Part shown: positions 1 through 64,000 of the stretch, one piece after another | Position numbering within the stretch: the first letter of the stretch is position 1 | Layout of the letters: each line of letters begins with the position of its first letter | Assembly (NCBI GenBank): GCA_977017575.1 | Contig: CDRNVI010000026.1 | Location: forward strand, 434,001 to 498,000 | Direction: 5' to 3' | Origin: Paramoeba atlantica | Lineage: Eukaryota > Protista > Discosea | Length of the DNA: 64,000 nt | Notes under the pieces: model-generated | Told to the model about the DNA's origin: nothing | The model's database searches: none | What the model saw: only the letters and a program-made list of their open reading frames with translations | Position numbers and translations under genes: made by a program

Positions 1-489
1 TACGGAACTCTAGGTTTTAACGAACTTCACAGACGATATCCGTCAGACATCAGAAAAGATGAGAGTGAAAGACGAAAATTGAAGAACCGATTCGTGCCAA
101 CTCTTGCAGTTGACTTAAGTAATAATTACTTTTATAAATATGTGCCCGAGGGCGTCTTACCGAAGGGTATAACGTACGGTTATCAAAATTTCTCTAATTA
201 AGACCAATTCAGAGGGGAAGGGTTGTCTAGATTTCTTACAGTATAGTACAGTGCATAATAATCCTCTACCCCTTATCCTAGCGTTGCTCGGAGACCCCCT
301 TAATTCACCATTGAGGGGATTGACTCTTGCCGCGAAGCGGCACGATATACATTTCGTCTGGACCCCCCCCCCTGTATTTTGACCCCCTTCAATACTAGTA
401 GTATTATTTGGGTATTTAAACCTTCGCGTACGTGAATATGTGCATATTCACATATTTTTGACCAACATACCTCAAGGTAAGATGCACAA

Positions 490-569
490 TGCATACTGCC
501 CCATAGCATTACCTTTGTAGGGTGATGAGTTCGACTCCTTGCAACTTTATCGTCGGGATTCTGTATCAT
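490..569 (-). pseudogene. Short Tc1/IS630-like transposase fragment
   Basis: Translation QNPDDKVARSRTHHPTKVMLWGS matches QSPEDRVPKGCSHHPTKVMLWGA of the transposase at 55719-56732; the rest of the DDE domain is not seen. Confidence 0.5.
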
Positions 570-732
570 TCGTATCGAATATCTTCGTTACGTGTATCAT
601 TCGTATCGAATATCTTTTCGTCAGAAAAGACTATTATTTTAGAACCACCACTCCAAGTGGAAGCAAAATCAACTCTGTTTTCCTTCTGTCATGCACTCAA
701 GGCCATTGTAATAGGCCTAATAGGATTCGTTT

Positions 733-1291
733 CGAATCCGAGGTCCTTTTCACTCGTGGACACCTGTATCATACCTAAGCCGGAAAAAAACTGCAAAAAA
801 GTCGATTTTTTTTCACAGAGTACATTTTTTTCAAAATTGGTACACTTGTTGGTGATTCATGAAGAAGCACCGCCCCCTGTGCTTACCTTCCACGAGGCAG
901 GAGCCTCGTGTGCCCCGAGATGCGCACGGCACTCGCGATCGATTGAGAGCGACTTAAGTCCTATAAGACACTCGAAAATTTTCATAAATTTAGCCCCGGG
1001 TCCATTATTGAAACTTTTCGCTTTTTTTCTGAAGATTAACCGGAAACGTTTAAGAAAGCCTTCCGGGACTATAGTAAACGTTTTCTTTTGGTCAAGGAGG
1101 CTAAAGTGCATATGACTAAATACTAGAGATTACTTTGCACACCTTTTCCACGTCTTCTGACCTACTTTACTACTGTTCCTCATCCGAAACATTCAAAAAA
1201 ATGAGCCCAAAAAAATTGTAATTAGCGTTTTTCACCCCTACCTGGCTAGGGGGGGTAGGGGGTCGCTCGAATGAAAAGGACCTCGGATTCG
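733..1291. repeat. Inverted repeat pair (24 bp, 1 mismatch) enclosing ~510 bp; possible MITE remnant
   Basis: CGAATCCGAGGTCCTTTTCACTCG (733-756) vs the reverse complement of 1268-1291; no TSD found. Confidence 0.45.
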
Positions 1292-1542
1292 GAACGATTA
1301 GGTCGAAAAACGGTGGTATACCAAATATTTCCAAAATCGGACAAAATACAAGACCTGTAGGGGGGGGGGGGTAAAAGACGCTGAACACCACTGTACAAGT
1401 ATGTATACTGCTATGTACATGTGTATTTCTCATTAACATAAGATTTACAATTTATTTCACAGGTTTCCATTTTTTTCTGCTTATCTCGCTCCTCCCGACA
1501 TAATTTCAACTGCTACTTCTCATTTACCCCCCTCTCATCCCC

Positions 1543-2331
1543 ATGTCTTCCAGCCACCTCCACCACCACACCCCCCACACCACCCAAAACCAAGGCAACG
1601 CCCTAGGCACACGCTCCAGCATACGTCTCTGTACACACGGCAAATCCCAAGGCCATGGAGGTGCAATGAAAGATCTTCTCGGTCTCTCCTCCTCCGGTTC
1701 TGTCTCAAAACCACCTACCCCCTTCTCTCATACACCCTCTTCTAACGTTCAGAACGTATCAAACAGCAGCAAAGAAGAAGCTCTACCCGCGAAAAATACA
1801 GATATTGAAAACATAAACACAATCTCTTCTTCTTCTTCTCATCCGAACGTGTTGAATACCACAACAACTCGTAGCACGACGCGGTCTCAATCTCACCTTC
1901 ACCTCTCGTGCCCCAGTTCCACACAGAACCAGGGGAACGTGCTAGGGGAGCGTCCCTGTGTGAGACGCAATGTGATTGGCACCCGCCATGGTGGGGGGAA
2001 CGCCATGAAGGCACTGCTGTCCAATGAGACACTGCAGTGGAAGGGGGAGGGGGAGGGGATGGGCGCGTCAAAGAGCTCCTCCGGGGAGTGGGGAGAGGGG
2101 TCGGAACCTCTGTATGACCCGGAGGTGGAGGTGAGGAAGACCGAGGGGCGAGGGGCTGTGGGAGACCCGAGAGTTGCGATGGAGAAGGTCGCACGAGGGT
2201 TGGAGAAGATGAAGGATGTGATGCAGACCCCGGAGAAAGGGGGGCTGTCGCAACGGGTTGTGGATGAAGTGCAGAAACGACAGACTCCGGTGAGTCGTAC
2301 GTTGCAGACAACGATGGAGTTCTATGGGTAG
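1543..2331 (+). CDS. Hypothetical low-complexity protein with two copies of a QNQGNxLGxR...GG..MKxLL motif
   Basis: 262-aa ATG ORF on the cluster strand, pyrimidine-rich upstream sequence, internally duplicated ~30-aa motif. Confidence 0.65.
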   Translation: MSSSHLHHHTPHTTQNQGNALGTRSSIRLCTHGKSQGHGGAMKDLLGLSSSGSVSKPPTPFSHTPSSNVQNVSNSSKEEALPAKNTDIENINTISSSSSHPNVLNTTTTRSTTRSQSHLHLSCPSSTQNQGNVLGERPCVRRNVIGTRHGGGNAMKALLSNETLQWKGEGEGMGASKSSSGEWGEGSEPLYDPEVEVRKTEGRGAVGDPRVAMEKVARGLEKMKDVMQTPEKGGLSQRVVDEVQKRQTPVSRTLQTTMEFYG

Positions 2332-2783
2332 GCACTTATCAGTAGAAAGCGTGAAAAATGAACGTGTCAAAAATTATTGGAGGACGTGTGCATTTCCTGT
2401 AGATTGGCATATTTTTTCTTCAATTTAAATGTTCTAGAATATTGTCACAACTTACTTGTTTCGTTTATTTAGATATCGCTTCACAGACTATAGAATTCCA
2501 TGAATGATATGACTCGCACAAATTTTGAGTGTGTGTCCACTGAGGTTATGCAGGGGGTATAACTGATAACCTCTCGGCTCTGGATTTACATAGATTGCAT
2601 TCTTACTAACGCAAATTTTTTTGTGTGAAGCATTTGGAGTCCTGAAACAAAACCTAGTCTCCAAACACGGTTTGTTTGTTCAAACACTACTAATTTGTCT
2701 AATATAAATATTTGAAGAAAATCATTTACTCTCTAACTTAATCTTTCACTCTGCTCCGCCTTTTCTTCTCCAGGAGCTTTACC

Positions 2784-4736
2784 ATGCAACGTGAGTTCGA
2801 ACACACTTTGACGAAATTTCACTTTCGTCAACTTACCGCCGCCTTTCCTCCACAGAATCAAGATCAAATCCCCACACATGACCAAAAATGCACCATAAAA
2901 CCCACGTCGTCTGTGGCAAAATCCACCGTTTCCCCCTCCTCCAGTCCCCCTGAGAGCTGTTTTGGCTACGCCCCTCGTGTCCAATCTACCGGTTCTCGAT
3001 CTAAACCTACTGCCCGCCTAACCCCTTTATCTTCCCTCACCCCTGCACTCTCAGGCGAGCACGTCGTGCTACGTGGTCGGGTCCACACGATTCGAGCGAA
3101 GGGTCGGCTTGCTTTTTTACTGCTGCGCTCGTTTACGGAAATCGTCCAAGTGATCTTTGTCGGGGGTGAGCACATCTCCAAACCTTTTCTTCGATTTGTC
3201 TCGAAACTCCATCCGGAGTCGATTGTGGAGGTTACGGGAACGGTCTCGGTGGCACCGGTGCCGATTGCCAATACCACACAGCCCTCCGTAGAAATTTCAG
3301 GCCGTTCGGTGTTTGTGATCTCGGAAGCTCCAGCGGTGCTTCCTTTTCAACTCGCCGATGCCTCAGGGAGTGAGAAAATGGAAAAAACGGCCGGGACTAC
3401 AGAAAGTCGGGGCCCCACCGACAACAAAGAGGAGAACAAAGTTTCGTTATCCGTAAACCCCGAGACCCGGTTGGATCACCGCTGGTTGGACTTGCGTACC
3501 CCGGCCAATCATGCCATCTTTGTGGTCGAAAGTAAAATGCAGCAGTACTTTCGGGAGTACCTCACAAACCCAGAACGGTCGTTCACTGAGATTCATACCC
3601 CGAAACTGATTGGGACCGCCAGTGAGGGTGGCGCCTCGGTGTTTCGCCTGGACTACTTTGGTCGCAAAGTTTTTCTTGCACAAAGTCCTCAGCTGTATAA
3701 GCAGATGGCGCTGCAAGGAGATTTGGGGAAAGGCGTGTTTGAGATTGGATCCGTGTTTCGTGCAGAGAACGCGAACACCTACCGACACCTGTGTGAGTTT
3801 GTCGGGCTGGATGTGGAGATGGTGATTCAGGATCACTATAGTGAGTGCCTGGACCTCGCTGAGGATTTGTTTCACACCATGTTTGCAAGGCTGGAGAACG
3901 AATGCGAGGCTTTGTTACGCACCGTACGGGCGCAATTTCCAGTCTCTCCGATAGCGTATGCGGTCCCGGAAAGTGTTATCCATTCACTGGGCGTGGGTAT
4001 TCTTGAGGACGGGGTGGAGAGCACTGACCTTTACGGTGCGACTGTTCGCAGCGTAGCAATGCCTTCGCTACGTTTGTCATACCCCAACGCCATAACTCTG
4101 TTAAATGAAGTCATTATTCGTGTAGAGAGCGCCAAATCATCCACCGAGTCAGAGTCCAAGTCGTTTCTTGAGTCATTAAAAGGTGTTTCCGATGCTTCAC
4201 ATGATTTCGTCATTCCTCCCCCCATGGAGGTTACCGAGGACCTCAGCACCACACACGAGAAATTCCTCGGACGCGTCATTAAGCAACGCTACGGGGTAGA
4301 TTTCTATGTCATTGACAAATACCCCCGATCCGTGCGGCCGTTCTATACCATGCCAGCCGTAGCGCTAACTGAGGAGGACACTGACCGCTCGTGTGAGCCT
4401 AATTTGTCTCACGCGCCGATCACAGAATCTTTACAGGTTCAGCATCCTCCATGCTCACGACTGTGGTCCAATAGTTACGACATGTTTCTTCGAGGAGAGG
4501 AAATTTCCAGCGGGGCGCAGCGTATCCATGACCCGAGTCTGTTAACCGCCAGTGCGGCAGGTCGAGGGATTGACCCCAACACCATCGGGGACTACATCCA
4601 ATCCTTTGCTCTTGGGGCGTGGCCACACGCAGGGTTTGGTGTCGGGCTGGAGCGCCTCGTGATGCTTTTTCTGGGCTTGAGAAACATTCGACAGACGTCG
4701 ATGTTTCCTCGTGACCCCCGGCGGGTGGCGCCGTAG
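2784..4736 (+). CDS. AspRS: Aspartyl-tRNA synthetase (eukaryotic-type, class IIb)
   Basis: OB-fold (LRGRVHTIRAKGRLAFLLLR), RLDHRWLDLRT, LAQSPQLYKQM, motif 2 FRAENANTYRHLCEFVGLDVEM, EEISSGAQRIH, motif 3 GFGVGLERL and terminal FPRDPRR. Start codon uncertain (long N-terminal extension). Confidence 0.95.
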   Translation: MQREFEHTLTKFHFRQLTAAFPPQNQDQIPTHDQKCTIKPTSSVAKSTVSPSSSPPESCFGYAPRVQSTGSRSKPTARLTPLSSLTPALSGEHVVLRGRVHTIRAKGRLAFLLLRSFTEIVQVIFVGGEHISKPFLRFVSKLHPESIVEVTGTVSVAPVPIANTTQPSVEISGRSVFVISEAPAVLPFQLADASGSEKMEKTAGTTESRGPTDNKEENKVSLSVNPETRLDHRWLDLRTPANHAIFVVESKMQQYFREYLTNPERSFTEIHTPKLIGTASEGGASVFRLDYFGRKVFLAQSPQLYKQMALQGDLGKGVFEIGSVFRAENANTYRHLCEFVGLDVEMVIQDHYSECLDLAEDLFHTMFARLENECEALLRTVRAQFPVSPIAYAVPESVIHSLGVGILEDGVESTDLYGATVRSVAMPSLRLSYPNAITLLNEVIIRVESAKSSTESESKSFLESLKGVSDASHDFVIPPPMEVTEDLSTTHEKFLGRVIKQRYGVDFYVIDKYPRSVRPFYTMPAVALTEEDTDRSCEPNLSHAPITESLQVQHPPCSRLWSNSYDMFLRGEEISSGAQRIHDPSLLTASAAGRGIDPNTIGDYIQSFALGAWPHAGFGVGLERLVMLFLGLRNIRQTSMFPRDPRRVAP

Positions 4737-5240
4737 AAACAAGCGAAAAGGAGAAGACTTGCTTTGTAGGTATCCAGTTTACGATTTTCGAAGTGACGGG
4801 ATCCATAAAGGTTTTTGTGGCTGAATGAGCTGTTGGGTTGGGCGATTGTTCCGCCTGGGCGAGGACTTCGACGTTCTTTATTATGTCGTGTCTTGTATGC
4901 TTCGTCACAAAGTACTAATAGGAATTCGTATGGAAAGCCGCGAGTTATGTTTCATATAAAGTCGTCTTTACGTTGTCCGTGATTTTATGGTGCTCTCTTT
5001 CTTCTGAAACTCATATTAACCTCAATGTAATTAGGCTAGGATATATTTCAACGCTATTTAGAGCTGCACACATAGTATTTATTTTAACCTTATTTTAATT
5101 TTAGAGGCTTTTAATTGAAGCGAAAAAGTCTGGATCTGACGCATTGCCTTGCTATAAGCTATACATGTAGGAAGAATTTTTATACGGTAGCTACACCTCA
5201 AAAAAAAAGAATTATTTTTGATTGTTGTCAATAGTTAGTT

Positions 5241-7874
5241 ATGTATATTCAGCTTGTGTTTGGGATATCTTCCATTGATTTGAAGCCGTCGTCACCTAAA
5301 AAAGTTCGCGGCGTGAGTCTTCCTCAGGAATATGAACTCAGTCTATTTCTGCGCGACGCATCAGCGGATGATCCATCGTGGGGCACGCATAATGAGGCTT
5401 GCGCCTGGAAAAGGGTGACGTGCAATAGCAAAGGTTTCGTCGATCGTATTATTTGGACGAACAAAAACATTCGTGGAAAGATTCACTTGAGCGCGCTTCC
5501 CACAACGGTGCGTTGCGTGTGGATGTCTAACAATGAATTGATCGGAAATATTTATTTAGATACCCTGCCCACCTCCATGGAACGCTTGTGTCTATCATCA
5601 AATCACTTGGAAGGGACCTTAGACTTAACTTCGCTTCCCGACAATCTTCTCGCTCTTAATTTACATAGTAACAAATTTTCTGGGTCCATTCTTTTGAATC
5701 AGCTTCCTCCTTCTTTCCGCTGGCTATCTCTTCACTCCAATTGTCTCACGGGAGCGCTGGATTTGTTTCAATTACCCGCTTCATTGAAACATATTGAACT
5801 TCACCGAAACGGTTTTCATGGATATATTGAACTCCGTCACCTGCCTTCAAACCTTCAATACCTTGATCTTAGTTCGAATGAACTTTCTGGTGTCATATAT
5901 CTCACTCATCTTCCTTCAGTACTTCTGAATCTGGACCTCTCAATAAATATGCTCAGTGGGGATATTAGCTTTTGTGCACTGCCTCAGGCGTTGCAAACAA
6001 TAGATATCGCCTTCAATGCCTTCACTGGCTCTCCACAATGGGATAAACTACCAAATAATTTAGAGGTCCTATATTTAATGGGCAACGAGCTTGTGGGAAC
6101 CGTTGAGCTCACTCACTTACCGCAATCACTGAGAGAACTTCATTTGAGTAATAATAAATTTACAGGGCGCGTAGATCTTACACAACTTCCTGTGAGCTTA
6201 ACTGAACTGAGCTTATCGGCCAACAACATATCTGGACCTTTATCGCTTTCTCACCTTCCAGACGGTCTTGAGCAGCTAAAACTCTACAACAATTCTTTTT
6301 CTGGAAATATTAATTTTTCGCATCTTCCCGCCTCATTGACATACGCAGATGTTAGCTTTAATAACCTGACCGGTGAGCTAGATCTGAGGACTCTCCCACC
6401 CGATTTGGTTAAGCTCTTTCTTTACGAGAATAACTTTACGGGACCCCTAGACTTAACTTATTTGCCGAATACCTTACAAGAACTGATTGCCAGCGAGAAT
6501 TTATTCAATCAGGATGTGTCACTCGTAGATCTACCGGTGTCTCTCACTCTATTGTCAATTTCCAACAACAATCTCAGCGGCGAGATCTCTCTTTTGAGTC
6601 TCCCGAAAAGTCTTCTAACTCTTGAGATTGATGGAAATGAATTTGAAGCAAACATTGATTTAGCCTTCTTACCAAATGCCCTGACCCGATTGAATGCCAG
6701 TCGCAATAGATTCAGCGGGCCGCTTGATCTACTGAAGCTTCCAATCACTTTGAAGTACCTTTTGCTGAATCAAAATATATTGGACGGGTCTATAGATCTT
6801 GCAAATTTGCCCCAAGATTTACAGTGCCTTGAAGTTTCCGACAATAAATTTTCCGGAGAACTAAACTTTTCTCATCTTCCCGGGAAAATTGAGGCTCTCT
6901 ATTTTTCCGAAAATGAATTTGAAGGAACACTTCACTTATTTCAGCTACCGCCAGAATTGTGGATACTAGATGTGCACTGTAATAATTTTTCTGGGTCTAT
7001 CGATATTAATCATCTTCCACCGGGTATGGAAGAGTTAAACCTTTCCATGAATCACTTTGAAGGAACTCTGCAACTTTCACAGCTTCCGCTCTCTTTACGA
7101 TCTCTTTCTGTGAGAAATAATGAATTTTCTGACGAGTTGGATTTGAGGCACTTACCCTCTCAACTCCGGGAGTTGACTCTCGCGTGCAACAGGCTAAAAG
7201 GAACTGTTTCTCTTCATCAACTTCCAAGCAGCCTTCAAGAGTTGTACCTTTCCGGAAATGAGTTCACTGGGAGCGTTAATACGACCGCTCTACCCAATTC
7301 AATGACTGACTTGGATGGATGGAAAAACAGTTTCACGGAGGGAATGGACTTAACGCAGCTTCCTGATTCTCTCAGACTATTGTTATTTTCTAATAATATG
7401 TTTTCAGGGTCTCTTGACCTCACCATGCTCCCCCAATCTCTTCGTTTTCTTTTCCTAAGGGGGAATCAATTTTCCGGTCCAATAGATCTTTCTCAACTTC
7501 CTGCTGGAATGATAGAAATACACCGCAGTGAAAACCAATTTACTGGCTCTATTGTCTTAGTAGATCTACCTCAGTCGCTTATTGGAATACTTCTTGGTAA
7601 TAATCGTTTATCGGGGAGTCTTAATCTGACAAGTTTGCCTGCTTCCCTCATACAGCTTGAGCTACACCACAATAATTTTTTCGGAAACCTTAATTTGGAT
7701 TCCTTGCCACCATTCTTAGAGGGGCTTTCGTTGGAATTCAATAAGTTATCTGGAAAATTATATTTACCTCAGCTACCCCTAGGACTTCAGACTCTTTCAC
7801 TTCAAAATAATTCGTTTATCAATGGCGATATAGATTTTTCCGAAGTCCCAGAAACAGTGAAGGTTGTTTACTAA
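5241..7874 (+). CDS. Long leucine-rich repeat protein (~34 x 23-aa repeats)
   Basis: Consensus LPxxLxxLxLxxNxFxGxLDLxx repeated throughout; N-terminal PKKVRG motif and W-x(6)-C-x-W-x-x-V-x-C cap. Confidence 0.92.
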   Translation: MYIQLVFGISSIDLKPSSPKKVRGVSLPQEYELSLFLRDASADDPSWGTHNEACAWKRVTCNSKGFVDRIIWTNKNIRGKIHLSALPTTVRCVWMSNNELIGNIYLDTLPTSMERLCLSSNHLEGTLDLTSLPDNLLALNLHSNKFSGSILLNQLPPSFRWLSLHSNCLTGALDLFQLPASLKHIELHRNGFHGYIELRHLPSNLQYLDLSSNELSGVIYLTHLPSVLLNLDLSINMLSGDISFCALPQALQTIDIAFNAFTGSPQWDKLPNNLEVLYLMGNELVGTVELTHLPQSLRELHLSNNKFTGRVDLTQLPVSLTELSLSANNISGPLSLSHLPDGLEQLKLYNNSFSGNINFSHLPASLTYADVSFNNLTGELDLRTLPPDLVKLFLYENNFTGPLDLTYLPNTLQELIASENLFNQDVSLVDLPVSLTLLSISNNNLSGEISLLSLPKSLLTLEIDGNEFEANIDLAFLPNALTRLNASRNRFSGPLDLLKLPITLKYLLLNQNILDGSIDLANLPQDLQCLEVSDNKFSGELNFSHLPGKIEALYFSENEFEGTLHLFQLPPELWILDVHCNNFSGSIDINHLPPGMEELNLSMNHFEGTLQLSQLPLSLRSLSVRNNEFSDELDLRHLPSQLRELTLACNRLKGTVSLHQLPSSLQELYLSGNEFTGSVNTTALPNSMTDLDGWKNSFTEGMDLTQLPDSLRLLLFSNNMFSGSLDLTMLPQSLRFLFLRGNQFSGPIDLSQLPAGMIEIHRSENQFTGSIVLVDLPQSLIGILLGNNRLSGSLNLTSLPASLIQLELHHNNFFGNLNLDSLPPFLEGLSLEFNKLSGKLYLPQLPLGLQTLSLQNNSFINGDIDFSEVPETVKVVY

Positions 7875-8082
7875 TACTGTGTGACCTTTTTTAAACTTCC
7901 TCCAGTTTCGGCAAAAACGAAGTATAAATGGGAGGACCTGAAATTTCCTCCTTTCTAAATACAGGCACATTCCGGCATCTTGTGTGCGTGAAAAATTAAC
8001 CGAGCTCAAAATATTTCCTCTTTTAACCCGGGGTCTGACCAGGTGCGCTTAAACGGAGGGGGAAAATTATTATTCTTTTCTT

Positions 8083-8350
8083 ATATTTGCGACAGGATGC
8101 CCCCTGGAGCCCTTCAGGGTCCAAAATTGTTTAGACAATATTATTATTTTCTTATATTTGCGACAGGATGCCCCCCTGGACCCTCTCAGGGTCCGAAATT
8201 GTTTAGACAATATTATTATTTTCTTATATTTGCGACAGGATGCCCCCTGGAGCCCTTCAGGGTCCAAAATTGTTTAGACAATATTATTATTTTCTCATAT
8301 TTGCGACAGGATGCCCCCCTGGACCCTCTCAGGGTCCGAAATTGTTTAGA
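8083..8350. repeat. Tandem repeat, 4 units alternating 71/72 bp
   Basis: ATATTTGCGACAGGATGCCCC starts at 8083, 8154, 8226 and 8297; the units alternate between two sequence variants. Confidence 0.9.
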
Positions 8351-8973
8351 CACGTTTTGAGCCACCGGAGTCCCTTTTATATTTTTTCTTTTATTCAACT
8401 GCTGCGGGTAATGATCTCGCATAATCTCACGTGATCTCGCATAATATCACGACCACATTAAAAGACATCTATCGTCGCTTCGCGGTACCTTTGTCGCTAC
8501 AATTCTGTCTGATCTTTATCATGATCTCACATGATCTTATCAGATCTTACGCGGTTTCGCATGACCTTACGTGATCTCGCGTGATCTCATTTAGACATTA
8601 CCTGCAGCCCCTCTATTATAATTATTCATTACTGTGTTTCTCTTTATAATTCCGCGTTTTTTGTTCACTTTTTATAATTAAGCAAGGGCTGATCAGAAGT
8701 GATACAACCACCGCTATCCTTAATTACCGCTACCTTAAACCACGACGTATCTTCCCGAATTCGTAATTCTAAAAAAATTGCTTTCGGGGTCATTCATTCG
8801 TGGGAGATATAATTATTATTGATCGTTTCATACTATCACTTGCGTTTATCGAAAACGGATGGAATAATTATTTACTGAACATTTTAAGGCGTACCACCAA
8901 TTAAAACCCTACTGAGCGATATTATTCAGTGGTTTATTCAGTTTCTTTTTCATTAGCTTCTTTGTTTTTGTAT

Positions 8974-10440
8974 ATGTCAGTGAGCTTCTCAACCGTTGTA
9001 CAAAAGCTTCGAGCCCAGCCGAATGCAGCAACGTCGGCACTGAATGACTACGTTGCACGACTAGCCCCCACTACGCTTACAAAACTTTCCAATGGATTTC
9101 AAGTCGCCAGCGAAAGCGCTGCTACGTTTCATCCGGACTTTGCGACCATAGGCGTTGTGCTGCAAGCCGGCAGTGCCTATGAGGGTCGCACTGAGAGCGG
9201 TGTTGCCTCAATGCTACAAAAGCTTTGTCTCGGCCGCGTGGGGAAGAAAACGCACGAGTCTCTGGCGCATGCCATTGAAGATGTAGGAGGTCACCTTAAA
9301 CTTTCCTCACAACGAGATCGTACATTGTTTTATTTCAAATGCCACAAATCGCAGCTGGAAAAAGCTGTTGCTCTGTTGGCCGAGATGGTTCGCTCTCCTT
9401 TGATCTCAGAAGAGGAGGTTGAGAAAGTTCGTACGCGCCAACTTCAGGAATTGAAGGAATTTGAGGAGGATCCGGATGGGATTATGATGGATAACCTGCA
9501 CACAGCCTGTCTCGACAGCACTGAGAGGGGTTACGGAGCGAAACCTAAGGGCACACTCGAGACAGTTCCGAAAATTACCTCATCAATGCTTGAGCAGTAT
9601 CACAGAGAGAACTGGACAGCTGGCCGTGCGATGCTCCTGGGGGTAGGCGGAGTGAATCACGCTCAACTCGAATCTTGGGCCTCCAAATATTTTAGTGATC
9701 TCCCCGAGAGTGGGCCCGCGCCACCGATTAACAGCCGCTACGTTGGAGGCGACATTAAGTTCTGGAACACGCGCATGAAGCTGACGCACTATGCCTGGGC
9801 TTTTGAGACTTGTGGTGCAGACTGTGGCGATGTCGTGCCATTGGAACTTGTGAATCATATTCACGGTCGTTTCCACCGCTCCCAACACGACCTCGTGCAG
9901 CACAGCAACCAGTTGAACTACAAGTGCTTCAGTGCGATGAATTTTTTGGTTCCCACATTACAGTACTTCAACGAAAAAGGTATCGAGATAGTAAATCCTT
10001 TCTTCCATTGCTACGAAGATGTGGGGCTCAGTGGTCTTCATTTGGTGGCGCGAACGGCTCAGACCCTCCCAGAGGTGACGTCAAATATCAGCGACTATGT
10101 CCAGCTTACGATGGGGGAGTACTGTCGCTTGACACAGAAAGCAATCCATGCGCGGGAACTGGAGCAAGCCAAGGTGAACTACAAGGTGCAGCTACTAATG
10201 AACCGGGATGGTCTCAGCAATCGTTTTGAGGACTTATCCAGGGAGCTGTTCTACGTGAAGCGCTCCGTCCCTGTGCAAGAAATGTTTGCTCGAATCGACG
10301 ACTTGACGCCAACTAACTTAATGGAGGTTTTGCAGCATTACTTCTACAGTCGACGACCTGTCCTATCATATACGGGATACGTCGCTGATACACCAGGGTA
10401 CGATCAAGTGACGCATTGGACATATAAATATTTATATTAA
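8974..10440 (+). CDS. M16 peptidase-family mitochondrial protein, non-catalytic (MPP-beta-like / complex III core-1-like)
   Basis: TKLSNGFQVASE, IGVVLQAGSAYE..ESGVASMLQKL (HXXEH zinc motif replaced), SRYVGGD and C-terminal M16 region. First ATG at 8974; the ORF track starts at an upstream GTG. Confidence 0.88.
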   Translation: MSVSFSTVVQKLRAQPNAATSALNDYVARLAPTTLTKLSNGFQVASESAATFHPDFATIGVVLQAGSAYEGRTESGVASMLQKLCLGRVGKKTHESLAHAIEDVGGHLKLSSQRDRTLFYFKCHKSQLEKAVALLAEMVRSPLISEEEVEKVRTRQLQELKEFEEDPDGIMMDNLHTACLDSTERGYGAKPKGTLETVPKITSSMLEQYHRENWTAGRAMLLGVGGVNHAQLESWASKYFSDLPESGPAPPINSRYVGGDIKFWNTRMKLTHYAWAFETCGADCGDVVPLELVNHIHGRFHRSQHDLVQHSNQLNYKCFSAMNFLVPTLQYFNEKGIEIVNPFFHCYEDVGLSGLHLVARTAQTLPEVTSNISDYVQLTMGEYCRLTQKAIHARELEQAKVNYKVQLLMNRDGLSNRFEDLSRELFYVKRSVPVQEMFARIDDLTPTNLMEVLQHYFYSRRPVLSYTGYVADTPGYDQVTHWTYKYLY

Positions 10441-10941
10441 ACTATTGCGAAAACAAAGTGACATTTAGGTCCATAAAAAGATGTTAAAATGTCTTCATTT
10501 ATTTGCGCATGTATGATCTTAAGTATAATCTGCACCCAGTGACTCGCTTAAGTAAATCACTAACCGGATTGAACATAACAAAATAAAGAAATTGTGTACT
10601 AGCCTACGGCATTCTTGATCGAACGTTCCACATAGTTTGTATAGTTCTTTCTATTTGAACCTTTTTCCATATTCTTTTATAAACTCCTCTCTCCTATACA
10701 AATTCATATTAAATGCATAAGTTGCACAATGATCAGAGCCTTTTCCTTTTTTATACAGCGATGAAATGCAGTAGAACATATATCTGTGGTTACTTGCAGA
10801 TTGAGATATGCGTACCACAATCATCAACAATGACCTAGAAATAACGGTGTTTAGTGTTTTTTTCGCTTTTTTAATTTGGTCGCACTTAATAGCAGCTCTT
10901 ACTATATGCTTTGTTGCTGTCTGCCTCTCTTTCTGCCTCTC

Positions 10942-11538
10942 ATGTCTTCAGATTCTGCACATCGCGTGCAACCGGCCAAAATTCGTGGTGTTACCTTACC
11001 GGAGGAATACGAACTCGCTCGATTGATTCAAAATATAGAAAACCCTCTCACCTCTTGGAACACACACACTCCTGCTTGTAGTTGGGAAAAAGTAGAGTGC
11101 AACTCGGAACAACAAGTTCTCAAGATCAATTGGTCGCTCACGAAATTACATGGGTCTCTTCATGCAGAGCATATTCCGAGACATTTGTATCGCTTTGACG
11201 TGTGGCACAATAAACTTCACGGAGCTTTCACTTTTGTAGCGCTCCCGTCCTCCCTCGTGCTCTTAGATCTTAGCAAGAATGCCTTTTCAGTAGCCCCTGA
11301 CCTAAGTCACCTACCACCCATGTTAAAGGAATTAATTTTGCGAGACAACCGTCTTGAGGGCTACGTAAATCTCTCATCTTTTCCAGTGTCTTTAACTCAT
11401 TTGTGGCTATACTCTAACCCTGAACTTGGGGGGGATTTAAATGTCGCAGTGCTTCCTCGAACGCTCGGGTACGATGTTAGAGATACGCAGATACGGGTAA
11501 CAAACGGACCTGACCATAGACGAGTTACAGATAACTGA
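10942..11538 (+). CDS. Short LRR protein, same family as 5241-7874
   Basis: PAKIRGVTLPEEYEL motif, W..H.PACSWEKVEC cap, ~4 LRR units; alternative ATG at 10906. Confidence 0.85.
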   Translation: MSSDSAHRVQPAKIRGVTLPEEYELARLIQNIENPLTSWNTHTPACSWEKVECNSEQQVLKINWSLTKLHGSLHAEHIPRHLYRFDVWHNKLHGAFTFVALPSSLVLLDLSKNAFSVAPDLSHLPPMLKELILRDNRLEGYVNLSSFPVSLTHLWLYSNPELGGDLNVAVLPRTLGYDVRDTQIRVTNGPDHRRVTDN

Positions 11539-12040
11539 ATGATAGCTAATCAATAATAGGACAAAATAAATGAACTCGTGAGTTGAATCTGTTTTATTAT
11601 ATCGACCTATGAGGGGCTATCCCCGGTGTGACCCCCCTCGGCTATCCCCCTCATGGGTTCCTGCTTGGAAAACTCTGGTGTGGGCGGAAAACTCTGATTT
11701 TCCGCCATTTTTAGGATCATTCAAAAGTCCAAAATTCTGCAAAACCTGCGTCCCTTTTTTTTGTTATTCAGGTCTTTTTACGACCTTATACGTCGGTACA
11801 GTCCACTGTTCTCTGACAATCGTACTTTCTCGATTTTTTTAGAAAAGTGAAAATATAGTTTTTTAATGAAATAAAGTAATTGAAGTACTTCATACTAACT
11901 TTATTCGCCAAAAAGAAAACCGTTTTTTTTACTTCATTGTAACTTATCGTTTCCGCGAACCCTGTTTTTTCATGCATCGCATGACTCGCATTATTACGCA
12001 TCATATTCCATTAGAACTCCTTTACGAATCTCACCCTCCC

Positions 12041-12895
12041 ATGTCCGACGGCAACACCGTGTTCATCGGTAACATCACCTCCCAGAGCGAGTCCGAGATC
12101 GAGTCCGCGCTGGCCCCGTTCGGGGAGATCACCAGCGTACGCCTGCGTGGGGCGTTTGCGTTCGTGGACTTCACCTCCCATGACAGCGCGGCGAAGGCCA
12201 TCGACAGCGTGACCACAATCGCGGATGGGGGCGTGCGGCTGGATTGGCCACGGCCGCGACGGGCTCCGGCAGCAGGAGGACCAGGGGGCGCTGCCGGGGG
12301 GAGAGGGTGCTTTAGCTGTGGAGAGGAGGGTCACCGTGCACGGGATTGCCCGAATGCCAGTCAGGGCAACAAGTGCTTCAACTGTGGCGGGTTTGGACAT
12401 ATCTCCCGGGAGTGTACAAAGGAGAAGGTGCCCCCGGGGGCGTGTTTTGTGTGTAAGGAGAGTGGGCACCGTGCGGCGGAGTGTCCGAACCGAGGAGGGG
12501 GGGATGATCGACGAGGGGGGAGTCCCGGAGGACGACGCGGTCGTAGCCGGTCGTACTCTCGTGGACGCTCGATTTCACGCTCTCCTCCTCGACGGGGATA
12601 CGGGAAGCGCGGGCGAGACTACGATAGCGTCAGTCGTAGTCGCAGCCGGGGTCATGGTCGCCGGGACAACCGCCGACGCTCGTACGATCGTGAGGACTCT
12701 TGCGACCGTCGCCGGGGCCGAGGACGACGGGAGGAACGAGGCAGGTACGAAAGTCGAAGCCGAAGTCGGAGCTACGGACGGCGCCGCAACGAGCGCAGTG
12801 AAAGCCCCCGTCGGGGACGAGGAGGAGGTCGCGAGCAGCGCAGTCCCCCACGACGACGCTATCGTGACGAAAGTGAAAGCCCACGTCGACGATAG
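12041..12895 (+). CDS. SR-like RNA-binding protein: RRM + 3 CCHC zinc knuckles + RS domain
   Basis: RNP2 VFIGNI, RNP1 GAFAFVDF; CFSCGEEGHRARDC, CFNCGGFGHISREC, CFVCKESGHRAAEC; RS-rich tail. Confidence 0.9.
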   Translation: MSDGNTVFIGNITSQSESEIESALAPFGEITSVRLRGAFAFVDFTSHDSAAKAIDSVTTIADGGVRLDWPRPRRAPAAGGPGGAAGGRGCFSCGEEGHRARDCPNASQGNKCFNCGGFGHISRECTKEKVPPGACFVCKESGHRAAECPNRGGGDDRRGGSPGGRRGRSRSYSRGRSISRSPPRRGYGKRGRDYDSVSRSRSRGHGRRDNRRRSYDREDSCDRRRGRGRREERGRYESRSRSRSYGRRRNERSESPRRGRGGGREQRSPPRRRYRDESESPRRR

Positions 12896-13474
12896 GTGGG
12901 TCAACTATAGAAAGAGATCAAAGTTGTACAAGGTTTAAAAAGAATTTAAAATTCTTAAAAAGAATTTAATATACATTGAGGAGAAAAAAAGTATCAATTT
13001 TTTTGGACATTTTTTTATACATTTTGAGGATAAAGTTAAAAAAAAATGAAACGAGAGATGAGCATACGCAGCACACACCAATTAACGAACTATCAGGCAT
13101 AGTTTACAATTTCGCGTTATATTGGTTATTCGTTGAATAATTAGCTTTTCCCTCAACTTATTACATATCGGTTCGAAATATTTTACATGGGCTCCCCAAG
13201 TTCCAGGGTAGGAACAAAGTAAGTAGGGGACTTGCTTGGAATATCATAAGCTTAATTATTGATTCGTCTTGTGGTACATCATGGTAATAGGCGTTACATG
13301 TACGATGAAATCAATCTCAAATTCTCTGTATCCGCTTTTATTTCGTATAATCCTAACACGGATTAAATACTTTTCGTTGCGAAGATGCACATACATGATG
13401 CACATCGCCTACAGGGCCTCTTTATTCTTTTACTACTTTTTGCTTAAAATCTAGTCTCTTTACAGTTTCCTTAC

Positions 13475-14146
13475 ATGAAGTCGTTAATTGAAATAACCTC
13501 TTCGGAGGACACATCTTCCGCTACTGGAAGATCCGCTCGCCCTGCCAAAGTGCGTGGCGCTGTGTTATCCCCGGAATTTGCTCTCATGCATTTCTTCGAA
13601 AATCCTCCTCATGGTTGGAGCGAGCAAAAAGTAATACGACACTGGCCTGGAATAGTCTGTAACAAGGCAGGTAAGGTAACGAAAATTACTGTTTTTGGTC
13701 AAGACCCGCATGGAGTGATGCGGTGGAATTACCTTCCCGAAAGCGTACGATCCTTAGAAGCGAGTTCGAACGGCTTGCAAGGCACTCTTGAACTCTCGCG
13801 CCTACCGTGGGATTTACGAAAACTTGACTTGAGCCATAACGTTCTAGTTGGCACGTTGGATCTATCGATGTTTCCGCAGTCCATGCATTACATTAACTTG
13901 GGGCATAACCAACTCCGTGGATCCCTCAACCTTGAATGCCTCTCTCCCGAGATGCGCTTCCTCGAGCTGCAACACAATGGATTTCACGGAGAGGTAAACT
14001 TAAACTGTCTTCCGAGAAGCATGCATCATCTTGGGTTATCTCATAATATTGAGCTTACTGGAGAGGTGAAAATGTGGAAACTCCCAAAAGGTCTTTGGTA
14101 CAATTGGGTAAAAACTGGCATCCGCGCCTATCCCGTGAATGTTTAA
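13475..14146 (+). CDS. Short LRR protein, same family
   Basis: RPAKVRG motif, W...HWPGIVC cap, ~5 LRR units. Confidence 0.85.
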   Translation: MKSLIEITSSEDTSSATGRSARPAKVRGAVLSPEFALMHFFENPPHGWSEQKVIRHWPGIVCNKAGKVTKITVFGQDPHGVMRWNYLPESVRSLEASSNGLQGTLELSRLPWDLRKLDLSHNVLVGTLDLSMFPQSMHYINLGHNQLRGSLNLECLSPEMRFLELQHNGFHGEVNLNCLPRSMHHLGLSHNIELTGEVKMWKLPKGLWYNWVKTGIRAYPVNV

Positions 14147-14583
14147 TGAGTAACGAATCAGTTCGCATAATCTTGCGCTACATTATGTAGCATAGGATTT
14201 ACTAGGATTATGTAACATCTTACTTAAATTGCATGTATTCTCAAGTTTTTCGCCAAGTCGCGTATATCGTAGTGTCCTATATCGTACAGCTCGCGGCAAT
14301 ACGAATCAATTTATTGTTCGTTCGTTTGATTCTTTGTTTGCGTTAGCTCATCTTATTTTCAGTGCTCCGTAAATCTACAAAGGTTCCATTACAGTACTAA
14401 ATTTTATAAGTTTTGAAATACGGCCCCTTAAAACTATATTGTTTAAACTTTTGTCTTCCTGTGTAGTTTATTCCATAAATCCTGTTTAAAAAATCAATCA
14501 CACGCTTCTCTCACACAAAAAAAATCATCTTTCTTTTTTTCCTTTTTTCCCTTTCCTTTCCTCCCCTTCCTTTTGTTTCCCTC

Positions 14584-15405
14584 ATGAGTGAGTCCGACGC
14601 CTCCGTGCTCCCCCACGACCCCTCCTCTCTGCTGTTCCTTGCGAAGCTCGCGGAGCAGACAGAGCGGTTCGAGGACATGGTGCGCTACGTGAAGGGGCTG
14701 GCCGCACTCAAGCCCGAGCTCTCCCCGGAGGAGCGCAATCTGCTCAGCGTGGCGTACAAGAATGTAATCGGGGCGCGACGTGCGGCATGGCGTGTGGTCG
14801 CGGCGGCGCTTACCCAACATGAGAGTGTTCTCCCCGAGGGGGAGAGTGGGGAGACCGAGGACGCCACGCGAACCGCACTGCGCGAGTATAAGTCCAGTAT
14901 TGAGTGTGAGGTCGGGGAGGTTTGTACCGATATTGTTACGTTACTGGAGGGTACGCTTCTCCCGGCGGTGGCGGAGGACGCCGAGACCCGAGTGTTCTAT
15001 CTCAAAATGGAGGGCGACTACTATCGTTACCATGCCGAGACGCTTGGCGAGGAGAAGGCAGATGCCCCGAAGCGTCACGCGTTGGAGGCGTACCGCACAG
15101 CCACGGAGCTTGCGGAACCTGTGTTGAGTCCAACTCACCCGATCCGTCTCGGTCTTGCTCTTAACTTTTCTGTCTTCTACTATGAAATTTTACATGACTT
15201 TGATAAAGGATGTGCTATGGCACAGAAAGCTTTTGATGACGCGTGCCCGGATCTTGAGTCTCTTGACGAGGAAAATTACAAAGAAAGTGCGTTGATTTTG
15301 CACCTACTCCGAGACAATTTGGCGCTGTGGAGAAACGAAGGCGAGGATGCCGAAAATAGCTCGGAAGGAAGTGATGCAAGCTCGCAAGCGGAAAACAGTC
15401 AATAA
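14584..15405 (+). CDS. 14-3-3: 14-3-3 protein
   Basis: LAKLAEQTERFEDM, EERNLLSVAYKNVIGARRAAWR, FYLKMEGDYYRY, PTHPIRLGLALNFSVFYYEI, LLRDNLALW. Confidence 0.97.
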   Translation: MSESDASVLPHDPSSLLFLAKLAEQTERFEDMVRYVKGLAALKPELSPEERNLLSVAYKNVIGARRAAWRVVAAALTQHESVLPEGESGETEDATRTALREYKSSIECEVGEVCTDIVTLLEGTLLPAVAEDAETRVFYLKMEGDYYRYHAETLGEEKADAPKRHALEAYRTATELAEPVLSPTHPIRLGLALNFSVFYYEILHDFDKGCAMAQKAFDDACPDLESLDEENYKESALILHLLRDNLALWRNEGEDAENSSEGSDASSQAENSQ

Positions 15406-15832
15406 GTCACTTCCGCTTTCTTTATTTTCCTAGAAAACGAGATTTACATAGAATCTTTATCTGAACACAAACTTTGTTCGCTAAAACGAAAATGAGAAAG
15501 TTTGTCATGGCATTTCGTATTTTGTTTCGTAAATTCTTTTTTCACTTTGGAACTGTGTAGACCTATGCCCTCAGAATAGTGTGCAAATCATACGCGTGGT
15601 CGCATTATGTAAACTGAAAATTTTAAATTCTAAAATTCATTTCTATCCTCGTAAGTTGCCAACATTGGCAGGCTTTCTATTTTCTTAATTAACCGGAACA
15701 CTCCTACAAAGAACTACCTGTACTAAACTCTAGACTAAAGTACAGAACTAACTTTCTCATAGTTATAATTTAGTAGTGTATGTCGCTTCATGTAGGCAAG
15801 GAAGCTAGTCATTTTACTTCTTTTTTATTTCT

Positions 15833-16642
15833 ATGAATTTGCTTTCTCGAACGTCAGACATTTCCGCTCTTCGCCCTTCCAAAGTGCGAGGCGCATTCAT
15901 GCCAGCAGAAGTATGTCTTGATCGTTTTCTTCGAAATGTGACAAACCGGCCGAAATCTTGGACAACAGATTACGACGCGTGCATGTGGGAATGTGTAGAT
16001 TGTAACAGCAGGCGGGAGGTGTTTCGCTTGCGCTGGCAATTTCAACGGCTTGCGGGAACTCTTTCCTGGGCTGACCTTCCCCCCACACTTTCAAAATTAA
16101 ATTTGGGTAGCTTTGAGCATCACACCAACAACCTTTCTGGCACAGTTTCATTCAACTCTTTTCCGCGCGGCATACGCTCACTGCTTCTGGGATATAATGA
16201 ATTCAGCGGCAATCTGAACACTGAGCACTTTCCAACGACGCTAGAAAAACTCGATGTGGAGGAGAATTCTTTTGACGGCTCAATAGCCCTTGAAACTTTG
16301 CCTCTCTCCATGCAAGCAATGGATGTAGGGGGGAATTTTTTGTCCGGTAGTTTGAATTTAACGATGCTTCCCATGTTAGCCTCATTGGGGCTTGCGATAA
16401 ATCGATTTACAGGGTGCATCGACCTGACGCAACTTCCAAAAACTCTTCTGGAACTTCATTTGCATGAAAATCGTCTATGTGGAACAATTGATCTTACTTC
16501 TTTGCCACCGAAGTTAGAGTACTTGCATTTAGACACCAATGAGTTTACAGGTATTGTAGATGCTCGTTCAGTACCTTCGTCGTTGGTGTATCTCAGCCTT
16601 GAAGAAAATAATTTTTCATCTATTCAAGGTAATGTATTATAG
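15833..16642 (+). CDS. LRR protein, same family
   Basis: RPSKVRG motif, W....DACMWECVDC cap, ~7 LRR units. Confidence 0.87.
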   Translation: MNLLSRTSDISALRPSKVRGAFMPAEVCLDRFLRNVTNRPKSWTTDYDACMWECVDCNSRREVFRLRWQFQRLAGTLSWADLPPTLSKLNLGSFEHHTNNLSGTVSFNSFPRGIRSLLLGYNEFSGNLNTEHFPTTLEKLDVEENSFDGSIALETLPLSMQAMDVGGNFLSGSLNLTMLPMLASLGLAINRFTGCIDLTQLPKTLLELHLHENRLCGTIDLTSLPPKLEYLHLDTNEFTGIVDARSVPSSLVYLSLEENNFSSIQGNVL

Positions 16643-17464
16643 GCATCTCATCCAATATTCTTATAACAGGGGTGCAAATCTGATACAGGAGACGTCAGAA
16701 AAATGGCACTTTTACTTAATTTCGGAAATTCATGGCGTGCATTTGAATTCGCACAGCTTTGTATATTCGCACACCTTTGTATGTTTCGGGAGAAGAGGTT
16801 TCCGTGAAATTCACTTACCGTGACCCACCCCCTAACTAGATACATCGGAACATACGTTGTTCTGGGAACTGTTCTTCGTTCTGCGAGAATGAGAACGACG
16901 CTCTGTGTGTCCACTCTGCATGAAATCATGTAAAATGTAATGTAAAATGTAATAATGTAATGTCATGTAATAATGCAAAACATATCTAAAAAATTGCCAA
17001 GGAGTCTTACGTTCTTTTTCTTCTTTTCTCATCACTAATAGAATTTTCTACTTTACTCATGGCTCAAGGCTTTTAGCACACTCAACACGTTGGTATACAA
17101 GCTTGTGGTCCAATAGCCTTTGAATAATGTCCCTTTCGCTTGTCGCTGCCAAAACTGTGTATGACCAATTGTCGGTACAAGAAAAATCTGTGCACTGCCG
17201 ACAATTTATGTCCAAAGTAGCCAAAAGTTTTGGCTTCTTTCCACCTTTTTGAAAAAGGTGGAAAAGTATCAGATTAACTGATGTATTTGCTTCAAAATGA
17301 GTCTTTAGAATAATTATGACTCTTTTTCAAAAAAATTTAAACTTTGGCGCAAAACCGGTTCCCTTTCATTAATGATTTAATAAATTTAATTTTGAAATTT
17401 ATAAGCGTGTTTCGTAGGTAGGAATGAAACATTACTCAGTGAATACAACATCTATGCTTGACGG

Positions 17465-17584
17465 TAATGTGAGGGTTGGTAGTCCTAATCTGGGCTTACC
17501 CAGAGAGGGTCCACCAACCCGTCATTATCACGGCGCAGTAGACGCGCCATGGCAGGCCTGGCACCATGAAGGCCAGAAAAAAAA
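17465..17584 (+). repeat. ~120-bp dispersed repeat ending in A8; inverted copy at 22872-22991
   Basis: TAATGTGAGGGTTGGTAGTCC...GAAGGCCAGAAAAAAAA is nearly identical to the reverse complement of 22872-22991. Confidence 0.85.
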
Positions 17585-18890
17585 GGCACATTCATGGATA
17601 CTCAGGCACATCCCACTGAAGGGGCCGACGACACGCAAGAAGTGGTCTCTCCAGCATCCGAACAAGTCGAATGTCGAAAAGGCTTCAATACGCTGTCGGG
17701 AAATTCATTTAGAGAAAAATTAGGAAAACGAAAATAAATACTGTTACTATAGTAAATAAATAAAGTTAGTAATAGTAAATACGAAACGAAATATTGCAAC
17801 TGCAAATGTATAATTTATCCAGACACCGTGATACATGATTGAAGTTTGATACAGACATCCTTTGAAAGGAAGGATACATACACGACAAGATGTGTATGAA
17901 GCCTCGCTCGCAATAATTTAACTTAACACAAATAAATTGAGATACAGTGAGTCGTTGGTTCAATGAATGAAGCCGAGCACACCATCATTCTCGGAATCTT
18001 TATCACGTCTATTATTCGGACGGCAACCCTACATACACACACGTTTAAGCCACCAGAACTATACAGAACTGTACTACTTCAACTAGTCTCTACTTGTATT
18101 ACTAGGAATCTATACTGAATTAGCATTCTTACTACTCTTACTAGTGGATCTACTCTAGGAAAGGCCGTTCCATTAAAACCTAGAAACCCTCCACTAAACG
18201 AGTAACTACGACTCAATGGCACTGGTCATTTAGGGTTCCACTAATTTACGCATCATCTAAGATGCAGGGATACCACACTTACAAACACACCACACTTACT
18301 AACAGGTATGGCGTATCCAAAACGTAATAATAAAAGCGAGTCAGAGACCACACGTGGAACTGTAGTCATACAGACCGACAGTATCCAACAGCCATGGCAA
18401 TTCCACGAGAGGCAGTACCCTTGATGCGAGCGGTCATATTCTGTATTTTTTGCCTCTATATTACCCAATACATGAGCCATGAAGGTCCATAGGGGGGGTT
18501 GTCATGTTCTATATAAAATAACTAGCAATTGGCGAGCCCAAAACTAGCAAATGTATGTAAATTATGCCGCTAACATGAAGCAATAAAAATTAAAACAGAG
18601 AAACAAGCAAAACATGCCATTCGCGCAGGTTCCGGACCGGGTCTTTCGATCTCTCCACGGCCTGACTTGTGAACCCTTCCCTTGTTATACGGGAGGGCGC
18701 AGGCGCGGGCCTGTGTCGACAGCGACACGGTCGCGAAACAGGATGCTGGTCGACGGGGAGGAGATTCACTACCCGTGTACTACCTCACTTGGGGTACCTA
18801 GCCCTCGCGGGCTAGGCGTAAGTATAGACTCTGTCGACGCGACCAGCACCCTAATCGTCTTGTTACCCTAGCGGACCATGCCTGTGGGCC

Positions 18891-19688
18891 CTACTCCTCT
18901 TCCGGGGGAGCTTGGGGGTCACTGACGACTATCCGGGAGACCATCATGCGGGCCTGAGAGCGCATGAGTGTGACGTTAAGCTCTTTCAGAAGGTCATTTC
19001 GGGCTTGAGCATCCGTGAGAAGACCTTTTGACGAGTTGGCGCGTAGTGCTCCCACCTTCCATAAGACCGCCATTGCGCTTTTACTCCACGAGCCAAAAGA
19101 CTCGACAACCATGGCCGTGAACCCTAGTTGTGCTTCTTCTGCTTCTTGACGTTGTTTTTCCTTCGTTTCTGAGTAATGCTCGGCGAAAGACCCTGCAGCC
19201 ACCCAGCTAGCATTCCGGACAGAGTCCAAATACTTTGTTTGCTGTGCGTGGGTGACTGCGAAGTCTAGTACCATGCCTTTCCCTAGAGTGTACGTGGGGA
19301 GGAAAACGTCAGCCGGTCTGGTGAGACCCCCTCCTGGCCCCCGATTTCCTAGACTTTTTTCTCGCTGGGGAGCCATGTTGGCCTTGCTGCAAAAGGAGGC
19401 GAATTCTACACAAAGCGCATTGTGACGCGTGATGAGGCCATGTCCGTTCTTGCACAATAATGTATGCTCCCCATTTTTCTGTAGGGGTAGGGAACACCCG
19501 TTTGCTGGGCAGGGGCGGTCTTGGCCATAAATGTCCATGCCAAACCACCAGCGCGATAACGTGCGGAACTCGGTTGGTGTGAAGGCAAAACCTTTACTCC
19601 TTGAGGGCGTTTTTTTTTGCAAATAATTGGGGGGAGTAGTATTGAGTCTAATGTTTTTATCTACTTTTCCAACTTTCCTACTCTCCAC
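18891..19688 (-). mobile_element. CRE-clade non-LTR retrotransposon, 3' fragment (Zn finger + restriction-like endonuclease)
   Basis: EFRTLSRWWFG, CPANGC...GEHTLLC, ITRHN, RPADVFL...MVLDFAV, VVESFGSW; RT absent. Confidence 0.8.
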
Positions 19689-20319
19689 ACTTACAATCCT
19701 TCACCCAAAAAGCTTTCATCCTACTTCCTTCCTTCCCCCACTTCCTGCCCCTCACCACACTTCCCTTCCTCCACTTACGCCCTACCCCACTGACCGGCTC
19801 GTCCGCGCAGGGGCCCATGCGGTTCAGAGCCTCCGCTCTCACCCCGTTAGCAATATAAGATACTTTGTGTTGCTGTGCGAGGGTGGGAGACGTGGAGGTG
19901 ACCTCCGCTCCCACCCCGTTAGCAGTATCAGATACTTTAGGTTGCTGTACGAGGGTGGGAGACAAGGAGGAGACGAAGCGCAAAGACGCCGTCGCGCCAA
20001 GGGGGGAAAGCGAAAAGAGAGACATGGCGGGACGGACGCGGAGACGAGGGGAAACAACGCCGCAGCCCATCGGTCTGGAACTCTGCCCCCACCCCGTGAG
20101 CAAGTATAGTGTACTTTGGGCTGCTGGCACGGGGGTGGGGGACGCAAGAGAGAAAGACAGAAGAACAACGAGCGCGCAGAGGCGGGAGGAAGAGGTGGGG
20201 GGATACGACACAGGGGAATGATGGGACGAGAGAGGGAGGGGGGATGCCGACAATAGTGAGAAAATTTGAGGGGGGATGCCGACAATAGAGAGAAAATTTG
20301 AGGGGGGTGCCCTCCAAAC

Positions 20320-22800
20320 TTTTTTTTTATCTCTCTCTCCCTGAACCCCATCGCCCAGCTAGCCTCGTACCCCGCGGCGGTACCAGTCTTGTACTGCCGC
20401 CTGTACAATCTGGGCATTACCTTTCTGGATGGCCACCCCTATGGCCATCAGAAGGTGGGACATGCATCCGTTCTTGTCGGATAGGTGGGCCCGGGCCACC
20501 TTGGTTAGGAAGTTCAAGGTCTCTGGGCCCGGGATCCCGTACGTGGAGAAGGCCAAGGGGTAAAATTCCATCCCTCGGGCGGTCGCCATCTCATCGTGTG
20601 AGCGCCGCTTGTTGGCCTCCGCCATCCTCAGGGTATGAGAAGGCTCTGCGGCCTCCTTCTCCACGTAGGACGGGGCCAGTGGGTTCACCACGGTGACATC
20701 AACTAGGGCAGTCTTCCGTCCCAGCTGGAAGCATATGTCGGGCCCCCGTCCATTGTCGAACCTCGGTTCGTGTAGGTCCGGTTTGAAACCATATTGCACG
20801 AGAAGGTTTCGAAAGGTTTCCTTGACCTCCTTGTGGCGGGAGGCCTGGGTTTTCCCCTTAACCTTCTTGCAATCCAGTGCGTGTACGCAAAACTCCTCAT
20901 TGCGGAGGGTTGCACCGCACACGCACTGGAGCTCAGGTTCCGAGGTGGGGGCGACCAAGTACCGGAGACGGGCCGCAGTCTCCCACTGCGGGTCCCGCAT
21001 GTAATACTCCGGCCTGTTGGGCCATGCGTTCATCCACTTAGTGGAGTGAATGTTCTGGGTCTGTCGCATGCAGACCAGTTGGGTGGCCGTCGGGGCTTTC
21101 CCCAACGCGGCCTCACAGAGGTTGCTCCGCTGTTCCTTGGCTGACATGCCTTGGGGTCGGCCCTGTAGGGTGTTCTTCGCCTTGGCCTGCATGTCTTCCG
21201 CCTTGTGCTCGAAGGGGATGGTCCCGAGGAAATCAGCCGTGAAAAGGTTATTGGAGAACGGCGTTTTCCCCAAGGAGCTCATCCCCCCGAGCAAGGCCTC
21301 AGCACATGCCAGGACGGCTTTGTCGACCTGGGTATTGGCCACTTTAGTGACCGGGGGGTCGTGGGTCCTTACGATGTAGTTCCATCGAGGACTCCCACAG
21401 AGTCTTAAGAGGGGCAAGGCGCATTGCCTGCTAATGTCCTTGAGTTTCCCCTGGAAGGAGATTACCTTGGGGGCCTTGGAAAGCACCCATTCTTCCTCCC
21501 TAGCCTCCGACACCCCGATGAAGGCCCCCAGTAGTTCGACCCCCCCTGGGGAGTGGACCGTGCGAGATCCGGAGAACTCGGAGAAGAGCTCCTCGCGTCT
21601 GGTAGCTACCTTGCATTTAGCGGTATTTAACCGTAGCCCAAGATGTTTCAGCTCCTCGCGGAGGGCCTCTAGGGCTTCCGCGCAAACCTTGGGTTCACCA
21701 GCAAAAGTGACGTCATCCAGGTACGCCCAGACCTTCAGCGTGCCTGTGAAGTTGGCCGCCACTCTGGCGATTGCCCCCTGGATCCCTATGGCAAATAGGA
21801 TGGGAGCCATGGGGTCACCTTGCTTGACCCCCCTTGAGCTCGTGATGCATTGGCCTTCCCCAAGGTGAAGGGTACTTGTGGTGCCGTAGCTGAAAAGGGT
21901 GATTCGGCCTGCCCCTGAAGTGCTGTCGCACATTATAAATTATGTGCTCACACCCCTGCGTGTATTGGGCTCCAAACTGGATGCCCTGAAAGTAAGTGGG
22001 GAGATGTTCCCGGATTTTCTCCAGGGCAAGGAGCCCCGCCACCTTGAGGATGCACTCTCCCATGGCGATGGGCATGTAGGACGAGTGGTGCCCCGCCGGG
22101 GAGTCCGGTTTGGTGAATAGTTTTAAAGACGCCCCCGTGAGCAGTTCCCTCATTGAGGGGGGGAGGGAGTTGGCCATTATCCCGTGGATTATCCACGTGA
22201 TACAGTTGCGGGGTCCATCTTCCTGTATCAAACGCCATACTCTCTATCAAATCAACGTGACTGTTTCAACGCTACATGCGAATCTACTCCATGCGAGCGG
22301 TTCGACGCTGCATCAAACAGCGGATCTACGCTCCTATAAATCCGCATGAGTGGCTCGACGCTGCAGGAGCAGCGGATCTACACTACATGCGAGCGGTTCG
22401 ACGCCGTATCAAACAGCGGATCCACGCTCCTATTAATCGGCATGAGTCGCTCCACGCTGCAGGAGCAGCGGATCTACACTCCATGCGAGCGGTTCGACGC
22501 TGTATCAAACAGCGGATCCACGCTCCTATTAATCGGCATGAGTCGCTCCACGCTGCAGGAGCAGCGGATCTACACTCCATGCGAGCGGTTCGACGCTGTA
22601 TCAAACAGCGGATCCACGCTCCTATTAATCGGCATGAGTCGCTCCACGCTGCAGGAGCAGCGGATCTACACTCCATGCGAGCGGCACCACGCTGTGTCAA
22701 ACAGCGGCTCCACGCTCCATCACATCAGCGTGAGTGGCTCCACGCTGCTAAAACAGAGGCTCCACACTCCATGCGGGCGGCTCCACGCTCTATCGAATCT
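20320..22800 (-). mobile_element. Second CRE-clade retrotransposon (RT + CCHC + RLE), internally deleted and frameshifted, A9 tail
   Basis: ORF 21815-22231 (MPIAMGE, QFG) and ORF 20359-21933 (GVKQGDP, YLDD, GLRLNTAKC, CVCG..HALDC, RH, GPD..VDVTV). The DxxNAFN block is missing at the frame junction near 21930. A T9 run at 20320-20328 is the poly(A) tail. Confidence 0.88.
22291..22800. repeat. 96-bp tandem repeat (~5.3 units) at the 5' end of the CRE element
   Basis: ATGCGAGCGG at 22291, 22387, 22483, 22579, 22675 and a variant at 22771. Confidence 0.92.
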
Positions 22801-22991
22801 GCTTGAATTCCGCCGAATTAGTTTTCGGATTTTGGTGCAGGCCGGGTTTCAAGCCCGGTGTTGTCAAAACATTTTTTTTCTGGCCTTCATGGTGCCAGGC
22901 CTGCCATGGCGCGTCTACTTCGCCGTGATAATGACGGGTTGGTGGACCCTCTCTAGGTAAGCCCAGATTAGGACTACCAACCCTCACATTA

Positions 22992-23060
22992 TCACCACCT
23001 ACGTATGCACCTAGATACTGGTTCCAGGCCGGTGGGTGACAGGCATGCCTTTGGGGCTGT

Positions 23061-23124
<64 letters not shown>

Positions 23125-23766
23125 TTGCTTCTCCCTCTCTCTCTCCCTCTCTGTTTCTTTCTCCCTCTCTTTCTTTCTCCTTTCTTTCTTTCTCCTTCTT
23201 TCTTTCTTTCTCCTTCTTTCTTTCTTTCTCCTTCTTTCTTTCTTTCTCCTTCTTTCTTTCTCCTTCTTTCTATCATTCTTCCAGTCATTCGTTTCTTATT
23301 CTTTCTTTTCTTCGCTCTTGCATTCATCCATTCATTCTCTCCATTGCTTTCTCGCTTTCCGTCACATTCTTTCTTTTCCTCGCTTCTTTCTCTTTCGTTC
23401 TTTCTCACTGTCTCCATCTTTTGCTATCTATCCCCCCCCCCTTTCTTTCTTTCTTTCTCTCTTACTTTCATTCATTCATTTCTTCATTTTTTCTTTCCTT
23501 CGCTCTTTCTTTATTCTTTGTTTACTTCGTTCATTCATTCCTTCATTCCTTCCTTTATTCTTTCTCTCACTTGCTTTCTTGCTTTCCGTGTCTTTCTTTC
23601 TTTCCTTCCATTCTTTCAATGCGTAAACTTAAAGTTTGCGTCGTATATCGGTTCTCCGCTCAATGGGTCCACCTATCTTCCTCACACTTCGCTTCAGTGA
23701 TACTAGGTATCAACGAAGCGACGCCGGGCTTGGAACCGGTATCTAGCGTGTTTAGGTAGGTGGTGA
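22992..23766. mobile_element. MITE-like element, ~40-bp TIRs, TA TSD, internal (CT)n/polypyrimidine tract
   Basis: TCACCACCTAC...CTAGATACTGGTTCCAGGCC vs the reverse complement of 23727-23766; TA on both flanks (22990-22991, 23767-23768). Confidence 0.7.
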
Positions 23767-24488
23767 TAAGTAATATTACCGTAGACCTCCCCCACGTAAT
23801 AGAGGTTTGGCCTTTATTGGGCTGACGTCCAGTAATAGAGGTTTGGCTCGGGAGACCCACAGGACACACTCTTTTTGCTGAACCCAGCACAGCTTTGTAA
23901 ACCGCTTCTTCCGTTTCGACCGCCGAGGGACTCGATATTCTTTCCATAAGAGCCTCGTCTCTCTACATTTGACACATTTTATAGTGTTCGAATAAATGAT
24001 GATATTTGTGATGATTAAGGAAATCAGAAATCACATGTAGCATGTACATGTGTAATTAGAACATTCGCAACTTATTGATACACCATCATTCATACCATAC
24101 AGTGCTCGTAATTTTTTGTGAAATAAAAATACTGTAAAATAAAAATTTCTAAATGTTAATTCGTGAACAAATCTCGAAGTGATGTTCCGGCCTGTTTTTA
24201 TTTGGTTGTTTTATTTTATTTTGGTTGTTCAATGAAAACGACCACCGCGTTTAACGAAGAATTGTATACGTAAGGAAATATACACGTGATTGTATGATCA
24301 CCTAAAGATAATATTCTAATGAAGATATTCAATGACTGCTAAAAAAGAAGAAAAAGTAACGCGACCTCCTGATTCTGGGTGGTTTTCCGAATAACTTGCT
24401 CTGTCAAACACGCTTCTGACATTTGTTCTTTGGTTCGAAGTTTCTTCCTTAGTTTCCTTCTCTATTTCAGCATGAGGGTGTAGATGAC

Positions 24489-25080
24489 TACGGTCAAAGT
24501 ACAGGAATATTGCATAAGTATAGGAATATTGCATAACTCTATTTTTGACCCCCCACCCCTTAATATGAGTTTCTTGATTTCGGTAGACAATTATAACCGT
24601 TGTATAGATCTGCGATTACACTGTCGGGAAACCACCTATTTTTTGTAATTTGAAACAAATTTTTACAAAGTCAAGGGTGGTATATTTCTCGAAAATATAC
24701 GATTTATTTTATTTGTTACGTGTCTCACAGACTTGTATCCCCGGGAAAATGGAATACCGAACATATGGACGCTATAACGTACCCTAATCTGTCACTTTGA
24801 ACTACTTTTACTTCAAATGAAGACTTCACATATAAGGGGTGACCCTTCTAAAATGCTCTAAAATGGCCACTTTTCGTGGATTTTGCTTAAAAAAGCCCAT
24901 TTTCACCTGTTTTTGGCTACTTTGGCGGGGTCACCGCCTATATGCAACTTTTCCATTTTTAGAAAATGTGATGTGCGTATATACTTGGAGTCTCATCTAC
25001 AAGGAAAAGGATTTGTAAGATCCAATACAGGTGGGATCTTGCCAGAAGAAATTTTTCAAAAGTTAAAAAAAAATTAGAGG
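24489..25080. repeat. Dispersed non-coding element starting with 19-bp AGGAATATTGCATAAGTAT motifs; body also at 34152-34470, 46188-46506 and 60245-60690
   Basis: The block TAAGGGGTGACCCTTCTAAAATG...AAAAAATTAGAGGGG recurs four times; 24655-24830 also matches 60245-60420. Confidence 0.8.
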
Positions 25081-25084
25081 GGGC

Positions 25085-25378
25085 CGCCCGCACATTTATA
25101 ATGCATACTAAGCGGCACATTTATAATGCATACTAAGCGGCACATTTATAATGCATATAGCACATTCACATGCATATAGCACATTCAGATGCATAACAGC
25201 ACATTCACATGCATATAGCACATTCAAATGCATATTTACTGCACATTGATAATGCATACTAAGCGGCACATTCACATGCATAACAGCACATTCACATGCA
25301 TAACAGCACATTCAGATGCATATAGCACATTCACATGCATATAGCACATTCACATGCATATAGCACATTCACATGCAT
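25085..25378. repeat. Minisatellite of 19-25-bp units (GCACATTCACATGCATATA / GCGGCACATTTATAATGCATACTAA)
   Basis: Direct inspection; lies immediately upstream of the IS30-like ORF. Confidence 0.9.
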
Positions 25379-25411
25379 AATTCTACGTTTTTCTCTCAGC
25401 TTTCTGTTTCA

Positions 25412-25936
25412 ATGGCACAATCAAAAAAGCGTATGGATCATGAAGATCGCACTAAAATAGAGGTGCTATACAACCAGAAAGGTTTCTCGCAGGAGGAAAT
25501 AGCCGCAAAGTTGTCTGTAAATCAGTCAACGCTGAGCCGCGAGCTCACGAGAGGTATGCGTAACGGGGAGTATAATGCGAAGCGCGCGCAACGAGCGGCA
25601 AACACATCCATTTCCTCGCGGAAACACAAGCATCAGAAAATACAAGGTGATGTGCAAGAGAAGGTGATTGCTTTGCTGGGGAAGAGATTTAGCCCACAGC
25701 AAATCGCTACAACTCTCTTTAAGGAAGATGGGGTAAAGATTTCTCGTGTAGCCGTTTATGGATTCATCAAACGGGAAGACAGAGCAGGGAATTTAGTTCA
25801 GTTCCTGCGCCGGGGGGGAGGTCGCGGTAGAAGGCGACGGGGTACAAATCGCCTGAAAATACCGAATCGAACTGACATAAGCGAGCGCACAGGTTTCGAC
25901 AATACTCGCTCCAGATATGGAGATTGGGAGTGTGAC
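25412..25936 (+). mobile_element. IS30-family transposase, N-terminal part (HTH + first catalytic Asp)
   Basis: GFSQEEIAAKLSVNQSTLSRELTR, SPQQIA, ISRVAVYGFI, ISER...RYGDWECD; continues in frame at 30019 once the 25937-30018 insertion is removed. Confidence 0.9.
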
Positions 25937-28900
25937 GGCACTTCCGCCGGCAGAAGAGGTTACAGTTCAAGTGTATTGATTTATGTATTGAGTTCGGTGG
26001 GGTGTAGCAAAAATCCATTATTTCATAGATGGAAGGTCATGAAAGTGAAGGATGAAGATAGGTGGAAGGTCAGTAGGAATATGTGGTTCACCGACGGGAA
26101 TGGGTGTAAGCATAAAAACGCGAGAGGAGTGTTCTGGGGGGAAAGGTGGAGAAGAAATCTCAACCGGTATGCTCTTTAGCCGAGAAGTGCAACATAAAGT
26201 TGGAATTGCAACAGAAAGGTGAACGACAACGACGTGCTACTAATAATTTTTGAAGACATTCATGATTTTTGCGATTGCACTTAAAGGAAGGACATGTTAT
26301 ATTAAGTTTTTTAGTAAGTGCCAACTTTACTGAGTAGTGACTAACTTTACGTTTTTTATGCATAAAACTGAAAATGGGGTATACGTCAAAGAGAGGAAAT
26401 TCAACCCTTTGACTTAACGTCAAAAACCGAAAAAGAGGGAAAAGTCAGGGGGGGGGGGAGATCAGTCAGGGAGGAAGTGTAGCGTTGATGAAGGTGCAGA
26501 GTCGTGCGTATTTTTTAACCTTTGAAGACAAAATTAGGAACCTAATCTTTAATTTATCCTTTACGTATTCCTTTAACTACTGTTTTTACGAAATGTTTCT
26601 TAAAAAGCGAATTCTCCTTTGCCTCAACGGATTACAGAGGAACATTTTCCGCATTCTCAAAGCCGTCTACTTCTATTCGCGAATCTCTATTCGGACATTT
26701 ACGTCCTCTCTTTTTTCTAGCATCCTCTTTTGCGCGAAGCTCGCCCATTATCTCATCATGCGACTTCACGTCCTCCACGCATTCCTTGTAGCAAAGTCTG
26801 TTCTGATACGCAACCCGTAACTGATTAAAATCTCGAGGAAATCTATACTGGTCCTCATTTTCTTTGACCACGGAGCTGAATCTTGATAAAACTTTCGGCC
26901 AAGGTATGTGCCTCGAAGATTTGTCGCGCACTTCATCGATGACACATTGCAGGAGCAAGCGCACTTCAAGGAGATTGAATTTCACGATCACGTTTCTTTG
27001 GCGAGGATCAATTCTTGGAGCATGTAAATGTGTTGCCAGGTGACATGCGTTGCTATTTCCTGTCGCGGTAAAATGTTGTACAGGTAAGTCATCAACCATT
27101 ATGATCTCGTGCGCCCCCAAACCTACATCAAAATCTGTATCAAAAGTTTTAAATATTCTTGCACCAGGGATATCAAGTACGCAAACACCGCATATTCTGT
27201 GCCTCTGCGGAGTTGGTGATACGGAATCGAAAGGAACTACTAGATATGGTACGTGTGAAAGCTCGTGCAGAACGAGTACAGTGCTTGAAATGACATTGGC
27301 AAGAGAGCGAACTAGGGGAAGAAATAATTGCCAGTGCGAGACCTTGGTTATAACTTCCTCGACGTCATTCTCGGGCTTGCTCAAGTGTTCAAGAACTCGT
27401 TCGAACGTCGTATCTTTGTCCACCCGCGATGTATCGCACCGCAGAATACAGGGATCTCCCGCACACAAGTATTCAAGTGTGCTCATCATTGACGCTGCGG
27501 TGCACTCTCCACCTAGGAAACGCACCTTTTCCTCGTGCTTAGTTGGTGTAGCAGAAAGTGCGAAGTTAAATTCCACATCGTCTTTGCCAAGAAATACGGG
27601 CTCGCAACCAAACTTATTTTGCGCCCAGCTGCGAACATTACTCAGCTGATTGTCAGACAAGGAATGCGGGATAAGTGCATATCCATCCCCAGATTCAACA
27701 GGGTGAACATATTGTGTGAAGAACAGTTCATGAGTCGTTAGTTGTTTCGCCACAGGGAGAAGTCCAAATGGACTATTACATAATCTTGCATCGTCCGCCC
27801 CCAGGAAGAGAGAAGAGAAGGTTTCTTTCAAGGTTCGAAACAACAGAGCGTCGAAACACATCATATCCGGCGCTGATTTGAATCTCACAGCACATTTCAC
27901 ATTACTTCGATAAATAAAGCTCCTTGTCAGCGCGTCTACAGTTTCTGCTGAGCTACGCGCGCGAAGCTTCACTTTAGCTTTCAAACGAGAATAAAAACTT
28001 TCACAAATGTTGGTTCCTCGGCTGGAACGATACACCATATTCTTATCCACGCGCGTCAAATTCACATCTGTAGGGTCACTGAGGCAGTCCCGCTCGATGT
28101 GGGCTATTGCGTACGGCCAGAGAGAAGCTAACTTGGGGTTCCATGTAAAGATGTCCGAATATTTTTCCTTCAGGAGTTCCATTTTAGAAAGCAATTTTGC
28201 CGGACGTGGAATAACTTTCTCATGCGCATCAAGATGTTCCTTTTTTGACAAAGCGATAGTAAGAGGCTCTACTACAGATCGGCAAAGCTCGGTGTAAAAC
28301 ATTTTCTGCCGATTTGATGCTGAAGTGCGTGGGATAACAGCTGCGAAACGGTGCAGCCAATGCCATAAATCGCATTTAATATGTGCAGATGGAAAGTGGC
28401 GTTGTATTTTAGAACGCACTGTGCAACAGTTGTCAACATATATAACCATTGCTTTGCTTCCTGGACGTGATGCTATGTTTGAAAGAACATTGTGCAAAGT
28501 GTCAAAACTTTCATTTCGAGTATATACGGCAGCCAAAATCTCACCAATTTCATTGTGAACAACAAAGTGAGAACGAAACGGTGCTTCCCCACGCAGTCGA
28601 ATGCACTTTGCGGTCTCGAAAGTATGATCCGTTGCAAGCACTGTACCAGTCAGCTCGGACATATAGTTGTCACACTCCACCTGGCGCTGCTGGAGTAATG
28701 AAATCAAAACATCCTGAAAATGATCCACTGATGGAGTCATCCATTCTTGTGAAATTCGATTTGAAATCGCTTCCACGCAATTAGGATCCCAGCGAAATTC
28801 AAATTTTTCCGTGTGCTTTAATTCAAAAATGTGTCTTTCATCGCGCTTATTACTCAGATACTGCAACGTCCGCTGATGGTAATCGACGGCATACACTTCT

Positions 28901-30010
28901 TGCAGAATACCTTGAAATTCACTCATATTAGAACCACTAGATCCTATTGCCATAATGGCCGTTGAAAGTCGTCTAGTCATCCCCAATTTTTCAGTTTTAA
29001 TATTAGGAAAGGAATTTCGTGCCTTGTGGGACAGGCTGGAAATTAAGCTCTTTTCATCACTTGATATTACCTTACGACACTCAGTGCTACGACATTGATA
29101 CACTTCACAAAGATAGTACATTGGTGTCGAAAGATCAAAAATCCGACGCACAGGAGAAAGCTTCATGAAAGTCAACCGCTCTTTGCAATGAAGACAGTGT
29201 AGGCTTTCTTTTTCGCCTTGGCGCATGGGCGCCCATATGATCCATGGCAAGGTAAAAAGCGTTTCCAATGAACTCCTAGGCTCCGGAGAAAAGAACCAAA
29301 GGGAAGTACATGTAGTTTTTGTTTTTAATTCTTCGTATGCCCTTCGAATTGCCGTGACTTGATGTGAAGACATTCCTGTTTCGAGCAAATGCGTCCAGTA
29401 TTTTGTCACTTCTGTTCGTTCGTGTGTGGTTTCTTCTGGGCGAGAAGCGAACCGACAAAGCTCCGAATTTTCGGCTACTACACGCGAAAGGGTGGTTGAA
29501 AGTTCGTTGTTCCTTTTTTCCATTTCCTCAATTTGTGTTTCTAGCTTTTTGATGCTTCCCGTAAGTTGCTTCTTTTCCTTGGCCATTGTTTGGATGACGT
29601 TCAGTAGGTCCGTTTCACAAGACATGACTTAAATAATCAGAAATCTAGAAATGATTTTTAGAGTACCAGGAAGGTTCAATAGTTTTGTTTGTAAAGTGAT
29701 CATCTTGAACAGTCAGGGTACAATAGCTGAGGCTTTAAACTCTCAAATATGTACTAGAAATCGTTTCTGGGAAAACAATTTTGACGAAATTAAAAAATTA
29801 TTGGACTACAAAAAAATTAGGTATGAAGTTCAGACTCAATAGTACACAACTTTCATAGGAACTATTAAGTTCAGACTCAATAATAGAAACACACTTCAGT
29901 TACTATTGAGTTTACTATTGAGTTTTAGCAATCCAGATGCGTGCAACTCAATAGAGAACTCACTAGTGACTCTTCAACCCAATAGTTGCTGTCACTATGG
30001 CGGAACTAAC
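25937..30010 (-). mobile_element. Mutator-like DNA transposon, 4074 bp, 8-bp TSD AGTGTGAC, short imperfect TIRs
   Basis: AGTGTGAC at 25929-25936 and 30011-30018; termini GGCACTTCCGCC and (rc) GTTAGTTCCGCC. Confidence 0.85.
26632..29625 (-). CDS. 997-aa DDE transposase (MULE-like, D-x2-H type)
   Basis: LATDHTF (D), IYVDNCC (D), CDLWH (C/DxxH), GTNICESFYSRLK (E); N-terminal coiled coil and Cys cluster; uninterrupted ORF. Confidence 0.8.
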   Translation of the reverse strand: MSCETDLLNVIQTMAKEKKQLTGSIKKLETQIEEMEKRNNELSTTLSRVVAENSELCRFASRPEETTHERTEVTKYWTHLLETGMSSHQVTAIRRAYEELKTKTTCTSLWFFSPEPRSSLETLFTLPWIIWAPMRQGEKESLHCLHCKERLTFMKLSPVRRIFDLSTPMYYLCEVYQCRSTECRKVISSDEKSLISSLSHKARNSFPNIKTEKLGMTRRLSTAIMAIGSSGSNMSEFQGILQEVYAVDYHQRTLQYLSNKRDERHIFELKHTEKFEFRWDPNCVEAISNRISQEWMTPSVDHFQDVLISLLQQRQVECDNYMSELTGTVLATDHTFETAKCIRLRGEAPFRSHFVVHNEIGEILAAVYTRNESFDTLHNVLSNIASRPGSKAMVIYVDNCCTVRSKIQRHFPSAHIKCDLWHWLHRFAAVIPRTSASNRQKMFYTELCRSVVEPLTIALSKKEHLDAHEKVIPRPAKLLSKMELLKEKYSDIFTWNPKLASLWPYAIAHIERDCLSDPTDVNLTRVDKNMVYRSSRGTNICESFYSRLKAKVKLRARSSAETVDALTRSFIYRSNVKCAVRFKSAPDMMCFDALLFRTLKETFSSLFLGADDARLCNSPFGLLPVAKQLTTHELFFTQYVHPVESGDGYALIPHSLSDNQLSNVRSWAQNKFGCEPVFLGKDDVEFNFALSATPTKHEEKVRFLGGECTAASMMSTLEYLCAGDPCILRCDTSRVDKDTTFERVLEHLSKPENDVEEVITKVSHWQLFLPLVRSLANVISSTVLVLHELSHVPYLVVPFDSVSPTPQRHRICGVCVLDIPGARIFKTFDTDFDVGLGAHEIIMVDDLPVQHFTATGNSNACHLATHLHAPRIDPRQRNVIVKFNLLEVRLLLQCVIDEVRDKSSRHIPWPKVLSRFSSVVKENEDQYRFPRDFNQLRVAYQNRLCYKECVEDVKSHDEIMGELRAKEDARKKRGRKCPNRDSRIEVDGFENAENVPL

Positions 30011-30018
30011 AGTGTGAC

Positions 30019-30474
30019 TTGATTGAAGGCGCGCAACATAGTGGCTATTTTCTCAGTTTAGTGGAGAGAAAAAGCCGCTACGGAGTTCTTCGGAAGTTGG
30101 AGAACAAGAAATCAGAAATTGTGGCCGAGGAGGTCACTCGTGCTCTGCAGGGGTTCCAAGTTTTCACTATCACGTACGACAATGGAACCGAGTTCGCGAA
30201 ACACGAACTAGTGAACGCTTCGTTGGGCTGTCAATCATTCTTTTGTCAGCCCTACGCAAGTTGGGAGAAAGGGGGCGTTGAAAATTACAATGGTCTTGTT
30301 CGTGATTTCTACCCTAAGCGAACATCGTTCACCCACATCACGCAAGCTGCGCTTGATACGACATCTGCAGCCATCAACGAACGACCAAAAGATGTCCTGG
30401 AGAACAATTCGCCTATTGAATTGATCGAAAATATCAAGGTTATCTCCCCTCCTATGCTTCGTCCAGGCTTTTGA
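30019..30474 (+). mobile_element. IS30-family transposase, C-terminal part
   Basis: LSLVERKSRY, TITYDNGTEFA, FFCQPYASWEKGGVENYNGLVRDFYPK, INERPK..L...SP; D-to-E spacing is 33, the IS30 signature. Confidence 0.92.
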
Positions 30475-31341
30475 TGGACAGCTCACAGGATTCGCAGTAG
30501 TACGCTCGGATAGAATTCAAAGGATTTGCTCAAAAGATATTGCGTGAATATGGTAGCGCGCTTCAACCCTCATGAGTTCCAATTTTGCAAGGATGTCAAA
30601 CAAATTTGTTTCGAGGGGACATTCATATAGCAGGTCTGTTATAAACGCAAGCTGCTCTTTACAAAAAAAATTCCGATCAGGAGCCCAATGTAACATCCCA
30701 ATGAATCGCAGGATTGGATATAATGTACGATTGAGGAACTTGGGAGTGTATCATCAGACAAAGTGCGATGAAGAGATGGGACCGAGGTTTTCGTACATTC
30801 GTACTTGTCGCCTCCGTCTCAACGCGTGTCAAGACTTTTTTGATCTATACTCACCGTTTAAACCGCCGAATACCCCCCGAATGCCTTCTGCAGTGCACTG
30901 ATTTGGAAGAATATTCTATTCTCAGGTGTGTTACTGTGATGGGTTGTTGTTGCGATTGTTTGTAGTTGTCGGGATATGGCAACATGGCCGATGCTTGTAG
31001 TAGAAGCATTGCTATGTAAATTCTACAACTTTGATAGAGAGACTTTGATAGAGAGAGAAGTTGGAGCATGAAAATTGTTTCCGGCATGCTTATTATACTT
31101 TGATGCCGATTGCTTTTTTTGCCCTCCTTTTTTACCAAGGAGTTTTTAGCGTCGCTTTGTCAAAACGGTCAGCATTAGGATGGGGAGGAAATGGGGGATT
31201 ACTTTAGGAGTATGGCGTGTGCTGGCGAATTCATTCGTGAAATCTTTTCCTGATAGTGATAGATTATCCTGATAATGACAATGATAGATTATCTGTATGC
31301 ATCGTAGTAAATACACATCATTCACGAATTCATATCAAATA

Positions 31342-34150
31342 CAGTGGTTTCAGTTAATCTTGCCCCCCCCCGCTCGGAATTTTGATTTTTTTAATCCATT
31401 TTTGCTCATCTTTGCAGCATTGGACAGATCTCGTTCCCCTAGCGAAGAGCTTTGCCGCCTTTTTTTCATAGAGACCCCCTGGTGCCCCTTGGGTGACCCG
31501 AAAGTTGACCAAAATAATAAAAAATGATATTTTTTTACCATATCAAAAATGGAACGAAAAACGGATTTTATGTCCAAAAGTTAACTCTAAAGGAAAAGAA
31601 CTAGTATCCGGAATGGCCTCCATTGTTTTGCAACACCTTTTGAAGTCTATTAGGGACTGAATCAATTGTGTTGCACACTTTACGTTTTTCTTGAGGACGT
31701 TTTAGAATCTGAAAAGCTTTTTTAATGGCATCGGCGAGGGTAGCATGATTGTGGGGCTTAATTTTTTTCTTTATGATACCGTTCATTTGTTTCCAAACAT
31801 TTTCTTTTGGATTTAAATCAGGCGAATTCGCTGGCCAAGACAATTGTTTAATACGATATTTAATCAATTCACCTTTTGCCAAGTTATGGGTGGTAGCATT
31901 ATCCATTTGCACAGTCACATTGTCAACGTGGTCTTTGAGATAATGTAAAAACCCATTAGGCTTCTGAAAGGAGTCAAGGATCACTCCCCCAGTGACCTTG
32001 TGCGCGTTTTCATAAGTTGTATTGTCATTGGGTTCAAGCACGTGCAAGAAAAATCCGTGTTCTACACTAATACCCATCCAAGCCATTACCCCCTTCCCCC
32101 CATACCACCTACGGTTTCTGCAGCGAGGTTTTCTTTGGCACCCTTGAGGTCCAATGAAAAACTGAGACCCATGAACCCCACAGGTAAACAACTTTTCATC
32201 GGTCCAAATGATTTTGTTTAAATCTTCTTTAGGCCATGTAAGCAATTCGTTTGCTAATCTCAAACGCTGCGACTTGTGTTCCTCAGGTAGGTCACAGTTC
32301 GGCGACTTAGCCCATCTACCGTAATCAATATTTTTTAAAATAGTTCTTATTTTGTTTCAGGGTTCGCAGAAACTATAAAACTATCAATATAGTACTATAT
32401 AGTTACTATAAACTTTTTTCGAAAACTATAAAAAACTATATTTTTTTGTTTCACATTTTAGGCACTCCGAAGCTCACCAACACGCCATAAATACACGGCG
32501 AATTCATTTGTGTACGATTTTTCTTATTTTTAAACCCGAAAATTGATGCCCGAAATAAAAGTTACGAGGGGTAGTTTCTGCAAAGATTATTTTATTGAAC
32601 TGCTGCACACGGAGGAAAGTAAACAAGCGGTTGAATGTAACTAGTGTCAGGAGGGGACGTACCCCAGTCCCATCGTGTGGCCTTGACAGATTGCCTTGTG
32701 CGAATCTTGCGTCCCGAACATCTTCTCACTGCATCGCTGTCGCCGCGCGTTGGCTGGAGCCACCGACGTTATGTCTTGGGACTGAATAACTGCTGCTCAC
32801 AATTCTATGAGTTTGAATAAATACAATCATATGAGTCTGAATAAATTACGCGGTGTGTTGTCGAGTGGAGAGTTTGCACTTCCTTTCACTCCTTTCGCGT
32901 GCGTTTCATTGCTATTTCCGAGGAGATGACACACTAGTTGATGATATTTTTCGGTGGTGATGGAATCGCGGGGAAGAGGAAGGATGTTTCGATAGCTATG
33001 TAACCCAGGATAAAGTGGACGAGGGAGGTTCTAAAAGCACCTTTAAACCACCACAAAAATGGAATGATATCTCCCGGTTTGTAAAGGATTCCGACGTGCC
33101 AAAAGAATCTTTAAGGGACAAACCCTTCCATTTTTATGGTGGTTTGCCAAAGGTGCTTTTAGTATCTCCCTTGTCCACTTTAGCTTGGGTTACATTTTTT
33201 TCAGAATTTTTTGTCATATCATACGTATGTAAGCGTGTAAGAACGCATGTAGAGGCGTGTGTATGTCCATCACAAGCGGAGAGGACTCAAAAAATATCAC
33301 TTGTAAAGTGAAAAAAACTTTATAGTTTTCTTATAGTTTTATAGTAAAATATAGTAAATATAGTACTATATAGTAACTATATTCAATGAAAAAAACTATA
33401 TTTTACTATATTATAGTTTCTGCGAACCCTGTTTTGTTTAACGAACATTTATACCCCATATTCAGCGCTTGCTCGTGTATCCAAGTATAAGTTAAGCAAC
33501 CATCGTACGTTTCGTTTTCATCATCCACAATTTTTTTTACAAGGTCCTTAAACCGCCTTGATGATTTTTTTCCTGGGGATTTTTGGGGTGTAAGATCTTC
33601 TCCTTCCTTCCACAGGTTAACAATTCTTCTTATGGTGCGACGGTCACGTCCGAAATTATTAGATAATTTATGTATATGTTGCTTTATTATTTCTTTTCTC
33701 TCGCAAAGAGGTAATGCCACGGTTCCTTTGTGGGATATTGGGGGATTGTCTTCTCTTTTGTCATTCCATCCTTGTACGTACTCCCCCTGTTTGGGGTTAG
33801 AGGGTCTGGTCTGCATAATGTAGAGGTGTTGACTATATTAAATTAGGCGATAGGGATGGTACTAGACATAGAGCTTTCAAATTATCAATTTAGAACACTA
33901 TTACTCGTACTTACATGTTCAAAATGTACAAAAAATCGGGAAAATGTGACAAAAAATGGTTGTGTACACAGAAAACGTCCAAAAAAACAGTGTTTTTCGG
34001 ACCCAGGGGGCACCAGAGGGTCTCTATGAAAAAAAGGCGGCAAAGCTCTTCGCTAGGGGAACGAGATCTGTCCAATGCTGCAAAGATGAGCAAAAATGGA
34101 TAAAAAGAATCAAAATTCCGAGGGGGGGGCAAGATCAACTGAAACCACTG
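31342..34150 (-). mobile_element. Tc1/mariner element, ~150-bp TIRs, TA TSD; transposase split by a MITE
   Basis: TIR CAGTGGTTTCAGTT(A/G)ATCTTGCCCCCCCC at both ends, flanked by TA. Joining 33816-33432 with 32349-31601 gives a 377-aa ORF (..YKCSLNK|IRTILKNIDYGRWAKSP..WTDE..MDNA..SPDLNPKENVW), D-to-E spacing 32. Confidence 0.9.
32358..33431. mobile_element. Non-autonomous hAT-type element (1074 bp), 21-bp TIR, 8-bp TSD TTTTGTTT
   Basis: CAGGGTTCGCAGAAACTATAA at both ends; TTTTGTTT at 32350-32357 and 33432-33439; subterminal ACTATA repeats. Confidence 0.88.
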
Positions 34151-34538
34151 TATAAGGGGTGACCCTTCTAAAATGCCCTAAAATGGCCACTTTTCGTGGA
34201 TTTTGCTTAAAAAAGCCCATTTTCACCTGTTTTTGGCTACTTTGGCGGGGTCACCCCCTATATGCAACTCCATATGCTACTCCCTCTATATGCAATTCCA
34301 TTTTTATAAAATGTGATGTGCGTATATACTTTGGAGTCTCATCTACAAGGAAAAGGATTTGTAAGATCCAATACAGGTGGGATCTTGCCAGGAGAAATTT
34401 TTCAAAAGTTAAAAAAAAATTAGAGGGGCTCTGCAATATTCCTATACTTATGCAATATTCCTATACTTCGGCACACCGAAGTTTTAGGCACCGATTTCAA
34501 CTTTTGCCAAAATTAGGTGCGGGGTGCTATGGGAACTC

Positions 34539-35470
34539 ACCTTTGCTCCCGGTGAGGCCCCGGAGTTGCGAGAGGCCTCCATACCCCATAACTACCACCT
34601 TCCCCCCCTATTTAGCGGGGGTCGCGCGAGCGACCCCTGATAAATGGGGGGAAGGTGGTAGTTGTTTTGGGGGAAATGAGAGGCCGAACGCACGGAGGGG
34701 CCGGCCGGGCCACTGAGTCACGTGAAAGTGTGACACCCAAAAACTAAACCTAGATCTTGTTTACCCGTCTGCACAACAGAACCGTAAATAGCACGTAAAG
34801 ATGGTTGGCCGAGGTACAGAATAAATTTACCTTTGCTCCCGGTGAGGCCCCGGAGTTGCGAGAGGCCTCCATACCCCACAACTACCACCTTCCCCCCCCC
34901 CCCTATTTAGCGGGGTTCGCGCGAGCGACCCCTGGTAAATGGGGGAAAGATGGTAGTTTTGGGGGAAATGAGAGGCCGAACGCACGGAGGGGCCGGCGGA
35001 GTCACTGAGTCACGTGAACGTGTGATACCCAAAAACTAAACCTATACTAAACCAATTCACAGTATTTTGTGACAGTAGACGGCTATGCAATATTCCTATA
35101 CTTATGCAATATTCCTATACTTATGCAATATTTCTATACTTGTGCAATATTCCTATACTTATGCAATATTCCTATACTTATGCAATATTCCTATACTTAT
35201 GCAATATTCCTATACTTATGCAATATTCCTATACTTATGCAATATTCCTATACTTCCACCCCCCACAACTACCACCTTCCCCCCCCCTATTTAGCGAGCG
35301 ACCCCTGGTAAATGGGGGGAAGGTGGTAGTTGTTTTGGGGAATATGAGAGGCCGAACGCACGGAGGGGCCGGCCGGGCCACTGAGTCACGTGAAAGTGTG
35401 ATACCCAAAAACTAAACCTAGATCTTGTTTGCACAACAGAACCGTAAATGGCACGTAAAGATGGTTGGCC
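34539..35470. repeat. 290-bp GC-rich tandem unit (about 3 copies) containing a ~110-nt foldback
   Basis: ACCTTTGCTCCCGGTGAGG at 34539 and 34829, partial third copy from 35256; foldback 34574-34685. Further copies at 46575-47506 and a split copy at 54500-55262. Confidence 0.85.
35085..35255. repeat. 19-bp tandem array ATGCAATATTCCTATACTT x9
   Basis: 171 bp = 9 units; duplicated at 47121-47291. Confidence 0.95.
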
Positions 35471-35716
35471 GGGGATTGTGGTTTGGCCGCAGGATTGTGT
35501 ATTTATTTTCCTATGCATTGTCACGTTCTTTACCTTTTGGGGGGCAAATTGTGAACGTCGACCAGAAAAGGGGCATTCTAAACACTGTCAACATGGGTAA
35601 CCAACTTGAAGGTATACAGGATATGAAATGAAATAACCTGTACTTTCTGCGGGAAGAAATTTCCTTCTGCGTGAAGAAATAACGACGGTACACATGGACA
35701 CAAAAAATAACGAGCC

Positions 35717-35983
35717 TTACTCCGAGTCACTACTTTCGTCTTCTTCGTCGCGGTAGAAACTAACACCTTTGCAGAATGTACGAATATCTTGGAAGATGCG
35801 ACGTACACGAGAACCTCCGTTGACAGAGAGTGTCGCGTTAGAAATTTCTGCGAAAAACTTCATTCGGTGAGCGCGAGATATTTCATCGTTGCCAAGACGG
35901 CCCCCACGAGCTTTGCGTTCCTTTTAGGAGGCCATTGGCATGTTCCACGGTATTAGTGTGGATGCCGGAGACTGTTACCCAAT
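35717..35983 (-). pseudogene. Merlin (IS1595/ISXO2-like) transposase C-terminus, duplicated copy
   Basis: WVTVSGIHTNTVEHAN..RGGRLG..RRIFQDIR, with one frameshift; same as 47753-48019. Confidence 0.75.
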
Positions 35984-37575
35984 CACTCACTCACTCACTC
36001 ACTTTACACTAAGCCCCGGAATAGGGCATTAGTTAAATATCTATCTGTATTTACGCTCAATACATTCATCATCTAACTCTCCAACTGATTTCGTTTTCAC
36101 GTCGATTGCCTCGTACTCGGTGCGCTTCGAAAGCGAAACACACAGCACCTTGCGTACACTGGATTTTATTGTCCCATCTTGGTTTCCGTCAAAGGGGATA
36201 TTTATCCGCGTTATGAGGTCGCGTCTCGTGGTCTACCTTTCTTGGTGCGGTTCGCGGCGGTACTTAATTGTGGGCCAGGCGCGGGGCAATGCTGTGATAA
36301 GTGCCGTTCTAGTGTAGTAGCCGAGGTCTTGCGCCTTTTCTCTGAAAGAGCGCCGAAAAGAGCTGTCTTTGCCAACGTGTCACACTTATCGTTGTATGGG
36401 TTGCCGCAATGCCCCTTTACTTTAATCACGTAGAATTTGACGCCATTCTCCTCTAAGGTCTTTATTGCACCACCTAAATCCCAATAAATGTCGCTGTTTG
36501 GAAGGCCATTGTATCCTATTAGGTAATACTTTCGCCGCGTATTGCGTATAAAATGCCATACTATCCACGAATCCGTATGCAGTACGATTGTACCCTCAAC
36601 TTTGGGTGCTCTCTGAATAGCTAGTAGTGCCGCATAAAATTCCGCTCTTTCTGGCGATGGTGTGCCAAGAATCTCCTTACAAACAGTAGAACTAGCCACT
36701 TCATGGCCACACTGAACTTCAACAATCCCAATTCCAATCTTTCCGATGTAACTAGAACTAACTGAGGCGTCGGTATAAAGGTGTAGAACGTTGTTGTCAC
36801 TTGAGAAAGGTGTTGGACCTTCTTCAGCGTACTGCAGGGCTGAAAGATCATTTTCCCGCTGTGCAGCAGCTGCAATGCGGTGCCAACCGCTTGATCTACA
36901 ACCAATATACATTTTAGGATTCTCTAGCCCCATTTGAAGTTTTTCAACATGTTTTTGCCAACATTTTCTATCCTCCGCATATACCAGGGCTTCCTCGACT
37001 ACTAGTCCCATATCCCCGGTGCAAGCTTCGGATGGAGAACGAATTCGACTCTTTTCTTTAACGCGCCACTGCATCAGTTCCGAATATATCTCTGAATGCC
37101 GTATTAAGTGCCCTACAAGACGAGCCCGGTTAACTTTGTGCAGTGTGGAAAAAAGTGGGGTGTCTATATATAAGGCGGATATTGGCACACTTTTCCCAGA
37201 ATGATCCAGTTTCGGACACTTACAAATAATACGACGCATCTTATTTACCTGTATATCTACTATTTCAATGTGGTTTCGCTCAACACTAGTGTGCCCGAGT
37301 TGTAATTTAGGATAGGGTATACGAGGGCATCGAACAAACGAAGTTTTGTCTTGACGCTCAAGGGCGATACCCATATGCCCCGAAATTTTGAGAAACCTGC
37401 CCACGTAAGTCGCAACCCGAAGATCGAAGGCAAGAGGCAAGAAGATCCCAGGAAGGAAGATCTTCTGTATGCAGTTGCGCTGCGACCTGTTCACAAATTC
37501 TGTTGTTAAACTTCTCTGCATGTTCTGGGTTTGATAATTGAAACCAGTGTATTTTCGGTCTTTTGATGTTGGACG
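35984..37575 (-). mobile_element. 3' part of the APE/RNase H LINE, truncated at the duplication junction
   Basis: RNase H LYTDAS..RAEFYA..HTDS..VKGHCGNPYNDKCDTLAK; (TCAC)n tail at 35984-36003 (plus strand). Confidence 0.85.
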
Positions 37576-37972
37576 CGAGCTCACGAGAGGTATGCGTAAC
37601 GGGGAGTATAATGCGAAGCGCGCGCAACGAGCGGCAAACACATCCATTTCCTCGCGGAAACACAAGCATCAGAAAATACAAGGTGATGTGCAAGAGAAGG
37701 TGATTGCTTTGCTGGGGAAGAGATTTAGCCCACAGCAAATCGCTACAACTCTCTTTAAGGAAGATGGGGTAAAGATTTCTCGTGTAGCCGTTTATGGATT
37801 CATCAAACGGGAAGACAGAGCAGGGAATTTAGTTCAGTTCCTGCGCCGGGGGGGAGGTCGCGGTAGAAGGCGACGGGGTACAAATCGCCTGAAAATACCG
37901 AATCGAACTGACATAAGCGAGCGCACAGGTTTCGACAATACTCGCTCCAGATATGGAGATTGGGAGTGTGAC

Positions 37973-40900
37973 GGCACTTCCGCCGGCAGAAGAGGTTACA
38001 GTTCAAGTGTATTGATTTATGTATTGAGTTCGGTGGGGTGTAGCAAAAATCCATTATTTCATAGATGGAAGGTCATGAAAGTGAAGGATGAAGATAGGTG
38101 GAAGGTCAGTAGGAATATGTGGTTCACCGACGGGAATGGGTGTAAGCATAAAAACGCGAGAGGAGTGTTCTGGGGGGAAAGGTGGAGAAGAAATCTCAAC
38201 CGGTATGCTCTTTAGCCGAGAAGTGCAACATAAAGTTGGAATTGCAACAGAAAGGTGAACGACAACGACGTGCTACTAATAATTTTTGAAGACATTCATG
38301 ATTTTTGCGATTGCACTTAAAGGAAGGACATGTTATATTAAGTTTTTTAGTAAGTGCCAACTTTACTGAGTAGTGACTAACTTTACGTTTTTTATGCATA
38401 AAACTGAAAATGGGGTATACGTCAAAGAGAGGAAATTCAACCCTTTGACTTAACGTCAAAAACCGAAAAAGAGGGAAAAGTCAGGGGGGGGGGGAGATCA
38501 GTCAGGGAGGAAGTGTAGCGTTGATGAAGGTGCAGAGTCGTGCGTATTTTTTAACCTTTGAAGACAAAATTAGGAACCTAATCTTTAATTTATCCTTTAC
38601 GTATTCCTTTAACTACTGTTTTTACGAAATGTTTCTTAAAAAGCGAATTCTCCTTTGCCTCAACGGATTACAGAGGAACATTTTCCGCATTCTCAAAGCC
38701 GTCTACTTCTATTCGCGAATCTCTATTCGGACATTTACGTCCTCTCTTTTTTCTAGCATCCTCTTTTGCGCGAAGCTCGCCCATTATCTCATCATGCGAC
38801 TTCACGTCCTCCACGCATTCCTTGTAGCAAAGTCTGTTCTGATACGCAACCCGTAACTGATTAAAATCTCGAGGAAATCTATACTGGTCCTCATTTTCTT
38901 TGACCACGGAGCTGAATCTTGATAAAACTTTCGGCCAAGGTATGTGCCTCGAAGATTTGTCGCGCACTTCATCGATGACACATTGCAGGAGCAAGCGCAC
39001 TTCAAGGAGATTGAATTTCACGATCACGTTTCTTTGGCGAGGATCAATTCTTGGAGCATGTAAATGTGTTGCCAGGTGACATGCGTTGCTATTTCCTGTC
39101 GCGGTAAAATGTTGTACAGGTAAGTCATCAACCATTATGATCTCGTGCGCCCCCAAACCTACATCAAAATCTGTATCAAAAGTTTTAAATATTCTTGCAC
39201 CAGGGATATCAAGTACGCAAACACCGCATATTCTGTGCCTCTGCGGAGTTGGTGATACGGAATCGAAAGGAACTACTAGATATGGTACGTGTGAAAGCTC
39301 GTGCAGAACGAGTACAGTGCTTGAAATGACATTGGCAAGAGAGCGAACTAGGGGAAGAAATAATTGCCAGTGCGAGACCTTGGTTATAACTTCCTCGACG
39401 TCATTCTCGGGCTTGCTCAAGTGTTCAAGAACTCGTTCGAACGTCGTATCTTTGTCCACCCGCGATGTATCGCACCGCAGAATACAGGGATCTCCCGCAC
39501 ACAAGTATTCAAGTGTGCTCATCATTGACGCTGCGGTGCACTCTCCACCTAGGAAACGCACCTTTTCCTCGTGCTTAGTTGGTGTAGCAGAAAGTGCGAA
39601 GTTAAATTCCACATCGTCTTTGCCAAGAAATACGGGCTCGCAACCAAACTTATTTTGCGCCCAGCTGCGAACATTACTCAGCTGATTGTCAGACAAGGAA
39701 TGCGGGATAAGTGCATATCCATCCCCAGATTCAACAGGGTGAACATATTGTGTGAAGAACAGTTCATGAGTCGTTAGTTGTTTCGCCACAGGGAGAAGTC
39801 CAAATGGACTATTACATAATCTTGCATCGTCCGCCCCCAGGAAGAGAGAAGAGAAGGTTTCTTTCAAGGTTCGAAACAACAGAGCGTCGAAACACATCAT
39901 ATCCGGCGCTGATTTGAATCTCACAGCACATTTCACATTACTTCGATAAATAAAGCTCCTTGTCAGCGCGTCTACAGTTTCTGCTGAGCTACGCGCGCGA
40001 AGCTTCACTTTAGCTTTCAAACGAGAATAAAAACTTTCACAAATGTTGGTTCCTCGGCTGGAACGATACACCATATTCTTATCCACGCGCGTCAAATTCA
40101 CATCTGTAGGGTCACTGAGGCAGTCCCGCTCGATGTGGGCTATTGCGTACGGCCAGAGAGAAGCTAACTTGGGGTTCCATGTAAAGATGTCCGAATATTT
40201 TTCCTTCAGGAGTTCCATTTTAGAAAGCAATTTTGCCGGACGTGGAATAACTTTCTCATGCGCATCAAGATGTTCCTTTTTTGACAAAGCGATAGTAAGA
40301 GGCTCTACTACAGATCGGCAAAGCTCGGTGTAAAACATTTTCTGCCGATTTGATGCTGAAGTGCGTGGGATAACAGCTGCGAAACGGTGCAGCCAATGCC
40401 ATAAATCGCATTTAATATGTGCAGATGGAAAGTGGCGTTGTATTTTAGAACGCACTGTGCAACAGTTGTCAACATATATAACCATTGCTTTGCTTCCTGG
40501 ACGTGATGCTATGTTTGAAAGAACATTGTGCAAAGTGTCAAAACTTTCATTTCGAGTATATACGGCAGCCAAAATCTCACCAATTTCATTGTGAACAACA
40601 AAGTGAGAACGAAACGGTGCTTCCCCACGCAGTCGAATGCACTTTGCGGTCTCGAAAGTATGATCCGTTGCAAGCACTGTACCAGTCAGCTCGGACATAT
40701 AGTTGTCACACTCCACCTGGCGCTGCTGGAGTAATGAAATCAAAACATCCTGAAAATGATCCACTGATGGAGTCATCCATTCTTGTGAAATTCGATTTGA
40801 AATCGCTTCCACGCAATTAGGATCCCAGCGAAATTCAAATTTTTCCGTGTGCTTTAATTCAAAAATGTGTCTTTCATCGCGCTTATTACTCAGATACTGC

Positions 40901-42046
40901 AACGTCCGCTGATGGTAATCGACGGCATACACTTCTTGCAGAATACCTTGAAATTCACTCATATTAGAACCACTAGATCCTATTGCCATAATGGCCGTTG
41001 AAAGTCGTCTAGTCATCCCCAATTTTTCAGTTTTAATATTAGGAAAGGAATTTCGTGCCTTGTGGGACAGGCTGGAAATTAAGCTCTTTTCATCACTTGA
41101 TATTACCTTACGACACTCAGTGCTACGACATTGATACACTTCACAAAGATAGTACATTGGTGTCGAAAGATCAAAAATCCGACGCACAGGAGAAAGCTTC
41201 ATGAAAGTCAACCGCTCTTTGCAATGAAGACAGTGTAGGCTTTCTTTTTCGCCTTGGCGCATGGGCGCCCATATGATCCATGGCAAGGTAAAAAGCGTTT
41301 CCAATGAACTCCTAGGCTCCGGAGAAAAGAACCAAAGGGAAGTACATGTAGTTTTTGTTTTTAATTCTTCGTATGCCCTTCGAATTGCCGTGACTTGATG
41401 TGAAGACATTCCTGTTTCGAGCAAATGCGTCCAGTATTTTGTCACTTCTGTTCGTTCGTGTGTGGTTTCTTCTGGGCGAGAAGCGAACCGACAAAGCTCC
41501 GAATTTTCGGCTACTACACGCGAAAGGGTGGTTGAAAGTTCGTTGTTCCTTTTTTCCATTTCCTCAATTTGTGTTTCTAGCTTTTTGATGCTTCCCGTAA
41601 GTTGCTTCTTTTCCTTGGCCATTGTTTGGATGACGTTCAGTAGGTCCGTTTCACAAGACATGACTTAAATAATCAGAAATCTAGAAATGATTTTTAGAGT
41701 ACCAGGAAGGTTCAATAGTTTTGTTTGTAAAGTGATCATCTTGAACAGTCAGGGTACAATAGCTGAGGCTTTAAACTCTCAAATATGTACTAGAAATCGT
41801 TTCTGGGAAAACAATTTTGACGAAATTAAAAAATTATTGGACTACAAAAAAATTAGGTATGAAGTTCAGACTCAATAGTACACAACTTTCATAGGAACTA
41901 TTAAGTTCAGACTCAATAATAGAAACACACTTCAGTTACTATTGAGTTTACTATTGAGTTTTAGCAATCCAGATGCGTGCAACTCAATAGAGAACTCACT
42001 AGTGACTCTTCAACCCAATAGTTGCTGTCACTATGGCGGAACTAAC
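37973..42046 (-). mobile_element. Duplicate Mutator-like element (transposase CDS 38668-41661) inside the duplicate, 5'-truncated IS30 ORF
   Basis: Identical translation and TSDs at +12,036; IS30 C-terminal part at 42055-42510. Confidence 0.85.
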
Positions 42047-43377
42047 AGTGTGACTTGATTGAAGGCGCGCAACATAGTGGCTATTTTCTCAGTTTAGTGG
42101 AGAGAAAAAGCCGCTACGGAGTTCTTCGGAAGTTGGAGAACAAGAAATCAGAAATTGTGGCCGAGGAGGTCACTCGTGCTCTGCAGGGGTTCCAAGTTTT
42201 CACTATCACGTACGACAATGGAACCGAGTTCGCGAAACACGAACTAGTGAACGCTTCGTTGGGCTGTCAATCATTCTTTTGTCAGCCCTACGCAAGTTGG
42301 GAGAAAGGGGGCGTTGAAAATTACAATGGTCTTGTTCGTGATTTCTACCCTAAGCGAACATCGTTCACCCACATCACGCAAGCTGCGCTTGATACGACAT
42401 CTGCAGCCATCAACGAACGACCAAAAGATGTCCTGGAGAACAATTCGCCTATTGAATTGATCGAAAATATCAAGGTTATCTCCCCTCCTATGCTTCGTCC
42501 AGGCTTTTGATGGACAGCTCACAGGATTCGCAGTAGTACGCTCGGATAGAATTCAAAGGATTTGCTCAAAAGATATTGCGTGAATATGGTAGCGCGCTTC
42601 AACCCTCATGAGTTCCAATTTTGCAAGGATGTCAAACAAATTTGTTTCGAGGGGACATTCATATAGCAGGTCTGTTATAAACGCAAGCTGCTCTTTACAA
42701 AAAAAATTCCGATCAGGAGCCCAATGTAACATCCCAATGAATCGCAGGATTGGATATAATGTACGATTGAGGAACTTGGGAGTGTATCATCAGACAAAGT
42801 GCGATGAAGAGATGGGACCGAGGTTTTCGTACATTCGTACTTGTCGCCTCCGTCTCAACGCGTGTCAAGACTTTTTTGATCTATACTCACCGTTTAAACC
42901 GCCGAATACCCCCCGAATGCCTTCTGCAGTGCACTGATTTGGAAGAATATTCTATTCTCAGGTGTGTTACTGTGATGGGTTGTTGTTGCGATTGTTTGTA
43001 GTTGTCGGGATATGGCAACATGGCCGATGCTTGTAGTAGAAGCATTGCTATGTAAATTCTACAACTTTGATAGAGAGACTTTGATAGAGAGAGAAGTTGG
43101 AGCATGAAAATTGTTTCCGGCATGCTTATTATACTTTGATGCCGATTGCTTTTTTTGCCCTCCTTTTTTACCAAGGAGTTTTTAGCGTCGCTTTGTCAAA
43201 ACGGTCAGCATTAGGATGGGGAGGAAATGGGGGATTACTTTAGGAGTATGGCGTGTGCTGGCGAATTCATTCGTGAAATCTTTTCCTGATAGTGATAGAT
43301 TATCCTGATAATGACAATGATAGATTATCTGTATGCATCGTAGTAAATACACATCATTCACGAATTCATATCAAATA

Positions 43378-46186
43378 CAGTGGTTTCAGTTAATCTTGCC
43401 CCCCCCCGCTCGGAATTTTGATTTTTTTAATCCATTTTTGCTCATCTTTGCAGCATTGGACAGATCTCGTTCCCCTAGCGAAGAGCTTTGCCGCCTTTTT
43501 TTCATAGAGACCCCCTGGTGCCCCTTGGGTGACCCGAAAGTTGACCAAAATAATAAAAAATGATATTTTTTTACCATATCAAAAATGGAACGAAAAACGG
43601 ATTTTATGTCCAAAAGTTAACTCTAAAGGAAAAGAACTAGTATCCGGAATGGCCTCCATTGTTTTGCAACACCTTTTGAAGTCTATTAGGGACTGAATCA
43701 ATTGTGTTGCACACTTTACGTTTTTCTTGAGGACGTTTTAGAATCTGAAAAGCTTTTTTAATGGCATCGGCGAGGGTAGCATGATTGTGGGGCTTAATTT
43801 TTTTCTTTATGATACCGTTCATTTGTTTCCAAACATTTTCTTTTGGATTTAAATCAGGCGAATTCGCTGGCCAAGACAATTGTTTAATACGATATTTAAT
43901 CAATTCACCTTTTGCCAAGTTATGGGTGGTAGCATTATCCATTTGCACAGTCACATTGTCAACGTGGTCTTTGAGATAATGTAAAAACCCATTAGGCTTC
44001 TGAAAGGAGTCAAGGATCACTCCCCCAGTGACCTTGTGCGCGTTTTCATAAGTTGTATTGTCATTGGGTTCAAGCACGTGCAAGAAAAATCCGTGTTCTA
44101 CACTAATACCCATCCAAGCCATTACCCCCTTCCCCCCATACCACCTACGGTTTCTGCAGCGAGGTTTTCTTTGGCACCCTTGAGGTCCAATGAAAAACTG
44201 AGACCCATGAACCCCACAGGTAAACAACTTTTCATCGGTCCAAATGATTTTGTTTAAATCTTCTTTAGGCCATGTAAGCAATTCGTTTGCTAATCTCAAA
44301 CGCTGCGACTTGTGTTCCTCAGGTAGGTCACAGTTCGGCGACTTAGCCCATCTACCGTAATCAATATTTTTTAAAATAGTTCTTATTTTGTTTCAGGGTT
44401 CGCAGAAACTATAAAACTATCAATATAGTACTATATAGTTACTATAAACTTTTTTCGAAAACTATAAAAAACTATATTTTTTTGTTTCACATTTTAGGCA
44501 CTCCGAAGCTCACCAACACGCCATAAATACACGGCGAATTCATTTGTGTACGATTTTTCTTATTTTTAAACCCGAAAATTGATGCCCGAAATAAAAGTTA
44601 CGAGGGGTAGTTTCTGCAAAGATTATTTTATTGAACTGCTGCACACGGAGGAAAGTAAACAAGCGGTTGAATGTAACTAGTGTCAGGAGGGGACGTACCC
44701 CAGTCCCATCGTGTGGCCTTGACAGATTGCCTTGTGCGAATCTTGCGTCCCGAACATCTTCTCACTGCATCGCTGTCGCCGCGCGTTGGCTGGAGCCACC
44801 GACGTTATGTCTTGGGACTGAATAACTGCTGCTCACAATTCTATGAGTTTGAATAAATACAATCATATGAGTCTGAATAAATTACGCGGTGTGTTGTCGA
44901 GTGGAGAGTTTGCACTTCCTTTCACTCCTTTCGCGTGCGTTTCATTGCTATTTCCGAGGAGATGACACACTAGTTGATGATATTTTTCGGTGGTGATGGA
45001 ATCGCGGGGAAGAGGAAGGATGTTTCGATAGCTATGTAACCCAGGATAAAGTGGACGAGGGAGGTTCTAAAAGCACCTTTAAACCACCACAAAAATGGAA
45101 TGATATCTCCCGGTTTGTAAAGGATTCCGACGTGCCAAAAGAATCTTTAAGGGACAAACCCTTCCATTTTTATGGTGGTTTGCCAAAGGTGCTTTTAGTA
45201 TCTCCCTTGTCCACTTTAGCTTGGGTTACATTTTTTTCAGAATTTTTTGTCATATCATACGTATGTAAGCGTGTAAGAACGCATGTAGAGGCGTGTGTAT
45301 GTCCATCACAAGCGGAGAGGACTCAAAAAATATCACTTGTAAAGTGAAAAAAACTTTATAGTTTTCTTATAGTTTTATAGTAAAATATAGTAAATATAGT
45401 ACTATATAGTAACTATATTCAATGAAAAAAACTATATTTTACTATATTATAGTTTCTGCGAACCCTGTTTTGTTTAACGAACATTTATACCCCATATTCA
45501 GCGCTTGCTCGTGTATCCAAGTATAAGTTAAGCAACCATCGTACGTTTCGTTTTCATCATCCACAATTTTTTTTACAAGGTCCTTAAACCGCCTTGATGA
45601 TTTTTTTCCTGGGGATTTTTGGGGTGTAAGATCTTCTCCTTCCTTCCACAGGTTAACAATTCTTCTTATGGTGCGACGGTCACGTCCGAAATTATTAGAT
45701 AATTTATGTATATGTTGCTTTATTATTTCTTTTCTCTCGCAAAGAGGTAATGCCACGGTTCCTTTGTGGGATATTGGGGGATTGTCTTCTCTTTTGTCAT
45801 TCCATCCTTGTACGTACTCCCCCTGTTTGGGGTTAGAGGGTCTGGTCTGCATAATGTAGAGGTGTTGACTATATTAAATTAGGCGATAGGGATGGTACTA
45901 GACATAGAGCTTTCAAATTATCAATTTAGAACACTATTACTCGTACTTACATGTTCAAAATGTACAAAAAATCGGGAAAATGTGACAAAAAATGGTTGTG
46001 TACACAGAAAACGTCCAAAAAAACAGTGTTTTTCGGACCCAGGGGGCACCAGAGGGTCTCTATGAAAAAAAGGCGGCAAAGCTCTTCGCTAGGGGAACGA
46101 GATCTGTCCAATGCTGCAAAGATGAGCAAAAATGGATAAAAAGAATCAAAATTCCGAGGGGGGGGCAAGATCAACTGAAACCACTG
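43378..46186 (-). mobile_element. Duplicate Tc1 element with nested hAT-type MITE (44394-45467)
   Basis: Identical to 31342-34150 at +12,036. Confidence 0.88.
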
Positions 46187-47752
46187 TATAAGGGGTGACC
46201 CTTCTAAAATGCCCTAAAATGGCCACTTTTCGTGGATTTTGCTTAAAAAAGCCCATTTTCACCTGTTTTTGGCTACTTTGGCGGGGTCACCCCCTATATG
46301 CAACTCCATATGCTACTCCCTCTATATGCAATTCCATTTTTATAAAATGTGATGTGCGTATATACTTTGGAGTCTCATCTACAAGGAAAAGGATTTGTAA
46401 GATCCAATACAGGTGGGATCTTGCCAGGAGAAATTTTTCAAAAGTTAAAAAAAAATTAGAGGGGCTCTGCAATATTCCTATACTTATGCAATATTCCTAT
46501 ACTTCGGCACACCGAAGTTTTAGGCACCGATTTCAACTTTTGCCAAAATTAGGTGCGGGGTGCTATGGGAACTCACCTTTGCTCCCGGTGAGGCCCCGGA
46601 GTTGCGAGAGGCCTCCATACCCCATAACTACCACCTTCCCCCCCTATTTAGCGGGGGTCGCGCGAGCGACCCCTGATAAATGGGGGGAAGGTGGTAGTTG
46701 TTTTGGGGGAAATGAGAGGCCGAACGCACGGAGGGGCCGGCCGGGCCACTGAGTCACGTGAAAGTGTGACACCCAAAAACTAAACCTAGATCTTGTTTAC
46801 CCGTCTGCACAACAGAACCGTAAATAGCACGTAAAGATGGTTGGCCGAGGTACAGAATAAATTTACCTTTGCTCCCGGTGAGGCCCCGGAGTTGCGAGAG
46901 GCCTCCATACCCCACAACTACCACCTTCCCCCCCCCCCCTATTTAGCGGGGTTCGCGCGAGCGACCCCTGGTAAATGGGGGAAAGATGGTAGTTTTGGGG
47001 GAAATGAGAGGCCGAACGCACGGAGGGGCCGGCGGAGTCACTGAGTCACGTGAACGTGTGATACCCAAAAACTAAACCTATACTAAACCAATTCACAGTA
47101 TTTTGTGACAGTAGACGGCTATGCAATATTCCTATACTTATGCAATATTCCTATACTTATGCAATATTTCTATACTTGTGCAATATTCCTATACTTATGC
47201 AATATTCCTATACTTATGCAATATTCCTATACTTATGCAATATTCCTATACTTATGCAATATTCCTATACTTATGCAATATTCCTATACTTCCACCCCCC
47301 ACAACTACCACCTTCCCCCCCCCTATTTAGCGAGCGACCCCTGGTAAATGGGGGGAAGGTGGTAGTTGTTTTGGGGAATATGAGAGGCCGAACGCACGGA
47401 GGGGCCGGCCGGGCCACTGAGTCACGTGAAAGTGTGATACCCAAAAACTAAACCTAGATCTTGTTTGCACAACAGAACCGTAAATGGCACGTAAAGATGG
47501 TTGGCCGGGGATTGTGGTTTGGCCGCAGGATTGTGTATTTATTTTCCTATGCATTGTCACGTTCTTTACCTTTTGGGGGGCAAATTGTGAACGTCGACCA
47601 GAAAAGGGGCATTCTAAACACTGTCAACATGGGTAACCAACTTGAAGGTATACAGGATATGAAATGAAATAACCTGTACTTTCTGCGGGAAGAAATTTCC
47701 TTCTGCGTGAAGAAATAACGACGGTACACATGGACACAAAAAATAACGAGCC

Positions 47753-48019
47753 TTACTCCGAGTCACTACTTTCGTCTTCTTCGTCGCGGTAGAAACTAAC
47801 ACCTTTGCAGAATGTACGAATATCTTGGAAGATGCGACGTACACGAGAACCTCCGTTGACAGAGAGTGTCGCGTTAGAAATTTCTGCGAAAAACTTCATT
47901 CGGTGAGCGCGAGATATTTCATCGTTGCCAAGACGGCCCCCACGAGCTTTGCGTTCCTTTTAGGAGGCCATTGGCATGTTCCACGGTATTAGTGTGGATG
48001 CCGGAGACTGTTACCCAAT
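47753..48019 (-). pseudogene. Merlin transposase C-terminal part (continues 51468-52240)
   Basis: Removing 48020-51467 plus one TSD copy restores HGAVNHRKHWVTVSGIHTNTVE in frame. Confidence 0.85.
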
Positions 48020-50857
48020 CACTCACTCACTCACTCACTTTACACTAAGCCCCGGAATAGGGCATTAGTTAAATATCTATCTGTATTTACGCTCAATACA
48101 TTCATCATCTAACTCTCCAACTGATTTCGTTTTCACGTCGATTGCCTCGTACTCGGTGCGCTTCGAAAGCGAAACACACAGCACCTTGCGTACACTGGAT
48201 TTTATTGTCCCATCTTGGTTTCCGTCAAAGGGGATATTTATCCGCGTTATGAGGTCGCGTCTCGTGGTCTACCTTTCTTGGTGCGGTTCGCGGCGGTACT
48301 TAATTGTGGGCCAGGCGCGGGGCAATGCTGTGATAAGTGCCGTTCTAGTGTAGTAGCCGAGGTCTTGCGCCTTTTCTCTGAAAGAGCGCCGAAAAGAGCT
48401 GTCTTTGCCAACGTGTCACACTTATCGTTGTATGGGTTGCCGCAATGCCCCTTTACTTTAATCACGTAGAATTTGACGCCATTCTCCTCTAAGGTCTTTA
48501 TTGCACCACCTAAATCCCAATAAATGTCGCTGTTTGGAAGGCCATTGTATCCTATTAGGTAATACTTTCGCCGCGTATTGCGTATAAAATGCCATACTAT
48601 CCACGAATCCGTATGCAGTACGATTGTACCCTCAACTTTGGGTGCTCTCTGAATAGCTAGTAGTGCCGCATAAAATTCCGCTCTTTCTGGCGATGGTGTG
48701 CCAAGAATCTCCTTACAAACAGTAGAACTAGCCACTTCATGGCCACACTGAACTTCAACAATCCCAATTCCAATCTTTCCGATGTAACTAGAACTAACTG
48801 AGGCGTCGGTATAAAGGTGTAGAACGTTGTTGTCACTTGAGAAAGGTGTTGGACCTTCTTCAGCGTACTGCAGGGCTGAAAGATCATTTTCCCGCTGTGC
48901 AGCAGCTGCAATGCGGTGCCAACCGCTTGATCTACAACCAATATACATTTTAGGATTCTCTAGCCCCATTTGAAGTTTTTCAACATGTTTTTGCCAACAT
49001 TTTCTATCCTCCGCATATACCAGGGCTTCCTCGACTACTAGTCCCATATCCCCGGTGCAAGCTTCGGATGGAGAACGAATTCGACTCTTTTCTTTAACGC
49101 GCCACTGCATCAGTTCCGAATATATCTCTGAATGCCGTATTAAGTGCCCTACAAGACGAGCCCGGTTAACTTTGTGCAGTGTGGAAAAAAGTGGGGTGTC
49201 TATATATAAGGCGGATATTGGCACACTTTTCCCAGAATGATCCAGTTTCGGACACTTACAAATAATACGACGCATCTTATTTACCTGTATATCTACTATT
49301 TCAATGTGGTTTCGCTCAACACTAGTGTGCCCGAGTTGTAATTTAGGATAGGGTATACGAGGGCATCGAACAAACGAAGTTTTGTCTTGACGCTCAAGGG
49401 CGATACCCATATGCCCCGAAATTTTGAGAAACCTGCCCACGTAAGTCGCAACCCGAAGATCGAAGGCAAGAGGCAAGAAGATCCCAGGAAGGAAGATCTT
49501 CTGTATGCAGTTGCGCTGCGACCTGTTCACAAATTCTGTTGTTAAACTTCTCTGCATGTTCTGGGTTTGATAATTGAAACCAGTGTATTTTCGGTCTTTT
49601 GATGTTGGACGATATCTTCCATTTGAATCGAATCTCTGCTCGCACAAGAAAGTGCACTGTCGGCGTAGGAACGGCAAAAACTTAATGATGTCGCAGAGCG
49701 CATGCAAAGCGTGAGCAGACTGCAATGTGATCCAACTGGCGTTTAGCATCATTAGGCAATATGCATGTCCATACTCGCTTGCTAGGGCATAAGGAGTGTC
49801 CTGATTTGCAATCTATCCCTTCCAAAAGCCCCTTCAACCTTTCAACAGCAAGTTCGTCTTCTTCTGTCGTTTTGCTGAAAGTGAGAGGTGCATTTAAGTC
49901 CCCAAGTAGAAGTGCGGGTCTTCGAGGGGCTTTGCCTACTGCTTCGTGAAACGCTTTTGTCAAAGAAATATCAAACTCTTGTTTGGCCTCCTCTGGGGAG
50001 TCACGCGTCGGCCCATATGCGTTGAGCATAAAGGCTGACCCTCCTTCGATGTTGAACTCGCCGGCCATTATCCTATCATTTACTTTCCACGCCTTTATTG
50101 GCTCTTGCGTGATGAACCCCATACCGTTATACCCGTTCACTGCAGACATAAGGTAGATGAAAAAGATTTTATTCCCGTGTCGAAGCTGGCGCTTTAAAAT
50201 ATCAAATCCTTCGCCAGAAATAAAAGTAAACCTTGTCTCCTGGAGATCCAGTATATGCAAGTTGGTTTGTGCCATGTATCGCACAATCTCGTGCAATCGA
50301 GCAGAAGCTTTCAGTTTGAAAACGTCGTCACCTTCAAGTTTCAATGATGTCGTATTAAGAGTGCCTACAGCCAGACACTTCTTCACAGCAGACCCTTTCG
50401 GGTCGTCGTCGCGTAGGGCATGCTTGCCACACAGTACCCTAGTTTTCCGTGCTTTTCTACGGTTGTTCGAACGCCCAGGTTTTCGAATGCGTGCTCCGCA
50501 TAACACGATTCGCGAATCATACGGCGGAAAGGGAAGCGTTCCCGATCGCTGGTGGTACTTTACCCGCCAGCGACCTAGCTGAAAGAGGAAACCAGGTCCT
50601 CGTTGAGTTACAGTGCCCTTCCAAATCCGAAACTCCGCACTGCTCGCGTATCTCCAGCAGAGTGCGATGTTGTAACCTGGGCGAAGAATTTTACTAATGC
50701 TCATCACTGCACGGGAGCGAAGTTTAGCATGCCCGTCTGACCCCAACATCGGGTCAAACAGAGCACCCCGACCTAACGCGGACCTAACCAGAAGGTTAAT
50801 AATTCCTACAGTAGCTGTGCAGGCCCGGACGCCTCCGCCATATTTTTGAAAATGTTC

Positions 50858-51235
50858 AAAAAAACAAAGGTCTTCAAAAAAACAAAGGTCTTCAAAAAAC
50901 AAAGGTCTTCAAAAAAACAAAGGTCTTCAAAAAAACAAAGGTCTTCAAAAAAACAAAGGTCTTCAAAAAAACAAAGGTCTTCAAAAAAACAAAGGTCTTC
51001 AAAAAAACAAAGGTCTTCAAAAAAACAAAGGTCTTCAAAAAAACAAAGGTCTTCAAAAAAACAAAGGTCTTCAAAAAAACAAAGGTCTTCAAAAAAATAA
51101 AGGTCTTCAAAAAAATAAAGGTCTTCAAAAAAACAAAGGTCTTCAAAAAAACAAAGGTCTTCAAAAAAGCAAAGGTCTTACAAAAAAACAAAGGTCTTCA
51201 AAAAAACAAAGGTCTTCAAAAAAACAAAGGTTTTC
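50858..51235. repeat. 18-bp tandem array AAAAAAACAAAGGTCTTC x ~21 (plus 2 more at 51433-51467)
   Basis: Units counted directly; lies at the 5' end of the LINE. Confidence 0.95.
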
Positions 51236-51432
51236 AATGATCTTCCAGAAAAACTCTTCCTTCTAAATGCGGAAGCCAACCATTTTCATGGTACGCTATG
51301 TTTATTGAATCTCCCGCCTTTGTTAGCAGAACTCACTTTGAATAATAACATATTTAAAGGTCCTTTAAATCTTAGCAGTCTACCGCTCACTCTTACGTCT
51401 TTAAATTTGAACGGCAACCTCCTCAATGGTAT
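51236..51432 (+). pseudogene. Captured fragment of a host 23-aa LRR gene (nearly 3 repeats)
   Basis: NDLPEKLFLLNAEANHFHGTLCLLNLPPLLAELTLNNNIFKGPLNLSSLPLTLTSLNLNGNLLNGI follows the family consensus; flanked on both sides by the 18-bp repeat. Confidence 0.85.
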
Positions 51433-51467
51433 AACAAAGGTCTTCAAAAAAACAAAGGTCTTCAAAA

Positions 51468-52240
51468 ACCCAATGTTTTCGATGGTTTACGGCCCCATGG
51501 CGCCATTCCCGATTTAGACACTTGCTGGCACCAGCGCAGTCCGTATATATTTGGCAACGGGAGTTCTTGGCAAGATGGCACACATGAGCGGTCATAGTGG
51601 CAGCATCTGTGCTTTCCAGGTACTTTACAAATATCTCTTTCATGGGATAGTGTATGCGACCTTCTTCATCTGGTATCTCATCGCAGTGTACCAAAGTATG
51701 GTACCAAGAGGAACCATCGCGTCGGACTCTTTTCCCTCGACCGCACCCCATTCGCTTGATCCGGGAAACGCACGTTTCGTCCTTTTGCATGAAAAGAACT
51801 GTGCCCTGTGAAGCGTCGAAGCGCATGTCGTGCGCAGTGCTAACAATGTATTCGAAGAATTGAAACAATTCGACAATTGTAAACTTGCCAAGAGTGCATT
51901 CGCGGGAAACTTGTTGAATGGACATACCCTCGATGAGACCGTACAACACGATGAGTGTGTCCTTAATACTTCGTTTGCTTTTTAAATTGAATAAGGGTTC
52001 CATCGCACTGTAACGTGCTCTACACTCTGTAGTTTCCACGTAAGGACAATACCAATGGGAACCATCATGTACACACATGATTTCCTTGGTGTCATGATAC
52101 TTGACTTTGAGGCACCACACCTGCTGGGCAACAAGTTTGTGATTCTTGAACCAACGTGATAAAAGTTCTTCAGTGCTGTCCGCAAAACTGGAGAAAGAGA
52201 TGCTCTTTATACATTCGAACTTCTCACACCCCTCGCAAAA
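51468..52240 (-). pseudogene. Merlin transposase N-terminal/core part
   Basis: QKDET..K...GRG (D), IYTDC (D), HGAVNH; frame open up to a TAG at 52241-52243; the 5' end is replaced by the 19-bp-motif repeat. Confidence 0.85.
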
Positions 52241-52398
52241 CTAATTCACTGTATTTTGTGACATGATTAGACGGCTATGCAAGATTCCTATACTTATGCA
52301 ATATTCCTATACTTCCACCGATGACTACAACGCCAAAATTCGTTTCGATGAGTACTCATCCAAACTACAACACCAGTGTCCATAATACAGTACGCAAA

Positions 52399-52471
52399 AG
52401 CCACATCCGAGGATCGAACTCGGGACCTCCGTCTTACTAGGACGGCGCTCTAACCACTGGGCTAATGCGGC
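52399..52471 (-). tRNA. tRNA-Thr(AGT)
   Basis: Cloverleaf GCCGCAT..ATGTGGC, anticodon arm CCGTC-CTAGTAA-GACGG, TTCGA T-loop. Confidence 0.93.
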
Positions 52472-52546
52472 ACTTTAAATGTGGACTGTCAACTTGGTGT
52501 GGAAGAATTCCTCCTTAAGAGAGATAGGTAGCGCACAATATTTGCA

Positions 52547-52618
52547 GGGGGCTTAGCTCAGAGGTAGAGCACCGGATTCCAAATCCGATGGTCGCAGGTT
52601 CAATCCCTGCAGTCCTCA
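52547..52618 (+). tRNA. tRNA-Trp(CCA) with a C27:A43 mismatch (4-bp anticodon stem)
   Basis: GGGGGCT TA GCTC AGAGGTA GAGC A CCGGA TTCCAAA TCCGA TGGTC GCAGG TTCAATC CCTGC AGTCCTC A. Confidence 0.93.
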
Positions 52619-52672
52619 TTTCCGACTTTTCATATCAAACGAGTTTATAGGTTACGTGCATAGACAGGAAGT

Positions 52673-52753
52673 GCGCTCATACCCAAGTGGTTAAGGGGCC
52701 TGACTAGAAATCAGGTGTGTTCTCACGCGTAGGTTCGAATCCTGCTGAGCGCG
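52673..52753 (+). tRNA. tRNA-Ser(AGA)
   Basis: Anticodon arm CCTGA-CTAGAAA-TCAGG, long variable arm, G73. Confidence 0.93.
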
Positions 52754-52810
52754 TTTTCGCTGCGTTAGCGATTTTACCACGTTGCATCTCCGTTTACGCT
52801 CGGCACCCGC

Positions 52811-52883
52811 GGGGGTGTAGCTCACATGGTAGAGCGTGCGCTTAGCATGCGCGAGGCACTGGGATCGATACCCAGCATCTCCA
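52811..52883 (+). tRNA. tRNA-Ala(AGC)
   Basis: G3:U70 pair, anticodon loop TTAGCAT. Confidence 0.93.
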
Positions 52884-52939
52884 TTTCGCTTCCACAACAA
52901 ATTTGAGTCCTCATCAGTGATTGTCTATCGAGGATAATC

Positions 52940-53012
52940 GGGCGTGTAGCTCAGTTGGCAGAGCGCTCGATTCGCATTCGAGAGGCCTAGGGTTCGATTC
53001 CCTACCCGTCCA
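52940..53012 (+). tRNA. tRNA-Ala(CGC)
   Basis: G3:U70 pair, anticodon arm CTCGA-TTCGCAT-TCGAG, T-tract terminator downstream. Confidence 0.92.
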
Positions 53013-53380
53013 TTTTTAGCTTTCCTGGCTCTCGCGTTAAAAGCGGTGGGTACTTCCACCGGAGTCTGTGCAACGGCACTAGCACTATTACCTGTCATGA
53101 ATTCATCTTATCTTCTTGTCTTACAGTAACTCCAAAAAGTGTTCAAATGTTTCGACATTCTTTAATGTTTTATTTTTTTAGCAAAGAGAATCAAAGGATA
53201 ATGCTGTAGTAGGTGGAAGTAACGGACTTTTGCAGAAGTCCTTTTTTGACCACCAACCTCTTGTTACTGTACCCCTCCCCTACTTATACCGTTACCCCTC
53301 CTAGTTATCCAAGTACGCTACTTATCCAAAAAATCGGGTAATTTTTGGAAAACTTATCCAACTTTTTGACACGAAGTCAT

Positions 53381-53412
53381 AAGTCCTTGACTTATGCATA
53401 AGTCAAGGACTT
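53381..53412. repeat. Perfect 32-bp palindrome built from the 19-bp motif variant
   Basis: AAGTCCTTGACTTATGCATAAGTCAAGGACTT equals its own reverse complement. Confidence 0.9.
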
Positions 53413-53779
53413 TTGTACAAGTACTTGACTTCCATCCAATTTATGTATACTTCTATCTTCCATTTCTCTTTTGAATTGTCCTGATTATTTATTCTATGAA
53501 CAATAGTGAGTTTTTAAGACTCCTTCGTTTTATGAATAATATTTCTTACTAGTAATGCACAATCGTCACCCAAGTTCTTTATCCCTTGAAGATTTAGTTC
53601 GCTCCGGCGAATTGATCCAACTTCAGAGCGGGAGATACTTTTTATGCGACCGACATCAGGATGCGTTGACTACCTTTACCCCTCCACTATCAGATTCTTT
53701 CATCTCCTCAGAGCTTCATCTTTATGTTTGCTCTTCTTCGGTACCACCTGATACTCCTATCGAGGGTGATTTAACATTC

Positions 53780-53983
53780 GTCGTTTCACCTGTGGTTCTC
53801 TGGAGTATTCTCAAGCTGTACAAGAATAAACATAGACCAAATACCGTGAGTAAAATAAAGGAAGTGTGCGATCGATACTTGAAGTCTCCTGCTTGTCTGA
53901 AGGAATGTTATAAACTGCACCGTACTTTTAAAAAATGAATGGAAATGGTTATTCTGTACGGAGGAAAGAAGATCCCTTACTGA
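53780..53983 (+). pseudogene. Tc1-like transposase C-terminal remnant related to 55719-56732
   Basis: LWSILKLYKNKHRPNTVSKIKEVCDRYL..YKLHRTFKK*MEMVILYGGKKIPY aligns with LWRKMKIEKNKRNPSTVSQIKAVCEEYL..QKLHASFKKRLELCIRKEGKKIPY. Confidence 0.75.
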
Positions 53984-54409
53984 AATACTACAGTGAATAT
54001 TTCATCCACTTTAGTATTCGATAGAAATTATGCAACTTTCTGCAAGTTTTAGTTCAGAGGAACATGTTTAAGTATTTGCATCTCTTTGAAAACCACGTCT
54101 GCCTTGGACAAAATTCTCAAAAAAAAAAAAATCTTTTCGATGTCCTTCTTTCAGAGATGACACGTCTTTTGACAAGACACGAGCATTGATGATGAAATCT
54201 CCCACACCTAAACCAAAGAGGAGGCTCTCACACTCTCCCAGGATGGCCTGCAGACTCCTCGGATCTTCCTTTCCTATCAAACCGAGTTATTTTACTTGAA
54301 GATTTGAAAAGTTTCACAGGATTTTTTTCACTGCCCAGATGAGCAAATTCTCAGATTTTTGCCCTTCCTCCCATGTTTATCGCATGCTGTTTGACGGCCA
54401 AAGTAAAGG

Positions 54410-54485
54410 GATATTGCATAAGTCAAGGAATATTGCATAAGTCAAGGAATATTGCATAAATCAAGGAATATTGCATAAGTCAAGA
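54410..54485. repeat. 19-bp array AAGGAATATTGCATAAGTC x ~4
   Basis: Direct inspection; variant of the 35085 array in the opposite orientation. Confidence 0.85.
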
Positions 54486-54578
54486 AGCACTTCTGTCCTG
54501 CTCCCGGTGAGGCCCCGGAGTTGCGAGAGGCCTCCATATCCCACAACTACCACCTCCCCCCCCCCTATTGAGAAGGTG

Positions 54579-54700
54579 TACTGTATCTTATAAAGATACA
54601 GTTTCTGTACCTTGTTGGTACATTTTGCTAGCCCTTCCTTTCTTTTCCCGGAAACGGGCATACATTTTCCTTTTAAATGCCAGTTTCCGGCTGACGGCTA
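54579..54700 (+). ncRNA. Spliced-leader (mini-exon) RNA-like sequence
   Basis: 39-nt TACTGTATCTTATAAAGATACAGTTTCTGTACCTTGTTG then GTA. It contains the conserved kinetoplastid GATACAGTTTCTGTAC and TTG|GT donor at canonical spacing, but the first ~11 nt are not AACTAACGCT. Downstream CCCG-GAAA-CGGG hairpin. Confidence 0.5.
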
Positions 54701-55718
54701 GCAGGGACTGTCCCTCTTGTCGTGGAAGTAGGGGACGTACCTCCGACTTTTCACCCCTCCCCGGCTCACTCCTTGAGTGAGTTTTCTTCCCTCCCCGGCT
54801 TTCTTCTTGTCGCGCCTGTCTCTTCCCGGGAGCTATGCGCCATGGTGGCCTCCCTTGAGGACCACTGGGCGTGACTCTGCCTCGCATTATCGCGAGGCAG
54901 CGGTCGGTTGCAGTGCGCCCCTCCGGCTGCGTAAAGAGGTGGTGAGTTGCCTGGACCACCTCTACCGACTGGGACCGAGTCGGTTGCAGTACGCCCCTCC
55001 GGCTGCGTAAAGAGAGGGCGAGTTGCCTGGACCCCCTCTACCGACCGAGTCCGTGTCGAACCCCCTTTGGCGACATCCGTTGTGGGCAGATTATGTGCCG
55101 ATGATATCGGCCGTCGCATTAAGGGGATTATCTCTGCGCCAAAGAGCGCATGATAAACAACGGGGGTCGCGCGAGCGATCCCTGATAAATGGGGTGAAGG
55201 TGGTAGTTGTTTTGGGGAATATGAGAGGCCGAACGCACGGAGGGGCCGGCCGGGCCACTGAGGTAGGACAGTCCTAGGACCTCCTATGTTACTTCTAGCA
55301 TGTCAACACGTACAACCGTTATATGAGAAATACTTTTACAAGATAGGGGAATGTAATATCTTGCAAATACTAGTGTACAGTGTCGTTCCAGCCATATTGC
55401 AACAAACATTTCGCTCTTAGGAAAGGTCCTCAGGTGAAATAAGTGGTGGAAACGCATCATTTAGGGTCAGGACTTTAGTGCAAAATTAGTTTGTTGAAAC
55501 AGTTTTAGGATTTTTCAATTTGCTTTTGAGTCAAAATGTTGGGCGGGAAGTAATTTTAGAACCCAATTTTTGTCGAAAATCTCCTGTAAAAAATTTACGA
55601 ACGACACTACATAATTGCCCACTAAGGCACAACGCATTTGAAAAACGATTGATGAGTTGACAGAAAGATCTATCGTATTTTTTCCACCCCAAATTTTCAA
55701 ATTTTCATCAACAAGCGT

Positions 55719-56732
55719 CTAGTAAGGAATTTTTTTACCTTCTTTCCGAATGCAGAGCTCTAACCTTTTTTTGAATGATGCATGAAGTTTCTGACAATAA
55801 CCTACGCATGATTCCGACTCCAAATACTCTTCACATACCGCTTTAATTTGAGAAACGGTTGATGGATTTCTCTTATTCTTTTCGATTTTCATTTTTCTCC
55901 ACAAATTCTCTATTGGATTTAGGTCGGGAGAATCCGCTGGCCATTTTGGAAGTACTTTTTTCTCATCGAACGAAGAGTGATATTGTCGGAGAGGCGCCTC
56001 AGCACTTTCTGAGCCTACGTACGTCGCCCACCATTCAGTTGTTCGTTTTGCAGTATGGGGAGGTGCACCGTCATCAACAAGTATTGCTGATGGCTGTGAA
56101 CGAGAATAAGGTACCCAATTTGCCTCGAGGATTTGCTTTCTGTAATATACTGACCCAAATTGCTTATTTTGACGTGGCATTTCACCAATTTCGTTAAACA
56201 CCGTACGACGGATATTTTCATCAGCGTAGAACCGACGGAAGTCATCACACCAATGATAAATTACCCGGCCTTCAACGTCAATAGCCCCCCATAGCATAAC
56301 CTTTGTTGGATGATGGGAACAGCCTTTTGGAACTCTATCTTCAGGACTCTGCCAAGCCCCGCGAGATAGGTCACCAGCGTGAACATTCACCTCATCCGTG
56401 AAAACTAGATGACTGAAAAATGTGTCATTGGACATGTTATTTTCTTTTAGCATGGCATGACAAAAGTCCACACGAGCCTTGCGCTTAGCCTCCGTTAAAT
56501 GAAGTGTGTGTTCCTTAGAGCGGAAACGATATCCATGATAGTAAAGTAGAGCTCTCATTCTTCGTCTAGGAACTAACAAAGGCACTGTGCTGAGTTCCAT
56601 CATGGTACAACGAAGATTGGTAAGAGTTCTTTGAGTTGAGGTAACAGCCAAAACTTTGGGTAGTAAGTCTTTGGCATTCTGATACCCTGACCAACTCTGC
56701 AAAGTGTTTCGTGTCGATGAAAGCTGATTCAT
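55719..56732 (-). mobile_element. Tc1/IS630-like transposase with DD53E spacing
   Basis: VFTDE, HHPTKVMLWG, LVDDGAPPH, KWPADSPDLNPIENLW; 53 residues between the second D and E. TIRs not identified. Confidence 0.85.
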
Positions 56733-57562
56733 TCGCTCGCTTCTCCTCCCCCTTCATTTCCCCTGAATAAAAAGTTCTCCTCCCGTAGACGAGCTATAGA
56801 AAGTATCAATCTGGTCTCGTTCTTTTTTAGAATTTCGCACTGTTCTTTATAATATTCACAGAGCTCGTTATATTTATTTAATTCTCCTTTTAAAAGAGTC
56901 AGTTCTATTGTCAGCTCACGCTCGCGCTTACTCGCATCACTCAAAAGCGTACTTTTCTCGTCTACTTTGCTCTTTAACCTTTTTACCTGAGCTTTGAGGT
57001 TCTGCTGCTTTCGCCGAAGTGTTTGGATGCTTGTATTTTTTAAAGAGAGGTTACTTTCCAGGCTGTCAATCTCACGCTCATAATGCTCGATTCCGGGCAA
57101 GGGGTTAGAGAGCTCAATGGGCTCAACACTAATAATTTCCTCCAAAACCGTCTCGTTTTTGGTTTCTGCGATAATCTCGTCAGTGACTTCGTATTCTGTG
57201 GCCGTTCCCTCTAACAGATCCATAAGCTGTCCTTCGTAGATAACAGGGTGCACCTTGAGACCAGAAGCGGAATCAGACGTGGAACGAGGCGGTGATGGAG
57301 GATTTTGACCGGCCTGAGCAGTTTCTTGGGACCAGCCGGTAATGAGAGATGATACATCTTCATTGGTGTCACTTTGGTCGGTGCTATAACCGGACGAGTA
57401 AGAAACTTCATCGTCCGGGTCCCAATCAGAATCATCACCCTCTGAGCCCGTGGTGATGTCTGAAGTAGCAAATGTTCCTTCAGTTTCGCTTGAGCAAGAA
57501 TGTTCCGATGATCCCCTAGTCGAGAAATCCGACTCACTATCCAGCTTAAAGCTAATACTCAT
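56729..57562 (-). CDS. Hypothetical acidic/Ser-rich coiled-coil protein overlapping the transposase start (ATGA)
   Basis: 277-aa ATG ORF; heptad-like C-terminal half. Confidence 0.55.
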   Translation of the reverse strand: MSISFKLDSESDFSTRGSSEHSCSSETEGTFATSDITTGSEGDDSDWDPDDEVSYSSGYSTDQSDTNEDVSSLITGWSQETAQAGQNPPSPPRSTSDSASGLKVHPVIYEGQLMDLLEGTATEYEVTDEIIAETKNETVLEEIISVEPIELSNPLPGIEHYEREIDSLESNLSLKNTSIQTLRRKQQNLKAQVKRLKSKVDEKSTLLSDASKRERELTIELTLLKGELNKYNELCEYYKEQCEILKKNETRLILSIARLREENFLFRGNEGGGEASE

Positions 57563-57708
57563 GGAGGTGGAAGGTTGGCTAAAAAGAAAAAAATCTACAA
57601 AAAAATGTGATTAAAGCAGCAAAGCAGAGCTAAATTACATATTATTAATGGAATAAGCACGTGATGCGCAAAAACCAAAAGCTTTGCGTAATTTTGCACT
57701 ATACCTTA

Positions 57709-59775
57709 CTGTGACACCCCCCTTTAATATGCACCCCCTTCCCTCCCCCCCTTAATATGCACAAATTTTGGTGAAAGGGGACTTTTTTTCCTCCCAAAAA
57801 AAAATAATTTTTTTCACGGTGGTTGCGCAGACAAAATTTCAGTTCGCCAATATCACAAAGCATGTTGACGTATTGGCCGACCGAACAGGACAACCCAACT
57901 TGGTCGAAACCACATTACCTGTTTCCAGAGACGCATGTTATGATTCTTATCTAGTCTTTTCTTGTGGTGCAAAAGGGATGATCGTAATCCTTGTGGTGCT
58001 CCTGTACCTTCGGAAATTTCGTATAGATGCTCTAACATTTGGCAAACGTGTGTGGCCATAGGAGTATCTTTGCTTTCACTAAATTCCTTGAGTGCCGCAT
58101 GTAGTTCACTACACTCGCTCCAAAAAAATTCACACTGCTTCTGAATGCATTGTGAGCCGTATTTAGTCAAGATTTTTTGACACCGCTTAATGGAATTAGA
58201 ATCTCGTGGCCCTTTTTTCGCTTCTTCGATGAATAACTGAATAGTTTGCAAATAGTTTGCCAGAAATTCCATGGACGTGAACTTGTCGGAGCACCAGCGA
58301 GTAACCCCTCCAAGTTTCGGAGTAACGACGCCATGCTACATGCGAGCACTGGTCATGGTGTTCAAAAATTTTGGACCACACTCTGAAAATATTCGATGTT
58401 TTTCCTGGAAATCGTTTTCCCCAAGGTTCAAAAGTTTCTCCTGCACTTCACTAACTTCCTGTAGTATCACTTGCTTGAGCACACAAAGGCTTTCGCGCAA
58501 CTTTTCCGCCAAATTGGTTTTCCATGCTGTCGGAGAAATTGTTCCAAGAACCAGGTAGCACTGCTTTAGAAGTGCCTCAGCTCGCATTACGTTGGAATCG
58601 AATCGTACCAGCAAGTGGGATAAAGCAATTCCTCTGTATTTTCCCTTTGTGGCACTCGCCTTGCCCCCTGAAAAAAGGGCCTTCGAAAAGCTTCTTTTAA
58701 ATTTAAAGGCTGGAGACGATTCGTAGGGTTGAAACGCCGTTTTGCAGACATTATTTAACATGTGTCCTATACAAGATCATAGTGACACACGGTACTTTTG
58801 ATTTATTCCGCGCTGTATGTTTCCTAGGTCCTCTTCTCCCACCGGGTCAATACGATCGTAAATGGATTTTAAGAAACCTTCGCAATTCACACGGGCAACA
58901 TGGTTGACAGTGGCGCCATCCACCATCAAGAACTTAAGCTTTAGCAGGCGTTCCTCGCCTAGGTTACTGGAAAGTTGCCGGTTGATTTCTGCATCCCACT
59001 TTTTTAGTTGAGATTTAGAATGCACTGTGTATAATTCACCAAAGGTTCTTCTCATCCATTGTTGTACTGTTGCCATAGCTTTGTGGTGCGTTTGAGACAT
59101 TTCTGTGGTGCGTTCGCCATTTCTGTTTTGAAAACAGTCTTATGCTTCACAACGAAAGGAACATCGCGGCGTACGTTTCTCCGAGAATCTAGAACGACTC
59201 TAGAACGCTTGGCAACTTTTACTTTACGGGCCCCACTGGAATCAACCAAACCTTCCTCGTTATCACTGCCGTCATCAGTGGTAGAACCCCATCAGGGGTT
59301 TCGAGGCTAACATTTTTTATATCGCTACCATGTTCTTCATCGGAAGGAACAGAATTCACTTCACTATCGTCAACGCTTGAGCCTTCTACGATCCCTAGGC
59401 CGTAACCGCGCCGTTCTTGTGCATTCTCTAAAGATAGATACAAAAGATTCTCTATGTAGCCAGGCACAAAGGCATCCATGGAATATAATTTGAGAAAACT
59501 TTCAGGTGGCAGAATACTAAAAAAATTGGAATAATAAGTGTATTTTGGAATAATAAAAAAATTAGTGCCCGGCTATCTCCGGGAGGGTACGTCCCTATGG
59601 GATACATGCCCTTAAAATCAATCAATCAATCAAGTTCGAAAAACGCACAGGAAATAAAGGCGCCGCGAAGCGGCGCAATTTTTTTCCCGGAGGGGCTGGT
59701 TCTTCCCCCTCTTACCCCCCCCCTTAATATGCACAAACCCCAAAAACGTGTGCATATTAAAGGGGGGGGTCACAG
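57709..59775 (-). mobile_element. TIR element with degenerate hAT-like transposase (pseudo-CDS ~57853-59139)
   Basis: TIR CTGTGAC(A/C)CCCCCCTTTAATATGCAC at both ends, flanked by TA. One frame reads FLMVDGATVN..VSL*SCIGHMLNN..ARM*HGVVTPKLGGVTRWCS (D-x-A-x-N, CxxH, TRW hAT motifs). Confidence 0.7.
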
Positions 59776-59918
59776 TATAAGAATACGAGAAACCTAGAAA
59801 AAACCGCATTTAAAAAGCTCATTTTATGCTTTCTAAAAGTTTGTTGCAAGGATTCGAAATGGGACTGGAGAAGAATATGAGTGTTGCTAACGTGGACAAT
59901 TCTGGAAGGAGTAGCATC

Positions 59919-60212
59919 CTATTCATCTGTTTCCTCTTCGTCGTCCCGGAGAAAACATACCTGGGCGCAAAACATGCGAATGTCTTGGAAGATGCGACGA
60001 ATACGGGAGTTGCCATTGACCGTTAGAGAACCATTCGCAAGTTCAGCAAAGAGCTTCATGCGGTTGGTGCGGACGTCCTCTGCATTGCCAAGGCGACCGC
60101 CCCGACTTTTTAGCTCCTTTTTGAGACTTGAATTTGCTGCCTCCACGGTGTTCGTGTGAACACCAGTTGCAGCAACCCACTCCTTCTTGTGGTTTAATAC
60201 ACCATGGCGCCA
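59919..60212 (-). pseudogene. C-terminal fragment of a second Merlin transposase family member
   Basis: WRHGVLNHKKEWVAATGVHTNTVEAANSSLKKELKSRGGRLG..RRIFQDIR; 5'-truncated by the 60245 repeat block. Confidence 0.8.
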
Positions 60213-61802
60213 CTCTCTACTTTTTACAAAGTCAAGGGTCTCTAAATTTTTACAAAGTCAAGGGTGGTATATTTCTCGAAAATATACGATTTTTTTTTAT
60301 TTGTTACGTGCCTCATAGATTTGTATCCCCGGGAAAATGGAATACCGAACATATGGACGCTATAACGTACCCTAATCTGTCACTTTGAACTACTTTTACT
60401 TCAAATGAACACTTCACATATAAGGGGTGACCCTTCTAAAATGCTCTAAAATGGCCACTTTTCGTGGATTTTGCTTAAAAAAGCCCATTTTCACCTGTTT
60501 TTGGCTACTTTGGCGGGGTCACCGCCTATATGCAACTTTTCCATTTTTAGAAAATGTGATGTGCGTATATACTTTGGAGTCTCATCTACAAGGAAAAGGA
60601 TTTGTAAGTTCCAATACAGGTGGGATCTTGCCAGGAGAAATTTTTCAAAAGTTAAAAAAAAATTAGAGGGGCTCTGCAATATTCCTATAAAGATAAGATA
60701 AAGATATCCCGTTTGGCCGACTAGGGCTATGGGATCGTAGCAGGAATCTCCGTTACAGAGAAACCTCTACGTCGGTCTGAGTCTCTTTTTAAGTGGGGCT
60801 GAGCAACCTCTCCGTTTCCGGAAGAGTACGGGCGTCAGAATCTCACCACCGAAAACTCATCAAGGGACGTAGAGTGAGGACGCACTCATTCACCAGCGAT
60901 CCCAAAGGGACGACCAGTGCCCTGAACGGGTTACCACTTTTGAGAGCAGTTACGATAAAGTAAAGTGTCGAAGCACTTCATACAAGTACGAGGGCAAACT
61001 TACCAACGAAGTTTGCTCTTTACTTCGATCAGATATAAACTATACTATTCGGTATATACTATTCTCTGACAGTCACTGAAGGTCAGGATGACTATAAATA
61101 GGACGAAGTGAAGTGGGGGGCGAAGCACTGGAGTTCAAACTTACTGTACAAAGGTGTTACACAAAAAAGTAAATGGAACTTTTGGTTGCGTGAAACCATC
61201 TTTAATAATGCCTTCAGACACTTGAATTAAAGAATTTACTCAACTTTTGCTGTTTCGGATCTTCGGACGCGGCGCCGGTTTTTGGATAGCGAGAAGACAT
61301 GTTTTTATGAATTTGAAATTTCCGCTTCAGAATATTTCGCCCAACATCATTCCCTTTTTTGATTTAATATTTTCCTGAACTTTTGTGGCGTAAAAATATT
61401 TCTACATGATAATTTAGAATTGTAAAATCAATGCCTAAGTAAATTCAGTGATAGTTCGTATATAGATTTATATTGTATGCAACCTAAATGCTAAATATTT
61501 CTAAAACGATATACATTAAGTAAGTTCATAAAATATCCGGCTAATTTCCACTATAATTTTTCATCACCTGCCCAACTTACGAATGGGAAATTTCTCGTCT
61601 ACAGTTCGTTCTCCAGTCGCAAAGGAGGAAGAAAGAGGAAATCTTAGAAGATCAAAGATAAATATCTTTATTTATCTAAGCTAAATCGGAAAGAAGGAAA
61701 TCCTAGAAGATCTTCGTGGAGCCCAGAGTATCGCGTCATCCTCGTGTGCCCACACGCTTCGGGAGAGATCAAAACGGGTAATTTTCGCTATATTTTGATT
61801 AT

Positions 61803-62965
61803 TCAAAGGAGGACCGATGCATTTTTCCTGCCCATTGCGATGGCCGTGGTCTCGTTTATCCCTGAGTATCGTAGTAGAGTACTGAGATGCTTGTGGTTTG
61901 CAATTCTCATGACATGCTCGAGTTCCACTTTCCCCTGAGCCATGTACCGCATCAGCGTACGTACTGCTCCGTGCTTGATTGAGTGGGAAGAGAATGCGTT
62001 GCCGAACTTGGCCCGAAGAAACTGTGTTACTTGCATTGTTGTCACTGGAGCCACCTTTTGCCGCGGGCGAAGGTGACGAATATAATCGTAAATCTCTTGT
62101 AAATACTTTCCCTCGATCACTACGAAGCTGTCTGGGCGGTAAGGCTGATTTTTGTCGTTTTGGTTTTGCGCCCCCAGTAAATGACTATTCTGGTCGGAGT
62201 TAACAGTATGAAATCTTGTCTTGTTAGGTTCGCCACTTCTCCAATTCGTGAAGCTGTTTTGTATGCGATTTTTACGACCGCAGCCACATCGAAGGGCACG
62301 GTCCGAACAGCGAGTTCGAGATTCCAAGGTGATATTGGCTCCGCTTGATGTATTGGTTCTGCTGCCCCTTGTCTCGTTAAGACCTTTGCGTACATCTCGG
62401 CTCTGTGAGGTTTTGCATCGATCTCCTTCAAAACTGACATTAAATGGCTTAAGTACGTTCTTTTTGTTTGTATCGACACATCCAGGGATCTGATATAAGA
62501 GACGATACCCTCGTCGTTTAAGGCATAATTTTTTGTGCTCAGGCCCCTTAGCAGACGTATCCTTGTCTCCCATGTTCTGGGTGTCCAACAATTTTTTAAA
62601 TCATCGCGTGTCGTTTCGCTCTTTGCCTTCAAGACGTGCTTCAGAAAATAGTCTGCCTTTTTGTCTCATGATTCCGTCATTGCTGGAATTAATACGTTCA
62701 GATGATCTACTTGCGATACTTTCGTTCGGACAAGCGTTGAATAAGATGGCCGGAATCTTCGAGCTACAGGAGCGCAACTGTTGACCTGTGACGTTTTGAT
62801 AATTTCCGTGGTTTTTTTCTTTTTCTGTTCTCTCAGAGACATATTTTCCGTATGTTGCGCTGTTTCCCGTTTTGTGATTTCTATTTGCTGGACGTGGTTT
62901 GCCGATGTTATTAGATGTGCATTGTTTGTTCGCGTTGCTGGACACGTTTCCTGGGGGAGAGTCAT
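61803..62965 (-). mobile_element. Tyrosine recombinase of VIPER/TATE (DIRS-order) type, frameshifted
   Basis: TASRIGE (R), KTKT (K), then a one-base frameshift in an A-run near 62150 into HSIKHGA, ANHK and LRY. The frame extends upstream through a TGA at 62666-62668. Confidence 0.8.
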
Positions 62966-63094
62966 ATAATCGGCTTGTTTTAGTAATTGATAAGTTTGGG
63001 GAAGGAGCGTATAACTTACTGGTTGTAATTGACGTACTCGTTTTGCTGTATGGTTTGAAAACTGGCTTTCTGCCGGGAGGCGGACTGTAGCTAG

Positions 63095-63946
63095 TCATCT
63101 TGTTGCGCCAGGCCCCCCTGTGGAAAAATCCTGACCACCACGGTAGCGTACTCCAGGTCTCCCTCGTGAGTATGATCTACCATGTCCACCTGCGAATCCC
63201 CGAGAATAAGCACGTGAATAAGAAGGGAAATAATTTGACTGAGTATTAGGGTATTGTGACCTGAAACTGTACCGATAAGGAGCTTGAGCTCTGTTGTAAT
63301 CAATACTCCGGCGCAACATAGTACCCAAACTATCGTTTGGCTCACAAGAATTCGAATACTGTGTAACGATGTACTGGGAGTCACCTCCTCTCATAATGGC
63401 AAGTTTCATGCGCAACATATCAAGAACGTGTTGTCCTTGTTGCGCATGCGCTGGGTACATGTGGGCATCAATGCCTCCACGTGCAAATGCGTCTCGAAGA
63501 AAATACATTAAATCATCCCATGCCTCCAACACTGATTGTGGCATGCTCACAAGCACATGCAATTCCGAGCGAATTCGCTGGACCAGGATCTCTAGTGCGA
63601 ACTTGTTGTCCGAAGAGAAATATACATTATAAGTCTTAATGTCATAAATTTTGAACTGGAGTTCCTTGACATCATTCTCTGGTCCATCCCCCCCACACTT
63701 CATGAGTTCAATGCGTTTGTATTTTACTCCTGCATTTGGAATTGAGTAGACACAGTCATTCCGAAATATCACGTCCAGCTTAACCCTACCTTGTTCATCC
63801 AATACTGCGCGCGGTGAACCAATCCATGTTGCGTCACGTTCCGGGACAAAAGTTTCGCTGTACCAGGTGACCTTGATCTCACAATCACGTACTTCTAAAG
63901 CGGCAGCGATTTCGTTTATTTTGTCTCCCAGTTCGTGGTCTGTCAT
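63095..63946 (-). CDS. Gag-like ORF upstream of the tyrosine recombinase
   Basis: 283-aa ORF with an RGG/YSRG-rich C-terminus, in the position of gag in VIPER-like elements; the assignment is positional only. Confidence 0.5.
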   Translation of the reverse strand: MTDHELGDKINEIAAALEVRDCEIKVTWYSETFVPERDATWIGSPRAVLDEQGRVKLDVIFRNDCVYSIPNAGVKYKRIELMKCGGDGPENDVKELQFKIYDIKTYNVYFSSDNKFALEILVQRIRSELHVLVSMPQSVLEAWDDLMYFLRDAFARGGIDAHMYPAHAQQGQHVLDMLRMKLAIMRGGDSQYIVTQYSNSCEPNDSLGTMLRRSIDYNRAQAPYRYSFRSQYPNTQSNYFPSYSRAYSRGFAGGHGRSYSRGRPGVRYRGGQDFSTGGPGATR

Positions 63947-64000
63947 CGTGGAAGCTCCGTAAAGGGCAGGATCGATTGCAATTGAGGTCGTGACTGTGGT

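Follow-up and report, generated by a model that had tools for sequence, protein, structure and literature searches.

A tRNA-Trp(CCA) gene with a four-base-pair anticodon stem at a locus where UGA is a working stop codon

Whether a 4-bp anticodon stem in tRNA-Trp is enough for UGA to be read as tryptophan, or whether a change in the release factor eRF1 is needed alongside it, is a matter of debate, and nearly all eukaryotes so far found to carry a short-stem tRNA-Trp do read UGA as Trp. The locus described here touches directly on this debate. In the window, by which is meant the whole 64,000-nucleotide stretch of contig CDRNVI010000026.1 that was analysed, lies a tRNA-Trp(CCA) gene with such a stem. 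Is UGA a sense codon, a stop codon or something in between in the organism that carries this gene (hereafter the host)?

The tRNA-Trp(CCA) gene and its surroundings

Five tRNA genes were located by ARAGORN at 52399-53012 and all were confirmed by Rfam, with tRNA-Thr on the minus strand and the other four on the plus strand. The genes, and the parts of the tRNA-Trp gene discussed below, are as follows:

52399..52471, minus strand: tRNA-Thr(AGU), anticodon stem of 5 bp, CCGTC/GACGG
52547..52618, plus strand: tRNA-Trp(CCA), acceptor stem of 7 bp (two G.U), D stem of 4 bp, T stem of 5 bp (ARAGORN, Rfam/Infernal and fold)
52572, plus strand: C27, 5' side of the open top pair of the anticodon stem (sequence; Infernal flag)
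52579..52581, plus strand: anticodon CCA, with C34 at 52579 (ARAGORN)
52588, plus strand: A43, 3' side of the open top pair; G in T. brucei (sequence)
52619..52631, plus strand: T-runs 3' of the tRNA-Trp gene (TTT and, 8 nt further, TTTT), probably a terminator for Pol III (sequence)
52672..52754, plus strand: tRNA-Ser(AGA), anticodon stem of 5 bp, CCTGA/TCAGG
52811..52883, plus strand: tRNA-Ala(AGC), anticodon stem TGCGC/GCGCG with U27.G43 as its top pair
52940..53012, plus strand: tRNA-Ala(CGC), anticodon stem of 5 bp, CTCGA/TCGAG

The tRNA-Trp gene is 72 nt long and obtains the best Rfam RF00005 score of the five, 66.5 bits, and its minimum-energy fold is the cloverleaf, at -27.1 kcal/mol. 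The sole non-standard pair in the Infernal alignment is the first pair of the anticodon stem. Direct reading of the arm as CCGGA / UUCCAAA / UCCGA likewise places C27 opposite A43, above four pairs that are all standard and a 7-nt loop, UUCCAAA. The shortened stem with C27 facing A43, which a first-pass annotation had described, is thus confirmed by both routes, and the same annotation was right to state that the other four tRNAs of the cluster are paired at all five stem positions, one of them via a G:U pair. In all other respects the gene is intact. Tryptophan identity is of the eukaryote type, with G1:C72 and discriminator A73, and the internal promoter boxes are good (A box TAGCTCAGAGG, B box GGTTCAATCCC). 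A9 and G24 are both kept, so that the classical UGA-suppressor changes, A9C and G24A (Hirsh), are absent. The computed energy cost of C.A relative to C:G in the anticodon arm is about 2.3 kcal/mol. A possible A26-U44 pair flanks the C27.A43 opposition, and given this pair the anticodon helix may be loosened rather than frayed.

Within the cluster the tRNA-Trp gene stands beside A34-type tRNAs, and the stretch around the cluster is rich in transposons. In the interval 51401-52471, a LINE on the minus strand, whose ORF extends to 52240, has its 5' end some 160 bp downstream of tRNA-Thr(AGU), which has the same orientation. Insertion aimed at the vicinity of Pol III genes, of the kind seen with the TRE elements of Dictyostelium, could account for this position. 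Exact look-ups of two transposon ORFs adjoining the tRNA cluster found no ENA counterpart. Elsewhere in the window, a DUF6729 domain is present in two 997-aa ORFs of identical sequence (26632-29625 and 38668-41661, minus strand), which are part of a tandem repeat of about 12 kb.

Support for the base at position 43 was sought in sequencing runs as assembled into Logan contigs, a form in which rare variants, copy number and expression are invisible. Contigs from two runs, X1 and X2 (two samples of one study), cross 52340-53260 unbroken. The X2 contig is identical to the window at a depth of 66, X2 possibly being itself the source of the window DNA, and the X1 contig (depth 7.6) agrees at 199 of 200 compared bases, the position of the single difference not being listed. 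That one difference is the point in favour of reading A43 as a sequencing or assembly error; with both contigs speaking against it, the probability of such an error is regarded as close to negligible. In a third sample, a 109-nt Logan contig of run X4 agrees with 52498-52578, which takes in sequence upstream of the tRNA-Trp gene and the gene itself down to U33; its remaining 28 nt are unrelated and occur nowhere in the window. This contig could stem from a structural variant, from a second copy that has been disrupted or from an artefact of the assembly graph.

Lineage of the host and comparison with known short-stem tRNAs

The aspartyl-tRNA synthetase (AspRS) encoded in the window has Perkinsela as its best named match, at 49% identity. 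In a maximum-likelihood tree built from AspRS alone, the window protein is sister to Perkinsela together with two Perkinsela-like metagenome contigs (support 98/94), and this grouping lies within a fully supported clade that is separate from the trypanosomatids. Judged by this protein phylogeny, the host is a kinetoplastid related to Perkinsela and far from Blastocrithidia, whose position is inside the trypanosomatids, beside Obscuromonas with its canonical code and 5-bp stem. Introns are absent from the host genes, which follow one another on a single strand in one long array. Positions 1-12501 of the window are identical to the ENA metagenome contig ERZ24900291 ctg3982l (114,751 bp), and from 12502 on the two are separated by SNPs and indels; on account of this divergence the window is taken to represent the locus in a second haplotype or in a different assembly version. 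The same gene array also contains, on the contig upstream of the window (L125, 2949-6626), a full-length gene for the UPF1 helicase (1225 aa), a protein relevant to the handling of transcripts with premature or read-through stops.

The Blastocrithidia-like class of 4-bp-stem tRNA-Trp is defined by an open top pair, a 7-nt loop and the retention of A9 and G24 (PMC13092985), and the host tRNA-Trp(CCA) has every one of these features. The opened pair of B. nonstop is written 26C.42U, in the raw numbering of a 72-nt tRNA (PMC13092985); since this tRNA lacks position 17, it is the same pair as C27:A43. The structural analogy to Blastocrithidia that had been drawn from the host sequence therefore holds, with the same pair 27:43 open in both. 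As far as Kachale 2023 is relayed in PMC12153298 and PMC13092985, the Blastocrithidia gene is likewise a kinetoplastid nuclear tRNA-Trp(CCA) with 27:43 open and the 5' C kept, and it shares with the host gene the 7-nt loop and the lack of both the Hirsh change (G24A) and A9C. The opposition itself is C.U in Blastocrithidia and C.A in the host. Moreover, Blastocrithidia is in these accounts a trypanosomatid in which UGA=Trp and translation stops only at UAA, whereas the host is a Perkinsela relative with UGA as a stop and no in-frame TGA. Trypanosomatids described so far, Blastocrithidia aside, have 5-bp stems.

The sole comparator sequence for the host tRNA was the 3' half of the T. brucei tRNA-Trp(CCA), as given by a primer in the literature that is complementary to positions 73-35 (PMC8677022). 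Of the 39 positions from 35 to 73, 33 are identical in the two tRNAs, which share their T arm and discriminator. The T. brucei gene is single-copy and its product dual-targeted (PMC8677022). Where T. brucei has A42 G43 G44, within a stem described as 5 bp (PMC8677022), the host has G42 A43 U44. By analogy, the T. brucei tRNA is the likely functional counterpart of the host tRNA, import and C34 editing included. Position 43, which is G in T. brucei, has changed to A in the host and to U in B. nonstop, and the two short-stem lineages are distant; on these grounds the host short stem probably arose independently of that of Blastocrithidia.

Outside the eukaryotes, about 2% of bacterial tRNA-Trp(CCA) genes are Blastocrithidia-like, and the most frequent open pair in the class is C:A, at 35% (PMC13092985). 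Among standard-code bacterial genomes, 6.5% have a 4-bp-stem tRNA-Trp(CCA) as their only one. In our own tolerant pattern scan of JGI metagenomes, 120 tRNA-Trp genes were recovered, all of them bacterial, with the 27:43 pair Watson-Crick in 116, G.U in one and open in three. Open 27:43 pairs are uncommon, not rare. The standard-code bacterial class answers to the same formal definition as the host tRNA, has C:A as its commonest opposition and coexists with UGA stops (PMC13092985), whereas the host is eukaryotic, terminates translation in an eRF1-dependent manner and belongs to a lineage that imports tRNA-Trp into the mitochondrion. A strict tRNA-Trp pattern gave no match in JGI metagenomes, and a kinetoplastid-specific 3'-half pattern gave none in genome_contigs or viral_contigs. 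Likewise, no tRNA was found near AspRS in the two Perkinsela-like ENA contigs or in the 43 kb upstream on the host contig, and a literature search with the anticodon-arm string and T. brucei 3'-end strings returned no further sequence.

Among eukaryotes, those in which a short-stem tRNA is the only tRNA-Trp all read UGA as Trp, namely Blastocrithidia, Condylostoma, Blepharisma, Loxodes and Amoebophrya. Paramecium biaurelia resembles the host in being a eukaryote that has a short-stem tRNA-Trp(CCA) gene and uses UGA as a stop (bioRxiv 10.1101/2023.10.09.561518); there, the short-stem gene is one of eight tRNA-Trp genes (bioRxiv 10.1101/2023.10.09.561518). The host gene could be a minor or silent copy, with a canonical 5-bp tRNA-Trp elsewhere in the genome doing the work. 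Room for such an arrangement is left by the genome portion covered here, which is only about 107 kb, by the transposon-rich setting of the cluster and by the observation that the region is contained in no RNA run. Conversely, the gene has the top tRNA score in the window and a cloverleaf that is otherwise perfect, and tRNA-Trp genes number one to three per kinetoplastid. The unbroken Logan contigs of two runs are suggestive in the same direction, as such contigs would tend to be interrupted if a nearly identical copy with different flanks existed. On both sets of observations, a minor or silent copy is considered unlikely.

UGA in the genes of the host

The use of UGA was assessed in a gene array obtained by joining the 43 kb upstream on the ENA contig to window positions 1-17200, which together span about 60 kb and contain 30 ORFs. 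Two of the TGA-terminated ORFs lie within the window:

525-1115: TGA-terminated host ORF, the second of the two in the window
10906..11538, plus strand: host LRR gene, TGA-terminated

The 30 ORFs end in TAA (12), TAG (12) and TGA (6), and in 12,923 codons they contain 145 TGG and zero in-frame TGA, a small sample, in which readthrough at the level of a few percent would go unseen. If 5% of the Trp codons were TGA, the chance of observing none would be 6e-4. The ends of conserved domains bear on the same point. In one TGA-terminated gene the PTH2 Pfam profile is matched over 2-115 of its 115 positions, with its end at the final residue before TGA, and in another the NAD synthase profile is matched to position 240 of 242, five residues ahead of TGA. 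Since these two profiles end at or near the TGA, UGA is a real terminator. The host nuclear code is standard, with UGA a working stop in the array genes, and for the 30 array genes nuclear reassignment of UGA, whether complete or incipient in the form of in-frame use, is excluded.

The first-pass annotation had counted a single TGA stop among nine host genes, a figure that was roughly right but too low, the count being 2/10 in the window and 6/30 in the array. Of the leaky or incipient UGA-to-Trp readthrough that it went on to propose, incipient reassignment is not supported, given the six TGA stops, the domains ending at TGA and the 145 TGG set against no in-frame TGA. Among the features associated with recoding of UGA to Trp of the Blastocrithidia/Condylostoma type is a change of eRF1 Ser to Gly or Ala at yeast position 67 (human 70); the host eRF1 gene lies outside the portion of the genome covered. 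As regards its marks at the codon level, the 30 ORFs have no in-frame UGA and have kept UGA as a terminator.

Two indirect signs of unusual UGA behaviour were also considered and rejected. Avoidance of TGA as a stop is not apparent, the share of 6/30 (20%) being no different from one third (binomial p = 0.17); in Perkinsela-like loci taken for comparison TGA stops number 3/14 and 8/13, and 20% falls within this spread. Nor is there a backup-stop signal behind TGA, as the backup stops in the array ORFs are no closer behind TGA than behind TAA/TAG (p = 0.72).

Possible roles of the short stem

One alternative is that the short stem has a functional effect and makes UGA readthrough frequent enough to be of consequence, whether because the host is at an early ambiguous stage on the way to UGA = Trp or because programmed readthrough draws on it, for instance in retrotransposons of the VIPER type. 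One candidate site lies at the right end of the window:

63097-63091, minus strand: gag stop of a VIPER-type retrotransposon, UGA CUA G, a single UGA before the recombinase frame

Here the gag frame closes with a UGA (63097-63095, minus strand) that has CUA G directly behind it, and beyond this stop a recombinase-like ORF follows in the same frame. UGA-CUA-G is a context known as a strong readthrough signal in other eukaryotes, and a tRNA-Trp with a short stem would be the obvious candidate for decoding this UGA, a connection that is put forward as a lead only. A second in-frame TGA is present inside the recombinase-like ORF, at 62666-62668 (minus strand). Readthrough is further favoured by reporter experiments, reported in PMC13092985 among other sources, in which unpinning of 27:43 in tRNA-Trp boosted UGA decoding in yeast (about 7-fold), T. 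brucei and E. coli, and by simulations in which the G43A (C:A) variant behaved like the tested G43U (PMC13092985). However, the reporter effects came from overexpressed tRNA (PMC13092985), and in the 30 ORFs of the array TGA makes up 20% of the stops, in-frame TGA is absent and backup stops are no closer. Readthrough at a level that matters is judged improbable. A similarly low probability is given to a more specific scenario, in which all tRNA-Trp(CCA) of the host would be of the short-stem form, of an origin independent of Blastocrithidia, and would mark a pre-reassignment stage where raised readthrough is checked by a normal eRF1 and already used to make a VIPER Gag-recombinase fusion.

The stem could also be restored in the mature tRNA. 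Were C27 deaminated to U, or A43 to inosine, the stem would regain its fifth pair, either already in the cytosol or not until the tRNA has been imported into the mitochondrion. Kinetoplastids do deaminate their tRNAs: C34 of mitochondrial tRNA-Trp is edited from C to U, and tRNA-Thr is deaminated via ADAT2 (PMC8677022). An arm with U27:A43 would moreover be stable, at -4.1 kcal/mol as against -3.2 kcal/mol for the present arm forced into five pairs. To our knowledge, on the other hand, editing at 27 or 43 occurs in no kinetoplastid, which counts against repair, and this reading is held to be very unlikely. Still less credence is given to the notion that the imported, unedited CCA tRNA reads mitochondrial UGA by virtue of its short stem, such that C34-to-U editing would be unnecessary. 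By analogy with Blastocrithidia, in which cytosolic UGA is read by a tRNA of this shape, the notion is plausible in principle only. The property would, however, act in the host cytosol too, where TGA clearly terminates genes.

The explanation that we favour, and consider reasonably probable, is that the gene encodes a working nuclear tRNA-Trp of a Perkinsela relative, in which a Blastocrithidia-like short stem is tolerated while the standard code is kept and UGA remains a stop. The gene would be transcribed by RNA polymerase III, and a G-to-A change at position 43, as judged against T. brucei, would have left C27 opposite A43 and thereby four standard stem pairs. The product would serve as the cell's working tRNA-Trp and read UGG. 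Mitochondrial import is probable as well, as in other kinetoplastids, with editing of C34 allowing UGA to be read inside the organelle; this supposition is drawn from the lineage and from PMC8677022. In the cytosol, the open pair would at most raise near-cognate reading of UGA, with a normal release factor still outcompeting the tRNA. UGA ends about one gene in five, and the short-stem shape alone would be insufficient for reassignment. Counted in favour of a tolerated short stem are the precedents under the standard code, in bacteria (6.5%) and in P. biaurelia. Counted against it are the roughly 7-fold increase in UGA readthrough that a short stem produced in yeast, and the consideration that, among eukaryotes, exclusive reliance on a short-stem tRNA-Trp under the standard code would be exceptional.

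The finding is not evidence of a new genetic code. Rather, the host tRNA-Trp is a new, probably independent eukaryotic member of a known short-stem class. A second kinetoplastid lineage that combines this shape with UGA as a stop would be a natural control for Blastocrithidia. Such a control would argue that the tRNA change can precede recoding and be tolerated, and the contribution of eRF1 would become directly testable inside one group of organisms.
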